Virus record (IMG/VR): IMGVR_UViG_3300042898_001439
Span: 14,726 to 78,725 of that record
Strand: one strand, 5' to 3'
Length of the DNA: 64,000 nucleotides
Origin: a virus
In this document: one piece after another, positions 1-64,000 of the stretch
How positions within the stretch are numbered: the first letter of the stretch is position 1
Layout: each line of letters begins with the position of its first letter
The notes under the pieces: model-generated
Databases searched by the model: none
What the model saw: only the letters and a program-made list of their open reading frames with translations
What the model was told of the DNA's origin: nothing
Made by a program: the position numbers and the translations under genes

Positions 1-501
1 GTCAAAGCTGATGCTGTTGCATCTGATAGACTGAAGCTCACTGGTTCTGACTTTAACTATGAAGTCATTACACAAAAGATGCTACAAGTTGCGCTTAAAA
101 AGTATCCAGGTGTTACTCTGCGCGGTATTCCGGATAGAATTGTTATTGATAACAAGAATAAGGTTATCCGAATTATTGATATCAAGACAACCAGTAAGTC
201 TCTTAATGACTTCTATCCTGACACATATAACTTTTACAGCTATGGATTGCAAAGTGCTATCTATGTTGTTCTAGTAATGGGTGATTCGTCAATGCAAGAG
301 TACAAAGGTTACAAACTTGAGTTTGAATTCTTTGTAATAGATAAGTATGATGATTTTTGTTTCTTCCCAATTAGCAGTGCTCTTATGTCTCACAATCATG
401 ATGAGCTAGAGAACGCTATTCAAATTGCAACATATCACATTCAAAACGAAGACTACAATAGACCATACAAATTTAGAACTGGTATATTTGTATTGTCATG
501 A
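1..501 (+). CDS. PD-(D/E)XK (RecB/Cas4-like) nuclease, 5' end outside window
   Basis: Frame is open from base 1. Motifs RGIPDRIVID...IIDIKTT and YGLQSAIY (RecB-family QxxxY). Confidence 0.8.
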   Translation, partial: VKADAVASDRLKLTGSDFNYEVITQKMLQVALKKYPGVTLRGIPDRIVIDNKNKVIRIIDIKTTSKSLNDFYPDTYNFYSYGLQSAIYVVLVMGDSSMQEYKGYKLEFEFFVIDKYDDFCFFPISSALMSHNHDELENAIQIATYHIQNEDYNRPYKFRTGIFVLS

Positions 502-1055
502 TTGAGAAACTGAGGAAAGAGTACTTTCAGAAATCGAAGGTATTCTTGTACCCTCTCTTAAAAATTCCAAAAGGACACAAATATGTTCCAATAGGTACTT
601 ATGTTGCTTGGGTTGAAGAAATTGATTCTGCAGATAAAAAATTCTTGTGTGTATACACTCTTCAGGCAACTGATGAGTTTTATAAATTTGAGAACAAGTA
701 TCTTCTTGGTAATGAAATGTTTAGCAACTTTCATTTACTTGAGGACAATACGGGTTTGTTTGTATTTAATTACAACAGGTTTAACGAGGACTATATCAAG
801 TTTCTTGCTGGTAGATATTCAACTATGTCTGAAGACTTCAAGCGGGTTATTGTGCAGTTCTTTAAATCTAAGGATATAAAGAACATTGGGTTTCATCATG
901 TAAATAGCTATCTGTACCCGGACTTCTACTTTGGTAGATATGCACAACTACTAGGTGTAGATAAAGATGTTCTTGTTGATGTTGGTGAGCTCTGTCCACC
1001 AGTTGATATACAAAAGGAAACACTTAAAGTCAAAAAACTAATACTTAATATATGA
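498..1055 (+). CDS. Hypothetical protein (185 aa) coupled to the nuclease and DNA polymerase
   Basis: ATGA overlaps with both neighbours; no recognisable motif. Confidence 0.75.
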   Translation: MIEKLRKEYFQKSKVFLYPLLKIPKGHKYVPIGTYVAWVEEIDSADKKFLCVYTLQATDEFYKFENKYLLGNEMFSNFHLLEDNTGLFVFNYNRFNEDYIKFLAGRYSTMSEDFKRVIVQFFKSKDIKNIGFHHVNSYLYPDFYFGRYAQLLGVDKDVLVDVGELCPPVDIQKETLKVKKLILNI

Positions 1056-3049
1056 AAAAGAAGTTTTGGGTTTATGACATTGAAGTATTTGAAAACTTTT
1101 TTTGTATTGTTCTTGAGGGAGTTGAAGATGAAGATACGTTGACGTATATGATTCACCCTAGTTATCGTAATGAATACGATGACATGGTAAAATTCCTTAA
1201 ACAAGAAGGTAAAGCTGGTAGTATATTCTTCGGTTATAACAATCTATCTTACGATTCTCAAGTAATTGAGTTTTTAATTCAAAATGAAGCTGACTTCACA
1301 ACAAAGAAGCCAATAGAGATATGTCGTGAAGCTTGGATGTTTTCAAATGCTCTTATACACGGTCAGGATAATCCGGGATTTAGAACCCCGTATCCTGAGT
1401 TTAAGCAGACTTTGAAACAGATTGATGTATTTAAATTGAATCATTGGGACAATCCTGCAAAGAGTTCTTCTCTTAAATGGATTCAGTATACAATGGACTG
1501 GTACAACATCAAAGAGTCAAGCATATCCTTTAATGCTCTAATAGATACAGCAGATCAGATCAGGGAGACCTTGAAGTATTGTGTAAACGATGTCAAGTCA
1601 ACTAAAAAGATTGTTCTGTTGAGTAAAGATCTAATCAAGCTTCGCATGAACTTGAGTAGAACTTACAAAATAAATCTATTAAGTGCTTCAGAACCAAAGA
1701 TCAGTAAGGAATTGTTTGCATACTTCTTGGGTCAAAAGCTTAAGATGCATCCTAAAGATGTAAAAGCTCTTCCGACTCAGAAGAGAACCTTAATTAGAGT
1801 TAATGATATCATCTTATCCTATGTACAGTTTCAAACACCAATATTCAAAGCGGTGCTTGAGAAGTTCAAAACGGTAATTATTGATCCAGAAAACACTAAG
1901 AATGGTTTCAAGCATAGTGTTTTGAATAACGGCGTCAAAACTGACTACGGTCTTGGCGGTATTCATGGCTGTCGTGCAAGTGGTGTATATGAATCTACCA
2001 GTGATTTGATCATCATGACTTCTGACGTAACGTCTTTCTATCCTAATCTAGCTATTCGTAACAAATGGTCTCCTGGTCACTTAGATCAAGAAGCTTTTAG
2101 TGAACAATATGAATGGTTCTTTGAAGAAAGAAATAAAATACCTAAGAAAGATCCGCTAAACTATGTCTATAAGCTTATTTTAAACTCTACCTATGGTTTG
2201 AGTAATGATAAGCACAGTTTTCTGTATGATCCGGAACTTACAATGAAGATTACCATCAACGGTCAGCTTAGTTTAACTATGCTGTACGAGATGATATCCG
2301 TTGCAATTCCAGAATCTATACCTCTGATGCAAAACACAGATGGTCTTGAGACAATCATACCTAGAAATAAAGTAGATATATACCTGCAGATATGTGCAGA
2401 ATGGGAGAAGATTACTAATCTTCAGCTTGAGCACGATAAATATCAAAGATTAATCTTAGCGGATGTAAACAACTACATAGCAGTACACGATTGGAAGTTT
2501 ATAGATCATGATTCCTGGAAAAAGATGAAAGAATCTAATCCAGATTATGTCTATAAGGTTCTTCCTGAAGGGTTTGCATATGCAGCTACTAAGTGCAAGG
2601 GTAGATTTGAATTTTCTAATCTAGCTCTTCACAAGAACAAATCGCATCTTGTGATATCAAAAGCTGTTTACAATTACTTTGTGCACGATATACTTCCCGA
2701 AGATTACATAATGACTAACAAGAACATTTATGATTTCTGCGGTGGGGTAAAAGCAAACAGTGCGTACGCCGTACAAATTGTTTGTGTAGAAAATGGTAAG
2801 GAGACTCTGCAAAACATGCATAAGATCACTCGTTACTATTTATCCAATAAAGGTTGCAAAATGCATAAAATGCATAGAGAGACGGGTAAAATCATCAGTA
2901 TTGATGCCGGATCTTGGGTCGTTACTGTATTTAATCAGTACGAAGAAAAACCTTTTGAGGAATATGACATTAACTATAAATATTACTTACAGAGAATTAC
3001 GAGAGAAATAGAAAGTGCTCGTGGTTCTCAACTCTCACTTTTATTTTAA
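1052..3049 (+). CDS. polB: DNA polymerase family B with 3'-5' exonuclease (crAss-like PolB)
   Basis: ExoI YDIE, ExoII GYNNLSYD, ExoIII YCVNDV; polymerase motifs DVTSFYP, YKLILNSTYG, QNTDG. No intein-sized insertion. Confidence 0.95.
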   Translation: MKKKFWVYDIEVFENFFCIVLEGVEDEDTLTYMIHPSYRNEYDDMVKFLKQEGKAGSIFFGYNNLSYDSQVIEFLIQNEADFTTKKPIEICREAWMFSNALIHGQDNPGFRTPYPEFKQTLKQIDVFKLNHWDNPAKSSSLKWIQYTMDWYNIKESSISFNALIDTADQIRETLKYCVNDVKSTKKIVLLSKDLIKLRMNLSRTYKINLLSASEPKISKELFAYFLGQKLKMHPKDVKALPTQKRTLIRVNDIILSYVQFQTPIFKAVLEKFKTVIIDPENTKNGFKHSVLNNGVKTDYGLGGIHGCRASGVYESTSDLIIMTSDVTSFYPNLAIRNKWSPGHLDQEAFSEQYEWFFEERNKIPKKDPLNYVYKLILNSTYGLSNDKHSFLYDPELTMKITINGQLSLTMLYEMISVAIPESIPLMQNTDGLETIIPRNKVDIYLQICAEWEKITNLQLEHDKYQRLILADVNNYIAVHDWKFIDHDSWKKMKESNPDYVYKVLPEGFAYAATKCKGRFEFSNLALHKNKSHLVISKAVYNYFVHDILPEDYIMTNKNIYDFCGGVKANSAYAVQIVCVENGKETLQNMHKITRYYLSNKGCKMHKMHRETGKIISIDAGSWVVTVFNQYEEKPFEEYDINYKYYLQRITREIESARGSQLSLLF

Positions 3050-3050
3050 A

Positions 3051-3998
3051 ATGAAAAAAATCCCTAGTGTTACGGAGCAAGAACTTGCTACCGTTACAAT
3101 CCCCAATCACGGCAAGCGGTATGCACCAATTACTTACACTCAAATTATCAGTGAAGTAAAACGTCAGGCTGCTGCTCACGGAATTGACATTGTTAATTCT
3201 GTTTACAGAACTACTCTAGGTGGTAACATTGCCACCGGTCAGTATTTTTTGAACTATGGTAACGATCCAGACATCAAGTTGATGTTTGCTTGGACTAACA
3301 GCTACAATAAAATGCGCAGATTCTCTTGTGGAATGGGCACTTATGTTAGTGTTTGTCTAAACGGTATGCTAACTGCGGATTACAGTAAGTATTCTCGCAA
3401 GCATATTGGTAGTACCAAAAAGGGTAACACAGCTTATGTAGAGATGGTAGATCAGATTGAAGAACAATTCAAGCTGGCTTCTAATGTCTTTGCTAAGATG
3501 GTCCAAGATAAGAACAGTATGATCGATCGTAGTCTTAGCAATGCTGAGATTAATGAATTACTCGGTCGTCTTTTCATGGATGATGTTGTTGGTAGTGTAC
3601 AAATGAATATTGTAAAACAGCAGCTTAAAGCTCCTAGTTATATGTATTCAGGTGAGAAAAACTCATTGTGGCACTTCTATAACCACGTTACCCATGCTCT
3701 TAAAGAGGAGCACCCAATTAGTTTTGATGAAGCTCATTATAAGCTTCATGAAATGATTACTAATAATTATCTAACTTCTACAGTTGCTGCACCTATGAAC
3801 ATTAAAGCAGTAGTTTTATCGGAGGATGATGATGATCAGTTGATGGAAGAGTTTCAACCACTAGATCAAGAAGTAGATGCTATTCTTGAACAAGAGGAAA
3901 CTAGCACTGAATTAGTTTTTGTTGAAGATTTAACGGAAAACGTTAAAGAAGAAAATAAAACTGAGGAGGATAATGATTTAGACTGGTTAAATTTCTAA
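3051..3998 (+). CDS. DUF932/DUF945-like protein with acidic C-terminal tail
   Basis: ATG at 3051 just after the polB stop is preferred over GTG 3015. Motifs NSYN, VCLNG, RKH, SLWHFYN..TH. Confidence 0.7.
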   Translation: MKKIPSVTEQELATVTIPNHGKRYAPITYTQIISEVKRQAAAHGIDIVNSVYRTTLGGNIATGQYFLNYGNDPDIKLMFAWTNSYNKMRRFSCGMGTYVSVCLNGMLTADYSKYSRKHIGSTKKGNTAYVEMVDQIEEQFKLASNVFAKMVQDKNSMIDRSLSNAEINELLGRLFMDDVVGSVQMNIVKQQLKAPSYMYSGEKNSLWHFYNHVTHALKEEHPISFDEAHYKLHEMITNNYLTSTVAAPMNIKAVVLSEDDDDQLMEEFQPLDQEVDAILEQEETSTELVFVEDLTENVKEENKTEEDNDLDWLNF

Positions 3999-4000
3999 CT

Positions 4001-4053
4001 TTGGGTTGCTTGTGTGACCGTCCCTGGTATCTGGGGACGGTTACCCAACTCAA
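4001..4053 (+). other. Long intergenic hairpin without U-tract
   Basis: GTGACCGTCCC (4014-4024) pairs with GGGACGGTTAC (4034-4044); outer TTGGGTTG pairs with CAACTCAA. Confidence 0.6.
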
Positions 4054-4064
4054 AACTTTAAATC

Positions 4065-4400
4065 ATGAACAGAAAAGACTTTTTTAATTACGTTGACTTC
4101 GTTAAAGAACGAACCTCTAATGTGCTACAAGCAAAAGGTGATGAGTATTCTTACAACTTAGGAGCCTTTGAAAACTTTGAAGAAGGTGTTTCTATTGGTT
4201 TAGCTAATACCAGAGAGGCTATTGCTTGGGGTTACGTTACCAAACACATTCAATCGGTACGTGCTCTTATTAGAGAGGTTGATAGCGGCAAAGAAGATCA
4301 TCTTACAGACAAACTGATTGATGAAAAGTTTGGTGATGTCATCAACTACATGATTCTTATTGAAGCAATGTTGAAAGAAAGAATTCAAATAAATAATTAA
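4065..4400 (+). CDS. All-alpha NTP pyrophosphohydrolase-like protein (DUF1599/MazG-like)
   Basis: K.DEY...FENF near the N-terminus, KH, and C-terminal DEKFGDVINYMIL. Confidence 0.6.
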   Translation: MNRKDFFNYVDFVKERTSNVLQAKGDEYSYNLGAFENFEEGVSIGLANTREAIAWGYVTKHIQSVRALIREVDSGKEDHLTDKLIDEKFGDVINYMILIEAMLKERIQINN

Positions 4401-4402
4401 TT

Positions 4403-4570
4403 ATGGAAATTGCATTAGCCGTTGTTGGCTTTATTACCGCTGTCGTATATTTGGGTATCTTACTCAACGTAAAGAAAGACATCAAAACTTTGAAAGAAGA
4501 ATTTGAAGATTTAAAACAAAAGCAAAAGCGTCAGTTTTATTACAATAAGAATAAGAAAAGTAACATCTAA
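4403..4570 (+). CDS. Small single-pass membrane protein (55 aa, not in ORF track)
   Basis: MEIALAVVGFITAVVYLGILLNVKKDIKTLKEEFEDLKQKQ...: TM helix then short coiled coil; starts 2 nt after the previous stop. Confidence 0.65.
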   Translation: MEIALAVVGFITAVVYLGILLNVKKDIKTLKEEFEDLKQKQKRQFYYNKNKKSNI

Positions 4571-4571
4571 A

Positions 4572-4670
4572 GGTAGACCTTAAAAAGGGCCCTTCCGTAT
4601 CTGCGTGAACGGCTTAGCTGGGCCCGGGTCTACCCCCTTAATTGCATGCCGTGCATACTCCGTATGGAGG
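4572..4670. ncRNA. Candidate structured RNA element, family unknown
   Basis: GC-rich island with nested stems GGTAGACC/GGTCTACC, GGGCCC/GGGCCC, CCGT/ACGG, then two small hairpins. Confidence 0.35.
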
Positions 4671-4711
4671 AAAAAAGAAGAGAGGGTTAATAGCCCTCTC
4701 TTTTTATTTTT
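4671..4711. terminator. Bidirectional intrinsic terminator between convergent gene blocks
   Basis: A-tract, GAGAGGGT...GCCCTCTC stem, T-tract, located at the strand switch. Confidence 0.85.
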
Positions 4712-5395
4712 CTAATCTCTAAATGTTTGATATACTTCTAGAATAGATTCTACAATTGGGTGACGGTGATTCTTCTTAAGTACAACTACTCGCACACCTT
4801 TCACTTGTTCTTCTAACTTAGAAAGAAAAGAAAATCCAGTTTCTTTTTTATTCTTAAGATCTACCTGAGCAAGGTCTCCACATATAGACATCCAGCTACC
4901 TTTACCAAGTCTACCCAATACCATTTCCATTTGTGTATGAGTAACGTTCTGTGCTTCGTCTACAATAACAAAAGCATTAACAAAAGTTCTACCACGCATA
5001 AATGCAAACGGTAAGATTTCAATTGTACCTTCTTCTACTTCTTTATCAATCTTTTCTTTTGAATAGAGGAGGTAGAGATTGTGGTAGATTGGTGCAAGCC
5101 AGGGGTCCATTTTTTCTTTGATGTCTCCTGGGAGAAAGCCAATGTCTTCTTTAGCCACCGTTGGTCTTGTGATGATAATCTTTTCGACTTGTTTAGTGAA
5201 TAGAAGGTCCAACGCAGTTTGAACAGCAACCAAAGTTTTACCACTTCCGGCCATACCCTTAAGTACAGTAACCGGATTTGCAAGTATAATCTCTTTAGCA
5301 AGCTTTTGTTCTTCATTCAGTGAGATATTAAACTTAATAGGATTTTTAGGGCGTCTCTTTACTTGAAACACCTCATCGTTATGATCTCTTTGCAT
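4712..5395 (-). CDS. phoH: PhoH-family ATPase
   Basis: GMAGSGKT, TRP, IGFLPG, FMRGRTF, DEAQN, GDLAQVD, HRHPIV. Confidence 0.95.
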   Translation of the reverse strand: MQRDHNDEVFQVKRRPKNPIKFNISLNEEQKLAKEIILANPVTVLKGMAGSGKTLVAVQTALDLLFTKQVEKIIITRPTVAKEDIGFLPGDIKEKMDPWLAPIYHNLYLLYSKEKIDKEVEEGTIEILPFAFMRGRTFVNAFVIVDEAQNVTHTQMEMVLGRLGKGSWMSICGDLAQVDLKNKKETGFSFLSKLEEQVKGVRVVVLKKNHRHPIVESILEVYQTFRD

Positions 5396-5397
5396 TA

Positions 5398-5511
5398 TTA
5401 TTGGTTCTTAAGTCTGTTTAAGACTTCTAAGTTAGATTGAATTCTTCTATTTCTTTCTAGAACCGTCTTTCTATTTGTAGATTTCGGTATTCTTTTAGTT
5501 GACTTTGCCAT
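5398..5511 (-). CDS. Small basic peptide (37 aa, not in ORF track)
   Basis: MAKSTKRIPKSTNRKTVLERNRRIQSNLEVLNRLKNQ; TAATG coupling to the upstream ORF, ends 2 nt before phoH. Confidence 0.55.
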   Translation of the reverse strand: MAKSTKRIPKSTNRKTVLERNRRIQSNLEVLNRLKNQ

Positions 5512-5654
5512 TATCTACCTTGACCTTTATAAGATTTCTTATAATTTTTAGAACTCTTTAATACTGAAGTTTGAGTCTTAGAGTGAATACCAGGTCGGCT
5601 TTTGGGAGCTTTTGGTTTAAAACTAGCAGCCGATTGAGCTTTAATCTTTGCCAT
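5511..5654 (-). CDS. Small basic peptide (47 aa) ending KKSYKGQGR (not in ORF track)
   Basis: MAKIKAQSAASFKPKAPKSRPGIHSKTQTSVLKSSKNYKKSYKGQGR; preceded by AAACCAACTT; no acidic residues. Confidence 0.65.
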   Translation of the reverse strand: MAKIKAQSAASFKPKAPKSRPGIHSKTQTSVLKSSKNYKKSYKGQGR

Positions 5655-5680
5655 AAGTTGGTTTAATTAAAAGGTTAATG

Positions 5681-5720
5681 AAAAGAGAGGAACTCCAACG
5701 TAGCACGTAGGAGTCCCCTC
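5681..5720 (-). terminator. Hairpin/terminator downstream of endolysin
   Basis: Minus strand GAGGGGACTCCTACGT-GCT-ACGTTGGAGTTCCTC followed by TCTTTT. Confidence 0.6.
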
Positions 5721-5730
5721 AAAATATACT

Positions 5731-6345
5731 TTACTTTACCCATCCGTAGTACTTCAGGGTTTTTTCTTTACGATCTTCTAGACCATGAGTACCTCCATTG
5801 ATTCTCTTTGTAAGAGCAAGAATAGTGTCGTTATTTACACCTTTATCACAGATATCCCACAACTTATTACGATCAAAGAAGAAGATAGCAGATTCAAATG
5901 CATACTCAGTAGCAACCAGATCAGGATTAGTCATGATTTCTGGCTTCTTCAAGTATTCAGCAAATGCTTGGTAGTTAGATTTACCAGTCAATTGCAGAGC
6001 ACCACGTCCACGAAACTTATATCCATCACCAGATGCTTCATCACCATTACCCATACGAGATGCATACACACGGTTTGCAATCTTTTCTGGCTTACGCTCA
6101 TACTGAGCAGCTAGAGCTTCTGTAGGGAAGTACTTTTTAAAAATACCAAGCAATCCTTTAGCACTATAGTTCAAGTTCTCAGAGAAAGCTTTAAACCCTC
6201 CGGTCTCGTGAGCTGTTTGTGCAAAGAAATGTGCAGCACGTTCAGGTGTAAACTTGTAGTAAGTCATTCCTGCTTTTAGAGTGCCCGGACCAAATGCTCC
6301 ATCCGCCGTAACACCCGCTTTGGTTTGTAAACTCTTTAGACTCAT
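5731..6345 (-). CDS. Endolysin, glycoside hydrolase family 19, with short N-terminal PG-binding remnant
   Basis: AHFFAQTAHETGGF, ENLNYS, FRGRGALQLTGKSNY, TKRINGG; N-terminal ADGAFGPGT. Confidence 0.93.
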   Translation of the reverse strand: MSLKSLQTKAGVTADGAFGPGTLKAGMTYYKFTPERAAHFFAQTAHETGGFKAFSENLNYSAKGLLGIFKKYFPTEALAAQYERKPEKIANRVYASRMGNGDEASGDGYKFRGRGALQLTGKSNYQAFAEYLKKPEIMTNPDLVATEYAFESAIFFFDRNKLWDICDKGVNNDTILALTKRINGGTHGLEDRKEKTLKYYGWVK

Positions 6346-6605
6346 TCTTCTTCTTTTTTAGCACCGAAAATCTTTCCAGCTTCAGCAATACCGAAAGCTC
6401 CCAGTGTGATTATTACAAACGAATTAAAAATTGTATCAGAAATAATGAGCTCATTGCCCATAATACCTGTTACCACATCGGCAATAGCTGTAATACTCAT
6501 TACAGTGAATGACAAGAAACCAACAATAGTCTTCTCGTTCCACTCATTATTGTCCTTAAAAATATCCCAAAAAGCCATAAACTTATTTTTTAATTGATTA
6601 AACAT
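6342..6605 (-). CDS. Putative holin (two TM helices)
   Basis: Two hydrophobic helices, charged C-terminus, ATGA overlap with the endolysin; second in-frame ATG at 6578. Confidence 0.65.
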   Translation of the reverse strand: MFNQLKNKFMAFWDIFKDNNEWNEKTIVGFLSFTVMSITAIADVVTGIMGNELIISDTIFNSFVIITLGAFGIAEAGKIFGAKKEEE

Positions 6606-6629
6606 GACTGTTGGTTTTCATTGTTGGTT

Positions 6630-6648
6630 CTATATAAAATATACGAAA
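6630..6648 (-). promoter_or_regulatory. Putative phage late promoter motif
   Basis: TTTCGTATATTTTATATAG upstream of holin; one of 8 similar intergenic sites. Confidence 0.55.
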
Positions 6649-6649
6649 T

Positions 6650-7072
6650 TTAGTCCAGAGCATCAACTATTGCCTTCTTAACAGCAACAGAAAATTCTGT
6701 TCTTTCAAACTCAAGATTCTCATCCTGAAGCTGCATAAGGGTTGCAGCAACATTTGTATTAGCTTTTCCTACTCCGTGATAAACCTTAGAGCCGATTGCA
6801 ATGTCTACTTCTACAATGGTTTTCTTTTGCTTGAATTCAAACGGACCTAGACGTATACCTTGAGTTGGAGCTTTGATGTCGGTGATTGTCACATATACCG
6901 GACTTGCACCCTCTGAAGACTGATCACACAAGGGATTTCCTTGTTGTAGAAGAATGTCTTCAGTCATTTGCTTGAGACCAAAAGTGAACTTCTGGTTATC
7001 GATACCAGCTAGATTTGCATTAGATGTCACAGTAGCAACATAAAAGCACATTGTAATAATTGAATTGATCAT
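6650..7072 (-). CDS. Small CsgG-like alpha/beta protein (140 aa)
   Basis: Pattern matches the 10505-11251 protein: FTFGLKQMTEDIL vs VGMGVSNRIIENF, HGVG vs SGQG, FERTEFSVAVKKA vs FDQSTVGVSTQRA. Confidence 0.5.
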   Translation of the reverse strand: MINSIITMCFYVATVTSNANLAGIDNQKFTFGLKQMTEDILLQQGNPLCDQSSEGASPVYVTITDIKAPTQGIRLGPFEFKQKKTIVEVDIAIGSKVYHGVGKANTNVAATLMQLQDENLEFERTEFSVAVKKAIVDALD

Positions 7073-8250
7073 TGGAGTTTACCTGAGTTAATTGATTGAG
7101 TTGCATTATGTATTCCTGTACCCATTATGTAGAATTGATTTTGATTTTCAATCGTACGTGTTTGGGCGGGAGAATATGTATTATAATAATTAGCGTTAGG
7201 ATTAGCTTCAATAGTAATTTTTTCTGCCTGAGTGAAGATGTACTTGTTATGTAGTGCATTTGTTTTTAAAAGCGTATAACAAAAGTTTATATCCTCCCAA
7301 TCAAAAGTTGAGGAGTTATTACAGTCACAAGTGTAAAAGTCCCAGTCCTGTAACGGACCTAAATTACCTTTTATAAACATCATGTAAATAAGACTGAAGT
7401 CAGTAATAGGGTGAAACTTCTGAGAGGTGTTGATTGTAACCTTGTACTGCTTATTGGTAGGATTAGAAACTACTACCTGACCAGTTGCGTTTGTGTTCTG
7501 AGTTGATATTGTAGACCAGCTTCCTTGATTTGAAGAGGATGTAAATCTAAAAGCAGTACCGGCTGCATAACTTGTAGTCGTGATATAATTCACACCCAGC
7601 CATGCAGCACCGCTTGAAATGCCCATCTGCTCTTGATTAGAACCATCAGCAGTAAATGCGCGCATCACTACGTAAAAGACTGTAGGTTGAGTTTTTACAA
7701 AGTATAGATCCCATATCACATTTACTCCTGATTGACTGTACTGGCAGTTCCCCTCATACCTAACCCTGAACACGTCCCCCCAAGTTCCATCAGTATAGGT
7801 TTCAGTTGAAACCTTAGACATATTGTTGTCTGAGGATCCGTTATCAACCGAGGTTATGTGAATAGTAGGAACGTTTGGGTTGGTTGCATTACCCTGGTAG
7901 CCTGAACTGCTTGTAGTTCCAAATCCAAACCAAGAGTTAGAATTAACGTGACCTTGTGTATACGTTGTTGTACCTATAGTAGGAGTGAAGCCGGATGGAA
8001 ATGTTATAGCAGCAGAAGCTTCATCCGCATTAGCACTACTAAAAATTATAGTACTCCCGGCTCCCCTATTAGCTGGTATATAAGCTGTCTGAGATTGAAC
8101 GGTGCCACTTAAACCTCCTGCAGTGTAATGCTCAACCGTAATAGGTATACCACTAACGTCCTGAGTTCCAATTGGAGTCAGGGTGATTGTCTGCCCTATC
8201 AGAGATAGAGGTAGAATTAACAGGAGTATTATGTTTAATTTAGAAATCAT
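7069..8250 (-). CDS. Secreted protein with beta-rich insert and dockerin/EF-hand-like C-terminal module
   Basis: Signal peptide ending LIGQ; WSTISTQNTNATGQ and YTCDCNNSSTFDWED resemble segments of the 11634-13562 protein. Confidence 0.6.
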   Translation of the reverse strand: MISKLNIILLLILPLSLIGQTITLTPIGTQDVSGIPITVEHYTAGGLSGTVQSQTAYIPANRGAGSTIIFSSANADEASAAITFPSGFTPTIGTTTYTQGHVNSNSWFGFGTTSSSGYQGNATNPNVPTIHITSVDNGSSDNNMSKVSTETYTDGTWGDVFRVRYEGNCQYSQSGVNVIWDLYFVKTQPTVFYVVMRAFTADGSNQEQMGISSGAAWLGVNYITTTSYAAGTAFRFTSSSNQGSWSTISTQNTNATGQVVVSNPTNKQYKVTINTSQKFHPITDFSLIYMMFIKGNLGPLQDWDFYTCDCNNSSTFDWEDINFCYTLLKTNALHNKYIFTQAEKITIEANPNANYYNTYSPAQTRTIENQNQFYIMGTGIHNATQSINSGKLQ

Positions 8251-9064
8251 AGTTACATCCTATTGAAAGTATATAGGGAGTTGCCTTACGAAACCCAATA
8301 GTTTTGTCTGAAGGAGAGTATGTGTAGCAGCTTCTAAGTTTACTACCAAACATAAATTTCTCAGTTAATTTATATTTTAATGAAGCTCCGTAGTATGCAT
8401 TAAGATTAAAATCATCCCAGTACCAGATGTCTAGTGCACCCTCAAAGTCGTCTAAATTAAAATAGTGAGTTCTTACAGACGATAGTAAGAATAATTCGGG
8501 TCCTAATACAAATCTCTTATATTCAAATTCTTTCATTGCTATGAGCATCCCACTGTATTTTGTATAGGATGCCGCAGGATAAAATTGCTCAAATAAATAA
8601 AAATCATCGTGAGTGTTATCTCTAATAAATAAGGTATATCCAAGTTTGGTATTATTCTTAAACTCGTAAATTTGATTAAAATAAGGGCTTACCACTACAG
8701 CCGAATGGTCAGCAAACGCTGATACTGTTACTCCGTATGTGGTTGTTCTATCTATATTCTTAAGAGTCTTAGCTCTAGTATGACTGTATCCTACTTTTGT
8801 GTACTTAAAAAAAGGAGTATTGGATGCAAATATTCCATTTGTTACATTCTCTTTACCCCATTCATAGGTTAGGTTGTAACTCAATATCCTCATATCACCT
8901 AGGTACCCAACTGATACGTTAGAGCTACTCATAACATCATTATCAAAATCAATATACTGTATTGAAGTAACATCAGATATAGTCTGAGTATTCCCAGAAG
9001 TTTGAGAATACGCCTGTATTGATACCGACAGTATAAAAATCAAGCTTAAAATAAACTTTCTCAT
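8240..9064 (-). CDS. Putative outer-membrane beta-barrel protein
   Basis: Signal peptide (AYS/Q), alternating aromatic/hydrophobic strands, C-terminal YILSIGCNYDF (BAM-type terminal Phe). Confidence 0.7.
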   Translation of the reverse strand: MRKFILSLIFILSVSIQAYSQTSGNTQTISDVTSIQYIDFDNDVMSSSNVSVGYLGDMRILSYNLTYEWGKENVTNGIFASNTPFFKYTKVGYSHTRAKTLKNIDRTTTYGVTVSAFADHSAVVVSPYFNQIYEFKNNTKLGYTLFIRDNTHDDFYLFEQFYPAASYTKYSGMLIAMKEFEYKRFVLGPELFLLSSVRTHYFNLDDFEGALDIWYWDDFNLNAYYGASLKYKLTEKFMFGSKLRSCYTYSPSDKTIGFRKATPYILSIGCNYDF

Positions 9065-10515
9065 AGTAACATCTTTGTTCCGGTTGATAACTGAAAGTTA
9101 AGAATATCTGCGTTGTATTGGTATGCTCCTGAGAATGAGATACTCCACTTAAACTTATCGGTAAGTTTAAAGTCAACGCTTGCTAGGGGTACAATAAGAA
9201 ACCCGGATTTGTACCATTGTCCTTCGTAGTAAAAGATATAAGGTGAGTATACACCTAGAGCCATTATGTTAGCAGATAAAGTCTTACCCCCTTTAAAACT
9301 AGTGAATGTTCCTCCTACTACAGATAAGTTTTGAAACTCAGATTTACCTATCTGACCTAGAGTAAAATTAGCTCCGCCCATAAAAGTAAACTTCCAAAGT
9401 TTTTGTGCACTTAGCAGAGTTACTGTGTTAAACCAGTCAGATTTAAAATCAGTCATAAAAGAATTGGAACCCACCGCCATGAAATCTTTTTTCTTATAGG
9501 ACCCATACAAAGTGAGATTGCTTATATTTTCTCCTGTAGTATAGTTTAGGTTGACACCTTTAATAAAGTTTTGCTTGGTGTTGACGTGAGTAACTGACGT
9601 ATTGAAACGGAAGTTATCATTACGCTTACTGATGTCGTTACCATTACGGATAACAACCATGTCCCCTGAACCAATCAGAGAACCCCTACCAATCTTTTCT
9701 TGCTTTTGTTTTGGTTTATTACCTCCACCACCTCCACCACCGGAGTCTCCAGAACTTTCTGATTCTCCACCCGATGCTGTAGTAGTATTTTCACCGGTAC
9801 CAGACCCACCGGATTCAGATGTAGAGCCACCTTGTGCAGTACCACCACTTCCGGTGCTACCGCCACCTTCTACTCCTCCTTGTGGTTGTCCTCCACCGGA
9901 ACCACCAGACCCTGAGTTTCCTCCAGAACTGCCACCAGAAGAAGAACCACCAGATCCAGAGCCACCAGAGCCTGAAGAACCTGAAGAACCGCCTGTTGGA
10001 GGTTTGGTTCCAGATCCGCTTGAACTGCCAGTATTGCCACCACCGCTAGTAGCACCATTTTCACCAGTATTATCACCTGAGTTTTCACCACCTGAACCGC
10101 CTGTATTACCTGTTGATATTGAACCTGAACTTACGCTACCCCCTCCGAGACTGCCCGCGATGGAAGTGCTAATAGAGACAATACCGCTAACACTATTTGC
10201 TGTGTTTGTACCGATGTTTGCGTTACTATTATTAGCGTTAGAAGAACCATTACCTGCACAAGGGTTGCTACCTGGAGGAAACTGAGTATTAATTTGAGCA
10301 ATCCAATTTTCATAAGCTCCTGATTGAAGTTGAGCTGCTGTAAAAGTTTGGTATTGCCCAGCATAAAACATCACCACTGTCCCAGATGTCTGAGACAGGA
10401 TGACTGACTGTAGCACTCCCGTACAAGGATCCGTATAATTGTAAGTAAATGTTTGTGCTTGCAACCCTATACATCCCAGCAGAAATAATAATAATATTTT
10501 GAATTTACCATTCAT
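9061..10515 (-). CDS. Secreted protein: N-terminal domain, Gly/Ser-rich linker, C-terminal putative beta-barrel
   Basis: Signal peptide (LQA/Q), paired Cys (DPC...NPC), ~140 aa G/S linker, amphipathic strands ending FQLSTGTKMLL. Confidence 0.65.
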   Translation of the reverse strand: MNGKFKILLLFLLGCIGLQAQTFTYNYTDPCTGVLQSVILSQTSGTVVMFYAGQYQTFTAAQLQSGAYENWIAQINTQFPPGSNPCAGNGSSNANNSNANIGTNTANSVSGIVSISTSIAGSLGGGSVSSGSISTGNTGGSGGENSGDNTGENGATSGGGNTGSSSGSGTKPPTGGSSGSSGSGGSGSGGSSSGGSSGGNSGSGGSGGGQPQGGVEGGGSTGSGGTAQGGSTSESGGSGTGENTTTASGGESESSGDSGGGGGGGNKPKQKQEKIGRGSLIGSGDMVVIRNGNDISKRNDNFRFNTSVTHVNTKQNFIKGVNLNYTTGENISNLTLYGSYKKKDFMAVGSNSFMTDFKSDWFNTVTLLSAQKLWKFTFMGGANFTLGQIGKSEFQNLSVVGGTFTSFKGGKTLSANIMALGVYSPYIFYYEGQWYKSGFLIVPLASVDFKLTDKFKWSISFSGAYQYNADILNFQLSTGTKMLL

Positions 10516-11251
10516 ATTGGTCCATGCGTTTCATAAGGTTTACCGTGGCAACCTCTAACGCACGTTGTGTAGACACACCCACCGTTGACTGATCAAAGCC
10601 CATAGTGGGATTCTTAAAGAAGCCCTCACCAACCTGAGTAGAAGTTCCTTGACCAGATGCAACAATATATTGAGAGTTATCTACATTAACCATCTTAATT
10701 TGAATACCGATGATGGTAGTATTAGTTTTCTGAAGTTTTCCTTTATCATAAGTTTCTCCATAAGACGTAGAAAATTCATAGATCTCAGCGTAGACAATGT
10801 ACTTAGGTAGAACTACCGAGCCTACGTTAAGCTTGGTTCTACCATCACCCATGTCATTGAGATCTTTCTCCCATACATCAAGCATTTGATTAACGATAGC
10901 TTCTTTTTCTTCCGCATAGAGAAATCTCTGAGTTACCTCAAAGTTCTCTATAATACGGTTAGATACACCCATACCAACTCTTTTGTCTCTAAGCTCCGGA
11001 AACATCTCCCAGAGTTCTTTATTAACGTTAAGAGTGGCTATTTGAATTACTTTTTTCTCACCAGTGAATACAGGAAATGTATTTAGAGGTTGAGCTTTTT
11101 CAAATTCAGCTTGGTATTGTGTAGTAGCAATAGAAGAAGAGCAAGATGTAGCTAAACCTCCTATAGTGAGAAGGCCAACCGTGATAATCACAATTCCAAG
11201 AATACTTGCAGCTATTGCAATGTATTCTTCTTTTTTAGTTTGATGTTCCAT
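10505..11251 (-). CDS. CsgG-family (curli assembly/transport-like) lipoprotein
   Basis: ATG at 11251; hydrophobic signal with LATS/C lipobox; RF..AE, YIVYAEIYEF, IGIQIKMVNVDNSQYIVASGQG and terminal helix match the CsgG layout. Confidence 0.7.
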   Translation of the reverse strand: MEHQTKKEEYIAIAASILGIVIITVGLLTIGGLATSCSSSIATTQYQAEFEKAQPLNTFPVFTGEKKVIQIATLNVNKELWEMFPELRDKRVGMGVSNRIIENFEVTQRFLYAEEKEAIVNQMLDVWEKDLNDMGDGRTKLNVGSVVLPKYIVYAEIYEFSTSYGETYDKGKLQKTNTTIIGIQIKMVNVDNSQYIVASGQGTSTQVGEGFFKNPTMGFDQSTVGVSTQRALEVATVNLMKRMDQYEW

Positions 11252-11627
11252 CTTTAGCTGCTTTATCTTTTTTAAGTCTTGCAATACGCTCAGCAGTAGT
11301 TTCTTTCTTTTCTTCTACTGGTGCAGCAGGTTGTGCAGCAGGTACTTCACGTACAGTTTCTTTAATTACTGTAGTATGTGACGATGCAGCTTGTTGTTGC
11401 TCAGGAACATTGATAGTAATAGCAGGACCAGATACGTTAACGCTCTGATTGTTGGACTGCTCTACAGGAGCTACTTGTTCAGTAGCGGCTCCTCCCTCTT
11501 CTTCTATACCTAGAATGGTATTGATCTGAGTAGTAGCCCAGATACCTACTCCGGTAACGGCTGTTCCTAGTACTCCTAGAATTGTTTTCTTTAAACCGGA
11601 CATTCCTCCTTCTTGATCTTCGCTCAT
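11235..11627 (-). CDS. Single-pass membrane protein with low-complexity Q/A/P/E tail
   Basis: N-terminal TM (TILGVLGTAVTGVGIWAT) followed by a disordered-looking region. Confidence 0.7.
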   Translation of the reverse strand: MSEDQEGGMSGLKKTILGVLGTAVTGVGIWATTQINTILGIEEEGGAATEQVAPVEQSNNQSVNVSGPAITINVPEQQQAASSHTTVIKETVREVPAAQPAAPVEEKKETTAERIARLKKDKAAKDGTSN

Positions 11628-11633
11628 GGTTTC

Positions 11634-13562
11634 TTAGTATTTAATAATTTTGTAAAACTTCTCTCTATCGTTAGTTGTCAGCTTTATGATGTAAATACCA
11701 TTAGGAAGATCACCGAACCAAATACCTTGAGTTTGGAAACCTCTTTCAGTAATTTTACTAGAAACTGACTTAACAATCTGACCTTGAGAGTTAAGAACCA
11801 GACCGCTAAAGTTTGTAAAGTCTTCAATGTAAAAGTCTACAACTAACCAGTGGTTGGTAAGATCAGTTACAGGATTAGGATAAGTAATAAATCCAGTAAG
11901 AAGAGCAAGAGTCCGCTCATCCATTTCTGCTCTACCGTTAATTACAGAGCCGTCATTAGGGGAAGGACGGATAGACATATCGTAAGCATTCTCATCACCT
12001 GCAGCTTTATTAAAGATTGCAAGAGGAGAAGTTCTCCATCCAAGAATAGACTTAACTGCAAATCTGAAAGTAAATACTTGAGATGGCCCTTGAAGAAGAG
12101 CAGGATTCATCTTATCTTCGTGACCAGCCCAGAATACACCACCATCTTTAAACGTCATAAATGATGTCCACTTTGAAGCAGAATCTCCCATATTCAGAGA
12201 CACAAACTCAAACACCGCAGTATCATACTGGATCCCCATCTGCAGAGCTCCAACCTTATTACCAAACGTGTACACTGTCACAGGTACATCAATGTAGTTA
12301 TCAGTTGTTACAATAAGTTTAGGAATTCTAAACTCAATTGAGTCTGGCTTATTAGAGAGGTATACTGCCGGATCAAGAATGTAATCTGTACCAGATCCAG
12401 GGTTTACCATCTTAGCAAGAATAGTTGCAGGGTTGTTGTATCCTGAAGTTGTGGCATCACCTACTACATAGATGTACGGTCTAAGACTATCCATACTATT
12501 AACAATAGTATCAATTGAATATACTCTAGGTACGTTTGTCCAGTTAGGAGCAGCTACGGCGGCATTTGCAGTTGCCCACTCAGAAGGCCAAAGAACTGAA
12601 ACGTTGTTTACTCCCGTAAAGAGTTGATCCCAACCTGTCTGACCTAGAGCAAGTCTGTTAAATACAGCAAATGCATCAGACACTGTTACAGACTGGCTCT
12701 CGTTAATATCACCCTCGTAGTACTCAATACCACCTAAAGTATCTTGAGAAGATACATGGTTAGCCAATTTGTAAGCATCTACAATAGTTAGAGCCCCGCC
12801 ATCAGACATAGAGTCTGTTTGTGCAGAGATCTTCATATGCCAGTAGTTTGTATCAAGCGGATGAGTAAACTCTACTAAACCTGTAGCATTAGTTGAGTCA
12901 GTAGTAATTGATTGCCAAGTAGCAAGAGGTGTTGATTTAAGTCTTTTCTTAGCAGAAAACCAAACACCTTGAGCAGGTGAACTATCAGCGTTTCTAACCT
13001 TTACAGGAAACGTCATCGGAGTCATTTGGAAAGCACCACCGTAGCTGTAGAGCTCAAGGTTTACATCAGTACCGTTACCAATTGTTGCCAGATTAGTGTA
13101 ATTACTAGATCCTGAAATTGCCATAGAGGTAGCTACACCATTATATGCACCAGAATGAAAAAGACGAAGCTTAAACATAGCTCCGTCTGCCCAGTCAAAG
13201 TTTGGCGTAGAACCAGTATATGACGCTACTACGTTAATGTATCCAGCATTTGTAAAATAAGAACCGTACTTATCGGCGATGGGTTGTGCTGTTGGTCCCC
13301 AAAACATGACAGCGTTTGAAAACTTAGCATTGTCATAGAAGAGTCGGAACTGTACAGCCTTTACAGAAGTAGCGGTAGGGTTGGCAAAGTGAACGTATAC
13401 ATCTGTGTACGTTGCCGGATAGTTGTCCAGTGTAAATAGAGTATCTACAAGGATATAAGGGTTGTTACTTGCGGGTGCTACAAGTATTTCATTAGCACCG
13501 TTTTGAGCAAGAAGACTTAAAGAAATAAGAGAAGTTGAAAGACTCCACCAGAACTTTTTCAT
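11634..13562 (-). CDS. Cohesin-dockerin-cohesin protein with type IX secretion C-terminal sorting domain
   Basis: Signal peptide MKKFWW...LLA/Q; cohesin-like VKAVQFRLFYD and VPVTV...VGALQMGIQYD; dockerin-like LTIVDAY...GDINESQSVTVSDA; CTD YPNPV...LPNGIYIIKL...KIIKY. Confidence 0.8.
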   Translation of the reverse strand: MKKFWWSLSTSLISLSLLAQNGANEILVAPASNNPYILVDTLFTLDNYPATYTDVYVHFANPTATSVKAVQFRLFYDNAKFSNAVMFWGPTAQPIADKYGSYFTNAGYINVVASYTGSTPNFDWADGAMFKLRLFHSGAYNGVATSMAISGSSNYTNLATIGNGTDVNLELYSYGGAFQMTPMTFPVKVRNADSSPAQGVWFSAKKRLKSTPLATWQSITTDSTNATGLVEFTHPLDTNYWHMKISAQTDSMSDGGALTIVDAYKLANHVSSQDTLGGIEYYEGDINESQSVTVSDAFAVFNRLALGQTGWDQLFTGVNNVSVLWPSEWATANAAVAAPNWTNVPRVYSIDTIVNSMDSLRPYIYVVGDATTSGYNNPATILAKMVNPGSGTDYILDPAVYLSNKPDSIEFRIPKLIVTTDNYIDVPVTVYTFGNKVGALQMGIQYDTAVFEFVSLNMGDSASKWTSFMTFKDGGVFWAGHEDKMNPALLQGPSQVFTFRFAVKSILGWRTSPLAIFNKAAGDENAYDMSIRPSPNDGSVINGRAEMDERTLALLTGFITYPNPVTDLTNHWLVVDFYIEDFTNFSGLVLNSQGQIVKSVSSKITERGFQTQGIWFGDLPNGIYIIKLTTNDREKFYKIIKY

Positions 13563-13606
13563 GTGCAAATAGCATTATAAGTTTCATAAAAGTTGTTGGT
13601 TTATCT

Positions 13607-13624
13607 CACATATAAGATACAAAA
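13607..13624 (-). promoter_or_regulatory. Putative phage late promoter motif heading the envelope operon
   Basis: TTTTGTATCTTATATGTG. Confidence 0.5.
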
Positions 13625-13784
13625 TGTTAGTCAAAGTCCTTATCTTTAACCACAAATTTTTCCATTATGACACAGTTAAGTTTTCTTTTTTTACCTAAAA
13701 ACCAATTATTGGTAGGCATCAACCACAGTGTTGAAGAAGGAGAAACAAGCGTAAACACATCGTTTCGTGTTCACACTTTACAAC

Positions 13785-13833
13785 TAGGGCTCTTTTTCTT
13801 TATTCTACAGCTAGTTAGAATTAAAGAGTCCTA
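13785..13833 (-). other. Hairpin immediately after the 1789-aa gene
   Basis: TAGGGCTCTTT pairs with AAAGAGTCCTA; inner ATTCTA/TAGAAT. Confidence 0.5.
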
Positions 13834-13834
13834 A

Positions 13835-16800
13835 TTATTTATTTCTAGCTTCAATGCTTATGAAGGTTTTTATACCTTCACTAGGATCTACAGTTGTTCC
13901 TTTTATACCAACAAGTTTTGCAGTGTGATTCAAAACCTTGGCATCACCCTTTTGTTGGAATTCAAATGGTCCCATATCTCTACCATAGAAAGCTCTATCA
14001 TCCTCACCAGCTAACTGCATTACGTCATTAATAATGCTTCCGTAAGCACCAAAGGTTGGAGCAATTACAATAGAACTAGCATCTAATAGATTAGCATAAT
14101 CAGTTAATCCAAAACTATACTGAGTTCCTTTATAGGCAACCGTAGGTAAAGGAATAAACTGTCTATTCTCAGCTTGAACAAGCATAGTTTGGTAAAGAGC
14201 ATGGTTCATTAACCAGCCACCAAGATCAAATTCATATTCTGATTCTGCTACACCGGGTAGTTGGAGCGGTCCACTTCTTTTTCTAAGCTTTTCATATTTG
14301 TCCTCATCATCAAGGTCAAATCCAAAGGCAAACGTAGAGATAAGAGTAAGAGCCATCAATTGACCAATTTCAGCAACAGTTTTAAGAGCTCCTCTTTTTT
14401 CTGATTCGGTAAAGTAAAAACCACCTTGACCAAGTCCACGCATTAGAGATACAAAGAAGTTTCCGAATTCTTTGTAGTAACCAGCGCTAACCTCAGCACC
14501 AGCTGCATTGAATCTTCTGTTACCAAATCTATGCATAAACATAGAAGTAAAATATCTTCTAAGGAATGATACAAATCTAAATGCTAGATATCTCTGTGCT
14601 TCTGGTTGATCAAACTGGGCATAAGTACCTTGAAGCTTATTCATAAGATCGTGAGTCTTATTTACAAACAGCTTAAAGTTTTTACCACCTTTATCCCAGC
14701 TTTTATCTACTCCTTCTTTAAGAGTTAATTGTCCATCAACAATGTCCCAAGCGTCTACATAGTCAATCATTCTTGTTTCACCGTTCTGGGTAAATTCAAT
14801 CTTTTGACCGTGCATCATAGAGAAGAAGAATTCCATTGAACCTTCAAGTTCCAAAACCTTTCTTGGAGAGAATAGTACTGAGCCTTCAGATAAATCTCTA
14901 AGCAAAGTTCTAGAACCAAGGTCTGCCATCTTCTGCTCAAATCTTCCTTGTACTGGATCAAACACTTCAACAAGTTGCACATTCAAACTCTTAGGGCCCT
15001 TTTTATAAATCTGAGAAGATATCTCACTAGTTACTTGCCAACCTTTAAGCTTTCCCTTAGTATAGTCTTTAGAACTAAAATTACTACCACCAATTGCTTC
15101 AATGTTATTTTGAATGATTGCACCAAAGCGGTTCTTTAAAGCTGAAGGAATGTTACCTGCAAAGAATCTAAATGAAGCCAGACCAAATAAAGTACTAGAT
15201 ACTTTTTGTATAGTAGTGCTTTCTGAACCAAGACCGGTAAACTTAATACCTTCAAATTCTCTTTCAATAAGATTATCAATAGCCTTAGCTCTTACAGATT
15301 CACCTTTCTTAGTAATTGGAGATATAATTCCCCTGTAGATATAAGCAGATCTGTTTACTTTACCCATGTCTTTAACTCCATTTCTAGGATCTTTAAGAAC
15401 CTTTTGAAGCGCTTTAACATGGGGGTTAATCTCAATCAATTTCTTTTGTCGCTCTACACTTGCCATGTACTTGACCATAGAACCAACAACATCAAGAGAT
15501 ACTTGGTCTATATCAAGACGGTATTTACCTGCAACAGGGATACCGCTGATTTCATTGTCAAACATGTCTGCAGATACAAGATCAAAGTTTTCCTGGGTAA
15601 AGTTGTATCCATCTTCAGCATCGTCAGCAGCTCCTACAAACTGGGATTTGAGAGCTTTAGCTATAGAGGTAATGGCGCCTACTTTTTCTTTACCCTTCTC
15701 TGCAAGATTTGTAGTTCTGATAAACTCAAGGTTATGCTTTCTAAATCTTGGGATCTCTAAATACAGCTTAGCAGACTTATTAGCACCCAACTGATTCTCT
15801 AAATGAACTTTACTAAGTGATTCTAAAGCTGCAAACTTTTCCGGACTGTTCTTTCTAAGAGCTTCGTAATCTTGATTAATATACTTATCATCAATAGCTC
15901 CCTGCTGAACAGTCTTAGGTAGCCAGTAACCTCTGTTATCTACAGTCTCACCAACTACTTTCTTAGTTCTATACTGATCTTTAACTCTTGCATAGAAGAA
16001 TTCTCTTTTGGGTATTCCCTGAACAACTTCTCCAGTGCTAAGCTCAGTAGTCTTAACAAATTCTTTTGCCGGAACGTTTCTATTCCAAGCAAAGAGTCTT
16101 TGATATTTAGTTACTTCTTCTCCTGTACTGTAATCAAAGCGCTTAACTTGAACATGATTAGCTTCATACCAAGCTTTAAACTCTGGTGAAGCTTTTAGCA
16201 ACGGATTAACAATAGTTGGTTGAAGGAGTAGATCAGCTGTTCTGTTGTTTACAGACTTAAACAGTACAGAGTTCATCTCAGGATTGTTGAATCTAACCTG
16301 CTGGATCTTTTCATTTGCCAGTTCTACATAGTAATCTGTAGCAACTTTTGATTGCAGTTTACTAAGTTCAGAGTAAAGAGCGGACAATCTTCCTTTGTCA
16401 CGCATTGTCATACGAGACATTTCCTTAGCTTGAAGAAGTACAGACATCTCGTCAATCTCTTCATCAGTAAGTTCTCTTTGTTCTTTCTGCTCAAGAAGTT
16501 CTTGAAGTCTATCAAACTCTGATACGGTAAGTCCGCTAACTTGAGCAAGCTTATCTCTAAGAAGAATGGCTTTTTCCTGAAGAGTTTTGATCTCCTCAAT
16601 TCTAGCATCAGACATATCAGTCCCTACAATCTGACCATCCTCATCTTTAAAACCAGAGACAAGATCTACAATATCATTATAGGTATCAGACACCTCTTTT
16701 GAGAGTTGACCTGACCCAGGATACTTGCTTAGAATCTGAGAAATCTCAGAGCTTGCTCTTTGCTTTCTTTCGTAATACTCAGAATCAACAGCATATCTAG

Positions 16801-19204
16801 TGTTGTCTTCAATCCACTCTTTTCTCTTTTGCTCAAGTTCCGGACTACCGGGTTGCAAACCATTAGCAATCAATCCATCAAGATAGTCATTCAATCTTCC
16901 CTCAAAGACATCAATCATAGGAATCTGCTCATAGAACTTAGACGACTCCTCTCTGTATTGTCTGTGGAGATTTGCTTTCTCTAAGTCATTACCAGTCTTC
17001 TTGGTTCCATCAGGATATCTCAGTGAGAAAAGATTTGAGTACTGTGACCAAAGTTCTTTAACTCTGTCTTGGTGATCTTGATCAACAGAAGTTTTAGATT
17101 GATCCAAAGCATCCATTTCATTCTGAACACTCTCTAGAATCTTCTCTCTTTCATATCTAGCTTCTGCACCTAGTTCACCAGCATCATCATAGATTTTATT
17201 CTTTTCGTAAAACTCATTGACATACTCTCTGTGCATGTAATTAGTTTCCCACTGCTGAAGTTCTTTCTTTTTATTACGAGCTTCTTTGTTTTTACCTTCT
17301 TTGATAAGTTGCTCATACTCAAAGTTTAAGCGAATTCTATCTGCCTCATAGTTCTTAAACTGGTTTAGAAGTTTAACAACTTGATACTCTTCAAGCTCTC
17401 CTTTGTCATTAACTCTTGTCTTATTGTCTATGAAAGTTAAAACCTTCATAAGCTCAGCAGGATTGCTAGCATCATAACCAGCTTTGTCTAACTTAGACAT
17501 AAGTTCGGTTGACATCTGATTTACCCTGCTTTGAACTTTTACTTGTACATCAATAAGATTATCCTTAAGATATTTAGCAAAGCCACCAACTATAATATCC
17601 GGGTTATTAATGTAGCTTTCAAGGAATGCAGAAAACGCATTAGTATCTCCAAGACTTCCTCTTAGAGTAGCTTTAATCTTAGCTCTATCAAAACTAAACT
17701 TTTCCAAATCGGCTCTAAGCTTTTTAATCTTTCCAGCTGGAGCATTTGCTTTAATAGCTTTTTCTAGTTCAGCTTTTATGTTAGACTGAATGTTCTCTGA
17801 TACAGTCTGAAGAGTATCCCAAAGCAAATCAGCACTTGCCTCAGTGTAAACGTTTACAATGTTTTTTTGAGATCTCTCAACAATACCCTTAATATTATCA
17901 ATTAGATTAGCAATCTGTCCTGTGCTACTTAAACCACCTTCACTTAATACATCATTAGCGTGTTCAAGAAGCTTGTTCCAGTTACTGGTAAGATTATCTA
18001 AATAGTAAATCTTTTGAAAAGCTTCTTGAGTATCAAGTTGAGTAAGTTCGTTAATCTCAGTATCAATGAGTTTCATCATCGCTTCAATCTTTCTCAAAGC
18101 AATAACAAACTGAGTAGCCCTTCTAGAAATAATCTCTGCATCAGCTGCAGCATCATCAATTACAGACTCTAAGCCAGATACTGTCTTCAGGGTATCTCTA
18201 ACACCCTGAAGTAATCCTCTACCACTATCTTCGGCAAGTAGTTCTTTGATGAACTTCTGCTTTCCGCTTCTCTGTATAGATCTAATCTGAGACGTTACTA
18301 GCTGAAAAGTATCCTCAACCGTTTGTACAAGTGCATCATTCTGCACTTTCTCAAGCTCTGCTTTAAGCTTTAGATCATTAGCACGGAGATATGCAACATA
18401 CTCTTCCTCACTAATAGAATCAGTATTGATCTCAAAGTTTTCACTCTTTAGCATCTCTGCCAAATCAGCAATCTTAGTATCAAGTGTGAGTCTCTCAACT
18501 TTTACCTTTCTACCAAACATGTTTCTAAACAGTTGCTTGATAGCATAGAGAACTTTCTGAATAAATCCGTTAGCCTGGAAGTCTTGTGCAGATACGTTCT
18601 TTTGTACAGCACGTACAATTGCCTCCTCAAACTTTAGATCTTGCTCTTCTTCACCATAGAGCTCTTCAACAATAGCATTAATCTGTGTATCAGCAATAGC
18701 TTCAGCTGCCAACCGGTCAAACAATGCTCTGTTTTCATTCTTAATAGCTCTAACTAATGGGTGAATAAACTCGTGGATTGCATCATCTGCACCAAATGCT
18801 CCGTCAAGCAAGTATACTTTACCACCAACAAAGAATGCTTTTTCACCTGACCAAGGATTCTTACTGTTCTTAGTCAGCTCAATTGCATCATCACCGCTAA
18901 TAATCTGGTAATCAACTCCAAGCTTTTCTTGAAGGACATCCAAAATTCTAGCAGTAGTACCAGCAACAATAGCTTTACCACTAGTACCAATATTTAAATC
19001 AGGTATAGCTTGAACCGTTTCAAATTTTACAGTACCATCTGAAGACAAAAACTTTATAGTATCTCCTGGAACATATGCACGACCTAATTCTTCTGTAGTA
19101 AGCAGGTCTCCTTTTTTAGCATAAGCACGGTAAGCTTCAAACTCACCAAGCTTATCTACCATATTAACCCACTCTTTGGAACTCTTGTTTGGACAAGCAA
19201 TCAT
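13835..19204 (-). CDS. Giant virion cargo/ejection protein (1789 aa) with N-terminal zincin-like HExxH domain
   Basis: AIHEFIH...FEEAIV; long helical/coiled-coil body; hydrophobic C-terminal helices; directly follows the virion RNAP as in crAss-like phages. Confidence 0.75.
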   Translation of the reverse strand: MIACPNKSSKEWVNMVDKLGEFEAYRAYAKKGDLLTTEELGRAYVPGDTIKFLSSDGTVKFETVQAIPDLNIGTSGKAIVAGTTARILDVLQEKLGVDYQIISGDDAIELTKNSKNPWSGEKAFFVGGKVYLLDGAFGADDAIHEFIHPLVRAIKNENRALFDRLAAEAIADTQINAIVEELYGEEEQDLKFEEAIVRAVQKNVSAQDFQANGFIQKVLYAIKQLFRNMFGRKVKVERLTLDTKIADLAEMLKSENFEINTDSISEEEYVAYLRANDLKLKAELEKVQNDALVQTVEDTFQLVTSQIRSIQRSGKQKFIKELLAEDSGRGLLQGVRDTLKTVSGLESVIDDAAADAEIISRRATQFVIALRKIEAMMKLIDTEINELTQLDTQEAFQKIYYLDNLTSNWNKLLEHANDVLSEGGLSSTGQIANLIDNIKGIVERSQKNIVNVYTEASADLLWDTLQTVSENIQSNIKAELEKAIKANAPAGKIKKLRADLEKFSFDRAKIKATLRGSLGDTNAFSAFLESYINNPDIIVGGFAKYLKDNLIDVQVKVQSRVNQMSTELMSKLDKAGYDASNPAELMKVLTFIDNKTRVNDKGELEEYQVVKLLNQFKNYEADRIRLNFEYEQLIKEGKNKEARNKKKELQQWETNYMHREYVNEFYEKNKIYDDAGELGAEARYEREKILESVQNEMDALDQSKTSVDQDHQDRVKELWSQYSNLFSLRYPDGTKKTGNDLEKANLHRQYREESSKFYEQIPMIDVFEGRLNDYLDGLIANGLQPGSPELEQKRKEWIEDNTRYAVDSEYYERKQRASSEISQILSKYPGSGQLSKEVSDTYNDIVDLVSGFKDEDGQIVGTDMSDARIEEIKTLQEKAILLRDKLAQVSGLTVSEFDRLQELLEQKEQRELTDEEIDEMSVLLQAKEMSRMTMRDKGRLSALYSELSKLQSKVATDYYVELANEKIQQVRFNNPEMNSVLFKSVNNRTADLLLQPTIVNPLLKASPEFKAWYEANHVQVKRFDYSTGEEVTKYQRLFAWNRNVPAKEFVKTTELSTGEVVQGIPKREFFYARVKDQYRTKKVVGETVDNRGYWLPKTVQQGAIDDKYINQDYEALRKNSPEKFAALESLSKVHLENQLGANKSAKLYLEIPRFRKHNLEFIRTTNLAEKGKEKVGAITSIAKALKSQFVGAADDAEDGYNFTQENFDLVSADMFDNEISGIPVAGKYRLDIDQVSLDVVGSMVKYMASVERQKKLIEINPHVKALQKVLKDPRNGVKDMGKVNRSAYIYRGIISPITKKGESVRAKAIDNLIEREFEGIKFTGLGSESTTIQKVSSTLFGLASFRFFAGNIPSALKNRFGAIIQNNIEAIGGSNFSSKDYTKGKLKGWQVTSEISSQIYKKGPKSLNVQLVEVFDPVQGRFEQKMADLGSRTLLRDLSEGSVLFSPRKVLELEGSMEFFFSMMHGQKIEFTQNGETRMIDYVDAWDIVDGQLTLKEGVDKSWDKGGKNFKLFVNKTHDLMNKLQGTYAQFDQPEAQRYLAFRFVSFLRRYFTSMFMHRFGNRRFNAAGAEVSAGYYKEFGNFFVSLMRGLGQGGFYFTESEKRGALKTVAEIGQLMALTLISTFAFGFDLDDEDKYEKLRKRSGPLQLPGVAESEYEFDLGGWLMNHALYQTMLVQAENRQFIPLPTVAYKGTQYSFGLTDYANLLDASSIVIAPTFGAYGSIINDVMQLAGEDDRAFYGRDMGPFEFQQKGDAKVLNHTAKLVGIKGTTVDPSEGIKTFISIEARNK

Positions 19205-22200
19205 GATTTACAATTCTTAATTAGGTCAAGTACGTCTTGATCAGTTACATCTTGTGTTGTTTGAACAGCCTCTCTATATGTAGCACTAGGTGCATTGTTT
19301 GTTGGGAGTACACCAAAAGTATTAGTAAACTCCTCAATAAACACAGTGTAGTATTCGGGTTTACCCTCAAATACATCTGAGTATAAAGAAGAGTCCATAA
19401 CAGGTGTCAAACCCTCACTATTAAGATACTGCAATTTCTGGAAAGCTTCTCTAACACTTTCACGGAATTCCTCAAGGGATACCGCAGATGGTAATTTAAA
19501 TGAAGCAGCATTTTTAACGTTTCTACCAGCAGCTTCTAAAGTCTTAGCTAGAGGAATAGCATATGCAAACTTGGGATTCTTAACTGCAGTTTCTAATGGA
19601 TTCTTAGCAGTATAGTTAGTAGCGCTGAGAAGTATGTTTGTGCCTTCAATGTAGTTTTGTTGAATAGCACTGTACTCCGACAAATAGTTATTTACAGAAC
19701 TTCTATAGACATATTCTTGAGCACCACTTTCATCAAACTTTACAAACTTTGTGGTTAATCCTTTTAAGTACTCAGATATAGATTCACCTTTACTAGCAAC
19801 AAATTGCTGCATTAAAGATGAGTAATTATTATCTGGTGCAATCTTACCAAGATTGTATTCACCAGAGGTAAATCCATTCTGAAGGAATGCTATAGTTGTG
19901 AACTGAGAGAAGAAGTCAGATATTTTCTTATTTTCTTTAGCATCAGATACCTTTTGTATAGATGGATCAGCAAGAGCCACGAGATTATCATGATAAGAAT
20001 CCAGAACTTCGGCCTCAGTAATTCTAGTAGATAGCTTGAGTCTGTCAATACCATTTGTTCTATTAAACACCAAATCATCTAGTACTGGGTACTGACTGGT
20101 TAATTCAGGATGCTTTTCTACAATACTAGTAAAAGTGCTAGCATAGCTTCTTGCTTCATCTGAAGAAGAGAACATGTACCAAAGATTGTTTGAGTTTCTT
20201 AGTGCAGCATCTCTAAGCTTAGCCTCATACTGCTCTTGAGTCTCGGTCTCCAACTTTGTTGTAATAGATCTTAAGTACTCTCTTTCAAGAGTAAAGTTGT
20301 AATACTGATCAAAGCTATTCTTACCATTAATGGTTTTGAAGTTAAAAGCAGAAGGATTAACTCTTGCTCTATCAAACTTAGTAAGACTAGTATTTATATT
20401 CTGAAGATCTCTTCTAAGTTGTGCAGGGTCTACATAAAGAATACCATTCTTTATAGTAGCACCAGCCTCTAGAGATACTTTCTGAATTGGTAATCCCTTA
20501 TATTCTTTAGTAGAAAGGTCTGCTCCCAGTAGTGCTTCTTGGTAAACAGCGGTAAATATTTGAGACAAAGCATTTGAAATACCTGACTCTTTGTTTTCTG
20601 CAAAAGCAAATGTCTTAGTAATAAAATCTACTACTGCAGGGTTGTTTCTTATTGCAAAGAAATCCCAAGCTTCTTTTTGAGAATACGACGCTTTTGCAAA
20701 ACTCTTTAAGATCTTATTACCGTAGTATTTAGAAGCAGTTTCTTCCGGAACAATATTATATCTACCACCAGCAAGTGCTTTCTGAACATTACCCTCTCTA
20801 AGATTTAGAGCAAAAGAATTGTTAAATGTGCTTGTATCAAAGTTTGAAGAAAGCTTTAGACCTGTAATATCATCACTAACAGCCTCAAGTTGTAAGAAGT
20901 GAGCAAATGCTTCTAATTGTAATTGATCTGAAGCAGCACCAGTAGACAGTTCTGTAAGTTCACTTTCTGAAAATGATTTATTATTTCTTTCTTTTTTCAA
21001 AAAGTTAAGAGCGCTATTCAAATAATCAAGCTTTCCGGAGCTAGCTTTTGCAGCCGCAGTAGCCCTTCTTCTTGTTTTAGTAGTTGCTGCTGTAAGATTA
21101 AAGGGAGAAGTTTGTAGTTTAAACTCTTCTACATATGACTTTACAAGAGGATTAGAAACAAAGTTTATAGCTTGTCTTAAAGGAACTCCAGCTCCAAGCA
21201 TAAACAATAAAACCGGACCCGCAATATTATTACCCTGAACTTCAAAAATCCAAGCATCTTTTTCTACGTCTACCCAACCATTCATAAGCTGAGCAATGAT
21301 ATCACCAATACTTTCTTTTTGCATAGTTCTAAGTCTATCCATTACAATAGCACCATCTTCAGAATTATGCGGAAGTAAAATATTATTATCAAATTCAAAC
21401 TTTTTCGCACCTAGCGAATATTGTATTTTTAAAGAAAGTTTAAATCCTGTTCTATTCATTACAGTATTATTGGTATTATCTACTGCAGCAATACCTAATA
21501 CCATTTTGCCCACCCCGTTACTTTCGTGTTTATTAAGATTGTAACCAACCTCAATAATTTTAAGAGGAGAATTGCTCCAGTTAAACTTCTTGTTGTAACC
21601 CTTTGCAGCAAACTCATCAGCAATAGGTTTAACCATGTCTGTTGCGTTAGGTCTGATAAGGTTTACAAAGTTTTCTGGAGATTCAAGAATCTCAACTACA
21701 CTCTGAATAATATTATTCTCTACCCCCTCGATAGTTTCCTCTGACAGATCTAGTATTAGCTCTCCGTTCTTAACCTTGATATTAGGCATCATAACGGTAA
21801 GCTTGTCAATATCAAAGTCACCACCAGATTTAGTTGTAATCTCGTAGGGTAGTACAATACTGATACCACTCTCTTCGGGTAAGAACTCTGCAACCTGCAT
21901 AAACTCCATAGAATTGTGACCCTGTACTGGAATACGTACAGCAATCATCTGAAGCATCTCTTTATAAAGAACGTTGAATGAGGTCTTTTTAATCATCTCA
22001 TTCAATCTTTCAAGAGTACCGATCTCTTTACCGTCATTGTGGTTAAGCTTCAACAGCTCCTTAAATCTACCCTGCAAAGCAATCTTAACCTCCATAGGTT
22101 CTGTAATGTCACCAGCTTTACGGTAGAACTTAAGTTTAGACTCACCCTCAGTACCAATCTTTTCAAAACCAACACCAGATACTTGTACGAGTGATTCACC

Positions 22201-25200
22201 GTTTACCTTAGTGCGGATAACCTCGTTAGCCACAATAGAATAAAGAGCTTTTTCAATCTCGTTTGCAGCTAGAGAAAAGTCAAGAGCTGATTTTAAATTA
22301 CCGTTTCCAGCTTGCTCTACATAATCTACAACATGCTGAGGAAGCTGACGCTGCTCCAGCTTTTGCTTTAAATAAGTAAGAAGCTTGCTTGTATCTGTAA
22401 CAGTGTAGCTACCATTTTCTTTTGCAATACCAATCTCAGTGTAGAGTTTCTCAAGCTTAAGCGTAACCTGCTTTTCAACAAGTGCTTCATATTGATCTAC
22501 AAGTCTTTCTGCATTCTTAGATACCGGCTTACCACCATCATACATATACTGAAGAATAAGCTTTCTCAACTGAGTAGAGAATCTAACTTCTTCTTTAAAT
22601 GAATCAGAAATATTTACCTGATCTTTCAAGAACGGTAGGTGAACCTGATATGTATTGAGCGGACCCTCTACAAACTTGCCATCAGCATCTACAAACTTTG
22701 TTGCAGGCTTACCATCGGCAAGCTTACTACCAGACTTAAATGTCACATAGTGCACATTCTGTCTAACCATCTGATTATGCAATTGCTCAAGGTTAGTACC
22801 TTTTACAACGGAGGGAACCAGTGGGAATAGTGAGAACTTATGAAAAGCGTATACAGCAAGATTAGAAGTTTGGATAGGTCCAAAGTACTGATACTTTAAA
22901 GGAGGGAATGTTTTAAGAATCTTATTAGGATCTACAGCCTCACCGTTAGCAATCTTTTTATAAAGATCTTCTTGTTGTGGTGACCACTTACCAAGAAGTT
23001 GTCTTGAAGCTTTATAAAAATCAAAGCTAATGTAACCCTGACCATCAGCAGCGTTGGTTTCTTTATACCCGTCAAGATATTTAGTATCAAGACCTGCAGC
23101 TTCAAATGCTTTTGTATATTCAGCAAATAGCTTAGGATTTGATTCTTCCATATTCTGAATCAAATCTTCAAGTACGGCAACGTTTAACACACCATCAAAG
23201 GGGTTAATAGTAAAGCCTTCTTGTGCTGCTAGTCCTTTTGCATATTGGAATCCTGTTCTTGTTACATGATCAAATGCTTTCTTGTTCATTGTATGAACAT
23301 CACCGGTAGAAGCTACACCAGCATTACGCTTGTGGAAGTCATCTTTTGCATGATTGTACAGTGCAGCATCACCATAAAGAATAGGTAATACTTCAAGATT
23401 ATGAATAAGAGCATTAGCAGTATAAGCAGCTACTGCTACATCATTACTAACACCGGCAAGATTTCTAAGACTCTCTGATTTAAATGGAAGACGAGCAAAG
23501 ATTTCTTTATTATTATTTATCTGACCAACAACATACTTTGCCAAAGCTTGATTAATCTTTTCAGATAGCTCCGTATTAGCGTTAATCTGAGAAAGAATAT
23601 CTCTATTATAGTCAAGAGCCATAAGCTCGTCCTTAGAGTCTTTAAGAATATCACCAAACAAAGTAAGATCTTTTGCTTTATCTGTGTAACCTGGAATATC
23701 TACATCCTGATTAATAACTGTAAGAGCTCGTGTTACTTCATTAGCAACATGCTGTTTCATTAAGTCAACAGTAGCCTTGATACCACGATCATCAGCAAAT
23801 CTATTTATATCTACGTAAAGATGTGGGTTGTTTGTATTGTACTTAGTACTCAATCTAGCACCTTTAACTGCATAAGCACTGGATTTAGAAGCATGACGCA
23901 TAAGCTCCATATCACCGGAGCTAAGCATTGCATTCATATCATAGATAAACTTGCTGTAAGGATCAAGAGCTGTTGTAGATATACCTGTAGATCTATCACT
24001 ATCAATAAGCTTTACACCATTGAAGTTAGAAAGCTCAAGCTTTCCTCCAGGTATTCTCTCACCAAACTTAACTCTTACTGTTTCACCAGTAGCGGGATTT
24101 CTGTACGACGTAAACTCCTTGGTGATATCAAGATTAAATACAGATCCTAAGATGTGGTTACCCTTAAGCATAGGATTCTTTGTAATATCCCAGCTTGCCA
24201 TATGTGGCATCTTAACGATATCTTGGTAAGTCAACTCAGGATTGTTAATCATAGAAACAATCTGAGTAATAGTATTATTCAGAGAGTATTCATTCTGAGG
24301 ATTGTTCTCAGCGTTAAGAACTTGACCCATCAAAGCTTTATCAGAAGAAAGTCTTCTGTAATCTAATAGGTCATTAATAAGCTTAGCATTACTCTCAAGC
24401 TCAAGATCTTTTCTAGTCTGCTTTAGAGTTGATACAGAATTAGCAATACCAGTAAACTCCGGTGACTTAGAATCTTTAGCGTAGATCTTATTGAGTGCAG
24501 GACGCAAGTAAGTATTTACTCTATTAGTAAACTTCTTTAGATCTTCTCTAACAATAGCAGTGTCATCAAAGTAAATACCAATTGCCTGAAGGTAATCGTA
24601 TACGTTTGCATGTGTTACAGCTTTAAAGTCTTGATTGAGTTTTGTTACATTCAAGACAGTACCTGCACTAGTCTTAGTTACATAAGGATTTACTTCTCCA
24701 CTAATCGTTTGACCAAGAGTAAACAGTCTATGCCACTCTCTTTCTACCTTTTTATTATCACCAATAGCACGACCAAAAGTCTCAAGAGTTTTACCCTCAG
24801 CTTTAGTAACAGTCATTTCCTTAATAGGAATCTCGTACTTATTAAATGTCTGGTAGAACTTTGTCCACATAGATAGACCAGCATCGCTAACAATAACTAA
24901 AGGATCTCCAAGCTTATCCGCAACTTGGTTTAGCATAGAGTTTTTAGAAGACTTGAGAATCTCATACATCTTCTGCTCATTGTAACCCTTACCTGATACA
25001 GCTTTGGCTACTTTCTTAAATACTTCTTCTCCGCTATAGAGTTTAGGTAGACCAAAGTAATTCGTCGTATCAGCTTTAATACTGCGAAGAGTGTACATAA
25101 TTACCGGATCCGCATAATCAACCAGTGTACCTTCAGTTCCAGATCTATCTTGAAGCTGAGTGTAGTCCATTGTGTCATTCTCATCAATATCAAGAATATC

Positions 25201-26523
25201 AGCAACAGACTTTGCAGTAATCTTAAAATCAAGATACTTACTACGCTTCTTATGGTATGCAATCGTACCGGTAGCACCACGCTTGGATGCAGAAACTACA
25301 TCACCATAGTTATTAATAGCAAAGTCAAGAGCATTTAGTTTTTCAATTAGTTGCTCTCTTTCAATTGGATCAATTGTAGCTTCTACTCCTGCAGCTACTG
25401 CACTGCGTACAGCTTTTAAACCTGACAGAGCTACATCATACACAGACTTAAGAGTTTCTTCTGTAGAGAAGAGTACGCTTACAGGTAGATTGTTTTTATC
25501 AAGAGCTTCAGAGATGAAGTAATCAATTGCCTCAACCACAGCCAAAGACTGAGTAGAAGTCAAAGATGTTTGCTTGTCTTCAATTCCGGTTAAACCTTTA
25601 TTAAGAAGACCAAACTGTACATTATCAAGAGACGGTTTAAGATTTAAGGTATGACCCTTATAAAGGTTATCATACATCTCTTGTATACTAACAAGAGCAG
25701 TCTGCTTGCTGAGAGCTTCTCTTGCAGATACTCCGCCAAAGAGTTGCTTCAAGAATCTAAGAAGCTTTCTAAAAATTGTATTTCTTTCTGGACGCTTACC
25801 AAGTACAAGCTTACCATCAGACAAAAGATATTTTCTAAAATCTTCTGCAAGTGTTTCTTCTACCTGAAAATCGGTAAGCTTAGAACCAAGAACCTTTCTT
25901 GCTTCATTGTATAGAGCTTGCTTCTGACCTTTTGTAAGATATAACTGGCTGAATCCGTGAAAAGCTTCGTGGTAGATATCAGTGTAGTTAGCACCATGAA
26001 ATAGTGTGATACCATACTGAGTCCACTGTGCAAACGCATTACTGTTTACCACATTGAATGCTTCTTGCAAACCAATGTTCTTACTCAGAGGGCTTTTATC
26101 CCACCATTCTTTAGCAGCTTTTACCTGATCTACAGTAGCTTGGTTATCATTACCCTTAAGCTTAAAGAGATACCAATCGTCATAAGTAATACCGGAACGC
26201 TCTGCATCTTGACGTTGAACATTTCTAGCATCTTCACGCTCTTCATACTTTCTAAAGACACGATCTACAAATGCCGGATCGGGTGTAATGTCAATGTACT
26301 TCTGACCATTATCCTCAAATGCAATCTTTGCAGCTTTACCACCAAACAAGTCATTGATTTGGTTTACAGCTTTAGCTATAGCATTACTTTTTTGTCCTGC
26401 CTGATTAATACCAATATAAGTAATAGAATTAGTAGACTCTAGATATTCTCTAGCGCTTTCCTTGATTCTTTTTACAAATTCAATCCGGATACTCTCCTCA
26501 ATATCAAGCGAACATAGTCTCAT
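19201..26523 (-). CDS. Virion-packaged single-subunit double-psi-barrel RNA polymerase (phi14:2 gp66-like) with N-terminal zincin domain
   Basis: RIPVQG...GGDFDIDKL (DFDID at 21805-21819), ADGQGY, KSGSK, STQLRKL; HEAFH...EETLAEDF. Confidence 0.92.
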   Translation of the reverse strand: MRLCSLDIEESIRIEFVKRIKESAREYLESTNSITYIGINQAGQKSNAIAKAVNQINDLFGGKAAKIAFEDNGQKYIDITPDPAFVDRVFRKYEEREDARNVQRQDAERSGITYDDWYLFKLKGNDNQATVDQVKAAKEWWDKSPLSKNIGLQEAFNVVNSNAFAQWTQYGITLFHGANYTDIYHEAFHGFSQLYLTKGQKQALYNEARKVLGSKLTDFQVEETLAEDFRKYLLSDGKLVLGKRPERNTIFRKLLRFLKQLFGGVSAREALSKQTALVSIQEMYDNLYKGHTLNLKPSLDNVQFGLLNKGLTGIEDKQTSLTSTQSLAVVEAIDYFISEALDKNNLPVSVLFSTEETLKSVYDVALSGLKAVRSAVAAGVEATIDPIEREQLIEKLNALDFAINNYGDVVSASKRGATGTIAYHKKRSKYLDFKITAKSVADILDIDENDTMDYTQLQDRSGTEGTLVDYADPVIMYTLRSIKADTTNYFGLPKLYSGEEVFKKVAKAVSGKGYNEQKMYEILKSSKNSMLNQVADKLGDPLVIVSDAGLSMWTKFYQTFNKYEIPIKEMTVTKAEGKTLETFGRAIGDNKKVEREWHRLFTLGQTISGEVNPYVTKTSAGTVLNVTKLNQDFKAVTHANVYDYLQAIGIYFDDTAIVREDLKKFTNRVNTYLRPALNKIYAKDSKSPEFTGIANSVSTLKQTRKDLELESNAKLINDLLDYRRLSSDKALMGQVLNAENNPQNEYSLNNTITQIVSMINNPELTYQDIVKMPHMASWDITKNPMLKGNHILGSVFNLDITKEFTSYRNPATGETVRVKFGERIPGGKLELSNFNGVKLIDSDRSTGISTTALDPYSKFIYDMNAMLSSGDMELMRHASKSSAYAVKGARLSTKYNTNNPHLYVDINRFADDRGIKATVDLMKQHVANEVTRALTVINQDVDIPGYTDKAKDLTLFGDILKDSKDELMALDYNRDILSQINANTELSEKINQALAKYVVGQINNNKEIFARLPFKSESLRNLAGVSNDVAVAAYTANALIHNLEVLPILYGDAALYNHAKDDFHKRNAGVASTGDVHTMNKKAFDHVTRTGFQYAKGLAAQEGFTINPFDGVLNVAVLEDLIQNMEESNPKLFAEYTKAFEAAGLDTKYLDGYKETNAADGQGYISFDFYKASRQLLGKWSPQQEDLYKKIANGEAVDPNKILKTFPPLKYQYFGPIQTSNLAVYAFHKFSLFPLVPSVVKGTNLEQLHNQMVRQNVHYVTFKSGSKLADGKPATKFVDADGKFVEGPLNTYQVHLPFLKDQVNISDSFKEEVRFSTQLRKLILQYMYDGGKPVSKNAERLVDQYEALVEKQVTLKLEKLYTEIGIAKENGSYTVTDTSKLLTYLKQKLEQRQLPQHVVDYVEQAGNGNLKSALDFSLAANEIEKALYSIVANEVIRTKVNGESLVQVSGVGFEKIGTEGESKLKFYRKAGDITEPMEVKIALQGRFKELLKLNHNDGKEIGTLERLNEMIKKTSFNVLYKEMLQMIAVRIPVQGHNSMEFMQVAEFLPEESGISIVLPYEITTKSGGDFDIDKLTVMMPNIKVKNGELILDLSEETIEGVENNIIQSVVEILESPENFVNLIRPNATDMVKPIADEFAAKGYNKKFNWSNSPLKIIEVGYNLNKHESNGVGKMVLGIAAVDNTNNTVMNRTGFKLSLKIQYSLGAKKFEFDNNILLPHNSEDGAIVMDRLRTMQKESIGDIIAQLMNGWVDVEKDAWIFEVQGNNIAGPVLLFMLGAGVPLRQAINFVSNPLVKSYVEEFKLQTSPFNLTAATTKTRRRATAAAKASSGKLDYLNSALNFLKKERNNKSFSESELTELSTGAASDQLQLEAFAHFLQLEAVSDDITGLKLSSNFDTSTFNNSFALNLREGNVQKALAGGRYNIVPEETASKYYGNKILKSFAKASYSQKEAWDFFAIRNNPAVVDFITKTFAFAENKESGISNALSQIFTAVYQEALLGADLSTKEYKGLPIQKVSLEAGATIKNGILYVDPAQLRRDLQNINTSLTKFDRARVNPSAFNFKTINGKNSFDQYYNFTLEREYLRSITTKLETETQEQYEAKLRDAALRNSNNLWYMFSSSDEARSYASTFTSIVEKHPELTSQYPVLDDLVFNRTNGIDRLKLSTRITEAEVLDSYHDNLVALADPSIQKVSDAKENKKISDFFSQFTTIAFLQNGFTSGEYNLGKIAPDNNYSSLMQQFVASKGESISEYLKGLTTKFVKFDESGAQEYVYRSSVNNYLSEYSAIQQNYIEGTNILLSATNYTAKNPLETAVKNPKFAYAIPLAKTLEAAGRNVKNAASFKLPSAVSLEEFRESVREAFQKLQYLNSEGLTPVMDSSLYSDVFEGKPEYYTVFIEEFTNTFGVLPTNNAPSATYREAVQTTQDVTDQDVLDLIKNCKS

Positions 26524-28331
26524 TACTTACAAGAGTTTTGTTTTCCTTTATTAATGTTTTCGGTAATCTTGGAATCAACAGACTCCTGTATATTAAAGGT
26601 AGCACCTAATCCTTGATTAACAATGCTTTCTTTAAGTTGATTAGCAACAGCTTCACCTATAGAGACTAAGTCTAATTGAAAAGACGGAGCTTTAACAACA
26701 TCTGATTTTTGTTTTATTTTAACTTTTGAAACTGGTTCAGTTTTTACCTCTACTGCTTTTTGAGTTTCTAACTGTAAAGCAGGATCAAATGAAAGATTAA
26801 AGTAAGGTTTAGTAGTCTCCTCCAATCTTGCTGTAGTATTAAAATACTTAAGCATGTAATCAGTAGCAGATAGCGTATTATACTTCAAAGAATTTTGATC
26901 GTAATAAGGAATATCTACAGAGCCATTTGAACTAATGGGTGCATTGGCTCTATAAGTTGATGTTACAACACCTGATGCAGATTCAGTAACAGACTTCAAA
27001 ATTTGAGTGAGTGCTTCTTCTGTAACAGGTTGTCCTTTATAGAGAATAGCCGTCTCTCTTACTCTAATGTCTTTTGTAAATAACAAAGACTCAAAAATTT
27101 CTTTTTTTGTTTGATAGGGAACAGAAGTATCAAAAAGATATTTTGCTAAGATCTCAGCAGGTATTACATCTGTAATTCCAGGTCTATCAATTCTAATTAA
27201 TTTATTAGAAAAAGAAACATTAAAATATGCTCTTCCTGTCGCAGGATCTACTTCATAAATAAACTCTTCTCCAAAAGACTTAAAATCAATCTCAGAAAGT
27301 TTTATTGGATTACCGGAATCAAAGGTTACAGAAGCTCCAGCACTAGTATTAATATCTAGATAAATCTTTTGATCAGGATTAACCTGCAAAGCTTCTCTAA
27401 TATTATATAAAGTACGATATTCTTTTTGTCTTGCCTCTTGAGCTATGTCAATATCTACTCCAGCCGCAGATGCAACTTCTGATATAGGTGCTTCTCCTTT
27501 TACGGTAAATACACCATTAACCAAGGAAGGCTTATTTATAACATATTGTGGAGTTGTACCCTCTTCAGCAATATTACCGGCAGCATCTACTTTAACAGGA
27601 TTACCCTCAGCATTAACAATAATAGCTTTTACTCCGGCATATTCAGGATTAGCTTCAAGAAAATCTTTTTCTCTTGTAGGTATTTCACCCTCAAAAGATC
27701 TTGAATCAATTATCTGAATACGTAAACTACTATAAACAGAATCATTTGTTTTTTTACCCTGATGATACTTAGCAATAAACTGTTGAGAAGCCTGTATGAT
27801 TGGATCAATATTTCCTTCCGGTATAACATTAAATGCTGTTAAAGCACTTTTACCAACAGCTTTAAAAGGAACAGAAATAGCAGACTTATTTGTAGGCACT
27901 GCTGTACCTAATACAACTTCTGAAGATGCTCCTAATGTTTCGTCTTCTTGTAGATCTAAGCTAGCTTCATTATTTGCAAGAACCTCTTCTTTCTTTTGTT
28001 CTGCTGCTTCATTACCAATACCCAAATAAGTACCTACAGCATCAAAATTTTCAAACGTATCTCTAAGCATATCAAACTCTGCAAAAGCAGGTCTAAGATG
28101 CTTTACTGCTTCTTTGTTTACAGAATAGATTGCTACTAAATTATTCGGAATAAACGATGCAAATGTCTGAGCCTTTGCTCGGTCACCGGTCTTTTCAAAG
28201 ATTTGTTTGTACGTATCCTTGATGTAATTCTCTAAAGAAAAGGATTGACCTGAACGTGCAGACGCTAGTACGTCTCCCACCATCTTGGCAAGAAACTTTT
28301 CTTTCAGCTTATCAGAAACAGCACAAATCAT
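26523..28331 (-). CDS. Virion cargo/ejection-cluster protein (602 aa)
   Basis: Translationally coupled between the 1215-aa protein and the RNAP; no recognisable motif. Confidence 0.7.
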   Translation of the reverse strand: MICAVSDKLKEKFLAKMVGDVLASARSGQSFSLENYIKDTYKQIFEKTGDRAKAQTFASFIPNNLVAIYSVNKEAVKHLRPAFAEFDMLRDTFENFDAVGTYLGIGNEAAEQKKEEVLANNEASLDLQEDETLGASSEVVLGTAVPTNKSAISVPFKAVGKSALTAFNVIPEGNIDPIIQASQQFIAKYHQGKKTNDSVYSSLRIQIIDSRSFEGEIPTREKDFLEANPEYAGVKAIIVNAEGNPVKVDAAGNIAEEGTTPQYVINKPSLVNGVFTVKGEAPISEVASAAGVDIDIAQEARQKEYRTLYNIREALQVNPDQKIYLDINTSAGASVTFDSGNPIKLSEIDFKSFGEEFIYEVDPATGRAYFNVSFSNKLIRIDRPGITDVIPAEILAKYLFDTSVPYQTKKEIFESLLFTKDIRVRETAILYKGQPVTEEALTQILKSVTESASGVVTSTYRANAPISSNGSVDIPYYDQNSLKYNTLSATDYMLKYFNTTARLEETTKPYFNLSFDPALQLETQKAVEVKTEPVSKVKIKQKSDVVKAPSFQLDLVSIGEAVANQLKESIVNQGLGATFNIQESVDSKITENINKGKQNSCK

Positions 28332-28332
28332 T

Positions 28333-31300
28333 TTAACACTCGTTTATATTATCAAAGAAGTCTTCATCAAGATCTTCTTTAGGTTTAGAAGCAGCATCAT
28401 CAATAATTCTATTCTGCTTATTCATCATATCCTCACTAGTAGGAATAGATTCTTCGGCAAGAGTCTTCTCCTCTTCTGTAACAGCAGGAATAACTTCTCC
28501 GGCATCTGACCCAAGTTCAGCTTTTCTTTCAGCAATTCTAGTCATAATAACGTTTGCGGTTGCATCATCAAGATCTCCATCAAGGGATACCTCTGATTCA
28601 ATTCTTTTAAGATCGGCAATAGATGTAGCTGACTCTACTCTAGCAGAATATTTATTTGTAGTTGGTGTCTCAGCAAAAGCTTCTTCTGCAGTTGCCGGAA
28701 CAATTCCTGTTTCTTCTACTTGAGGATTAGCAGCAAAATATTCTCTAATTCTAGCTTGTGGAGTTGGGAATGTAGCGTACTGAACCACACTTCTAATAAG
28801 GTTCTCATCATTGGCTCTACGCTTAGCATTCTCACGCTCAAACATATTATCAATAATGTCCTTAAGTTCTTGCGGTAGATCAGAATACTGGTATTTCTGA
28901 GTTGGCCCTGCAGGTTCTTCAGTAGTAACTCTTACGGGCTCTGCAAATTCAGTTGCAACAGTAGGTGCTTCTTCAGTCGGAGTAACTGGTGTTTCTAAAA
29001 CACCCTCTTCAGTCTGTACTTCTTCTTGTGGTTTAGCTCCAAACTCAGGTGCAAACAGACCAAGAAGATTTCTTACAGATGCAGCCTCTTCAGAGTTAAT
29101 GTCTACTTCTTTTCTACCTCTAACAGTATAAAGTTTAGTAGGCATCTTGCCCTCATCAAAGTATGCTTTTAATTCATCATAACCAATAAAGTATCCACTC
29201 TTGTAGATTTGATTAATGATCTCATTCTTTTGAGCATTCTTTTTAAAGAGATCTAAAGACTTGCCAAGATATACTCTCTTATTTACAATAACATCTTCAA
29301 TGGCAGCAGCATTTCTTCTTGCATATTCAGTTAGTCTTTCTGGACTGTTCAATGCATTAATAGCATCAATCAAACCAAACTGATCTCTACCCAGAGCAAT
29401 TGAATCTACAATAGACGTAATATCACTATCAATGTTTTGTGCATTTACTCTAGCACCTTTAGCTGTCAGACCTGCATAAGCAGCATAAGCTTCTCTAAGA
29501 CCTTCTATTGCTTTTGCTCTTTTCTCTTGAGCTGCTTCAGATATATCAGATGCATTTTTGCCAGTAATAAGTTTTTCATATCTCTGACGGGCAATCCTGT
29601 ATTTATCAAGAGCCTTTCTTTTAGCTTTCTTTTCTGCAAGTAGTTGCTTTTGTTCAGGAGTAGTTGCTTCAGCAAGAACTTCCTTACTTAAAAGATCTAG
29701 TTCATTAGTTAATGCGGGAAGACTAGTAACCACATCAACATCAGAGGATGTAGTATTACCAGAAGTATTACGTTTAGAAATATCAGTCTTTAATGATTCA
29801 AATCTTTCTTTAGTCTTTTCTTGAGTTTCCTGTAAGAATATCAAATCTCTTTTAGCTTGCTCATATGAAAAGTGATTAAGTCTTACTCTATTGTAAGCAT
29901 CACTACCAGCAGCATATTGAGAAGCATCAAAAGGATTACCGTATTGCTTTTCTACTTCTTTAAATTTTTTCTGAAGATTGTCAGCATATACTACGGTCTC
30001 AGTAATTCTTTGTCTAGCTTCAGCAGCATCATCTAAACCAGTTGCCTCCATAACACCTTGATCATCAAGCTGTTGTAAAGAAGCAAGCTTCTGTTTAAAG
30101 TTATCCATTTGGCCTGTCTGAAGAACAGTCATCAAGTGACCAAAACGAAGTTCTTCAAGAACGTCTTTTGCTTTCTTCTCATCACCTTGTTGCTTAGCCT
30201 GCTGCCACTCAGCAAGAGCTTTACTCTGATCAATGTAGTTCTTGATTCTAGGATTGAAAAGAGAATAAACATCTTTAGATCCGTTATTAAGAATATCAAC
30301 AAGCTCCTGAGTTCTTTCAGCTTGTTGTTGATTAAGTGTTCTGATTTCTTCTCTACCGGTAGAAGTTGCAGACTTCATAAGTCTAGATAACTTATTACCA
30401 CCAACTCCAGTTATTCCACCAATAAACGCACCTGACATAAAGGTTTCCAAACCTTGTGCTGAAAACTGATCAGCAAGTGCTTCACTACTATATCTTCTAA
30501 GGGCAGGATCTGCTGCAAGATTTAGTACTTCACCAACACCATCAAATGTTCCTCTCATATCTTGAAAAGGAATATTCAACGGATCTGATAGTATGCTACT
30601 ATAGTAATCTTTATAAGACTGTGATACAATCTCCTGGAAGTTTTCTTGAAGACCTTCTGATACTGCAGGTAAAAATACGTTTCTACCAAATCTAGAAATA
30701 GATCCAGCAGTAAATGCATTTCTTAATCCATTCTTAAAGCCTTTACCAACTGTCTCATATACACCATTTGCAGTCTGACGAATGCCATACTTAGAAAGAT
30801 CAGATGTCATATCACCAGCCTTACCAAATACTCTTGAAGCAGTCTTACCCATTCCAAGAAGTGGCTTCATTACAATAGCATCGGTAAGATAAATAACTGG
30901 AAGGTTAGCCATTACAGCTCTGTCACCAGCTTCTTTAGAAGCTTTAGAAATATTCTCAAGCTCTTCAGTTGACGGCATTACACCAAACTGATCATAATAA
31001 TTATTAAGAGCTTCTCTATATAGTTCATTCTGAACAAAGCCACCTTCTAATTGAGCTTCAGTAGCCGCCGCTTTTACAAGCTGTACTTCTTTAAATAGGG
31101 CCCCGGCACCACGAACAGCAGAGGGTAAATCTTCTCCAATAGCAGCAGCTTTAAAAGCATCACTAACATACTCACTCATATTAGGCATTACTACTTTACC
31201 AATACCACCAGCTCCAGATTTAATCCAGTTTGGTGTGCTAGCTGAAATTGCATTTAATGCTGAAGCAGCTTTAGAAGGAGTAGTAATATCATCTAATGCG

Positions 31301-31980
31301 CTAACAACTCTTCCTGCTTTGATAGCATCATCAACTTTTGATATACCTCTAACACCTTGGAATATTTTTGAACCTAGCACACCAACACCGGCTTCAGGTC
31401 CAAGTAGCGCAGATGCAATAACACCCTCACCAAGACCTTCTACAACCATACCAGCCATAAAACCAAGATTAATAGCATTGTTTGCAAGAAATCCCTGTAC
31501 TCCACCCTCTGTAGAACCATAAAGTCTATTTATCTCTTCAAATCTAGCAGCAGCTGCAGGATCTGATTCAAACATAGTGTCCCAGTTTCCAGTAATAAGA
31601 TCATAAGTACCTTCTGCCATATCAGCAGCAGTGGTTGCTGTATTAAGCAACATGCCCTGAAGACCTCTACCAATCTCTCCCCAAGCACTTGAGTGAGCAT
31701 TATAAAGAGATTCATTATCAGCATACGGAGTAAATCCTAGCTCATCAAAGTTTGATCTACGAGCATAACGATAGTAGTTTGTCTCATGCAAACCAAAAGG
31801 TTCCGGAGCTTTTAACTCTACTAAAGGTTTAACATCTGCTTGAATTGAAGGTGTCCAATTAGGATTTGTAGAAGAATTTTCTTTAATAAGTCTTTGTAAT
31901 ACAGGATCACCATATCCTTGAAGCTTACGAGGATCTGGCAAATTATCACCGCTTATACTTTGTAGTGAATTTAAATCCAT
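28333..31980 (-). CDS. Virion ejection protein (1215 aa) with Gly/Ala-rich membrane-inserting segments
   Basis: LGFMAGMVVEGLGEGVIASALLG, SEGLQENFQE, FMSGAFIGGITGVGG; coiled coils; acidic P/T/E linker. Confidence 0.72.
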   Translation of the reverse strand: MDLNSLQSISGDNLPDPRKLQGYGDPVLQRLIKENSSTNPNWTPSIQADVKPLVELKAPEPFGLHETNYYRYARRSNFDELGFTPYADNESLYNAHSSAWGEIGRGLQGMLLNTATTAADMAEGTYDLITGNWDTMFESDPAAAARFEEINRLYGSTEGGVQGFLANNAINLGFMAGMVVEGLGEGVIASALLGPEAGVGVLGSKIFQGVRGISKVDDAIKAGRVVSALDDITTPSKAASALNAISASTPNWIKSGAGGIGKVVMPNMSEYVSDAFKAAAIGEDLPSAVRGAGALFKEVQLVKAAATEAQLEGGFVQNELYREALNNYYDQFGVMPSTEELENISKASKEAGDRAVMANLPVIYLTDAIVMKPLLGMGKTASRVFGKAGDMTSDLSKYGIRQTANGVYETVGKGFKNGLRNAFTAGSISRFGRNVFLPAVSEGLQENFQEIVSQSYKDYYSSILSDPLNIPFQDMRGTFDGVGEVLNLAADPALRRYSSEALADQFSAQGLETFMSGAFIGGITGVGGNKLSRLMKSATSTGREEIRTLNQQQAERTQELVDILNNGSKDVYSLFNPRIKNYIDQSKALAEWQQAKQQGDEKKAKDVLEELRFGHLMTVLQTGQMDNFKQKLASLQQLDDQGVMEATGLDDAAEARQRITETVVYADNLQKKFKEVEKQYGNPFDASQYAAGSDAYNRVRLNHFSYEQAKRDLIFLQETQEKTKERFESLKTDISKRNTSGNTTSSDVDVVTSLPALTNELDLLSKEVLAEATTPEQKQLLAEKKAKRKALDKYRIARQRYEKLITGKNASDISEAAQEKRAKAIEGLREAYAAYAGLTAKGARVNAQNIDSDITSIVDSIALGRDQFGLIDAINALNSPERLTEYARRNAAAIEDVIVNKRVYLGKSLDLFKKNAQKNEIINQIYKSGYFIGYDELKAYFDEGKMPTKLYTVRGRKEVDINSEEAASVRNLLGLFAPEFGAKPQEEVQTEEGVLETPVTPTEEAPTVATEFAEPVRVTTEEPAGPTQKYQYSDLPQELKDIIDNMFERENAKRRANDENLIRSVVQYATFPTPQARIREYFAANPQVEETGIVPATAEEAFAETPTTNKYSARVESATSIADLKRIESEVSLDGDLDDATANVIMTRIAERKAELGSDAGEVIPAVTEEEKTLAEESIPTSEDMMNKQNRIIDDAASKPKEDLDEDFFDNINEC

Positions 31981-31983
31981 AGC

Positions 31984-34773
31984 TTAGAAGCCTTGGTAGA
32001 TATTTTCTGCTTGTAATACAATTTCAGCAAGAGGATCAATAGCTTCTCCACGATTTCTCCTTGCTTCTAATTTTTTAAATTCCTCATTAAGAGTGTATTC
32101 TAAATATTCACCGATAGGAACAGTCTTACCATTATCAACTCTAAAACCAATTACTTCTAGCTGATTAACACCAGGATTATATGTTATAGTCATTTGACCA
32201 CCGTCTCCTGTTGCATTTCCACCAAAGCTTATCTTATTATTCAATAGGAATCTTTGCTGTGCTGATGTAAGCTTTTTAGTACCAATAATATTAGCAGGAA
32301 GTGATCCAGCGGGAAACTTTAAAGTAATACCACTACTCATCATATCATTAATGATGGTAGCATCTGTCATACTTGTCTTACCCTTATCAGAAGTCTCAGT
32401 AATAAGCTTTGCAGTATTCTCATCAGGAATAATGTGAACATACTGTGGTTTATCAGGACCTTCCTGATATACGTTAACACTAACACCTCTAAGTGTTCCG
32501 GTATTTTCTTTCTGCTTTTGAAGGACAACATCAGTCATTATACGTACAGCATTTGCCAACCCACCTTCAACCTTCTTATAATCTTTCTGATCTGCTTTGA
32601 TATTGGTAGTAAATTCACCAGTAACATATTCAGCATTACCTGCACTAAGTGCATTTGCAGCTGTAGACAAAACAACATCAGCACTAGTATTTGCAATATT
32701 GGTTGCACGTCCAAGACTCCTTGCATAAGGAACAATACCACCAACACCAATCTTAGAACCTAAACTATTTGTTTGTTTACCGAGTTCAACAAATTTATCG
32801 GCAACTGTAGACCTGCCCACTAATTTATTAAATGAAAAAGCAGAACCCATTAGTTGATCAAACTCTTCCCTAGCATCTTCTTCATAACTATCTAATAAGC
32901 CAAATCTAGTACCTGCTAAAGAAAGAGTTGAAAGTGTATTACCCATCATCATTCCTGACATATCGCGGCCTTCTAATTGAACAGCTCTATCTTTTGCGTA
33001 AGCAGCTTTTAACTCTTCAAGAGAATCTGCTCCAGTAGTATCAATAAGATTCAATAAAGTTCTTCTAGCTGCTTCATCTCGTACTCCTGAAACAATAGCG
33101 GCTCTAAGATTACCTCTATATTCAGTTGATAGAGAACCGTAAACTGAAGTATAATTATCAAGCTGTGAAAGTTTTCCTGCTAGACGTTTATGAGCTTCAG
33201 CAGGTAATGAAGCCGCTTCTTTAAGAGCTGTAGCTTTTTTAACGATAAGACTTCTTTCTCGATCATTAAGCTCATTGATAGCTTTACCCTTTAAATCTTG
33301 AGGATATCTATTAGCGTAAAACTTAATAATATCATTTTCAGCAACTTTTACATTAGAAGCAGAAGCAGTTAACTCTGTTTCTTTTATATTATAAATAGTT
33401 TCAGGATTATCCTCGCTAAATTGAGTTTGAGCAGTCAACGGAATATCTACTTCTTGTGATGTAGCAGTAGCAGTAGCAGTGGTTGCTGCAGCCATAGCAT
33501 CAAGTTGAGCTTTATAAAGTAATTCTTCTTTCTTATTTCTCAGTTCTAAATTCTTTTTAAACTGCTCCAATGCATATGGATTCTGCTCCATTGTTTGAGA
33601 GAATCTAGACATTGCAAGTCTATTAGCAATAGTGCCCACTCTATTTTGAAATGCTAGAGAATCAAGCTGTTCTGGAGTGTAAGTCTTACCGTTAATTCTT
33701 AAAGTGTAAGGAGCTGTAGCTTTAGACTTTGTAGTTGTTGTGGCAATAACACTATTTGTTTCTTGCTTAATACCTTGCTGAAGCTTTTTCAACTGCTCTG
33801 CAGTTTTTTGCAAACGGTCTCTTACGCTTAGAGCATCATCTGTAAGGGGTACATTATCGGTGTTTTCACCCTTTGCCAATTCTCTTGTAACAGTTTCGGC
33901 AACCTCCACCTCTTCATTAATCTGATCAATTACCTTTTTACTCTCAGCTTCAAGGAAATTAATTTCTCCAGAATACTTCTGCTGGTAAAATGCAGCTTCT
34001 GTAGCAATTTTATCACCGTTATAGTTCATTAGATTAGCCTCAACAAAATCTCTCTTCTGCATCTGATTTTCAAGAGCAATGTTTTGTCTAACTAAAGGAT
34101 CACCATAAAATTCAGAAAGCAGACCAGCTCTAAGATTTCCCTCTACAAGCTTACCACCTTTCGTTTTTACAATCCATTGACCAGTATTCTGTTCAATTTC
34201 TACGTCATAGTCTTGACGATTAAAAAAGTCAAGAGCCATCTTCTCAATATTAATACCTGGAAGATAGCTAGGTGCTTGCATGTTCACTGCTTCACTAGGA
34301 CTAGCAGCTCTAAAATCTTGCAAAAAGTAATTCAATTGCTTTAAAGAATCTTCATTATATAGATCTCTTTCTGCAGGATTCAAAGACGTTGCTTGCTGTT
34401 GTGCTTTTATCTGAGCATCTCTTACAGCACGAGTATTCAAGATGTCACGGATGTACATCTTATTATCTGCTAAAGGGTTAAACACAGCTTCAGCAGCTTT
34501 TACATTTCTAGGATCTGTTAAATCGGCACCCGCAACCTGCTTAACAAACTCATCAGCATTCTTTTTGTACTGATCTCTAAGGGCAACATTGTCCTCTCTG
34601 GTTAAATCACCATCAATAATAGAATTGTAACGCTGAGCAAAATCTGCAAAGTTTTTTTTCTGAGTAGCGGATAGTTGTGCTTGCCCCTGAGCCAGAAAGT
34701 TCCAGTCAGGAGTAAATGCTTGCACATCTTGTATGCGAGCATTCTGAAAAATATTATCAATATATGATGCCAT
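31984..34773 (-). CDS. Virion cargo/ejection protein (929 aa)
   Basis: Helical, Cys-free, first gene of the giant-protein operon. Confidence 0.7.
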   Translation of the reverse strand: MASYIDNIFQNARIQDVQAFTPDWNFLAQGQAQLSATQKKNFADFAQRYNSIIDGDLTREDNVALRDQYKKNADEFVKQVAGADLTDPRNVKAAEAVFNPLADNKMYIRDILNTRAVRDAQIKAQQQATSLNPAERDLYNEDSLKQLNYFLQDFRAASPSEAVNMQAPSYLPGINIEKMALDFFNRQDYDVEIEQNTGQWIVKTKGGKLVEGNLRAGLLSEFYGDPLVRQNIALENQMQKRDFVEANLMNYNGDKIATEAAFYQQKYSGEINFLEAESKKVIDQINEEVEVAETVTRELAKGENTDNVPLTDDALSVRDRLQKTAEQLKKLQQGIKQETNSVIATTTTKSKATAPYTLRINGKTYTPEQLDSLAFQNRVGTIANRLAMSRFSQTMEQNPYALEQFKKNLELRNKKEELLYKAQLDAMAAATTATATATSQEVDIPLTAQTQFSEDNPETIYNIKETELTASASNVKVAENDIIKFYANRYPQDLKGKAINELNDRERSLIVKKATALKEAASLPAEAHKRLAGKLSQLDNYTSVYGSLSTEYRGNLRAAIVSGVRDEAARRTLLNLIDTTGADSLEELKAAYAKDRAVQLEGRDMSGMMMGNTLSTLSLAGTRFGLLDSYEEDAREEFDQLMGSAFSFNKLVGRSTVADKFVELGKQTNSLGSKIGVGGIVPYARSLGRATNIANTSADVVLSTAANALSAGNAEYVTGEFTTNIKADQKDYKKVEGGLANAVRIMTDVVLQKQKENTGTLRGVSVNVYQEGPDKPQYVHIIPDENTAKLITETSDKGKTSMTDATIINDMMSSGITLKFPAGSLPANIIGTKKLTSAQQRFLLNNKISFGGNATGDGGQMTITYNPGVNQLEVIGFRVDNGKTVPIGEYLEYTLNEEFKKLEARRNRGEAIDPLAEIVLQAENIYQGF

Positions 34774-34785
34774 GTATCTGTAGAT

Positions 34786-34805
34786 CTACATTAAAAGATA
34801 CGAAA
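34786..34805 (-). promoter_or_regulatory. Putative phage late promoter motif heading the ejection/RNAP operon
   Basis: TTTCGTATCTTTTAATGTAG. Confidence 0.55.
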
Positions 34806-34842
34806 AAATCTTGTAAGTTTTTAAACCTGAAAGGTTTATTAC

Positions 34843-36762
34843 TTATTCGGGAGACATAAATCCAAAACTAGGCATATAAGCATTAGATAGATATTGTCTA
34901 AGAGGATCAACCGATTGTTGTGCATTTTGAAAATTCTTTGACATCTGCTCATTTATATAAGCAGCTCTAAAAGCCGCATTCTCATCTTTTCCATCAGATC
35001 CAACTTTTACAGGGTGGAATGTAAATGCTTCTTGAGTAATTCTATTAATAGCGCTTTGTCTTTGATCTGATTGTTGTTGCTTAAATTTCTCAGGATCCTG
35101 CATTGCTCTGAGAACTTCAGGATTAGCTGTAATATCACCATACATACCAGGCATAGTATTAATCTGGAAGTCAGGGTAAAGCTGATTAAGCAACCCTGCT
35201 TTAGATCTATTAGTCTCAAGAGTGTTTCTGAGTTTGTTACCCATTGTGCGGTAACCTCTCATCTTCTCGTCATAAACCTCATCTACCTTAACTGTATCAT
35301 CATAAAGATTTTTAGCAAGCTGAGCATTCATCATTCTAGATTGATTACCAATCTGTGAATTATATTGATTAGCCCAGTTAGCAATACCTACATTCTGATT
35401 ACCAATTGTAGCAGCAACATTAGCAGCTTGATCAGCAGCTTCTCCGGAAATCTTAGAAGCCATTGAAGCTTGTCTTCCTGGACCAGCAAATGCACCAAGA
35501 GCTTCTACTGTACCTCTAGCACGTCCAGCAATTTGTTGCTGCTGACGAGTATCATCCAAGTAAGTAGGATCAAATGGTGTAAGCGGAACTCTTGGAGCGT
35601 ATGGGTATCTTCTTGTTTCACTAAATCTATTCCTAAGATTAGTGTACATGTTATTTACATCCTGCTGGAAAGGATAAGTTTTATTTTTAGGGTTAGGTGT
35701 AAATGTAGGTGTAGGTGTTGGTGTTAGTTCTGGTTCTGGTTCTGGTGTTAGTTTTGGTTCTGGTTCTGGTGTTGGTGTAGCTAAAGGATCAAGCTGTCTT
35801 GCACCAAAGTAGCTATCAGCATAAGCAGAACGAAGATTCTTTAGATCTTCATCAGAAAGAGACTTAGGATCAATCTGACCTTTTTCATACTTAGACTTAA
35901 GTGAAGGATCCTTCAAACCTTTAGCAGTCAAACCGTAAGTTCCCCACATATTTTTTACAACATCTGGCTCATTCTCTAACATATAGTCGTAGATTTTTTC
36001 TTGAGCTTGTTTGTTAGAAAGCTTAGTCACTCCCGGAATAGCAGATTCCCACTGAGACAAATAATCAATATCTCTATCAAATATATTCTGCTTACCTGTA
36101 GGAGTTACAGTTCCAGCTTTTGTTTTACCACCAGGATAAAGAGTAATACCCTTTTGAGCTTTAGGAATATAACCACCATAAGCAGCCATAGGTGCACCCA
36201 TAATACCTTCTGCATAATCAGCAGCTACTGCAGGAATACCCTGCGGAAATCCTTTCATTGCTTCCTGGTAGAATGCAATCTCACCAGCCTTATCCTTGTA
36301 CTTATCAATCATAGCTTGTGCAGTTCTTTTTTGAATGGGATCTGCATTTTGATCATAAAGAGTATTAGTAAAATCATTAACTCCTAAAAAAGGCTTAACA
36401 AGTTTTGCAGGAGTAGTGGGCTTTGTTTTACCGTACTTAGCAAGAAACCCTGAATCCTTAATCTTCATCTTTCTTGTATCAGAATAAATAAAAGATCCTG
36501 GATCTAAATTAAGCGGTGTACCACCATTAGAATGTCTCTGACCACCAATGTTGTAAAGACCCATCATTCCGGTATTGCCAAGATCAGTCATAGCAACTTC
36601 ACCCCTTTCTGCTTCAAGATTTGCCATACCTCTAGGAATAGGTGAAAGACTTTTATTAACCGATCCACCTTCTGCCATGTGTGCACTGTCTTCCATAACA
36701 GTACCGTCAGGCATCATATGATACCCTTGGGGCAAACTCTTAATTCTTACTTTTCTTTTCAT
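34843..36762 (-). CDS. crAss-like internal virion protein (639 aa)
   Basis: NLEAERGE...GQRHSNGG...FIYSD motif set typical of crAss-like cargo proteins; P/T/E linker; Q/N/A-rich helical C-terminal half. Confidence 0.7.
   Translation of the reverse strand: MKRKVRIKSLPQGYHMMPDGTVMEDSAHMAEGGSVNKSLSPIPRGMANLEAERGEVAMTDLGNTGMMGLYNIGGQRHSNGGTPLNLDPGSFIYSDTRKMKIKDSGFLAKYGKTKPTTPAKLVKPFLGVNDFTNTLYDQNADPIQKRTAQAMIDKYKDKAGEIAFYQEAMKGFPQGIPAVAADYAEGIMGAPMAAYGGYIPKAQKGITLYPGGKTKAGTVTPTGKQNIFDRDIDYLSQWESAIPGVTKLSNKQAQEKIYDYMLENEPDVVKNMWGTYGLTAKGLKDPSLKSKYEKGQIDPKSLSDEDLKNLRSAYADSYFGARQLDPLATPTPEPEPKLTPEPEPELTPTPTPTFTPNPKNKTYPFQQDVNNMYTNLRNRFSETRRYPYAPRVPLTPFDPTYLDDTRQQQQIAGRARGTVEALGAFAGPGRQASMASKISGEAADQAANVAATIGNQNVGIANWANQYNSQIGNQSRMMNAQLAKNLYDDTVKVDEVYDEKMRGYRTMGNKLRNTLETNRSKAGLLNQLYPDFQINTMPGMYGDITANPEVLRAMQDPEKFKQQQSDQRQSAINRITQEAFTFHPVKVGSDGKDENAAFRAAYINEQMSKNFQNAQQSVDPLRQYLSNAYMPSFGFMSPE
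35690..35780 (-). repeat. Pro/Thr/Glu low-complexity repeat (TPTPEPEPKLTPEPEPELTPTPTPTFTPNP)
   Basis: Tandem TGGTTC/TGGTGT hexamers. Confidence 0.8.
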
Positions 36763-38885
36763 CAGTCAAGGATTTCAATTTCAGCTCCAAGAGCTACAAG
36801 TTGTCTAATTTGGTCTTCGGTCATTTCAATTTCACCACCCATTTGAGCATAGGCTTCACCCATATAAGTTCTTGAAGCAAGAGTTTCATCAGGTCTAAAA
36901 TTACCCATAATATCATAATCACCTCTTTGTCCAGTAACACCCATAGGTGCAGCTTCATAAAGGTTATCTGTAAACGTTCTACGTTGAATCTCTCTTGCAG
37001 CCTGACTCTCTTTTTTATTTCTACCAAACCACGAACCAAGACTTACAAGATCACCCACAGTATTTGTAGCACTTTTAAAACCTTTTCCAAATGTAGAATA
37101 ATCAGCATATCTATCTTTTAGATAGTCTTTACCCTTATCAACAAGGGCCCTCCCAATCTCTGGTGCAGCCTTTTTTAGACGATACATATCTTCATCCATA
37201 GGTTGACCACGTTTATTCTGAGTCATGTAGGCAATATCTTTCTTATCAAAAGGATTATTAGTTTCCCAAAACTTAGAAAAATCAGATGAAAGCTGTTGAT
37301 CTGGAAGCATTGGTCCCATTTGTGTATTCTTAGGTTTAGAAGGCCACAAGGTACCATATTTGTCTAATTGACCTTTCGCGACTTCATAAGCAGCGTTATC
37401 TGCTACATTATCTACATCGTAGTTTCCATCAGCTCTGGCAGCTATCTCAGCATTCGCCAAGATTTCATCCATAGCCATCTGACCCATTCCAGATCTACCA
37501 CTTGGAAAGCAGTTTGTTTTATCTTGACCCATACCTGATCCACCACTTGGAAAGCAGTTTGTTATGACTTGACCCATACCTGATCCAGCACCTCTTCTAG
37601 CCGGTGCAGGGATATCTGAAACAAATCCAGCAGGAGCTGCTTGCTCATCAAGAGAGTATTCTCTCATTCCAGCAATATCTGGACTAAGTGGTGCATCAGA
37701 TAATCCAGCCGTTCTAGAATCAAAATCCATTTCATCTAAATACATATTACCCATTCCAGAGCCACCCTTTTGGTATTCCATCATACCACCGTAAGCTTTA
37801 GCAAAGTTTTTAGCAAAGTTTGCTTTACGTCTCATCTCAGGTGAATACTTGCCCTCTGGTGCATCTAAAATCTTTTTGGCAGCTTCCTGTACACTAAGAC
37901 CCATACGTGTAGCCTGTGCTTTAAAAGTGCCCTTCTTAGCAGGATCTAGTTCAATACCACCATCCTTAAAGTAAGCCATTGCAGTAAAAGGTATTCCACC
38001 TTTCTTATACTCCATTTGACCTCCACACTCATAGCAAGGCATACCACCTTGAGCATACATATCACCACCGTACATCATGTTAGCCATAATCTTAGCTTGT
38101 ACTTCTTGTGGTAATGCTTGAAATCCTTCATTTTGGGGTTCACCACCTTCTGCCCAAGTACGGAATCTTTTATGCCAGTAAAGGGGGCTAAACGGATCAG
38201 TAGCTTTAGCTGAGTTACGTCCACCCATTCTATCCCAAAAACGGTCTCTACGATTTTCATTACGGTGTTGGGTAAAGTCTTTCATACCCTTATAACCACC
38301 ATGTACTACTTTGTACTTATCACCTTTTTTAGCAAGTACCATCCATTTCTTACCAGGACGTGTAGATTGTTTCTTTGTACCAACTTTAGTAAAACCTTGA
38401 TTCTTATAACGCTGAGGTATACCACCATTACGCATTTCTTCCATTTCACCCTGTTCTTGAGCTTCAGGATTGTACATCATGTAATCATAGATAGCACCAG
38501 CACTATCATCCATTACGGCAAGCTTAGATGCTACCCACGGTTCAACTTCTGAGTTTGAATTAAGAAACTGTTGAAGCTTAGACATTTTATCAGTAACAGC
38601 AGCAATCTGACCTAGTGCCATTTCACCACCTTCATCCATCATTGGAAACTTATAGTCACCGTACATAATACCACCATTAGCCATCATGCTCAAGTCTGCC
38701 ATCATTTGGTTAACTGAGCCTTGTACTTCCATACCATCTTCCGCTTTACGGTAACCACCACCTCTTTTTTTATAAGTCTCAACTAACCATGACGAAGCAT
38801 AAGCAGAAGGCCAAACATCAAACTTAGATTTTGCTTCTGATTTAACTCGTGCGTAGAGTTCGGGATTTGTAGGTTTGTTAGCCAT
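36762..38885 (-). CDS. Modular virion-associated protein (707 aa) with repeated xxGG linkers
   Basis: Short distinct modules separated by MANGG, MDEGG, MRNGG, WAEGG, YAQGG, YKKGG, FKDGG, YQKGG, AQMGG. Confidence 0.75.
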   Translation of the reverse strand: MANKPTNPELYARVKSEAKSKFDVWPSAYASSWLVETYKKRGGGYRKAEDGMEVQGSVNQMMADLSMMANGGIMYGDYKFPMMDEGGEMALGQIAAVTDKMSKLQQFLNSNSEVEPWVASKLAVMDDSAGAIYDYMMYNPEAQEQGEMEEMRNGGIPQRYKNQGFTKVGTKKQSTRPGKKWMVLAKKGDKYKVVHGGYKGMKDFTQHRNENRRDRFWDRMGGRNSAKATDPFSPLYWHKRFRTWAEGGEPQNEGFQALPQEVQAKIMANMMYGGDMYAQGGMPCYECGGQMEYKKGGIPFTAMAYFKDGGIELDPAKKGTFKAQATRMGLSVQEAAKKILDAPEGKYSPEMRRKANFAKNFAKAYGGMMEYQKGGSGMGNMYLDEMDFDSRTAGLSDAPLSPDIAGMREYSLDEQAAPAGFVSDIPAPARRGAGSGMGQVITNCFPSGGSGMGQDKTNCFPSGRSGMGQMAMDEILANAEIAARADGNYDVDNVADNAAYEVAKGQLDKYGTLWPSKPKNTQMGPMLPDQQLSSDFSKFWETNNPFDKKDIAYMTQNKRGQPMDEDMYRLKKAAPEIGRALVDKGKDYLKDRYADYSTFGKGFKSATNTVGDLVSLGSWFGRNKKESQAAREIQRRTFTDNLYEAAPMGVTGQRGDYDIMGNFRPDETLASRTYMGEAYAQMGGEIEMTEDQIRQLVALGAEIEILD
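37480..37592 (-). repeat. 45-bp in-frame tandem repeat, ~2.5 copies (GSGMGQxxTNCFPSG)
   Basis: Units start at 37480, 37525 and 37570 with TGACCCAT.CC.GATC. Confidence 0.9.
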
Positions 38886-38904
38886 AATTTAAAAACAATA
38901 AGTC

Positions 38905-38922
38905 CTCTATATAATTTCGTCT
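38905..38922 (-). promoter_or_regulatory. Degenerate putative late promoter motif
   Basis: AGACGAAATTATATAGAG upstream of the 707-aa gene. Confidence 0.35.
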
Positions 38923-38944
38923 TTTTTTACTAGATTTCCAAACA

Positions 38945-41911
38945 TTAATCGTTACTAATAGCTTTTTGGTAAGCCTTTTGGAAATCTTTAAACGCTTCTT
39001 CTTTTGATTTGTACTTCAAAACTCCATTACCATTGTAGTTTTTTAACCAATAGTCAAATAATTCACGTGAGTTACTTGGATCTGGTAGTGCTTTTGGTGA
39101 CAAGGCATATCTATATCTAGCTGCAGCCATTGCAGCAACTGGATTATCTTCTCTAAGAAGCTTATTAAAGTCTTTCTTATCCGTTGGAAGATTCAGCTTT
39201 TTAAAGTTTTCAAACTGTCTTTGCTGTGCAGTATTATAAGCACCCTCATTACCTCTGCCAGTAAACATATCAGTTAATGCAATAGGGTCAATAGACATAA
39301 ATGAAGATGTATAGTTTCTACCGTAAGCACTTGGATTCGTACCATATGTGTTTTCCATATATGCAGTAGCCTGTAGTAAATTCTCAACAGCTTTTCTATT
39401 CTTAGGATCTTCTAAGGCAACAATCTGATTGATACCGTAATCAATTTGTTCAGGTCTAGAAAGTTTTTTCCAATCTGTAGGTTTGGTTTTGGTCGCTGGT
39501 TCATCGGAAGAAGCCATAAAAGATTTAAAAGCATTTACTGCTGCATCCTTCATACCAGTAAAAAATGCTGGTTTAATTCCTTCCGGCATCATAAAACCAC
39601 CAAGTTGATATCCCTTTGGTGAATATGTAGTTGGTGAAGGTCTTTTATTTCTAGTATTCTTATACATAGGTGGAGAGTAAGTTGCTTTAACTGCACCATA
39701 TGGTTCAGGTCTAAACTCACCAACACTACCATATCTGTTACCAACACCTACTCCAAGATCACCCTCAATACTAAATCTACCACGATTAGCAAGCTCACGG
39801 TTATACTCAGCGTTAGCACCTGCGGTTAATCTAGGTCTAAGATTATTATAATCTAACTCATTACCCGTACCGGTAAATTCCGTGTAATCATTAGTCTGAA
39901 AGTTTACACCACCATAGGGTCCCCAAGAAAGATCTTCTTTTCTGTTATCAATAGGGTTGAATCTTTTACCTGCTTGTGCTCTAATACTGGCACCGCGTAA
40001 AGGATCTGCACCAAGTCTAACCATACCTTGTGTACCATACTTCTGATTATCATAATCTAAACCAGCTGCAATACCGGGACCTTGTTTAGTACCATATACT
40101 TCTCCGTAATACTTAGATTCATCTTTAGGATTCATCATATATCTAAAAGAAGCAATAGGAGAATTATACATAGAGTCATAACCAGCAGATGCTGACATTT
40201 GTCCACCTTGTTGGTATCGTACAGGCTTATATCCTTTCAACCAATCTTTTTGTAATATTCTACCTTCATCAATTGATATCTGTTTATCAGCAATTTGACT
40301 CCACGGCTTATTTTTATATCTATTTCTCCAATTAGCGGAGCCTATTGGAACTTCAGCTATAAAGTTATCACCATAATCTGCAGCAGTCTTAAACTTTGGT
40401 GTAAAGTATGGATTAGTTCCAAAACTTTTACTTGCTCTGAAAGTTTTTCCAGGAAAATATTCAACAGGAACATCTTGTTTAGCTCTAAATACTCTTGATT
40501 GCAAAGCATCTTCCATACCCTCTTGACCTATTCCTCTCCACATTGTATTTTCTGGAAGATTATATTGATATGCTTTTGGATTTAATCTCCACGCATTTCT
40601 TAAAGGTGTTTGTGTTGCAGCATAACTTGCTGCATCACCCATAATTTTCATTAATGGTTTTGCTACAGCTTTAACCATTGGTGCAGCAACAACAGGTAGC
40701 ACAGCATCAATCAAACCTTCACCCTCTATTCTACCAGTTGCAGGTGTAGCATAAGCACGTGCAGCAGCAATTCTATCTTGCTGTAAACGTTGTTCTGCAG
40801 CTTGAATTTGCTGAGGACTAAAGAAATCCGGACGTATATATGGTTGTGGTATTTCAAGTCCAGCTTGAGCTCTTTTATGATTATAGTTAATTCTTTGACT
40901 GGAAGTCTTTTCTCTTTTAAATCTTGCCTTTTCAGAAGATGACATTTCTGATGTAGTCTTAGGAGTAGTAGAGTTTACTCTTTTACTTGGTCTGCATGCA
41001 GGATAAGGTCTACCGTCTTTGTCTTTACCAGAACGTCCGCAGTCTTTACCTGTCTTTACATCAACCCACTTCTCAGCAAACCATTGTTTTAGTCCACCAG
41101 AACCAAACTCTTCAAGATCTCCACCGTATTCTTTTTTAAAATATAAATCTTTAGAATGATTAGGATGTATTTGTGCATAACCATCTGGAAGATAATTTTC
41201 ATAAGACATCTTTACAATAAAATCTTCTTTTTCTTTTTCATTCATAAATGGATTAAGAGAAAGTGCTGATCCAACAAAGTTGTTAATCATGTCTTCAGCG
41301 CTCATTCTTGCAGTAGCAGGAATATTTCTATAGTTACCTTCCAAACTGGGCACAAATGCTTTTACTTCATGTGCAAGTCCTGCAAGATTTGAACCTATAA
41401 AACCTAATGCTTTTGCTGGAATTGTCGTAGGACCCATTGGATACGGTGCTAACTTATTAGCAATAGCATCAGCAGTATACATACCAGCAACAGTATGTCT
41501 AATATTATCTACCGGACCTTCACCTTCAGGTGCAACTTTTTGTGAAAGATCAGCAGCTCTACCTTTTGGGTCACCCAACATTTCATTAATTCTACCTTCA
41601 GCAGTTAAAGGTGTTTTACCCTGAGCAACATCAATTCTTGCTTGACGTATTTGTCTTGGTGTAAAAAAGTTAGGACGAATAAAAGGTTGCGGTACTTGAG
41701 CACCAACTTGAGCCATTGGTATTTCAAACACCTGCTTACCAGGAAATTGATATTCACCACCCGGATACATCATCTGAGCATTACCCGTATCATCTATACC
41801 GTATACAGGAAAGTCTACATCCTTCATAGTAATTCTACCAGAAGGAATAATATTATACGGCTTCTTTACATCCGGAGAATATCTCTTGTATCCAAGTTTT
41901 GATTTCTTCAT
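38945..41911 (-). CDS. Modular virion-associated protein (988 aa) with C-terminal lysozyme-like domain
   Basis: Modules split by KEYGG, FGSGG, YQQGG, YQLGG; C-terminal LLQATAYMENTYG...AAARYRY...LP...YWLKNYN. Confidence 0.7.
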   Translation of the reverse strand: MKKSKLGYKRYSPDVKKPYNIIPSGRITMKDVDFPVYGIDDTGNAQMMYPGGEYQFPGKQVFEIPMAQVGAQVPQPFIRPNFFTPRQIRQARIDVAQGKTPLTAEGRINEMLGDPKGRAADLSQKVAPEGEGPVDNIRHTVAGMYTADAIANKLAPYPMGPTTIPAKALGFIGSNLAGLAHEVKAFVPSLEGNYRNIPATARMSAEDMINNFVGSALSLNPFMNEKEKEDFIVKMSYENYLPDGYAQIHPNHSKDLYFKKEYGGDLEEFGSGGLKQWFAEKWVDVKTGKDCGRSGKDKDGRPYPACRPSKRVNSTTPKTTSEMSSSEKARFKREKTSSQRINYNHKRAQAGLEIPQPYIRPDFFSPQQIQAAEQRLQQDRIAAARAYATPATGRIEGEGLIDAVLPVVAAPMVKAVAKPLMKIMGDAASYAATQTPLRNAWRLNPKAYQYNLPENTMWRGIGQEGMEDALQSRVFRAKQDVPVEYFPGKTFRASKSFGTNPYFTPKFKTAADYGDNFIAEVPIGSANWRNRYKNKPWSQIADKQISIDEGRILQKDWLKGYKPVRYQQGGQMSASAGYDSMYNSPIASFRYMMNPKDESKYYGEVYGTKQGPGIAAGLDYDNQKYGTQGMVRLGADPLRGASIRAQAGKRFNPIDNRKEDLSWGPYGGVNFQTNDYTEFTGTGNELDYNNLRPRLTAGANAEYNRELANRGRFSIEGDLGVGVGNRYGSVGEFRPEPYGAVKATYSPPMYKNTRNKRPSPTTYSPKGYQLGGFMMPEGIKPAFFTGMKDAAVNAFKSFMASSDEPATKTKPTDWKKLSRPEQIDYGINQIVALEDPKNRKAVENLLQATAYMENTYGTNPSAYGRNYTSSFMSIDPIALTDMFTGRGNEGAYNTAQQRQFENFKKLNLPTDKKDFNKLLREDNPVAAMAAARYRYALSPKALPDPSNSRELFDYWLKNYNGNGVLKYKSKEEAFKDFQKAYQKAISND

Positions 41912-44900
41912 CGAGGTGAATATTGTACTTTAACAGTAGCCAGATTCAAAAGAATGTGATTATTTCCACTAAAGTTCTTTCTAAACATAATGTGATTATG
42001 ATAGTGTCTGAACTTCTTACGCTGATGCGGATCCTTAGTATAGTCTAGGTTTACAGTATTAAGATTTCTGATATACCCATTAGGTTCAGTATTCCAAATA
42101 GTTCTACGTACAGTACTAAACTCACCACGGTCACTGGTAATATCCCAGAACTGATTAAATCTGTACTTATTCTCTTCCTTACTGTAAAGAATATCAATAT
42201 CAGCAACGTTTACTCTCGGATAGGTGAGAATTGCAGCAGAGTTATTCTTAGGAGTAAGATTAAGTTTTAGCATACCAGAAACCTGTTCAGAGTTATGTAC
42301 AACAGCTCTGTCAAAATTGAAGTCTAGAACATGGTGCGCATCAGAACAGTTCTCTCTGTATTGATAAGCTTCTATTTGGTATTCTACACTACGAAGTGTA
42401 GTTATAGTCACCCCTGTATTAGACAGAATCTCTACTTCAAAAGGGTAATCTGTTCCATAGAAGTTATTAAAGCTTTGGCAAGTGTCATTATGCAACCACA
42501 GCTTGTTATCCTTAATTGAGAAAAAGTGTGACTGCGAAGGAATCAAAAGATTTGGATGCCAGTCATGCAAAGAAACCCAAGAGTTGCTTTTCAAGTCATA
42601 ACTCAAAGTCCAAGAAGCTTCAGCAAAATAATTCGGATCCTGTAGGGTAACCGTTACAAGACGATTATTAGCAAGAGCAAACTGATTATCTCTAACATGC
42701 ACAAGTTGTCCTTTAAACTCTGGACGAAGCATGTAGTCTTTCTTACTGAAGTATACAAGCTCCTCAGTACTATCAAAGATTACCGATGTTCCAACACCGT
42801 TTACAGAGTTATCAGTAAGCGGAAAATCCGGAAAGTCTTCAAGAATCATAAACGGCATGTAACGTGATAACCACCATTTCATACCAGTTCTTGAAATCTC
42901 TTTTAACCCTTCAGAATACTGGAAAATCTTACCTTGTTTAGATGACATCCAGAATACACCGTATGGTGTAGATGTTGACCCAAACGTGCTTTGACAAGTA
43001 CCATATTCATATCCTGAATCAGCAGCAAGCAAAGCTTGTGGTGCTCTGTCAAATACCTCAGCGTCACCCACAGATATCTTAGTACCCAAATCCAACTGAA
43101 GAGTATCCTGAGCTAAGAATCTCAAAGGCGGATGATTCTCCTGAAGAATTAAGAACGTTCCGTCAACATTGATCTTAATATTAGCAACACGGCTATCAAA
43201 ATCATAAACATTATTAGTTAAGAAAACTTTCCAAGGATCTTTAATCTGCGTACTACTTGTAGACGGTAAAGAATAAATAGCTTTTGTAGGGTAGTAAATC
43301 TCACAATCTTCTGCTGTTACCGGATTGTAGTAGCGAGCTTGAAGAATAGAGTGAGTATACTTTTGAGTTGGGAAGTTAGAGATATTAAGAGTAAGGTCAT
43401 ACTTGTAGTAGTTACCAGTAGTAATAATCTTAATATCAAACAGATCTTCTAGTCTTGTGTATTCTTTATGATCATAGTGACGAGTTTCAGGTCTATCATC
43501 ATGATCTCTATGTGCAGTATTAAACTCAGACTCTACAAAGAAGTCTTTAATACCAGAGCTAAACAAGTAGATGTAACCGTATCTAATTCCAAAACCTATA
43601 CTATTAACTAGACTTCTATTCATGTCTAAGTTATGAAGATTCGAGGGAAGAGTTGCTGCATCAGGAATAGTTTCTCTATTCTGTTGTGCAATGCTACTAC
43701 TAAACAATCCTGAAACCCAGTTAGATATATTGTCACCGATTCCAGTAAAGAACTCTTCAAGCTCCCATCTTTCTGTGTTCATCCAATATGTTGGGAACGG
43801 AACGTTAATATACTTTGTATAGTCATATACGGTTCCGTCTGGCTGATCTGTCATCCAGTTATTAAAAAAGAACATTGTATTCTTCTCTGTATAACGGTTG
43901 ATGTAAATGTCACCACCAAATACTAATGGAGAAGTAAACTTCTGTCCATTTTGTACAAATCCAGGAATTACAAATCTGCAACCAGTTGGAAGAATAATAG
44001 TACTATCAATCTGACCATATTGATTCTCGTAATCAATCTTCATTGCACCATAGTGCGAAGAAATATTACGAACCTTTTCATCAAATGGATTCTTCCAAGA
44101 ACGTGATTCTCCAACAGTGTAACGAGAATCATCTACAATAGTAGGATGCTGTAGATCACTACCAGTTTTAAATACTACAGTTCTAGTTCTGTAAAGGTTA
44201 TTCACAGAAATCCTATTTTCAAACTGTTGAAGCTGAGGATATACATAAGCAGATTCTGAAATCAACCTACGGGTATTACCTACCGGTGCCTTCTTAAACT
44301 GATTATAAAACCCATAAGCAACATGTTGTAAAGCATGCTGTCTGTACTGAAGAAAATCATAAAACTTATCAAGGTAATCATTTGTACCCTCAGTTAGTCC
44401 TTGAATAATGGCAGGAATAGCTGCTGCAAATCTCAAAGGTTGAGGTAAATCATTAAGATCGGAACTTTCAATATTTTGTGTTAAAAAACCAAGTGATGCC
44501 CATTGAGCAGCACCTGAAGGATCAAGCAAAGTGCCAAGTGTAGTAGCCCATCTATCAAGAGTTCCTGCAGAGGGAGGAAGAAGTCCACCTCTTATTATAC
44601 TTGGAATATTTGGTAATGTAAATGTTCTTTGACCTCTTAAGTGTTTATCCAACTTGCCAAGACCTAAAAGCAAAGAAACCAAAGCTGTAAGGTTTCTAAT
44701 AATTACATGCTTGGGGTGCTCACTTGGTTCAATGAACTTACCTTTTGCTTTACCGTATGCTTCACCATAAACCTTAAGTTCTGTAGCGGACAAGAACGTT
44801 TTGTTAAAACCAAACTCAGGTGAGTGAAAAGAAAAGTATCTCTTGTTATTCTTATAGGTATCTAGCTCTTCAACCTGGTGGTTGTTAAGTGCGGTTCCAC

Positions 44901-46611
44901 CCTTTACAAAGTTTGTAGAAAGGAACGGATCTTTTCTTAGATCATTAAATGGATAGTTTGTAAAAAGAATAGTTTGATCATCTTCTTCTCTCTCACCAGG
45001 CAACTGGTAAGTACCCATGTTATTAATGAGACCCTTGGCAAGAATAGTTTTATTACCAAGTCTTGATCCTCTAAGAATCTCATACCCTACAATAGAAGTA
45101 ATACGATTACCATCATTATCTACAGGAACGGTAATATTGGTAAAGTCAATACCAAGAACTACAATCTTAGTTCCATCAGTATTATGTCTAGGAATCAACC
45201 CATCATCTGGAAACTTGTGATGTCTAATAGGTTTACCACACAATTCAGCCCAACGTTCTGGTTTGTTATCAGGATATCTTTCTGTAGATTCCCAGTAACC
45301 CATCTCACCTCTTCCAATAATCTTACCTCCATCAGAGAGTAATTCTGTCTGTGCAGAAGTAATTGTAGCAGTATTGTAGTTCTGCCAACGCTTACTCTTA
45401 TTAGAATAAATTACGTCATTACCAACAACATTCTCTAAATCAGATGGTAATGCAGCTCTTCCAGGAATATGGTATGCAAGTGATCTTTCACCTGTATTGT
45501 AAACCCAGCGAATAAAGAAGGCATATTGCTCATCACGCATGTAACCACGGTTACTACCATTCTGATAGTAATCTGCTGGATACTCTACAGCAACCCATCT
45601 GCTCTTAATTTTATTTGCTTGAGACTGATAGTTGAAGTTAAAACGCTCATATACCCCTGTTCTAATAAGATAGTTTCCGGTTGGAAACATTGTATCAGAC
45701 TTCTCATATACAGCATTAAGAATAGGAATTCTAGACAGCTCAACAGTTACAAGAGAAATTGCAACATTATCAACACTAATGATATTCTGATTTGTACTAT
45801 AGTAACCTAAGATCTTAGCATCAGCTTGTAAAGTCTTAGTATTACTAATAATTACAAGTTCGTATTCTTCAAAAGCTTCTGTCTCTAAACCTGTAATCTT
45901 AATCTCAAAAGAACCGTTTGCATTATCATGATCAAACAATGATAAAACATTAGACAAAGCAATATAGTCTGTTACTCGTTGTCCGTTGATTGAGTAGGCG
46001 ATGGCCGCTTGATATGAGCCATTATATAAAGTGCCAGCATTGTCTCCTCTTCCCATTGAAATACATGGTACTTTAAAGAGAGGAGCCAAACGTAAGGCTT
46101 CACAATTGAGTTCATCTGTTGGGGTATTTACCACACAGTCATTAACTACAGTTCTTGTAGTTATGTACGGAGGGTTATTAATATTCAGTGTGCGTGATGG
46201 ATTCTTTCCATCATCCCAATAGATCTGCCTACTGCAGTCAAAGTTCTCCCTAGAGGCTCCTGTAATAAGATGATTCTTATCAAATGCTAAGCATGAGGCG
46301 TTAACAATTTTAGTATAAGTGCAAGTAGCTTCTTTAAAATAACCAATCTCACTATTGTTGTTATCCGTAGAAAATATTACCCACTCATCATCTGTGATAT
46401 GGATTGTACCTATAACTGTGTATGGAGCTTGTGCACAGAACTTATTAGAAGGTTCATTAGATAATACACCTACATCACCCTGAAATGAAGAGTTCACAGC
46501 ATTACGTGCGTGTGACCAAGAACCATCAGGGTGAAACAGATCGGCATTATCTTTCACCATCCCCTTGTTAAAGGCAATGGGTGATGTTCCTTCTTGATTC
46601 TGTTTAGCCAT
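41908..46611 (-). CDS. Tail stabilisation/muzzle protein (crAss-like)
   Basis: 1567 aa beta-rich; FNKGMVKD...HARN, GYMRDEQYAF, IRHHKFP, WTLSYD...WVSLHDW; follows ring proteins. Confidence 0.85.
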   Translation of the reverse strand: MAKQNQEGTSPIAFNKGMVKDNADLFHPDGSWSHARNAVNSSFQGDVGVLSNEPSNKFCAQAPYTVIGTIHITDDEWVIFSTDNNNSEIGYFKEATCTYTKIVNASCLAFDKNHLITGASRENFDCSRQIYWDDGKNPSRTLNINNPPYITTRTVVNDCVVNTPTDELNCEALRLAPLFKVPCISMGRGDNAGTLYNGSYQAAIAYSINGQRVTDYIALSNVLSLFDHDNANGSFEIKITGLETEAFEEYELVIISNTKTLQADAKILGYYSTNQNIISVDNVAISLVTVELSRIPILNAVYEKSDTMFPTGNYLIRTGVYERFNFNYQSQANKIKSRWVAVEYPADYYQNGSNRGYMRDEQYAFFIRWVYNTGERSLAYHIPGRAALPSDLENVVGNDVIYSNKSKRWQNYNTATITSAQTELLSDGGKIIGRGEMGYWESTERYPDNKPERWAELCGKPIRHHKFPDDGLIPRHNTDGTKIVVLGIDFTNITVPVDNDGNRITSIVGYEILRGSRLGNKTILAKGLINNMGTYQLPGEREEDDQTILFTNYPFNDLRKDPFLSTNFVKGGTALNNHQVEELDTYKNNKRYFSFHSPEFGFNKTFLSATELKVYGEAYGKAKGKFIEPSEHPKHVIIRNLTALVSLLLGLGKLDKHLRGQRTFTLPNIPSIIRGGLLPPSAGTLDRWATTLGTLLDPSGAAQWASLGFLTQNIESSDLNDLPQPLRFAAAIPAIIQGLTEGTNDYLDKFYDFLQYRQHALQHVAYGFYNQFKKAPVGNTRRLISESAYVYPQLQQFENRISVNNLYRTRTVVFKTGSDLQHPTIVDDSRYTVGESRSWKNPFDEKVRNISSHYGAMKIDYENQYGQIDSTIILPTGCRFVIPGFVQNGQKFTSPLVFGGDIYINRYTEKNTMFFFNNWMTDQPDGTVYDYTKYINVPFPTYWMNTERWELEEFFTGIGDNISNWVSGLFSSSIAQQNRETIPDAATLPSNLHNLDMNRSLVNSIGFGIRYGYIYLFSSGIKDFFVESEFNTAHRDHDDRPETRHYDHKEYTRLEDLFDIKIITTGNYYKYDLTLNISNFPTQKYTHSILQARYYNPVTAEDCEIYYPTKAIYSLPSTSSTQIKDPWKVFLTNNVYDFDSRVANIKINVDGTFLILQENHPPLRFLAQDTLQLDLGTKISVGDAEVFDRAPQALLAADSGYEYGTCQSTFGSTSTPYGVFWMSSKQGKIFQYSEGLKEISRTGMKWWLSRYMPFMILEDFPDFPLTDNSVNGVGTSVIFDSTEELVYFSKKDYMLRPEFKGQLVHVRDNQFALANNRLVTVTLQDPNYFAEASWTLSYDLKSNSWVSLHDWHPNLLIPSQSHFFSIKDNKLWLHNDTCQSFNNFYGTDYPFEVEILSNTGVTITTLRSVEYQIEAYQYRENCSDAHHVLDFNFDRAVVHNSEQVSGMLKLNLTPKNNSAAILTYPRVNVADIDILYSKEENKYRFNQFWDITSDRGEFSTVRRTIWNTEPNGYIRNLNTVNLDYTKDPHQRKKFRHYHNHIMFRKNFSGNNHILLNLATVKVQYSPR

Positions 46612-46628
46612 TTTTTATTTCTTTAGTA

Positions 46629-47492
46629 CTATACAGTCGGATAAGACTTAAACATATCTACGTACTTATGGTATTGTGCTTTACGGTTAACCTCCCAAAG
46701 CTTTTTCATCTCTGCAAAATCGGGGGTATTAACAATAGACAAAGCATTGTTTCTAGAACCTCTAAGACGTTGTTCTACAAGTGTAAGCTTCTGAACTACA
46801 TCTTCACCGTTAATGTACATGTTCTCAAGAATGCGCTGCTTAATTGCATATTCATAGTATTCATTGATCATAGGATGATCCATAACCTGAAGCTCACCGT
46901 TCTCATCTTCAAGAGCTCCTTGGTAGTTTATATAAAGCTTACCCGTCTGAAAGCTGGTATAAATAAACCCGCCACGGATGTCTGCTTGATATTGTGCACT
47001 CCAACGTGTATTAGGACAATCTCCACTTACTGAACTAGAAGGTTTAATTCTTAGTGTCTGTAAACATTCATAAGTAACGGTCTTTGTTTTAAACTTTTGA
47101 ATGAGCTGGTAGTAGTTACCACAATCAGATTGACAAACAGAGGTATTTACCGGACAATCATTAGCATCAAGCTCAACTAAATTTGCATCAAGAATAACAT
47201 CTTCAATATGAGTACCGGATAATACAGGCTCTAACCAAGTAGCTTTACTTGCAAGAAGAGCAAAGTTTAAAGTATAAAAGTCTGACGGTAGTTTTGCTTT
47301 ACCATGCTCAACATCAATAACAACTTCTTTCTGCTGATGAATTCTAAGACCAAGATCATAGTTTACTCTCAAAGCAACTTTAATAAGCTGCTGAGGCTCA
47401 ATCATACCTTCAAGAGCATATGAGCTAAAGTCAACTGTTACATCCTCAAGCAGTTGATCAAATGAACGGTATTTAACTGTGTACTGTGCCAT
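46629..47492 (-). CDS. Tail ring/tubular protein
   Basis: KAKLPSDF, IYTSFQTGKLYINY...DENG...DHP; syntenic position before the muzzle. Confidence 0.72.
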   Translation of the reverse strand: MAQYTVKYRSFDQLLEDVTVDFSSYALEGMIEPQQLIKVALRVNYDLGLRIHQQKEVVIDVEHGKAKLPSDFYTLNFALLASKATWLEPVLSGTHIEDVILDANLVELDANDCPVNTSVCQSDCGNYYQLIQKFKTKTVTYECLQTLRIKPSSSVSGDCPNTRWSAQYQADIRGGFIYTSFQTGKLYINYQGALEDENGELQVMDHPMINEYYEYAIKQRILENMYINGEDVVQKLTLVEQRLRGSRNNALSIVNTPDFAEMKKLWEVNRKAQYHKYVDMFKSYPTV

Positions 47493-48163
47493 TATCTAAG
47501 AACGTTTAATTTATCATCACTCATATCAGCAGGTACGCTAGCTTGAGCAGCCAAGTCTTTCAAGACCATTGCTTCAATCTCAGCAAACAGAAAATCCGGA
47601 ACATTAAAAGGTTGATGATGTCTTGGATCACAATCATCTTTAGGATCACAATTCCACTTAGTGATATCTCCTTCAAATACACCCTCAATCAAAATAGCAT
47701 CCCAATCAATATTAGGCATGTATAGATAACCGTTAAGAAACCAATAGTACTTAGTTGTATTGTACTTAAAAGAACTTGTTTTAGTCATAGACGTAAAAGT
47801 TCCCGGCATAGTAGGTTGCAACTCAATAGAGCCATCAATAGAACTTACAGTTCTAATAACAGGCCCCCAGTAACCCTGCATAAAACTAGGAAGCTTTTCC
47901 TTAGTACGTTTAATTGTAATACCACTCTTTACACCAGAGCAGTGAGCTTCTACCTTGTCTACTTCAATAAGTTCTACAAATGGTAAAGTTTGAAACACAC
48001 TGTTGAACTTCATCAGTTTATTTGTAGAGTCCTGACGACGCATGTATACAGCAGCGTATTTCAAAATAAGACTGTAGATATATCTATCAGTCAGAAAAGG
48101 ATCCTGTTTGGATCCTTTCATCAGGTTTCTAACTCTAGAAACAACTTCTTTAATTGTAGTCAT
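47492..48163 (-). CDS. Tail ring protein
   Basis: KRTKEKLP, YYWFLNGYLY, IEGVFE; position between IHF-like and ring genes. Confidence 0.7.
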   Translation of the reverse strand: MTTIKEVVSRVRNLMKGSKQDPFLTDRYIYSLILKYAAVYMRRQDSTNKLMKFNSVFQTLPFVELIEVDKVEAHCSGVKSGITIKRTKEKLPSFMQGYWGPVIRTVSSIDGSIELQPTMPGTFTSMTKTSSFKYNTTKYYWFLNGYLYMPNIDWDAILIEGVFEGDITKWNCDPKDDCDPRHHQPFNVPDFLFAEIEAMVLKDLAAQASVPADMSDDKLNVLR

Positions 48164-48173
48164 AAGACTTGGT

Positions 48174-48755
48174 TTAATCTATCTGAAACTCATCGTACAT
48201 CTCTAATAGTTCGGGTAATTTTTTTTCATCATAAAACTTATGATTCATTTTCCTATACAAATGTGATATCTTAGAAAGGTTATCAATGACGATATATCTT
48301 TCCCAGTTATCTACATATGCTTTAGAAACTGAACGTTTAAACTGCCTTACAGCACCAAAAGTCCATACCTCTCTATTAGCAAACCTATACTTGGAAGGAT
48401 AGTTAGTGTAGAAGATCTTGCAAATTCTGTTATTGGTGGCCCAGTTCATGTGAGTAATTGATACTCCCATTTCTGCTGATTTGGCCGGATCAGGGTTTTC
48501 ACTTTTTGAAGTGGCTGTTCCAATGAACAAAAACCCTAAACCTTCAGGAAGTTCAACACCTTCCCTCTCATCAATAACCATTTGCCAAAGAACACCGTTG
48601 TAAGTCTCAATAATACTCTTAAGTTTCTTATTGTCTATTTCAGAATACCGTGGGTATTTTGTTTTAAAGTCTTCTAAGAAGCTAATGTTTAAAATATTAT
48701 GTGTTGTCTTTCTATAACGTGGTCCTTTTAAATCTGGTTTTCTATACTTCCTCAT
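48174..48755 (-). CDS. IHF/HU-like protein of the crAss-like tail module
   Basis: Helix then VELPEGLGFLFI and WTF.AVRQFKR; basic; syntenic position. Confidence 0.65.
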   Translation of the reverse strand: MRKYRKPDLKGPRYRKTTHNILNISFLEDFKTKYPRYSEIDNKKLKSIIETYNGVLWQMVIDEREGVELPEGLGFLFIGTATSKSENPDPAKSAEMGVSITHMNWATNNRICKIFYTNYPSKYRFANREVWTFGAVRQFKRSVSKAYVDNWERYIVIDNLSKISHLYRKMNHKFYDEKKLPELLEMYDEFQID

Positions 48756-48759
48756 ATAG

Positions 48760-48779
48760 GTACACTATAATTTACATAA
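48760..48779 (-). promoter_or_regulatory. Putative phage late promoter motif
   Basis: TTATGTAAATTATAGTGTAC directly before the IHF-like gene. Confidence 0.5.
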
Positions 48780-48800
48780 AAAAGCTGGAAGAACCAACCA

Positions 48801-50000
48801 TTAATCTTTACTAATGTGGCAGATTTCTCCAGCTTTACCATCATATTTTTCATGAATGTCCATGATTGCTGATCTCTTGCTACCAACAAACTTATTATGA
48901 TAGTGCCAATAATCAGTTCTAGAAAGACTCGGCATGATCTTTATAGCAAATCCATGAATCTCATTCTCTGAAACAAAGGAGGTTGTTTTCTTCATGTGAT
49001 AGTGACCTGTGTACAATGTTCTATACTTTGTAACTCCCCAATCTTGTGGAAACTCAAACGCATAAACCATAGGGGCATTCTTAGTATTTACATCCCCATG
49101 CTCAAAAGCAAAGAAGTTGTCACCCCAGATAATTACTTTTCTTTCAGAATACTCAACATTAAAAGTGATGGTAGGCAAATCAATAGCTTTAGAAAGAGCA
49201 TGCGCTAAATGGTAAGAGCTTAGTCTATCATGATTACCCGGAACATATACAACTTCAAGATCACTAGTAATAGTTGATAGCTGATAGATTGCCCAAAACA
49301 ATGCCTCAAAAGCTTCACTATATGCCTTTACAGGCGTCATCCCATTATCTACTGGTGTACCGCTAGTAGTTGTACCAGAAAACGTGTCAGCGTTAAGCAA
49401 ATCACCACCAATAACGTAAATTAGTTTGTCAAGCATGTGCATCTTACCAACACGAGTAGTCACGTCAATAATCGCACGTTTAAAATCTAAGACAACCAGT
49501 TCATTTCCTTCTTTACCAAAGTGAATATCTTGCACACTGAATACTCCACAGTAGTTACTTGTAGCAACCGGATTGTCTGGAAAGTTTACAATATGAACAT
49601 CTACTTTCTTAGGTGAAAAGTTCTTTAAAACCTCTGCAAGAAGATCCTGTTCTGTTTGCTTTATTGCAGTAACAAGAGCAGAAACAATCCAGTGATCCTT
49701 TTTTTGTTTGTTCCAATATTGAGAAAGCTTCCACTTAGTGGTATCAATGTTCAATAAAGCAATAATCTCCTCTGGAGTTTTTGGTTCAATGGTAGCAATT
49801 GCTTCCAACTGTTTTGTGTTAGTGTCAAGATTCTCTCTTACTGAAACAATACCTTCCACAAAGGGGTCAGCATATCCTTCTATAAGTTGATTCTTTAATA
49901 CCAGATAGTCTTCAACATCTATTCCGATTCTCTCAGCACAGTTTTTTGCACTTTGTTTCCACTTAAGGGACTGTCGTACTAGATCAATAAGTGAACTCAT
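48801..50000 (-). CDS. Calcineurin-like metallophosphoesterase with N-terminal extension
   Basis: DIHFG, GGDLLN, GNHD, HGD, GHYH. Confidence 0.88.
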   Translation of the reverse strand: MSSLIDLVRQSLKWKQSAKNCAERIGIDVEDYLVLKNQLIEGYADPFVEGIVSVRENLDTNTKQLEAIATIEPKTPEEIIALLNIDTTKWKLSQYWNKQKKDHWIVSALVTAIKQTEQDLLAEVLKNFSPKKVDVHIVNFPDNPVATSNYCGVFSVQDIHFGKEGNELVVLDFKRAIIDVTTRVGKMHMLDKLIYVIGGDLLNADTFSGTTTSGTPVDNGMTPVKAYSEAFEALFWAIYQLSTITSDLEVVYVPGNHDRLSSYHLAHALSKAIDLPTITFNVEYSERKVIIWGDNFFAFEHGDVNTKNAPMVYAFEFPQDWGVTKYRTLYTGHYHMKKTTSFVSENEIHGFAIKIMPSLSRTDYWHYHNKFVGSKRSAIMDIHEKYDGKAGEICHISKD

Positions 50001-50062
50001 AATTAGTTAATTTGGGTTTTGTAAATATAAACAAAAACATATTACTTGAACGTCAACAGATT

Positions 50063-50095
50063 AAAACAGAAAACCCCAGGTTTCCCCGGGGTTCT
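50063..50095 (-). terminator. Intrinsic terminator after the FN3 cluster
   Basis: AACCCCGGG-GAAA-CCTGGGGTT then TTCTGTTTT. Confidence 0.8.
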
Positions 50096-50140
50096 CCTTA
50101 TTGCCAGCAACGTAAAACCAACAAACCGCGTGACAATATA

Positions 50141-50662
50141 TTATACCGTTGCAGGAGTCATAACCTTGAAAATCAAGGAATTACAAGCAGTGGCTCCTGA
50201 AACATCTTTATTGATAACTCTAAAATGATATGCAGTATTTGGAACCAAGTTGATAAACTTGGTCTTAACTACAGTAAGATCAACACCGTTAGGTTGAGTC
50301 CATGTAGGTGATGAGGCAAGCTTAATTTGAGGAGTATACTTATTACCTGTATTACCAGGATTAACCCACTCAAATTCAATCTCTGTATCCTTTATAGTCA
50401 AAACTGCAACATCAATAACTGACATTACAGGGTTTGTCGGTTGAACACATGTAGGGTACAATTCATAAAGAACCATGCGTCTAACAATAGTGCTAAGACG
50501 TTCACCAACTTTTACAGGAATATCTACAATCTCTAAGCCTTTATACTTAGAGCAATCCATAGAAAGAACCTCATCACAAGGTTCTCCCCCAATACAGTCA
50601 TTGTAAGCACCTGGCAGATTTAGTGCCTGGTCGTTACAATCATTACATCCTTTACAAGCCAT
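50141..50662 (-). CDS. Cys-rich anchor plus complete FN3 domain (virion fibre/decoration)
   Basis: CDEVLSMDC..Y.G segment like the 407-aa protein; FN3 signature EFEW...NLVPNTAYHFRV. Confidence 0.7.
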   Translation of the reverse strand: MACKGCNDCNDQALNLPGAYNDCIGGEPCDEVLSMDCSKYKGLEIVDIPVKVGERLSTIVRRMVLYELYPTCVQPTNPVMSVIDVAVLTIKDTEIEFEWVNPGNTGNKYTPQIKLASSPTWTQPNGVDLTVVKTKFINLVPNTAYHFRVINKDVSGATACNSLIFKVMTPATV

Positions 50663-50682
50663 ACTAGTAAATATTAATTAGG

Positions 50683-51492
50683 TTATAGCGGGTTAGCCGT
50701 AAAATTATATGTAATTGTGATATTACTACTTCCCATAGTAAAGGTTTCAGAATCCGTAGCCGGAGACAAATTACTTGTTCTGTTAATGCTAGGAACAGTT
50801 TGACCTACTACACCAGCAACAAAAGCTGTTGAACCATATTCTGCACAACCAGATCCGGCTACAAAAAGGGCTTGACCTGAATAAGTTACAGTATCACCAA
50901 CAGCCACAGTAATTATATCCTGTGAGTCGTTTCCGGTACCTAAAGCAGAGTAAGAAGAAATAGTAGTACCGTTTACAGAAATAGTTCCTGTACCTCTAGA
51001 ACAAGGAACACTATTGTAATTAATGGTAATTGTTCTTGTTTCAGAGCTACAAGGTATTGCTGAAGCAGTCCAATAAACTAAACCACTTGCCTCTTCAGGT
51101 GAAGGAGAAACACAAGGAGTTTGTGCAACTTGAATAACACCCGTTTGTGATGCAGCATCCCCAGACTCTACAGGTACAGTTCTAGAACAAACAAAAAATG
51201 TCATATATGGACTTATGTCAGTTTGTTGTGAAATCCCCGTTATACAATCGGTAAACGTTAAAATACCATCATCTGCTCCACTATTGTTAATCTCATATCT
51301 ATTACAGGGAACACCCTCAACACAAATAGCTTCTACGGTACCTTCATAAGAAGAGCCGCAGGGAACTGTTATGGTTTTAGGTGACGTTGTAGTAAAAGTA
51401 CTGGTGTAGGCAGTTGTACCAACTACACGATAATTAATTCTGTACTTTACAGCGTTTACCGAGGTATTAAAAGCTATACTTAATGTTGCCAT
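50683..51492 (-). CDS. FN3-like/Ig-like beta protein (269 aa)
   Basis: MATLSIAF...KYRINYR...SYEGTVEAIC, followed by further Cys-containing beta domains. Confidence 0.65.
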   Translation of the reverse strand: MATLSIAFNTSVNAVKYRINYRVVGTTAYTSTFTTTSPKTITVPCGSSYEGTVEAICVEGVPCNRYEINNSGADDGILTFTDCITGISQQTDISPYMTFFVCSRTVPVESGDAASQTGVIQVAQTPCVSPSPEEASGLVYWTASAIPCSSETRTITINYNSVPCSRGTGTISVNGTTISSYSALGTGNDSQDIITVAVGDTVTYSGQALFVAGSGCAEYGSTAFVAGVVGQTVPSINRTSNLSPATDSETFTMGSSNITITYNFTANPL

Positions 51493-51495
51493 CTC

Positions 51496-52719
51496 TTAAG
51501 ATATTGTTGCAGTTATACCTGTTGGAAGAGCACATGCACCAGCAGGGTTTTCAACAGTCACAGTTTTAGACTTCTCACAAGTAATGTTACCATCTGTTAC
51601 ACAGAAAGTAACTGTTACAGTGTAGTCCACGTAAACGTTCAAGCCAGAAGAAGCAAGGCTAATCTGTGCAGTACCGGTACCAGCAAGAGCATCAAGAACT
51701 TGAACCCTTGTACTATAAGTACCACCCATACCATCTGTAATGGTTACAAGTGCACCACTAGCATTACACTCATCAAATCCAACAGGAGCAGAGCTTCCAT
51801 TAAAGTTGAGAGTAAGGGTGCTTACATTAAGAGTTCCTACAAAATTGAAAAGAACATCATCACAAGTAGTATTGCAGCAGGTAGTTTGAATTGTCTTAAC
51901 AGCGGCTCTAATATCACAAATAGTCAACCACATGTTTGTCAGTGACTGTGAAAGAGTAGTAGGGTTAGAGTTCCAACCCTCAAGAGTAGACATTGTACCA
52001 GATCCAGACAACCTGTTGTCTACGTTTAGACCAGGACACTGATAAGTAGTAGAAGCAAGAAGCTGAGTTGAGGTTCCTGTTACTGTTCTTAAATTACAAA
52101 ACTGCTCTTCCAAAGCTTCTACAACATCATCAATGTCAGTAAGTACAGCAGGAAGAACACAGTTAGGTGTTACTTTAGGAATTGTAGATCCAGCAGAGGT
52201 AGCGTTTTCAAGAGTGGTAATTCTAGTATTATGACTAACCAACGTTGAGTTGATAGTAGTAATATTTGATAGAAGCGTACAAACTCTAGCAGCTACAAGC
52301 TCAGCGTAATCGTCAATAGGAAGTACGGTAACCAAATCATTCTGCTGGTTGGTGTACTGTAAGCAAACCGGAAGAGTGGCTGTAATAGTAGATGAAGATC
52401 CTCCAGATCCACCACCACCTTCAAGGGCAGTACATCTACCACCTAAAGAGCAGATCTCATCAATAATGAGTTGCTGCAATTCAGAAAAATCAGCAGGAAC
52501 GTCTTGAGAATTAAGATTCAAGCAAGACAGATCAAGATTAGTAAGACTTGTCTGATCAAGAACTGTACATAGTTCAGTGGCAAGTTTTGCTACCACATCG
52601 GATATAGTATCCCCAGTGCAAATATTTATGCAGGGAATATCCGGACCTTGCCAAACGACACAGTTTGAAGAGATCGGATTACAGCCGTTGGTAATTGTAT
52701 TTGACGATACTGGAATCAT
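51496..52719 (-). CDS. Cys-rich coiled-coil fibre protein (407 aa)
   Basis: CNPISSNCVVWQGPDIPC, repeated helix-Cys units, heptads (HNTRITTLEN), C-terminal beta domain ending CALPTGITATIS. Confidence 0.7.
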   Translation of the reverse strand: MIPVSSNTITNGCNPISSNCVVWQGPDIPCINICTGDTISDVVAKLATELCTVLDQTSLTNLDLSCLNLNSQDVPADFSELQQLIIDEICSLGGRCTALEGGGGSGGSSSTITATLPVCLQYTNQQNDLVTVLPIDDYAELVAARVCTLLSNITTINSTLVSHNTRITTLENATSAGSTIPKVTPNCVLPAVLTDIDDVVEALEEQFCNLRTVTGTSTQLLASTTYQCPGLNVDNRLSGSGTMSTLEGWNSNPTTLSQSLTNMWLTICDIRAAVKTIQTTCCNTTCDDVLFNFVGTLNVSTLTLNFNGSSAPVGFDECNASGALVTITDGMGGTYSTRVQVLDALAGTGTAQISLASSGLNVYVDYTVTVTFCVTDGNITCEKSKTVTVENPAGACALPTGITATIS

Positions 52720-52765
52720 TTGACAAGAAAATAAGTTATGAGTGGCTCCAGCAGAGTATTATACT

Positions 52766-52785
52766 CTACACTAAAATATACGAAA
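52766..52785 (-). promoter_or_regulatory. Putative phage late promoter motif
   Basis: TTTCGTATATTTTAGTGTAG, flanked by short inverted repeats GAAATACT/AGTATTTC and AGAGTA/TACTCT. Confidence 0.55.
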
Positions 52786-52812
52786 TACTTTCCAGTATTT
52801 CAAATGTTAGTC

Positions 52813-53820
52813 TCAGAGATTAAAGAATTTAAAATTTGCATTAGGCTGATCATTAAAATTATTAATATGAGAATCAATAATACTATATACAGCATAATTA
52901 TTATTAATAACAAAGGAAACATAGCTTAAATTAAATCCAAGCATTGTCTGCCCACCTGCAGTAATATCAAGATTACTATTCCTTTGTGCTTGATAGATAT
53001 ATATATGACACTTATAATCAGACATTGAAACTGCAACATAAAGATTTGTTGAGTTTAGTGCATTTAAATCTGCAGTCTGATCAGTAGTAGTACCAAAAAT
53101 ATATTTTCCTAATCTAAGCTGAGTATGATTTTTAAGAGTATAAGTTCCAGAACTAAGAACGACTTGGTTAAATATATTACCTGAACCATTACCAAAATGT
53201 GCAGCAACATTATCTATTATTGAATTACCAAATCTAATTTTTCTAGTTACATTACCTCTATTATTATACTGTATACCACCAAGCCCAGAAGGACTTGCTG
53301 GTAAATATTGAGCAATATTACCTTGGTTACTTAAATAAGAAACATCACCATATTGAGCAAAAACACCAACAGGTTGGACCGTTTCACCACACTTATGACA
53401 AACTACCCTAATCTTTCCAGCAGGTGATGTTACAGTTTTAAGTGCAGTTAAACCGCGTATATCAGCATGATGATCATAATAGTTAAAACTTGTTATAAGC
53501 CCAGCATTTGTACTCCATAACCCGAAAACAGTTTCATCTGGATAAGGGTGAGTAGGTGTTGCACAATTATTACTATACGCAAATTTTATTGCACTGGGCG
53601 TTGGAGCACTTTCGGCATCACAATATGTTAATACTCTATAATAATATAATGTTTGCGGATTATCAACAACTGTAGTATCATCATATGAATTTACTGTTGG
53701 CCCTAAACCTGAAACTAAAGTTGTCCAAGGTCCTGTTGAAACTAACGCTCTTTCAACTGATTGAGTCAGAGCATTAGGACTTGGTGTCCATTGAATAGTT
53801 ATTTTAGATGATATTGACAT
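52813..53820 (-). CDS. FN3 domain plus unique C-terminal domain (335 aa)
   Basis: ITIQWTP...SYDDTT...YYYRVLTYC. Confidence 0.7.
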   Translation of the reverse strand: MSISSKITIQWTPSPNALTQSVERALVSTGPWTTLVSGLGPTVNSYDDTTVVDNPQTLYYYRVLTYCDAESAPTPSAIKFAYSNNCATPTHPYPDETVFGLWSTNAGLITSFNYYDHHADIRGLTALKTVTSPAGKIRVVCHKCGETVQPVGVFAQYGDVSYLSNQGNIAQYLPASPSGLGGIQYNNRGNVTRKIRFGNSIIDNVAAHFGNGSGNIFNQVVLSSGTYTLKNHTQLRLGKYIFGTTTDQTADLNALNSTNLYVAVSMSDYKCHIYIYQAQRNSNLDITAGGQTMLGFNLSYVSFVINNNYAVYSIIDSHINNFNDQPNANFKFFNL

Positions 53821-53829
53821 ATTAATTTA

Positions 53830-54141
53830 CTATGTTAGAGGATAATTAAAGTCAACTGTAAACGAACTTGTTGCAGATACTCCAGAAGCAGGTGCACAAG
53901 GAGCCGGAGTTGTAACAGTTGCAACATTACTAGGAGTTGGTCCTCCAATAGTACAAATAGAATCTATTCTATAATAGTACGTAGTATTATCCAATACGGT
54001 AGTATCAGAATAAGTATTTGCAGTAGGTGATAAACCTGAAGCTAATAAAGACAAAGAGCCAGAAGTAATTCCTCTATATACTCTTTGCTCTATAACGTTA
54101 GCTCCTGTAGGCGCTGCCCAAGTAAGGTTTATAGTTGCCAT
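53830..54141 (-). CDS. Single FN3 domain protein (103 aa)
   Basis: INLTW...RVYR...TYSDTT...TTYYYRIDSIC. Confidence 0.8.
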   Translation of the reverse strand: MATINLTWAAPTGANVIEQRVYRGITSGSLSLLASGLSPTANTYSDTTVLDNTTYYYRIDSICTIGGPTPSNVATVTTPAPCAPASGVSATSSFTVDFNYPLT

Positions 54142-54147
54142 AATTTA

Positions 54148-54717
54148 TTACGCTACTACTGCAGTAAGATTAAGAGGTGCACCACACGCGGGAGCAGTTC
54201 CAACTGAACCATTGTAAGAACAAAACTTAATAAACGTACCATCCGTAAGCCCAATCTTTACAACGTATGATGTAGAGTATGTTAAAGAAGTAAACGTGTA
54301 AGTTCCCGCACCTTGACCTGAGCCAGAAATATCAAACGGTCCTTGTACACTAGTAGTACCGTTTGAGGCAAAAAGTTCAATTGAATCATACGAAACATCT
54401 CCACTAAGAGTGGGGTAGCTTACCAACAAAGTATTTGCAGCACCCGTCTGTGGGTTAGTAACGGTTACAGTCGGACATATAATCTTACTTGCTTGTGTAA
54501 CACCAGAGCTTGTAGGTCCACCAACTGAACACACATTAAGAATCCTGTAGTCGTATAAAACGTTATCAGCCGCTGTAGTATCAACGTAAGTAGCAATACT
54601 AGGCCCAACTGTAGCAATAGTAACCCAGGTCGGGCTACTTGCTAGTTTTCTTTGAACCTGTTGTCCGGTACTAGTGGCATTATTGGTTGGTGTCCAAGTA
54701 AGTGTAACTGTTGCCAT
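54148..54717 (-). CDS. Tandem FN3 domain protein (189 aa)
   Basis: VTLTW...TYVDTT...YDYRILNVC; second domain YTFTSLTYSTSYVVKI; ends CGAPLNLTAVVA. Confidence 0.8.
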   Translation of the reverse strand: MATVTLTWTPTNNATSTGQQVQRKLASSPTWVTIATVGPSIATYVDTTAADNVLYDYRILNVCSVGGPTSSGVTQASKIICPTVTVTNPQTGAANTLLVSYPTLSGDVSYDSIELFASNGTTSVQGPFDISGSGQGAGTYTFTSLTYSTSYVVKIGLTDGTFIKFCSYNGSVGTAPACGAPLNLTAVVA

Positions 54718-54739
54718 TGTAGAATAAAGTTATAGTGGT

Positions 54740-54759
54740 GTACATTATAATATACTAAA
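54740..54759 (-). promoter_or_regulatory. Putative phage late promoter motif heading the FN3 cluster
   Basis: TTTAGTATATTATAATGTAC, just downstream of a terminator. Confidence 0.55.
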
Positions 54760-54767
54760 TATTCTAC

Positions 54768-54795
54768 AAAAGAAAAAGCCCCATCTCTGGAGCTC
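54768..54795 (-). terminator. Intrinsic terminator
   Basis: AGCTCCA-GAGA-TGGGGCT then TTTTCTTTT. Confidence 0.8.
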
Positions 54796-54822
54796 AATCT
54801 TATTTATGTAAGTTTCCGTAAG

Positions 54823-55122
54823 TTATTCAGAACGAACTACAGTAAGTTCTGGTTGTTCTGCTTGCTCCTCTTTAACGGGTGCATCTTCGTAAGTACCGTC
54901 TTGCAGGTTTACTACGATGTCACCGTACTTCTCCTTCAGCTCATTCATAGCAGCTTGAAGTTCAGCATTAGAGTTACGCATTGTTTGAAGAAGATCAGAG
55001 CAAACTTGCTCCATTTCATGCTTCTGTACAGATGCACGGAAAAATTCACCCTCTGTATTACGTACAGTGGTTACCAGACCTTGTACTTTTTCAAGTTCTG
55101 TTTGTTCTAGTTGATTAGCCAT
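54823..55122 (-). CDS. Small coiled-coil protein (possible fibre chaperone)
   Basis: Heptad helix ending LKEKYGDIVVNLQDGTYE. Confidence 0.65.
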   Translation of the reverse strand: MANQLEQTELEKVQGLVTTVRNTEGEFFRASVQKHEMEQVCSDLLQTMRNSNAELQAAMNELKEKYGDIVVNLQDGTYEDAPVKEEQAEQPELTVVRSE

Positions 55123-55148
55123 ATGATAAAAAAATTAGTTAACTGAGA

Positions 55149-55156
55149 CAAAGATA
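55149..55156 (-). promoter_or_regulatory. Bacteroidota primary-sigma -7 element TATCTTTG
   Basis: Exact TAnnTTTG match in a 39-bp intergenic gap, 26 nt before the 55122 start; no clear -33 TTTG. Confidence 0.5.
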
Positions 55157-55161
55157 TATAA

Positions 55162-55413
55162 TTATTTTGAAACTTTTACCTGTGGTGTAGTAGTTTTTTT
55201 AGCTGTATTAGGTTTACGTCCTTTACGGGGAGCACCTTGAACAGCTTCTACTACATCTACAGCTTGTTTTCTTACTTCTTTAACGGCTTGAACTAAATCA
55301 GAAGTTTCCTCCTTAACTCTTTCAATACGTACTTCAACAGTTTTTACTGTCTCAATAATCTTTTCGTCAATAGTTGTTTTACCCAGGATCCAATTCCAGA
55401 ATTTCTTTAACAT
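55162..55413 (-). CDS. Small helical protein with basic tail
   Basis: ATG at 55413 (MLKKFWNWILG...) preferred over 55443; amphipathic N-terminus, coiled coil, RKGRKP tail. Confidence 0.65.
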   Translation of the reverse strand: MLKKFWNWILGKTTIDEKIIETVKTVEVRIERVKEETSDLVQAVKEVRKQAVDVVEAVQGAPRKGRKPNTAKKTTTPQVKVSK

Positions 55414-55436
55414 GATATTTGGTTTTAATGTTTTGT

Positions 55437-55826
55437 TTAGCAATCTACTGCATCTTCATATCCAGCCTGTGCCTTAAGATGAGAATATGCTTGTACAATA
55501 ATGTCAGCAGCTTCTGCATCAACAACAGCTTCAAAATGAAAATGAGTACGATAAATAGGTTCAGAGTGATTCTCACGAGTCTCTTCAGAAGCGTAAGTTG
55601 CTACTTCAAAGTTGCAAAAGTTCTTCTTTACCCAAGTCTCCACAGGAGGTGTAGCCATAGGCGGTGTGCTAGGAATTGGATTACCATCCTCATCTACAGC
55701 AGGTTCCGCCGGAGCAGGGTAAATAAAAGTCTTTTGATCATTAGACTCATAAGTCAAACGAGCAATTTTGTGATAAGCTTCGGAAAAAGTCATTCCGAAC
55801 TTATCTACGGTTGCGGTAACAGCCAT
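55437..55826 (-). CDS. Tail-fibre-associated small protein (129 aa)
   Basis: EAYHKI...YASEETR...QAYSHLK...DAVDC pattern; Pro-rich insert. Confidence 0.65.
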   Translation of the reverse strand: MAVTATVDKFGMTFSEAYHKIARLTYESNDQKTFIYPAPAEPAVDEDGNPIPSTPPMATPPVETWVKKNFCNFEVATYASEETRENHSEPIYRTHFHFEAVVDAEAADIIVQAYSHLKAQAGYEDAVDC

Positions 55827-55856
55827 TGTTAAAACGTTTTAATTGTTAATTGTAAT

Positions 55857-55875
55857 TACAGTACTAATATACAAC
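55857..55875 (-). promoter_or_regulatory. Variant putative late promoter motif
   Basis: GTTGTATATTAGTACTGTA. Confidence 0.4.
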
Positions 55876-55888
55876 ATATTCAAGTTGT

Positions 55889-56218
55889 CTACAAGTCTCT
55901 ATTTTGTACCCATTCTTCTGTACTAAGAAGTTCCAGTATTTCAGAATGATTATATTCAGGATACTCTGGTTTGTAAATAGATGGACGGCCATAAACACCC
56001 GCAGGTATAGTAATCATTAATGATTCACCCGTTTCTGAATTTACAGTTTCAACCTGTGTTTCTTCAGTTTCAACTAAGTTATATTTTATAAATGTTTTAC
56101 TACCATCTATAGAATATCTTAGTGTATCAGCAGAAGTTTCTAAAATTTCATCGAAGTTTATGTTTTGCACTTCGGTAGCAGGGATGACTAACCATCTACG
56201 GTTTACAAAATGTGTCAT
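55889..56218 (-). CDS. Small acidic protein accompanying LamG adhesins
   Basis: INFDEILETSADTLRYSIDGSKTFIKY...YNHSEILELLSTEEW. Confidence 0.7.
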   Translation of the reverse strand: MTHFVNRRWLVIPATEVQNINFDEILETSADTLRYSIDGSKTFIKYNLVETEETQVETVNSETGESLMITIPAGVYGRPSIYKPEYPEYNHSEILELLSTEEWVQNRDL

Positions 56219-56220
56219 AG

Positions 56221-57507
56221 TTAAGATATGTTATATCGTGATTTATAATGGTTAAAGTTTTGTAATACTTCTGCATCAGATAGTATTTTGTTGTATTGCT
56301 TAAAGACAGCCATCTCACCATTAAACTGAGAAGGTGCACCACCATACCATTGCTGAGAAATAGGATCATGACCTAAATACCAACGTTGTGTTGAAGATGC
56401 TGAAATATTAGCACCCTCAACAGTATTAGAAATATTTGCCTCTAATACACCATCAGTATAAATTTTCATTTGTTTATCATTATTGTTATAAGTAAAAACA
56501 ACATGATGCCAGTTACCATCAGTTACTACTTTAGATCCTTGTGGGTCTGATGATCCCCAACCGTGCCACTGTGCTCTATTGTTTTCAATGCCTAACCAAA
56601 ATCTTTCATAAAAAGTTATAGATGAAGCATTAGTCATCACAGCTAACGGCATCATAGAACCACCGTATGATCTAAAAATAATTTCAAAGCTTCTAGTATT
56701 AGAAGCGTACACTTGAGGATTTTCTATAACCACATGAGAGTTTGTTCCATCAAACTCTAATTGCATATTATTACCAAAAGGAGTATTAACTACAGTCACA
56801 GAACTACTATTACCTGTAAGATCTATTAATGACTCTGTTGCACTTCTAGTGGCTAAGGGTAAAAACATTTGTCTCGGATCTTGAATCTCCGTACCCTTTA
56901 CAAAGTTTACAGCAGCAAGTGAAACTTTATCAGCAACCCCATATTGATAATACCACATACCAGGAAAAAAGGAACTAGTATTTGCCGCTGTTGTCAAGTA
57001 ATTCCAAGCAAAATACCATCCATCTCCAAGATGTGTTCTTTGAGCTTCTGTGTGCACACCGTATTCAGTAACATATCCAGAAGGACCATACTGATAGTGA
57101 TACATAAAGTTTGGGTGAGTATAACCAGACTGAGTTTTATAGATAATAGAATACGTATAAGTGGTTGAGGGTTCAATTGGAACACCCCAGTCACCATATC
57201 TCCATAATGACGGACAGCAATAGCAATAACCATCACAACCACAACAGTTATAATCATTTCTAATTAAAACAAACTGAACGGTTCTTTCTCCAAGCTGAGG
57301 AATAAAAGCTTGCTCTTGTCCTACCTGAGTAAAAAAACTTTGACCATTTGCATAGTTTATCAAATTAGCATTACCTCCCCATTGAACAGGTGTACCAAGA
57401 ATATTTGTTCCTGGTTTACCCTTATAGGAATTAAGCATGTCTTTAGTGTCAATAGATAACACTAAAGAATCTTTTACTATTTGACCATATCCTTGCGCTA
57501 CTGCCAT
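56221..57507 (-). CDS. LamG/concanavalin-A-like lectin domain protein with inserted carbohydrate-binding-like domain
   Basis: DLTGN, FDGTNSH, WHHVVFTY...KIYTDGVL, YNKILSDAEVLQNF. Confidence 0.85.
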   Translation of the reverse strand: MAVAQGYGQIVKDSLVLSIDTKDMLNSYKGKPGTNILGTPVQWGGNANLINYANGQSFFTQVGQEQAFIPQLGERTVQFVLIRNDYNCCGCDGYCYCCPSLWRYGDWGVPIEPSTTYTYSIIYKTQSGYTHPNFMYHYQYGPSGYVTEYGVHTEAQRTHLGDGWYFAWNYLTTAANTSSFFPGMWYYQYGVADKVSLAAVNFVKGTEIQDPRQMFLPLATRSATESLIDLTGNSSSVTVVNTPFGNNMQLEFDGTNSHVVIENPQVYASNTRSFEIIFRSYGGSMMPLAVMTNASSITFYERFWLGIENNRAQWHGWGSSDPQGSKVVTDGNWHHVVFTYNNNDKQMKIYTDGVLEANISNTVEGANISASSTQRWYLGHDPISQQWYGGAPSQFNGEMAVFKQYNKILSDAEVLQNFNHYKSRYNIS

Positions 57508-57509
57508 AA

Positions 57510-58640
57510 CTAAATACCGTGTTGTGATTTAACAGCTGTATAATTTTCTAATACCTCTGACTCTACGAGAACTCTATTATATATCTTAAAGATAGGAAGA
57601 ATCATAGGAAAGTTATCTCCCGGTGTTCCACCTATATAATGAACAACTTGTGTAGTATTTAGACCTCCAGAATCTTTTAGATTACCATCAGTAGTTCTTA
57701 CAAGTACTCCATTTTTATAACACTTAAACTGACCGGTGCCGGCTTCATGAGTAAAAATAAAGTGTGTCATTTGATTAGCTGGTGCTGACACATATATACC
57801 TGTCGTATACCCCCAAGCAGAATCTCCATAGTTACTACTATTATTAACTCTTCTTAAGAAGTACAATAGATCTCCGGCCCAGTCTCCACGCATAAAAATT
57901 GTAAAGCCAAGTCCGCCAGCTCCATACATTAAATATCTAGAACCAACAAGATTATGAGTATGACGAAAAACAAATTCTACACTACAGCTTCCAGTAGGAT
58001 AAACTCCAGATGAAAGTGTTAAGTAATCATCTGTACCATCAAATACTATTTGTCCTGAAGCATCATATGAAAGGTTTGTAAGGGTAATTGTAGTATTACC
58101 TGTAAGATCCTTTAAAGCTTCAGTTGTAGATCTTGTTCCTGCAGTAAAGGGGCTAACATAAGGACCGGCTTCTATTTGAACATTTCTAACTGTTGGGGTT
58201 CTTCCTGTACCATAGATAGTATAAGTAGCAAGCATTGCTCTATTATCTCCGGGAGTGTTTGCTTGCCAAGTGGCATCTGGACCAACTGGTGTAATGTTAG
58301 GAAACACAAAACGTTGCCATTCTGGTGTTAAAGTTACCCATTGACCTACAAACCCATACTTAGTATATGAGCCATTTTGCATATAAACTAAGCAATCTCC
58401 AAAAATATTTCCTTTCATTTCCATTGAAAGGGTATATGGTATCAAACCATACGTTTCAAAAATTGGAACAAGATTATAGTATTGACCAAATTCTCCTCTA
58501 GGCATTACTTCAGTAGGATCACCTATAGTAGAAATATAATTCACTATAGGTTTACCAAAATAAGAGTTCTTAACGTCTTTCGTATTAAACGAAAACGTTA
58601 AACCCTGACTAACCGCTCTTGGTCCTACTTTAGTTGGCAT
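57510..58640 (-). CDS. LamG/concanavalin-A-like domain protein with inserted domain
   Basis: DLTGN, FDGTDDY, THFIFT...YKNGVL, KIYNRVL..SEVLENY. Confidence 0.85.
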   Translation of the reverse strand: MPTKVGPRAVSQGLTFSFNTKDVKNSYFGKPIVNYISTIGDPTEVMPRGEFGQYYNLVPIFETYGLIPYTLSMEMKGNIFGDCLVYMQNGSYTKYGFVGQWVTLTPEWQRFVFPNITPVGPDATWQANTPGDNRAMLATYTIYGTGRTPTVRNVQIEAGPYVSPFTAGTRSTTEALKDLTGNTTITLTNLSYDASGQIVFDGTDDYLTLSSGVYPTGSCSVEFVFRHTHNLVGSRYLMYGAGGLGFTIFMRGDWAGDLLYFLRRVNNSSNYGDSAWGYTTGIYVSAPANQMTHFIFTHEAGTGQFKCYKNGVLVRTTDGNLKDSGGLNTTQVVHYIGGTPGDNFPMILPIFKIYNRVLVESEVLENYTAVKSQHGI

Positions 58641-58653
58641 TATCTTTTCTTAT

Positions 58654-59364
58654 TTATACACCGTATCTACTACGATACATATTAAACGTCTGTTGTACCT
58701 GAGCAAGGGTATGGGCTTCATGATATATCATAAATACACCCATGTATCCGTTAAAAAACTTCCAACCCCACAAAGAACCTAATACACCTTGGTTTCCACC
58801 ACCAAAAAATTGTCCAGCACCGGTATCAGGGGTAAGAGTTCCGTTTAAAGCATCATTCAAATAAAGACTCATACTTGTTGAACTTGATCTTACCCATGCA
58901 ATTTGTGACCATGTGTTAGTAGGAACAGAAGTTCCAGCACTACCATAATATCTCCAATCACTCCAATACTGAGCTACACTAATCTTACCATTTTCTATGT
59001 AGTAACCAAGATTAACAGGACCACCACTCCAATGTGAAAATATAGCACCAGTTGAAGACAAAGGATATACCCAAACATAAACGGTACAAACTTCAGGTAA
59101 GAATAACGGGTTACTTGTATTAGACCCTAAATCAAATCTAATCTGATCATTACCACCATCAAACAGAAAAGATCCATTACCTAATGATGAAAATGCAGTT
59201 CCATTTGTTAAATTGCCAGTAGCATTTGCTGAATTATATGTTGAATTTTCAACAAGATTAATAGTAGAAGTTCCTCCAGTATAAGACTTTCCTAATACCG
59301 GATCCAAATAATATTGACGATTTAAAGCTATTCCTGGAATTCTAGGACCGTAATGTAGTGCCAT
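58654..59364 (-). CDS. LamG/concanavalin-A-like domain protein
   Basis: FDGGNDQ, WVYP, NTWSQIAWVR...LYLN, FNGYMG...VQQTFN. Confidence 0.85.
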   Translation of the reverse strand: MALHYGPRIPGIALNRQYYLDPVLGKSYTGGTSTINLVENSTYNSANATGNLTNGTAFSSLGNGSFLFDGGNDQIRFDLGSNTSNPLFLPEVCTVYVWVYPLSSTGAIFSHWSGGPVNLGYYIENGKISVAQYWSDWRYYGSAGTSVPTNTWSQIAWVRSSSTSMSLYLNDALNGTLTPDTGAGQFFGGGNQGVLGSLWGWKFFNGYMGVFMIYHEAHTLAQVQQTFNMYRSRYGV

Positions 59365-59378
59365 TGTATCAATATTAA

Positions 59379-59534
59379 TTATATAGCAGGATCTGCAACT
59401 CGTATAAACTCACAGGTATCACAAGCAGATAGCCAGTTTTGCTTTTGTTCAGATGTTGCAAAATCAGATTCTTCGTATATAGTTGTATATACGTTTATTC
59501 CATCTGATATTGATTCTTCTACTCTCATAATCAT
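59379..59534 (-). CDS. Small CxxC peptide (~50 aa, not in ORF track)
   Basis: MIMRVEESISDG...WLSACDTCEFIRVADPAI fills the gap between two tail genes. Confidence 0.5.
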   Translation of the reverse strand: MIMRVEESISDGINVYTTIYEESDFATSEQKQNWLSACDTCEFIRVADPAI

Positions 59535-59540
59535 TTATTA

Positions 59541-60620
59541 TTACGGTTTAACACTTGATGTCCAAGTTGCTCCTGTATTTGTAAGATTTACAGAACCAGT
59601 ATATAAACTTTGCGATGCTTGTGGATTAACATTTGTGGCAAACTCAAAATGATGAATAGGATAAGCTGGTTCAATATTAAGAGTATCAATAGTACTATAA
59701 GGTGTCCCACCATTATAATTAAAGTCAGGATTACCTAAATCACCATCATTTACCCAAGTAATCCAACCTAAATGACCATACCAAATACCTGGAATATTAG
59801 GTGAAGAACCACCCATTCTAGCTTGACCAAAATAAGCATACTGCTGACCGCCATATGGAATACCAACCGGACCACTACCATTAACACCTGTAATATACGT
59901 AGTATCTGTTAATAAGTCTCCATTCCAATAAACTTTAAAAATATCTTTTGCAGGAGTTCTATTTACGTCATAATCAAATTGAAGATGAACAAAACCATTA
60001 CTGTTTTTTTGTATGTTATTATTTGTATCACACCAAGTTTCTGGGGCACTAAGCCCTGTAATCGGCTGATTATTATTCCCCAATGGAATTTGCCATGTTC
60101 TAAAATTATTTGTACCTATACCCGCAGAAATTGTAAACGATATATAGTTTTCAGTATTATTACCATAAAAAGGATCATACGTAATTTCAGCATAATAACC
60201 ATTATCCTGATCTTGTATCCACCAAAAACCATGATAACGTTGATAACCAAGATCACCCTGAGAAGCATCTACGATATTAGCAGCGTTAGCCCATAGCATC
60301 ATAGCCCATTTTCCTTGTAAATTTGCTTGTAATACTTCATTAAATTTAAGTTGACCAGATGCAAGTTTATCTGTACCTTTTCCACCATCAAAATAATAAG
60401 AAGCTACGGCATGACCACAAGCTGCAGAGTGATTATAACTATACCACTCTGACATAGATGCAGGATTTGCCGATAATGGAAAAGGAGATGAGCAAGTATT
60501 AATTGCACCATATCCTCCATTCTCAGCAGTATCCAAAGAGATAGTAGCAGTACTAGATCTGCCTAACTCTGTGTTAATTTGACTCATTCTGATAAGTTGT
60601 CCACTACCTTGTAAAGCCAT
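59541..60620 (-). CDS. Tail-fibre tip adhesin-like protein (359 aa)
   Basis: N-terminal MALQGSGQLIRMSQINTELG...SMSEWYSY attachment-type module then aromatic beta-sandwich; follows the fibre gene. Confidence 0.65.
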   Translation of the reverse strand: MALQGSGQLIRMSQINTELGRSSTATISLDTAENGGYGAINTCSSPFPLSANPASMSEWYSYNHSAACGHAVASYYFDGGKGTDKLASGQLKFNEVLQANLQGKWAMMLWANAANIVDASQGDLGYQRYHGFWWIQDQDNGYYAEITYDPFYGNNTENYISFTISAGIGTNNFRTWQIPLGNNNQPITGLSAPETWCDTNNNIQKNSNGFVHLQFDYDVNRTPAKDIFKVYWNGDLLTDTTYITGVNGSGPVGIPYGGQQYAYFGQARMGGSSPNIPGIWYGHLGWITWVNDGDLGNPDFNYNGGTPYSTIDTLNIEPAYPIHHFEFATNVNPQASQSLYTGSVNLTNTGATWTSSVKP

Positions 60621-63600
60621 TAATTATTTCTTTAAGTTCATTAATTTGCTTTTGTTGTTCTTTAATAGCTTCAATTAAAAGAGCTGTAATGTTTCCATAT
60701 GAAACAGCATACATACCATTCTCATCTTGACTAACAACTTCTGGAACTACTTCAAGAATCTCTTGTGCAATAACACCAATCTTAGTAGACTTATCTTCAA
60801 TATCTGTACGGTTATATGACACTCCACGAAGTTTGAGCGTCTTATCAAGAGCTCCCTCTAAAGTTTCTACATTTTCTTTTACTCTTCCATCAGAAAATGC
60901 TGTAATATCACCAGTTGCAGTAACCGCGGCGTCAATATAACATACACTATTATATACGTCTACTACACTTCTCCATCCACCCCAGCCACCATTCCAACCA
61001 GAACGGTAGTACATTTTTCTGTCCTTACCGTTACTATTTACAGAATTTTCAGTTACATAAATCTGATAGTGATCTTCTCCAGAATTATAATAACTCATCA
61101 TAGAGCCATAATTATATGCGGTATCTGGTTTGTTAGTTCCTGTAGCATTATGTGCAGATGCAACAATAAATCTATTATTCAAATAATAGTCGTTCCAGTT
61201 ATTCCCATAAATAACACCGTAACGCTCAAGTCTATTTGCAGTAGTAGCAAAAGCTACAGACTGAGAACCAATGGTCGTGCTATCAATAACAGTGGCGTTG
61301 GTTCCGCCACCATAAGCGTTTTTAGAACAATATAATGTACCACCTTCCCAATAGAATTGCCATCCGTAGGAGTTGTTGTGAAATCCAGTTGTATTACTAC
61401 TTACATTAACCATAAGGCTAACATTTCCGTTGCTTCCTGAATCAAACTCTAATCCCCTCCAACTATTGCGAGAACCTGTTACTAGCCAAGAACCATAACT
61501 TCCATCATTTGGTCTTAAGTGAGCATTATTAGTCGGTGAATACAGACCGTAAATACCATTAAGCTGAATCCAGTTTTCTGGGATAAGGTATCCATTAGCA
61601 TTCCTTGTTGGGATTGTATTGGCAGTGCCAGCAACCGAGGCGTGGAAGCCATCTACGGTATCAGCGTTAACGGCACTGGCTACTGACTGACTTCCAATAT
61701 TTGCACTTGAAATAGCATATACCCAAGATTGGAATGTACCAGAACCTTGATAACTTCTAAACCATAATAAGTTATCATAATAACTCATTGCAACTTGGAA
61801 TCCGTGATAATTGCCTTGGTTACTGTGTCTAACATTTATAGAGTTATACCAAGTTGCTGAACCTGCAGGCCAGTTTGATCCACCACCACCATTTTCGTAA
61901 AACCCACTATTAACTTGTGAGTTAGCATCTGAATGACCTCCGATTAAAGAAGCATTTATCATCCAACTGGGTTTTGACGTTACATTGTCCCATGCCACGG
62001 AACCAGCACTACCTGTGATACTTCCTGATGATGTTATATATCCCGAGTTGTTAGTAAACTGAGAAATATTCATTGAAGTTAATGCTCCGGCCGTTGTAGC
62101 CGTTGCAGCATTACCACTAATGTTAATTTGATCTCCAGTGTTAGTTCCACTTAAATTACTTCCAGTTACAGTTCCTGTAACATATAAATTATTTAATACT
62201 CTAACGTGGTTATCTCCATTACCCACTGAAAAAATTTCAGTAGCCCAATTTGAGTCATTATAAAAACGAGTGCCGTTATAACCAGAGTTCGCTCCAATCT
62301 TTATACCTGTATGATACCCAATGCATAAATCTGGATAAGGATGAGTCCAACTGCCTCCTTGCTGGTAAATGGCATAACTATCTGGCATAGCCCCATTGCC
62401 AGAATCACCTCCTACACCAGTAAATGTCAAAATCTTAAATCTTGTAGAAGTATCTGCTGCAAGATTGCTTGCCGTTGTTGCAGTAGCAGCGTTTCCACTA
62501 ATGTTAGTTTGGTCACCTGTATTTGTACCACTAGATGATCCACTAAAGTTTGATGCTGTAAATGTTCCAGCAATCTGCATATTACCACTAGTGGCGTTTA
62601 ACGCTGCAACTGGAGTAACACCATTATTTCCCCAAGTGAATCCTCTACCTGTGCTCCCCGGGTCCATTTGAGTCTTTATGGAGTAGTCAATAACTGGTCC
62701 GTATTGATACAATCCTCCAACTCCCATTGAGATTTTATATTCGTCGCTACCTCCCCAGAATCTTAAACCATTACCTCCTCCTGCAGTTACATTGTAAAAT
62801 GGATTTACATTTCCGGCATTTGGTGCAGAACCTGCTGTGGTTGCATATGTTGCAGTTGCCGCATTTCCCGTTGTATTTTGGTTCCATGTCGGAATATTAC
62901 CTGAGTGGTAAACAGTGTATTCTGTTGTACCAGCACCAACTCTAACAACTAAACCATTTGTGTTAACTGGATTCAATACAATTATGTCATCCGCATCATT
63001 TGATACACCAATAACTAATCTATTTGCTTCACCTGATGAACCACCGATACCATATGCGTGGTATTGAATAAATCCAAAATCAGATGGATGGTTAATGTTT
63101 GTACCATCTTTTTCAGATTCAAAGAAAATACCACTTACACCAGTACTATTACCTTTTAGTACAATGTTATCCGCACCCGTTACATAATTTGATTCCGTTG
63201 TATATGTACCATATGAAAGTGAACCACTAACGGTTAATCCGCCAAGTGTAATGTTATTTGTTGTTGATGCTCCTCTTGTTGTTACACTGTTTAATGTATC
63301 AGTTTCAGTGTAACCAGTAATGTATCCCGCAGAAGCGTGGTTACCCCACCCATAAGCTGTGTTCCAGTTACTTATGTTGGTTGAACTAAAGTCTCTTGAG
63401 TCCCATATTTGATACTTATTACCAGCACCGTCAGACCAACCACCAACGTGTAATCTATTAGTTACATCATCCAGACCAAAGTGAACGGCATAATCACTTC
63501 CAATATGGAATGACATAAATGCATCATTACCTGCTTCAGACCTAACAGATAAAGCGTGGTTTCCAGCCTCTTGGCTAATATCTCCTACAGAACCAAATCT

Positions 63601-63999
63601 AGTAGCAGTAGTCCAGCTAGCTGCACTTAAAACTTGTGTACCTTTTACTATATAATCTGCACTTGCATGATTTCCCCATCCAAATGCTGTGTTCCAGTTT
63701 GCAGATGTTCCATAAGATGTAGTAGTAATAAGTCCATTAGTCCAGATACCATTACCAAGTGCAGTTAAAGTGGTACCATTGTTCATTACTAGAAGTTGGT
63801 GCTCAAGTCCAGCTTTAGATTGACCTCCTACGTTAGTGTGTGTCCAAGCAAGACCATATAAGTTTCCAGTACCTGTTCCATCAGCAAGTAACTTGTAATC
63901 GTTACTCATTGCAAACACGCCTTGATATCTAGTAGAAGCATAAACACCTACTAAACCGTATCCATAGTCGTTATCTGTATAAAGGTTACCTTGAACTCC
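60604..63999 (-). CDS. Tail fibre with C-terminal intramolecular chaperone (peptidase S74); 5' end outside window
   Basis: Frame open to the window edge; TAFSDGRVKENV...LRGVSY...GVIAQE...VSYGNITALLIEAIKEQQ; repeats NWNTA.GWGNHASA and GNAATATTA. Confidence 0.92.
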   Translation of the reverse strand, partial: GVQGNLYTDNDYGYGLVGVYASTRYQGVFAMSNDYKLLADGTGTGNLYGLAWTHTNVGGQSKAGLEHQLLVMNNGTTLTALGNGIWTNGLITTTSYGTSANWNTAFGWGNHASADYIVKGTQVLSAASWTTATRFGSVGDISQEAGNHALSVRSEAGNDAFMSFHIGSDYAVHFGLDDVTNRLHVGGWSDGAGNKYQIWDSRDFSSTNISNWNTAYGWGNHASAGYITGYTETDTLNSVTTRGASTTNNITLGGLTVSGSLSYGTYTTESNYVTGADNIVLKGNSTGVSGIFFESEKDGTNINHPSDFGFIQYHAYGIGGSSGEANRLVIGVSNDADDIIVLNPVNTNGLVVRVGAGTTEYTVYHSGNIPTWNQNTTGNAATATYATTAGSAPNAGNVNPFYNVTAGGGNGLRFWGGSDEYKISMGVGGLYQYGPVIDYSIKTQMDPGSTGRGFTWGNNGVTPVAALNATSGNMQIAGTFTASNFSGSSSGTNTGDQTNISGNAATATTASNLAADTSTRFKILTFTGVGGDSGNGAMPDSYAIYQQGGSWTHPYPDLCIGYHTGIKIGANSGYNGTRFYNDSNWATEIFSVGNGDNHVRVLNNLYVTGTVTGSNLSGTNTGDQINISGNAATATTAGALTSMNISQFTNNSGYITSSGSITGSAGSVAWDNVTSKPSWMINASLIGGHSDANSQVNSGFYENGGGGSNWPAGSATWYNSINVRHSNQGNYHGFQVAMSYYDNLLWFRSYQGSGTFQSWVYAISSANIGSQSVASAVNADTVDGFHASVAGTANTIPTRNANGYLIPENWIQLNGIYGLYSPTNNAHLRPNDGSYGSWLVTGSRNSWRGLEFDSGSNGNVSLMVNVSSNTTGFHNNSYGWQFYWEGGTLYCSKNAYGGGTNATVIDSTTIGSQSVAFATTANRLERYGVIYGNNWNDYYLNNRFIVASAHNATGTNKPDTAYNYGSMMSYYNSGEDHYQIYVTENSVNSNGKDRKMYYRSGWNGGWGGWRSVVDVYNSVCYIDAAVTATGDITAFSDGRVKENVETLEGALDKTLKLRGVSYNRTDIEDKSTKIGVIAQEILEVVPEVVSQDENGMYAVSYGNITALLIEAIKEQQKQINELKEIINGFTR

Positions 64000-64000
64000 A

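Follow-up and report, generated by a model that had tools for sequence, protein, structure and literature searches.

Cysteines at facing protein ends in the virion RNA polymerase block of a crAss-like phage and their proposed joining by disulfides

Crassviruses are the most abundant viruses of the human gut. How they pass megadalton protein, including an RNA polymerase (RNAP) of 2000 to 4900 residues, through a narrow tail has been stated as an open question (PMC10172136, PMC13434306). The proteins of the RNAP block were found in phi14:2 and crAss001 virions by mass spectrometry (bioRxiv 10.1101/2020.03.07.982082; PMC10172136). All three are carried in crAss001, with an illustrative estimate of about 6 copies each; the virions also contain inter-subunit disulfides, and the cargo is unresolved in the maps (PMC10172136). 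In some phages the block is fused into one polyprotein, and the fused forms have been proposed to be cleaved after assembly.

A disulfide between two internal proteins was seen by cryo-EM in the pre-ejectosome of cyanophage A4 (Anabaena phage A-4L), where gp27 Cys1715 is bonded to gp26 Cys5 (PNAS 2025, PMC12002296). The C-terminal helix is docked in a cleft of the partner, and the bond stabilises the gp27/gp26 ring of a folded pentameric pre-ejectosome (PMC12002296). On recount, Cys1715 was the sole cysteine among the 1717 residues of gp27, and Cys5 the sole cysteine of gp26.

Neither Drobysheva et al. (bioRxiv 10.1101/2020.03.07.982082) nor Bayfield et al. 2023 (PMC10172136) mentions terminal cysteines or a link between RNAP-block proteins. 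The preliminary description of the locus analysed here had held that no account of such a linkage was known. That statement was too broad, one such link having been published for A4 in 2025; for Crassvirales, no paper describing a terminal-cysteine linkage was found.

Layout and cysteine content of the block

The window, 64,000 nucleotides of IMG/VR record IMGVR_UViG_3300042898_001439 (positions 14,726 to 78,725), contains a block with the sequence and layout of a Crassvirales virion RNAP block of the phi14:2 gp67/gp66/gp65 type. Four genes, here called the chain, lie downstream of ring, muzzle and cargo genes, and the RNAP gene is followed by that of a gp65/gp49-like protein. The features are listed in gene order.

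47492-48163, minus strand, tail ring protein 2 (Pfam CrAss_Ring_2); contains cysteine
46629-47492, minus strand, tail ring protein 1 (Pfam CrAss_Ring_1); contains cysteine
41908-46611, minus strand, crAss muzzle protein (Pfam crAss_MUZ); contains cysteine
31984..36762, minus strand, two cysteine-free proteins of 929 and 639 aa that separate the muzzle-side genes from the chain and lie outside the cysteine chain
28333..31980, minus strand, first chain member, 1215 aa, positional equivalent of phi14:2 gp67 and crAss001 gp47; sole cysteine is the last residue (codon 28336-28338), with none at the N-terminus
26523..28331, minus strand, second chain member, 602 aa; only C3 (28323-28325) and C601 (26529-26531)
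19201..26523, minus strand, virion RNAP, 2440 aa; only C4 (26512-26514) and C2438 (19210-19212)
13835..19204, minus strand, last chain member, 1789 aa; sole cysteine C4 (19193-19195), with none at the C-terminus

The muzzle and ring genes (41908..48163) gave Pfam matches PF25731 (1.2e-30), PF24228 (1.5e-11) and PF25702 (1.2e-19). The RNAP carries the catalytic motif DFDID at residues 1569-1573 (21805-21819) and an HExxH motif at residue 185; it matched phi14:2 gp66 (tblastn, 8e-26), and 107 crAss-like records match it. The 1789-aa protein has an HExxH motif at residue 144 and is homologous to phi14:2 gp65 (blastp, 2.5e-9) and crAss001 gp49 (blastp, 8e-10). The 602-aa protein is the counterpart of the N-terminal ~500 aa of the fused RNAP ORFs of 3100 to 3600 aa in relatives. 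No family was found in PHROGs or Pfam for any of the four chain proteins. By synteny only, the 929-aa and 639-aa proteins correspond to gp45 and gp46, cargo proteins of crAss001, with which they gave no sequence match.

Six cysteines had been reported in the 6046 residues of the chain, all near ends that face a neighbour, with the outer ends and the upstream 929-aa protein free of cysteine. These figures were reproduced exactly by a script recount. Every one of the six lies within 4 residues of a neighbour-facing end, and cysteine was also absent from the 639-aa protein upstream of the chain and from the 130-aa and 644-aa proteins downstream. At the cysteine content of the window's other ORFs (0.93%), 56 cysteines would be expected in the chain, against the 6 observed. 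The probability of 6 or fewer was 2e-17 and that of one cysteine falling in every one of the six facing 4-residue windows was 6e-17; the chance of the pattern is about 1e-16. The facing-end pattern is real, at the codons listed above, and is far above chance.

Two distant cultured phages obey the same rule. For phi14:2, cysteines were located at C1797 of 1797 residues in gp67, C3 and C2179 in gp66, and C3 in gp65. The crAss001 proteins gave C2339 of 2341 residues in gp47, which is encoded on the other strand, C5 and C2404 in gp50, and C5 in gp49. The block of the window resembles these two in its homologous proteins, genomic neighbourhood and terminal-cysteine pattern, and differs in one additional cut, between the 602-aa protein and the RNAP, which gives four pieces.

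Cysteine pairs at gene splits in relatives

At least 549 hits were obtained in IMG/VR. Relatives were compared at 80 IMG/VR loci in which the RNAP core is 27-43% identical; metagenome loci were also used. The chain proteins of the 80 loci comprised 479,054 aa; 265 of their cysteines were terminal (10 residues or fewer from an end) and 24 were internal. Internal cysteines thus made up 0.005% of these chains, against 1.02% cysteine in flanking ORFs; in gut phages some internal cysteines are tolerated. Terminal cysteines were found at residue 3-6 from the N-end and 0-9 residues from the C-end.

It had been predicted that gene splits would be accompanied by cysteine pairs and fusions by their loss, and this was borne out across several independent cuts. 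Cysteine was present on both sides at all 140 of 140 chain junctions in the 80 loci. True first proteins had no N-terminal cysteine and true last proteins no C-terminal one in all 80; the apparent outer-end exceptions were each explained by the end of a contig or by insertion of a homing-endonuclease gene. The unit is encoded as two to at least four genes in crAss-like phages, the window having four. Cuts were placed at at least five different positions (in the chain coordinate of the window, about 1216, 1817-2000, 4257 and 4870-5200, plus extra pieces), and lineages uncut at a given position had no cysteine there. Each extra piece, of 165 to 782 aa, had exactly one N-terminal and one C-terminal cysteine. 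All 15 homologues of the 602-aa protein that were intact at both ends (53-93% identical) had exactly two cysteines, at position 3 and the penultimate residue. Giant forms of 3300 to 3600 aa with a 602-like N-terminus had only Cys 3 and one cysteine within 8 residues of the C-end. A search of viral contigs with the 602-aa protein, singly or as an alignment, returned no related loci.

The pairing in crAss-like phages is proposed from sequence, and T7 gp14 offers a lone cysteine, at position 2, that has no partner among the T7 ejection proteins. A terminal cysteine might in the same way bind another target (portal, capsid, DNA or lipid), pair with its own copy or cyclise its own protein. These options are very improbable. 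None of them predicts facing pairs, cysteine-free outer ends or joint loss on fusion. Two-piece chains with one cysteine per piece (cr118_1, L077, L080, L081, L084) rule out intramolecular pairing and cyclisation. Lipid attachment, as in a bacterial lipoprotein, was rejected: there is no signal peptide or lipobox, and the cysteine lies at residue 3-6 directly after the start methionine.

The three junctions of the window have the geometry first described for them: TAA-A-ATG (1-nt gap), TAATG (1-nt overlap) and ATGA (4-nt overlap). Since they overlap or nearly abut, and the junction DNA is well conserved among close relatives, the TGT or TGC codons could be taken as part of a nucleotide-level signal that couples or reinitiates translation, with no role in the protein. 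This reading is refuted by existing data. Across the order the surrounding sequence varies, with 109 distinct N-terminal octamers and 118 distinct C-terminal ones, and both TGT and TGC are used. In a 48-sequence alignment (A3) of the last 220 aa of the first chain member, the C-terminal cysteine was the sole invariant column. Because the cysteine alone is conserved, a DNA element is ruled out. The pair is also kept where homing-endonuclease genes occupy gaps of up to about 650-1300 nt, across a 170-nt hairpin-bearing gap in crAss002 and between genes on opposite strands, whereas the nearby, ordinarily coupled junction of the 929-aa and 1215-aa genes lacks it. Gene order and translational coupling, which had been treated as part of the arrangement, are therefore not essential: crAss001 gp47 is encoded on the opposite strand, as is its DAC15 counterpart.

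The first junction has C-x-L-[ST] as its N-side context and the last has C-P-N-K; this difference may simply be homology of the N-terminal domains. A contrast between acidic first-junction C-termini and basic RNAP C-termini was unsupported (mean net charge -0.53 and -0.58).

A proposed disulfide thread

The favoured reading, drawn from sequence and from analogy with A4, is that disulfides between neighbours replace peptide bonds and give one linear cargo thread; its probability is put at roughly 0.65. The 1215-aa, 602-aa, RNAP and 1789-aa proteins would be pieces of one functional unit that is cut variously in relatives. At each cut, the C-terminal cysteine of the upstream piece would be disulfide-bonded to the cysteine at residue 3-6 of the downstream piece, replacing the missing peptide bond. 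The product in the virion would be an unbranched linear thread of about 6000 residues. Purging of internal cysteines would allow correct pairs to form without scrambling and would leave no internal cross-link to obstruct passage through the tail. While the particle is assembled in the reducing cytoplasm, the termini would come together non-covalently; the bonds would form once it is packed or released. The thread would then hold the pieces at equal numbers and let them exit one by one, and the reducing cytoplasm of the host would separate them.

That the C-terminal cysteine of one protein pairs with the N-terminal cysteine of the next was the central claim of the preliminary description. The pairing is favoured by the split and fusion pattern and by the A4-type signature, which the crAss chain has (upstream cysteine at the C-end only, downstream cysteine at residue 3-6); the bond itself is putative in crAss-like phages. 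Complex prediction with the C-terminus of the 1215-aa protein and the N-terminus of the 602-aa protein, run with our own alignments, gave weak support for docking, with a score of 0.50 against 0.00 for the best of 3 controls; by rough benchmark counts, 58 of 80 solved complexes attained this level, as did 2 of 110 mismatched pairs, and the passes scoring 0.60 or less were only 7 of the 80 solved complexes and both of the mismatches. Runs of the predicted docking agreed in at least 47% of contacts, with a partner pLDDT of at least 60. Modelled with AlphaFold2 from a 14-row alignment, the 602-aa protein reached a mean pLDDT of 45.9, too poor to locate its ends.

Pairing logic fixes which ends meet and not the chemistry of the bond. 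The cytoplasm in which the particles are assembled is reducing and gut crassviruses live without oxygen, both of which count against disulfide closure and would favour a metal bridge. No thiol oxidase or thiol oxidoreductase was found among the window ORFs scanned, in a record that is only about 66% complete. The same neighbours could be paired through thiols that share a metal (such as Cu(I) in linear coordination, or Zn with further ligands) or through another thiol link. We regard this as unlikely, given that the terminal cysteine, as the sole invariant column, has no conserved His, Asp or second Cys beside it, that the identical signature in A4 was modelled as a disulfide, and that crAss001 virions have disulfides elsewhere.

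Disulfides between neighbours might instead be staples of a folded internal body or a co-packaging tether, as in the A4 pre-ejectosome, with no role in ejection order or threading. The sequence allows inference of the link alone, and the A4 bond stabilises a folded pentamer. Since cleavage of the fused forms has been proposed to follow assembly, continuity may matter for packaging only and not for ejection. The confinement of cysteines to within 0-9 residues of the ends makes the product linear, which fits a narrow channel better, as does the near-total purge of internal cysteines. Neither point is decisive, and the purge is common to ejected proteins that have no links: the N4 ejection proteins (gp50 vRNAP, gp51 and gp52) have 0 cysteines in 4294 aa, and T7 gp15 and gp16 have 0 in 2065 aa. 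A purely structural or tethering role is considered less likely than the thread reading.

The fullest form of the disulfide-thread reading is more tentative, and we would not yet expect it to hold in all its parts. Crassviruses and, by convergence, some other podophages such as A4 would build a 'polyprotein by disulfide', a continuous and unbranched thread, up to several thousand residues long, pulled N-to-C through the tail in fixed order; reduction in the host would separate the pieces and free a self-inhibited RNAP for early transcription. If this were true, facing terminal cysteines would be a readable code for the ejected proteins and their order.

The end-to-end joining rule is a specific hypothesis, open to inexpensive tests on cultured phages (phi14:2, crAss001, DAC15). 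It would explain both the free splitting and fusing of the block in evolution and the near absence of cysteine, and would offer recognition of ejected proteins, with their order, from sequence.

Comparison with known systems

The ejection proteins of N4 and T7 are likewise large, internal and nearly cysteine-free, and must traverse a narrow tail. They differ in having no facing terminal cysteine pairs, the equivalent unit of N4 being a single 3500-aa chain. They are not homologous to the crAss proteins, N4 having an RNAP of another enzyme type (PMC13434306).

Like viral polyproteins and split inteins, the block relates several gene products to one functional unit; the join proposed here would link side chains reversibly and would not be a peptide bond. 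Split inteins themselves were rejected: the chain proteins gave no Hint-domain or other Pfam match, and there is no space for intein halves because C-side cysteines come 0-9 residues before the end and N-side ones at residue 3-6.

The closest likeness is to A4, in which adjacent giant internal or ejection proteins have their sole cysteines at the upstream C-end and at downstream residue 5. No blastp match between the chain proteins and A4 gp26 or gp27 was better than E = 0.17, so the analogy is one of signature, with no demonstrable shared ancestry. The A4 link is single, joins two proteins and was presented as a detail of the structure, not as a general rule. The crAss sequence pattern is conserved across the order and covaries with splits and fusions; the predicted links would number from 1 to at least 3 in series and pass through the virion RNAP.

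Cysteine positions in the window

The window comes from a divergent crAss-like phage and lies in an IMG/VR virus record of 78.7 kb with a completeness of about 66%. Minus-strand gene order ran from tail ring proteins 2 and 1 through the muzzle protein, two DUF5872 proteins and the Cys-free 639- and 929-aa proteins to four consecutive giant genes, referred to here as the chain. The 2440-aa product is predicted to be the virion RNA polymerase (RNAP); it has a DFDID motif (residues 1569-1573) and a match to phi14:2 gp66 (8e-26). The 1789-aa protein has homologues in phi14:2 gp65 and crAss001 gp49.

Cysteines of the chain and flanking proteins (scripted recount)
28333-31980, minus strand: 1215-aa protein; Cys 1215, the last residue
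26523-28331, minus strand: 602-aa protein; Cys 3 and Cys 601
19201-26523, minus strand: 2440-aa RNAP; Cys 4 and Cys 2438
13835-19204, minus strand: 1789-aa protein; Cys 4
Flanking 929-, 639-, 644- and 130-aa proteins: no Cys

These positions exactly reproduced those in the preliminary description, and the junctions between chain genes read TAA-A-ATG, TAATG and ATGA, as stated there. Cys made up 0.93% of the remaining window ORFs, giving an expectation of 56 for the chain (depletion P = 2e-17; placement P = 6e-17). The recount confirms the pattern in the window, which is also highly significant and conserved order-wide.

Two other features of the locus were recorded. The 644-aa protein adjoining the chain downstream (11634-13568, minus strand) matched a Cohesin domain (7e-9) and Por_Secre_tail (2e-6); its gene is a phage gene with a predicted Bacteroidota type IX secretion (T9SS) export signal, a C-terminal sorting domain. 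In sharp contrast to the Cys-free cargo block, a Cys-rich ORF cluster without Pfam match occupied 50141-52719 on the minus strand (products of 173, 269 and 407 aa with 8, 9 and 21 Cys, respectively) and 55428-55832 on the plus strand (134 aa with 10 Cys).

Conservation at junctions and loss on fusion

Homologues of the 602-aa protein with both ends intact numbered 15 (53-93% identity); every one had two Cys and no more, the first at position 3 and the second next to last. Neighbouring genes in six metagenome loci had the same ends, with a single synonymous TGT-to-TGC change. An exhaustive profile-free search also recovered nine giants of 3300-3600 aa whose N-terminus matched the 602-aa protein, each with exactly two Cys, at residue 3 and within 8 residues of the C-end.

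Eighty IMG/VR loci (L013-L092) were retrieved with an RNAP-core alignment and were 27-43% identical in the core. In their chain proteins (479,054 aa), 265 Cys lay no more than 10 residues from an end and another 24 were internal (0.005%); flanking ORFs contained 1.02% Cys. The proposed check of conservation in orthologues was positive, Cys being present on both sides at 140 of 140 junctions; in L088 the C-side Cys lay 19 residues from the end. Seeming exceptions at outer ends were contig edges (L019, L048) or junctions with one or two small inserted ORFs, including a GIY-YIG homing endonuclease (L057, L075), where the flanking chain genes keep the Cys pair.

Free-standing GIY-YIG genes lay exactly in Cys-flanked junctions at three loci (L057:12361-13050, L075:10024-10641, L090:16099-16692). 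These mobile genes may be one route by which a giant ORF is cut; alternatively, they may settle at junctions because insertion is harmless there. The L038 RNAP ORF reaches 4924 aa only when TAG is translated, pointing to stop-codon recoding in that phage.

The sequence surrounding the Cys was not conserved (octamers took 109 forms at the N-terminus and 118 at the C-terminus) and both codons were used (TGT 247, TGC 40); a DNA-level signal was therefore excluded. Across the C-terminal 220 residues of the first protein (48-sequence alignment, mean column identity 14%), Cys was the sole invariant column.

Cut positions vary with lineage, falling at approximately 1216, 1817-2000, 4257 and 4870-5200 in the window's concatenated coordinate. 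Extra pieces of 165-782 aa each had just two Cys, one at either end. The 602-aa protein corresponded to the N-terminal ~500 residues of RNAP ORFs that are fused (3100-3250 aa) and lack internal Cys. Where the first protein was fused to RNAP (4187-4777 aa; L060, L068, L077, L080, L081, L084), neither the junction pair nor the N-terminal Cys was present, bearing out the preliminary prediction of pairs at splits and loss on fusion. An HExxH-containing module near the window RNAP N-terminus (residues 163-235; 25819-26035, minus strand) matched crAss001 gp47 residues 2135-2206 (7.6e-7), and so lies 3' of the cut here and before it in crAss001. Cys pairs thus occur at every break in the backbone and at no other place.

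Cultured phages and the nature of the proposed link

Chain cysteines in two cultured phages
phi14:2: gp67 Cys 1797 of 1797; gp66 (RNAP) Cys 3 and Cys 2179; gp65 Cys 3
crAss001: gp47 Cys 2339 of 2341; gp50 (RNAP) Cys 5 and Cys 2404, plus Cys 1334; gp49 Cys 5

DAC15, cr118_1, cr1_1 and crAss002 also obeyed the pattern, with a few further internal Cys. The crAss002 RNAP (gp33, L010:11241-23978) fits if translation begins at Met33, which yields the typical Cys-3 start MSCTPSNP; the annotation probably places the start 32 codons too far upstream. The preliminary description had invoked gene order and translational coupling, which hold at the window junctions. The first chain protein is on the opposite strand in crAss001 and DAC15, and the 170 nt that separate crAss002 gp33 from the preceding gene contain a terminator-like hairpin; neither property is therefore needed. 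Internal chain Cys were about ten times commoner in the gut phages cr118_1, crAss002, DAC15, cr1_1 and crAss001 (L009-L012, L094; ~17 in 31,000 aa) than in the IMG/VR set (24 in 479,000 aa), which might reflect relaxed selection without oxygen.

Intramolecular pairing was excluded by two-piece chains with a single Cys per protein. A bond joining the C-end of one piece to the N-end of the next is well supported by the sequence comparisons. Because the Cys lie at the very ends, the linked product would be linear; the proteins may be ejected in order and the links may be released by reduction. A disulfide is plausible, since cryo-EM of the cyanopodophage A4 pre-ejectosome placed gp27 Cys 1715 in a disulfide with gp26 Cys 5 (PMC12002296), inter-subunit disulfides occur elsewhere in crAss001 virions (PMC10172136), and alignments of chain ends contained no companion ligand residue conserved with the terminal Cys. 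Mass spectrometry of crAss001 virions found all three RNAP-block proteins, at approximately six copies each by the authors' illustrative estimate (PMC10172136).

Predicted docking of the 1215-aa C-terminus against the 602-aa N-terminus gave weak support, scoring 0.50 (best control 0.00); because our own alignments were used, the calibration counts are approximate. Of 80 solved complexes, 58 attained the mark, as did 2 of 110 mismatched pairs; at or below 0.60 were just 7 of the 80, and both passing mismatches. Runs had at least 47% contact agreement and partner pLDDT of at least 60. Cultured crAss-like phages allow a direct test of the link.

Comparison with known systems

Full-text literature searches returned no description of a terminal-Cys link in Crassvirales. 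The phi14:2 RNAP paper (bioRxiv 10.1101/2020.03.07.982082) and the crAss001 atlas (PMC10172136) do not mention terminal cysteines, and a 2026 N4 paper terms crassvirus ejection proteins unresolved (PMC13434306). The preliminary statement that no description was known is not quite accurate; a single link, in A4, had been published in 2025, as a structural detail (PMC12002296).

The ejected proteins of N4 (vRNAP, gp51 and gp52; 4294 aa) and T7 (gp15 and gp16; 2065 aa) also contained no Cys; T7 gp14 had one, at residue 2. These counts suggest that podophage proteins which pass the tail may generally avoid cysteine, and that the terminal pairs come on top of this avoidance. On recount, A4 gp27 (1717 aa) and gp26 (1114 aa) each had a sole Cys, at 1715 and 5, a signature identical to that of the crAss chain. 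A4 has one link, whereas the crAss chain would be multi-link and order-wide.

What the first reader, a model, noticed from the sequence alone, without database searches (positions are those of the whole stretch)
50141..54717. FN3 genes split between strand A and strand B: a pilus-like, donor-strand-complemented phage fibre kit
Seen: four proteins begin directly at the FN3 B strand (MATVTLTW, MATINLTW, KITIQW, MATLSIAF) and have a Cys ending the F strand (LNVC, DSIC, LTYC, EAIC). Three proteins end with an orphan A-strand motif led by Cys (CGAPLNLTAVVA stop, CAPASGVSATS, CALPTGITATIS stop). Established: Bacteroidota FN3 repeats run C-x-x-P-x-x-L-x-[AV]...W...Y...C within one chain, and chaperone-usher pili polymerise by donating a strand. 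Inference: the 407-aa coiled-coil protein (donor only) is the base, the 189- and 103-aa proteins (acceptor plus donor) are extenders able to polymerise, and the 335- and 269-aa proteins (acceptor plus unique domain) are alternative tips, each joint locked by an inter-subunit disulfide. The 173-aa protein is an unsplit short version with the same Cys-rich anchor. This would give virion fibres of variable length and tip.
Basis: partly seen in the sequence, partly recalled or inferred. Interest (0 to 1): 0.85.

Follow-up and report, generated by a model that had tools for sequence, protein, structure and literature searches.

The report
Split FN3 joints linking fibre proteins
In this uncultured crAss-like phage, neighbouring fibre genes are cut inside a fibronectin-type domain, so one protein ends with the domain's first strand and the next begins with its second; this is most likely a plug-and-socket joint that links separate proteins and lets tips be swapped, but binding has not been shown.

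Summary
Six minus-strand genes (54717-50141) form one module between two terminators. Four proteins (189, 103, 335, 269 aa) start at FN3 strand B. The 189- and 407-aa proteins stop right after a Cys-led orphan strand A. The 103-aa protein has the same strand, followed by 11 more residues. Tandem stop codons, and spacers that change frame in relatives, rule out read-through.

The 407-aa protein has 206 relatives in IMG/VR. Among 53 non-redundant loci, 23 have both an orphan donor tail and a B-strand-first gene, 29 have neither, and 1 has an acceptor only. The two traits change together about 10 times on the tree. Donor tails sit on four different carrier proteins. An AF2 model of the 189-aa protein alone has a six-stranded first domain and an unpaired tail. 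In a read-through fusion with the 103-aa protein, the tail becomes strand A of the next domain.

Best reading (about 0.6): each split FN3 is rebuilt between two proteins, giving defined base-extender-tip chains on the tail. An inter-subunit disulfide is possible. Open-ended, pilus-like polymerisation is untested. The one complex prediction gave no verdict.

The same scan noted this pattern earlier on another genome (e1-6009717). I found no published report. The phage's cultured relatives lack the split.

The parts
54776..54795 (-). terminator-like hairpin with a T run, closing the upstream unit; upper border of the FN3 module
   Evidence: 8 pairs, 4 G-C, T-rich tail
54741..54755 (-). copy of the motif GTATATTnTAnTGTA, a candidate phage promoter in front of the 189-aa gene
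   Evidence: 5 copies on the minus strand against 0.41 expected, each just upstream of a gene start
54148..54717 (-). 189-aa extender: FN3 that starts at strand B (acceptor), a complete second FN3, and a C-terminal orphan strand A (donor)
   Evidence: four invariant Cys (C63, C81, C166, C178)
54151..54186 (-). donor tail of the 189-aa protein (residues 178-189, CGAPLNLTAVVA)
   Evidence: not a strand in the model of the protein alone; strand E182-189, pLDDT about 90, in the read-through fusion
54142..54150 (-). junction TAA TAA ATT between the 189-aa and 103-aa genes, in frame, at the place of the FN3 A-B turn
53830..54141 (-). 103-aa protein: acceptor FN3 followed by a tail made of strand A and a B-like segment
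53833..53898 (-). tail of the 103-aa protein (residues 82-103: C-A-P-A-S-G-V-S-A-T-S then SFTVDFNYPLT)
   Evidence: pLDDT below 50 for residues 279-294 of the fusion model; the motif DFNYP is shared with the 230-aa protein of L002
52813..53820 (-). 335-aa tip candidate: N-terminal acceptor FN3 (..KITIQW) and a unique C-terminal part with no family match
52767..52781 (-). second exact copy of the motif GTATATTnTAnTGTA, in front of the 407-aa gene
51496..52719 (-). 407-aa base protein (called H here): conserved Cys-rich N-terminal part, a short heptad segment, an Ig-like domain, and a donor tail
   Evidence: 206 relatives; it ends where longer homologs go on into a cis FN3
51499..51534 (-). donor tail of the 407-aa protein (residues 396-407, CALPTGITATIS)
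   Evidence: it aligns with strand A of the cis FN3 in the ~490-aa homologs
51493..51498 (-). junction TAA GAG between the 407-aa and 269-aa genes, in frame
   Evidence: conserved in L001 and L002
50683..51492 (-). 269-aa tip candidate: acceptor domain (residues 1-63, MATLSIAF.., invariant C57) and a swappable C-terminal part
50141..50662 (-). 173-aa Cys-rich protein with one complete FN3 (strand A in cis); a conserved family that carries a donor tail in some relatives
50068..50097 (-). strong terminator-like hairpin that closes the FN3 module
   Evidence: 13 pairs, 7 G-C

Best explanation
The module encodes parts of a tail fibre or appendage of a crAss-like phage. The parts are joined by rebuilding split FN3 domains between polypeptides.

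Base proteins end in a 12-17-residue amphipathic tail, C-x-x-P-[TS]-x-[VLI]-x-A-x-[LIV].., which is strand A of an FN3 domain. Here the base is the 407-aa protein. In relatives the tail can also sit on the Cys-rich protein or on a protein upstream of H. Partner proteins begin, right after Met-Ala-Thr, with strand B of an FN3 that has no strand A of its own. The tail fills the open edge of that sheet. The orphan Cys before the tail and the orphan Cys after strand F of the partner may then form a disulfide once the particle leaves the reducing cytoplasm.

This would give ordered chains. In this phage the likely chains are 407 -> 269, and 189 -> 103 -> 335. The 189-aa acceptor would be filled either by a further tail of the (probably oligomeric) 407-aa protein or by another 189-aa subunit.

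Tight spacing or coupling of the genes would deliver donor and acceptor together. The conserved joint lets C-terminal tip modules be exchanged by recombination.

Shown: the split anatomy, its conservation, the co-occurrence, and the compatibility of a donor tail with an acceptor domain in a fused model. Inferred: binding in trans, the disulfide, the order of the chain, and the tail location.
For: 1. Anatomy. Six-stranded acceptor domains and unpaired tails are seen in the sequence and in AF2 models.

2. Alignment A2. The 407-aa type stops exactly after the strand A that about 490-aa homologs continue into a full cis FN3. Donor-type homologs add a second Cys-led strand A after strand G. Non-donor homologs stop within 0-3 residues of strand G.

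3. Co-occurrence. Among 53 non-redundant loci, 23 have donor and acceptor, 29 have neither, 1 has an acceptor only and 0 have a donor only (Fisher p 4e-14, not corrected for relatedness). Each trait changes 10 times on the H tree. All 5 independent pairs on well-supported branches go the same way.

4. Donor tails occur on four unrelated carriers: H, an upstream 291-767-aa protein, a 480-560-aa Cys-rich protein, and the extender. In many loci a retained gene lies between the donor and the acceptor gene, so co-variation cannot always come from one deletion of a single contiguous stretch.

5. The tails have beta-strand periodicity. Positions 6, 8, 10 and 12 after the Cys are hydrophobic or small, and 7, 9 and 11 are Ser/Thr. 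The two copies of the 189-aa tail in close relatives differ only at outward-facing positions.

6. In the fusion read through the natural stop codons, tail residues 182-189 become a strand (pLDDT about 90) followed by strand B. This gives a seven-stranded FN3.

7. A cis reference exists. In P0196 the acceptor HMM matches from strand B onward (iE 2.5e-9), and a donor-like C-x-S-P-T-A-L-T-A stretch lies directly upstream in the same chain.

8. All 30 database members of the tip family start at strand B, and their C-terminal parts differ among near-identical N-termini.

9. Cys bookkeeping. The extender has four invariant Cys. Two flank the complete domain 2. The other two are the post-F Cys of the acceptor and the pre-A Cys of the tail.

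10. Disulfide-stabilised tail hubs and fibre docking are known in PhiCrAss001 (PMC10172136).
Against: There is no direct evidence of binding in trans.

AF2 models the acceptor domain with high confidence without strand A, so the domain might be stable alone.

The fused model shows only compatibility, which is expected for any FN3 cut in a loop.

One locus (L057) has an acceptor without a recognisable donor.

In this phage and in its complete relative G001 there are four acceptors but only three donor-like tails. One of those, in the 103-aa protein, carries 11 extra residues that remain unexplained.

The shared ATG-GCA-AC start suggests that many junctions descend from one ancestral junction. 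Repeated placement at the A-B turn is therefore not many independent events.

A profile-profile comparison did not show that the tip acceptor domain and the cis FN3 of long H homologs are homologous.

Donor tails were picked by a motif that requires the Cys, so the constancy of the Cys in tails is partly built in.
Confidence: 0.6

Rival explanations
1. Fission relic or recombination junction. An ancestral multi-FN3 fibre gene was cut once in an A-B turn, and the stop/start cassette then spread by module shuffling. The orphan tail would be a tolerated remnant or a flexible linker, and the proteins would attach to the virion through other surfaces.
For: The ATG-GCA-AC(A/T) start is conserved across many junctions. 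Donor and acceptor are often adjacent, so one event can add or remove both. AF2 folds the acceptor domain confidently without strand A.
Against: The tails are kept, with strand periodicity, across H proteins only 35-45% identical. Tails and acceptor genes co-vary even when a retained gene lies between them and when the tail sits on a different carrier. No locus keeps a tail without an acceptor.
Confidence: 0.2
2. The tail is a docking peptide for something other than the B-strand-first domain, for example the ring or hub proteins, the capsid, or a host surface molecule.
For: In PhiCrAss001 short terminal segments of fibre and hub proteins dock into neighbouring assemblies. The 189-aa acceptor has no dedicated donor.
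Against: The tail has the sequence of an FN3 strand A and aligns with cis A strands. Its presence tracks that of acceptor genes, not of the ring proteins, which are present in all loci.
Confidence: 0.1
3. Self-complementation in cis. The tail of the 189-aa protein folds back onto its own N-terminal FN3, giving a closed monomer and no chain.
For: The geometry allows it, because domain 2 could run antiparallel to domain 1. The protein has exactly one orphan Cys at each end.
Against: The AF2 model of the protein alone leaves residues 172-189 without strand pairing. This cannot apply to donor-only proteins such as the 407-aa one, or to acceptor-only tips.
Confidence: 0.07
4. Read-through, recoding or another genetic code turns the in-frame genes into one long poly-FN3 protein.
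For: Three of the junctions are in frame with only 1-3 codons between the stop and the ATG.
Against: The stops are tandem (TAA TAA, TAG TAA). The other genes of the window are long and open under table 11. In relatives the same junctions have spacers of 1 to about 40 nt in other frames, with several stops.
Confidence: 0.03

Closest known systems
Type V pili of Bacteroidota (FimA, Mfa1; protease-mediated strand exchange; PMC13655056)
   Same: A C-terminal donor strand of one subunit fills a groove left by a missing N-terminal strand in the next subunit's beta-sandwich. The host phylum is probably the same, Bacteroidota.
   Different: Pilins are lipoprotein precursors, and their N-terminal strand is removed by a gingipain. 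Here no signal peptide or cleavage is involved, because the gene itself starts after the missing strand. The fold is FN3, not the pilin fold. The chains look heteromeric and ordered. The only Pfam hit to Fimbrillin_C is below threshold (E 0.064).
Chaperone-usher pili (donor-strand complementation and exchange)
   Same: An incomplete Ig-like subunit is completed by a strand from its neighbour, and an ordered tip-adaptor-rod arrangement is encoded in one operon.
   Different: There the missing strand is the C-terminal strand G and the donor is an N-terminal extension. A periplasmic chaperone and an outer-membrane usher are needed. Here the polarity is reversed. I saw no chaperone-like or usher-like gene next to the module, and I did not run a dedicated search for one.
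PhiCrAss001 tail hub and fibre docking (THA/THB, gp22; PMC10172136)
   Same: It is a crAss-like virion, and its hub genes (THA, THB) lie just upstream of the ring protein 2 gene, about where this module lies. Short terminal segments of one protein are held by a neighbouring assembly, and inter-protein disulfides stabilise the tail.
   Different: No sequence similarity was found between the 407-, 193- or 173-aa proteins and any solved chain of that virion. No split FN3 is described there. The cultured relatives examined (Cellulophaga phi17:2, Flavobacterium FpV4) lack the split genes.
Engineered split-domain tags (SpyTag/SpyCatcher from a split CnaB2 domain; split FN3 fragments) - from my own knowledge, not checked here
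   Same: A beta-sandwich domain is cut so that one strand, carried as a peptide tag, rebuilds the fold on a partner and can be locked covalently.
   Different: Those are man-made and use an isopeptide bond or none. Here the split is natural, is encoded as neighbouring genes, and the proposed lock is a disulfide.
TasA donor-strand exchange fibres of Bacillus subtilis (PMC9674648)
   Same: A terminal strand completes the neighbouring subunit's beta-sandwich to build a fibre.
   Different: TasA forms a homopolymer of one secreted protein with a different fold, in a bacterial matrix rather than a virion.

Membership tests
Fibronectin type III domain (Pfam PF00041) | Sequence match to the family model above the curated cut-off | tested here: not met
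   best fn3 hits score 18.8 bits (173-aa) and 14.5 bits (189-aa, domain 2) against a cut-off of 25. The N-terminal acceptor domains gave no fn3 hit.
Fibronectin type III domain (Pfam PF00041) | Seven-stranded beta-sandwich of FN3 topology | tested here: met
   AF2 model of the 189-aa protein (pLDDT 92) matches tandem FN3 structures in Foldseek (prob 1.0, E 2.8e-6 and below). Domain 2 has 7 strands and domain 1 has 6. With the donor tail in the fusion, the 103-aa domain has 7.
Type V pilins (FimA/Mfa1) | Lipoprotein signal peptide and protease site whose cleavage removes the N-terminal strand | tested here: not met
   The proteins start Met-Ala-Thr followed at once by strand B, with no hydrophobic leader or lipobox.
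Type V pilins (FimA/Mfa1) | C-terminal donor strand that completes the next subunit | tested here: inconclusive
   C-terminal strand-like tails are present and co-vary with acceptor domains. Insertion in trans is not shown.
Type V pilins (FimA/Mfa1) | Fimbrillin fold or family match | tested here: not met
   PF15495 scores only E 0.064 and 14.2 bits against a cut-off of 27. The fold search gives FN3.
Chaperone-usher pili | Missing C-terminal strand G, N-terminal donor extension, dedicated chaperone and usher | tested here: not met
   The missing strand is the N-terminal strand A and the donor is C-terminal. The module holds only the six fibre genes between two terminators.
Crassvirales-type virion (crAss-like phage) | Paralogous tail ring proteins R1 and R2 next to a giant muzzle-type gene | tested here: met
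   PF25702 CrAss_Ring_2 scores 71.3 bits (cut-off 27) on the 223-aa protein and PF24228 CrAss_Ring_1 scores 44.7 bits (cut-off 27) on the 287-aa protein. A 1567-aa ORF follows. The muzzle fold itself was not tested.
PhiCrAss001 tail hub proteins THA/THB | Sequence or fold similarity to gp38/gp39 | tested here: not met
   No PDB chain matched the 407- or 193-aa proteins at E up to 1. Their folds were not modelled. Only the gene position is alike.

The most novel reading that the evidence does not exclude
The extender (189-aa type), which has both a socket and a plug, polymerises head to tail like a pilin. The phage would then build disulfide-locked, bead-chain tail fibres of variable length, capped by alternative tips. 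That would be a virus-encoded, chaperone-free donor-strand polymer.
Probability: 0.15. Interest if true: 0.9.

Novelty: new variant of a known kind. Interest (0 to 1): 0.72.

Why it matters
If the joints work as proposed, a large clade of uncultured, probably Flavobacteriia-infecting crAss-like phages assembles its host-recognition apparatus from separate proteins by rebuilding a split domain. That principle is known from bacterial pili but I found no description of it for virus fibres.

It would explain how tips are exchanged between near-identical phages without disturbing the joint. It would give a sequence rule for predicting which fibre proteins bind which: a tail ending right after strand A pairs with a gene starting at strand B. 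It would also offer a small natural plug-and-socket pair, possibly self-locking by a disulfide, for protein engineering.

The claim can be tested directly with two recombinant proteins.

Tried and rejected
Complex prediction. Residues 278-407 of the 407-aa protein were run with residues 1-130 of the 269-aa protein, each with its own alignment (collected). The result was 'no answer' (ipSAE 0.02, 0.02) and the controls were not run. This is neither support nor evidence against.

Searches of GenBank phages. The module DNA (blastn), the 407-aa protein and the 189-aa protein (tblastn) gave no match. Only ring protein 2 finds cultured relatives, at 24-31% identity (Cellulophaga phi17:2 and phi4:1, Flavobacterium FpV4). 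Their equivalent regions hold Cys-rich fibre genes but no split FN3.

PDB sequence searches. The 407- and 193-aa proteins gave nothing. The 173-aa protein gave only weak FN3 hits.

Pfam and PHROGs. The six proteins gave only sub-threshold fn3 hits and PHROG families of unknown function or tail category.

Profile-profile comparison of the tip family with the H family gave no significant match. Homology between the tip acceptor domain and the cis FN3 of long H homologs is therefore not shown.

Search for fused forms. No longer homolog of the 189-aa protein was found. No H-tip fusion was found among longer matches to the tip profile. Only P0196, a cellular-type protein with cis repeats, matched the acceptor part.

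The ESM Atlas for the 407-aa protein gave only viral hypothetical clusters.

Read-through or recoding was considered first, because three junctions are in frame. It was rejected.

My first donor regular expression picked up strand-G endings of Cys-rich proteins and capsid-like C termini as false positives. The labels used for the counts were curated by eye.

Literature searches for donor-strand or strand complementation in phage fibres, and for FN3 in crAss-like fibres, found no report.


Full report
**What is there.** The window is 64 kb of a 78.7-kb single-contig virus record (G000, CheckV 66% complete). Nearly all genes lie on the minus strand. Pfam places the 223-aa and 287-aa proteins in CrAss_Ring_2 and CrAss_Ring_1, well above the curated cut-offs. 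Upstream lie a fibre gene with an S74 chaperone domain and three LamG-type genes. The record is therefore a crAss-like phage. Its nearest cultured relatives, at 24-31% identity in ring protein 2, infect Cellulophaga and Flavobacterium.

The finding covers six genes between two terminator-like hairpins (54795-54776 and 50097-50068). A motif GTATATTnTAnTGTA stands in front of the 189-aa and 407-aa genes. It has 5 minus-strand copies in the window against 0.41 expected. This suggests two units: 189-103-335 and 407-269-173.

**The observation.** All quoted motifs are present. The 189|103, 103|335 and 407|269 junctions are in frame. Their stop codons (TAA TAA, TAG TAA, TAA) sit where the A-B turn of an FN3 domain would be.

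The AF2 model of the 189-aa protein has mean pLDDT 92 (13-row alignment). It shows a first domain of six strands starting at residue 2, a second domain of seven strands, and no strand in residues 172-189. Foldseek matches it to tandem FN3 structures.

The strand-A motif of the 103-aa protein is followed by 11 further residues containing DFNYP. The 230-aa protein of L002 shares this ending.

**Not read-through.** I first suspected recoding because of the in-frame junctions. Three things rule it out. The stops are tandem. The rest of the window is open under table 11. In relatives the equivalent junctions have spacers from -1 to about 40 nt, in other frames and with several stops.

**Comparative evidence.** The 407-aa protein (called H here) has 206 relatives in IMG/VR, and 80 loci were fetched. 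Alignment A2 is the key result.
- H homologs of about 490 aa continue after the Ig-like domain into a complete FN3 in cis.
- The 407-aa type stops exactly after strand A of that FN3.
- One group of the 490-aa homologs ends within 0-3 residues of strand G.
- Another group adds a further 14-16 residues, C-P-P-P-T-x-V-x-x-x-I.., which is another orphan strand A.

Loci whose H carries such a tail have, two genes downstream, a gene that begins at strand B (MAPVPATITVNFTS.., MATLTINFT..). Loci without a tail lack that gene. An apparent exception, L026, has its tail on the 291-aa protein upstream of H. L057 remains an exception.

After curation, 23 of 53 non-redundant loci have both traits, 29 have neither, 1 has an acceptor only and none has a donor only (Fisher p 4e-14, uncorrected for relatedness). 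On a tree of the N-terminal 300 residues of H, each trait changes 10 times. All 5 independent contrasts on well-supported branches agree (p 0.06, the best possible with 5).

Tails occur on four carriers: H, the upstream protein, long forms of the Cys-rich protein, and the extender. The extender family of 177-194 aa (acceptor FN3, complete FN3, tail) is conserved in at least six lineages.

All 30 database members of the tip family start at strand B. Near-identical N-termini carry different C-terminal parts. For example, this phage's tip is 269 aa, while the tip of L001 is 222 aa even though its H is 96% identical.

**Nature of the tail.** In the tails, positions 6, 8, 10 and 12 after the Cys are hydrophobic or small, and positions 7, 9 and 11 are mostly Ser or Thr. 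That is the pattern of a strand packed on one face. Between this phage and L001 the 189-aa tail differs only at alternate, outward-facing positions.

A cis reference exists. In P0196, a 790-aa protein with a T9SS-type C-terminal domain, an HMM of the tip acceptor domain matches from strand B onward (iE 2.5e-9). A C-x-S-P-T-A-L-T-A stretch lies directly upstream in the same chain.

The nearest relatives of the extender's FN3 are giant multi-FN3 proteins. They hold 2016 cis A-B motifs, of which only 7 are Cys-led. The flanking cysteines are therefore a speciality of this phage family and a few cellular proteins, not a general rule.

**Fold tests.** Reading the natural TAA TAA as two residues gives a 295-aa fusion of the 189- and 103-aa proteins. 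In its AF2 model (pLDDT 87), residues 182-189 form a strand with pLDDT about 90. A five-residue turn and strand B follow, which makes a seven-stranded FN3. The 103-aa protein's own tail has pLDDT below 50. This shows compatibility, not binding in trans. The one complex prediction available returned no verdict and is listed only under things tried.

**Mechanism proposed.** A base protein displays a strand-A tail. A partner that starts at strand B accepts it, and the FN3 is rebuilt across two chains.

The extender has four invariant cysteines. Two flank its complete domain. The other two are the post-F Cys of the open domain and the pre-A Cys of the tail. By analogy each joint would bring one orphan Cys from each side to the same pole of the domain. 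That could allow a disulfide, as is known between tail proteins of PhiCrAss001. This step is inference.

The module sits upstream of the ring protein genes, separated from ring protein 2 by the 399-aa exonuclease-like gene and the 193-aa gene. In PhiCrAss001 the tail hub genes lie just upstream of ring protein 2. A tail location is therefore more likely than the capsid, but no sequence similarity supports it.

In this phage and in its complete relative G001 there are four acceptors and three donor-like tails. Either an oligomeric base serves two kinds of partner, or the extender binds itself, or one socket stays empty. I cannot decide between these.

**Comparison and novelty.** The mechanism resembles type V and chaperone-usher pili and TasA fibres. 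The proteins fail the defining features of those families: no signal peptide, no protease step, a different fold, and a different polarity from chaperone-usher pili. I found no published description of split FN3 joints in phage fibres. The cultured relatives examined lack them.

That note is not independent evidence. I file the finding as a new variant of a known kind of assembly principle, with moderate confidence (0.6) that the joints work in trans.

Noticed in passing
window 34787-34801, 48761-48775, 52767-52781, 54741-54755, 60943-60957 (minus strand): The motif GTATATTnTAnTGTA occurs 5 times against 0.41 expected, always on the coding strand. The four copies I checked against the ORF list (34787, 48761, 52767, 54741) lie 5-50 nt before a gene start; the copy at 60943 falls inside the 1104-aa ORF. 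It is a candidate phage promoter.
   Followed up: partly
window 53833-53865; L002:4030-4719: The tail of the 103-aa protein continues after strand A with SFTVDFNYPLT, and the 230-aa protein of L002 has ..YRTDFNYPV.. at the same place. This conserved second element looks like a strand B, in front of a gene that has its own strand B. It is unexplained.
   Followed up: partly
window 50683-51300 versus L001:7228-7893: The tip protein is 269 aa here and 222 aa in L001, although the neighbouring H proteins are 96% identical. Database relatives with 97-99% identical N-termini carry either C-terminal part. This suggests recent tip-module exchange just after the acceptor domain.
   Followed up: partly
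L048, L071, L054, L018 (genes after the long Cys-rich protein): In four loci a small protein of 93-113 aa follows an enlarged Cys-rich protein and begins with a Cys-containing lead-in. In L048 and L071 this is visibly a Cys-led strand A followed by a whole FN3. That is a different cut, before strand A rather than after it.
   Followed up: no
window 48801-50000: A 399-aa protein matching phrog_704 'DNA repair exonuclease' (E 1.6e-42) sits inside the structural module, between the FN3 genes and the ring proteins. It is conserved at this place in about half of the listed relatives.
   Followed up: no
P0196 (790 aa, from a JGI metagenome): This cellular-type protein has a T9SS C-terminal domain and Cys-flanked FN3 repeats close to the phage tip acceptor domain. 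The phage modules may derive from Bacteroidota surface proteins.
   Followed up: no
window 52782-52801: An AT-rich hairpin GAAATACT-GGAA-AGTATTTC directly follows the 335-aa gene and abuts the promoter-like motif. The terminator scan did not call it because it has few G-C pairs.
   Followed up: no
L082 (Cellulophaga phage phi17:2) 5126-8887: Two virion or 'tail fiber' proteins just upstream of ring protein 2 begin with Cys-rich N termini (MCKKTGC.., MSCKECEE..CGCEE..) like those of the 173-aa family here. This hints that the Cys-rich head is the conserved anchor to the tail.
   Followed up: no
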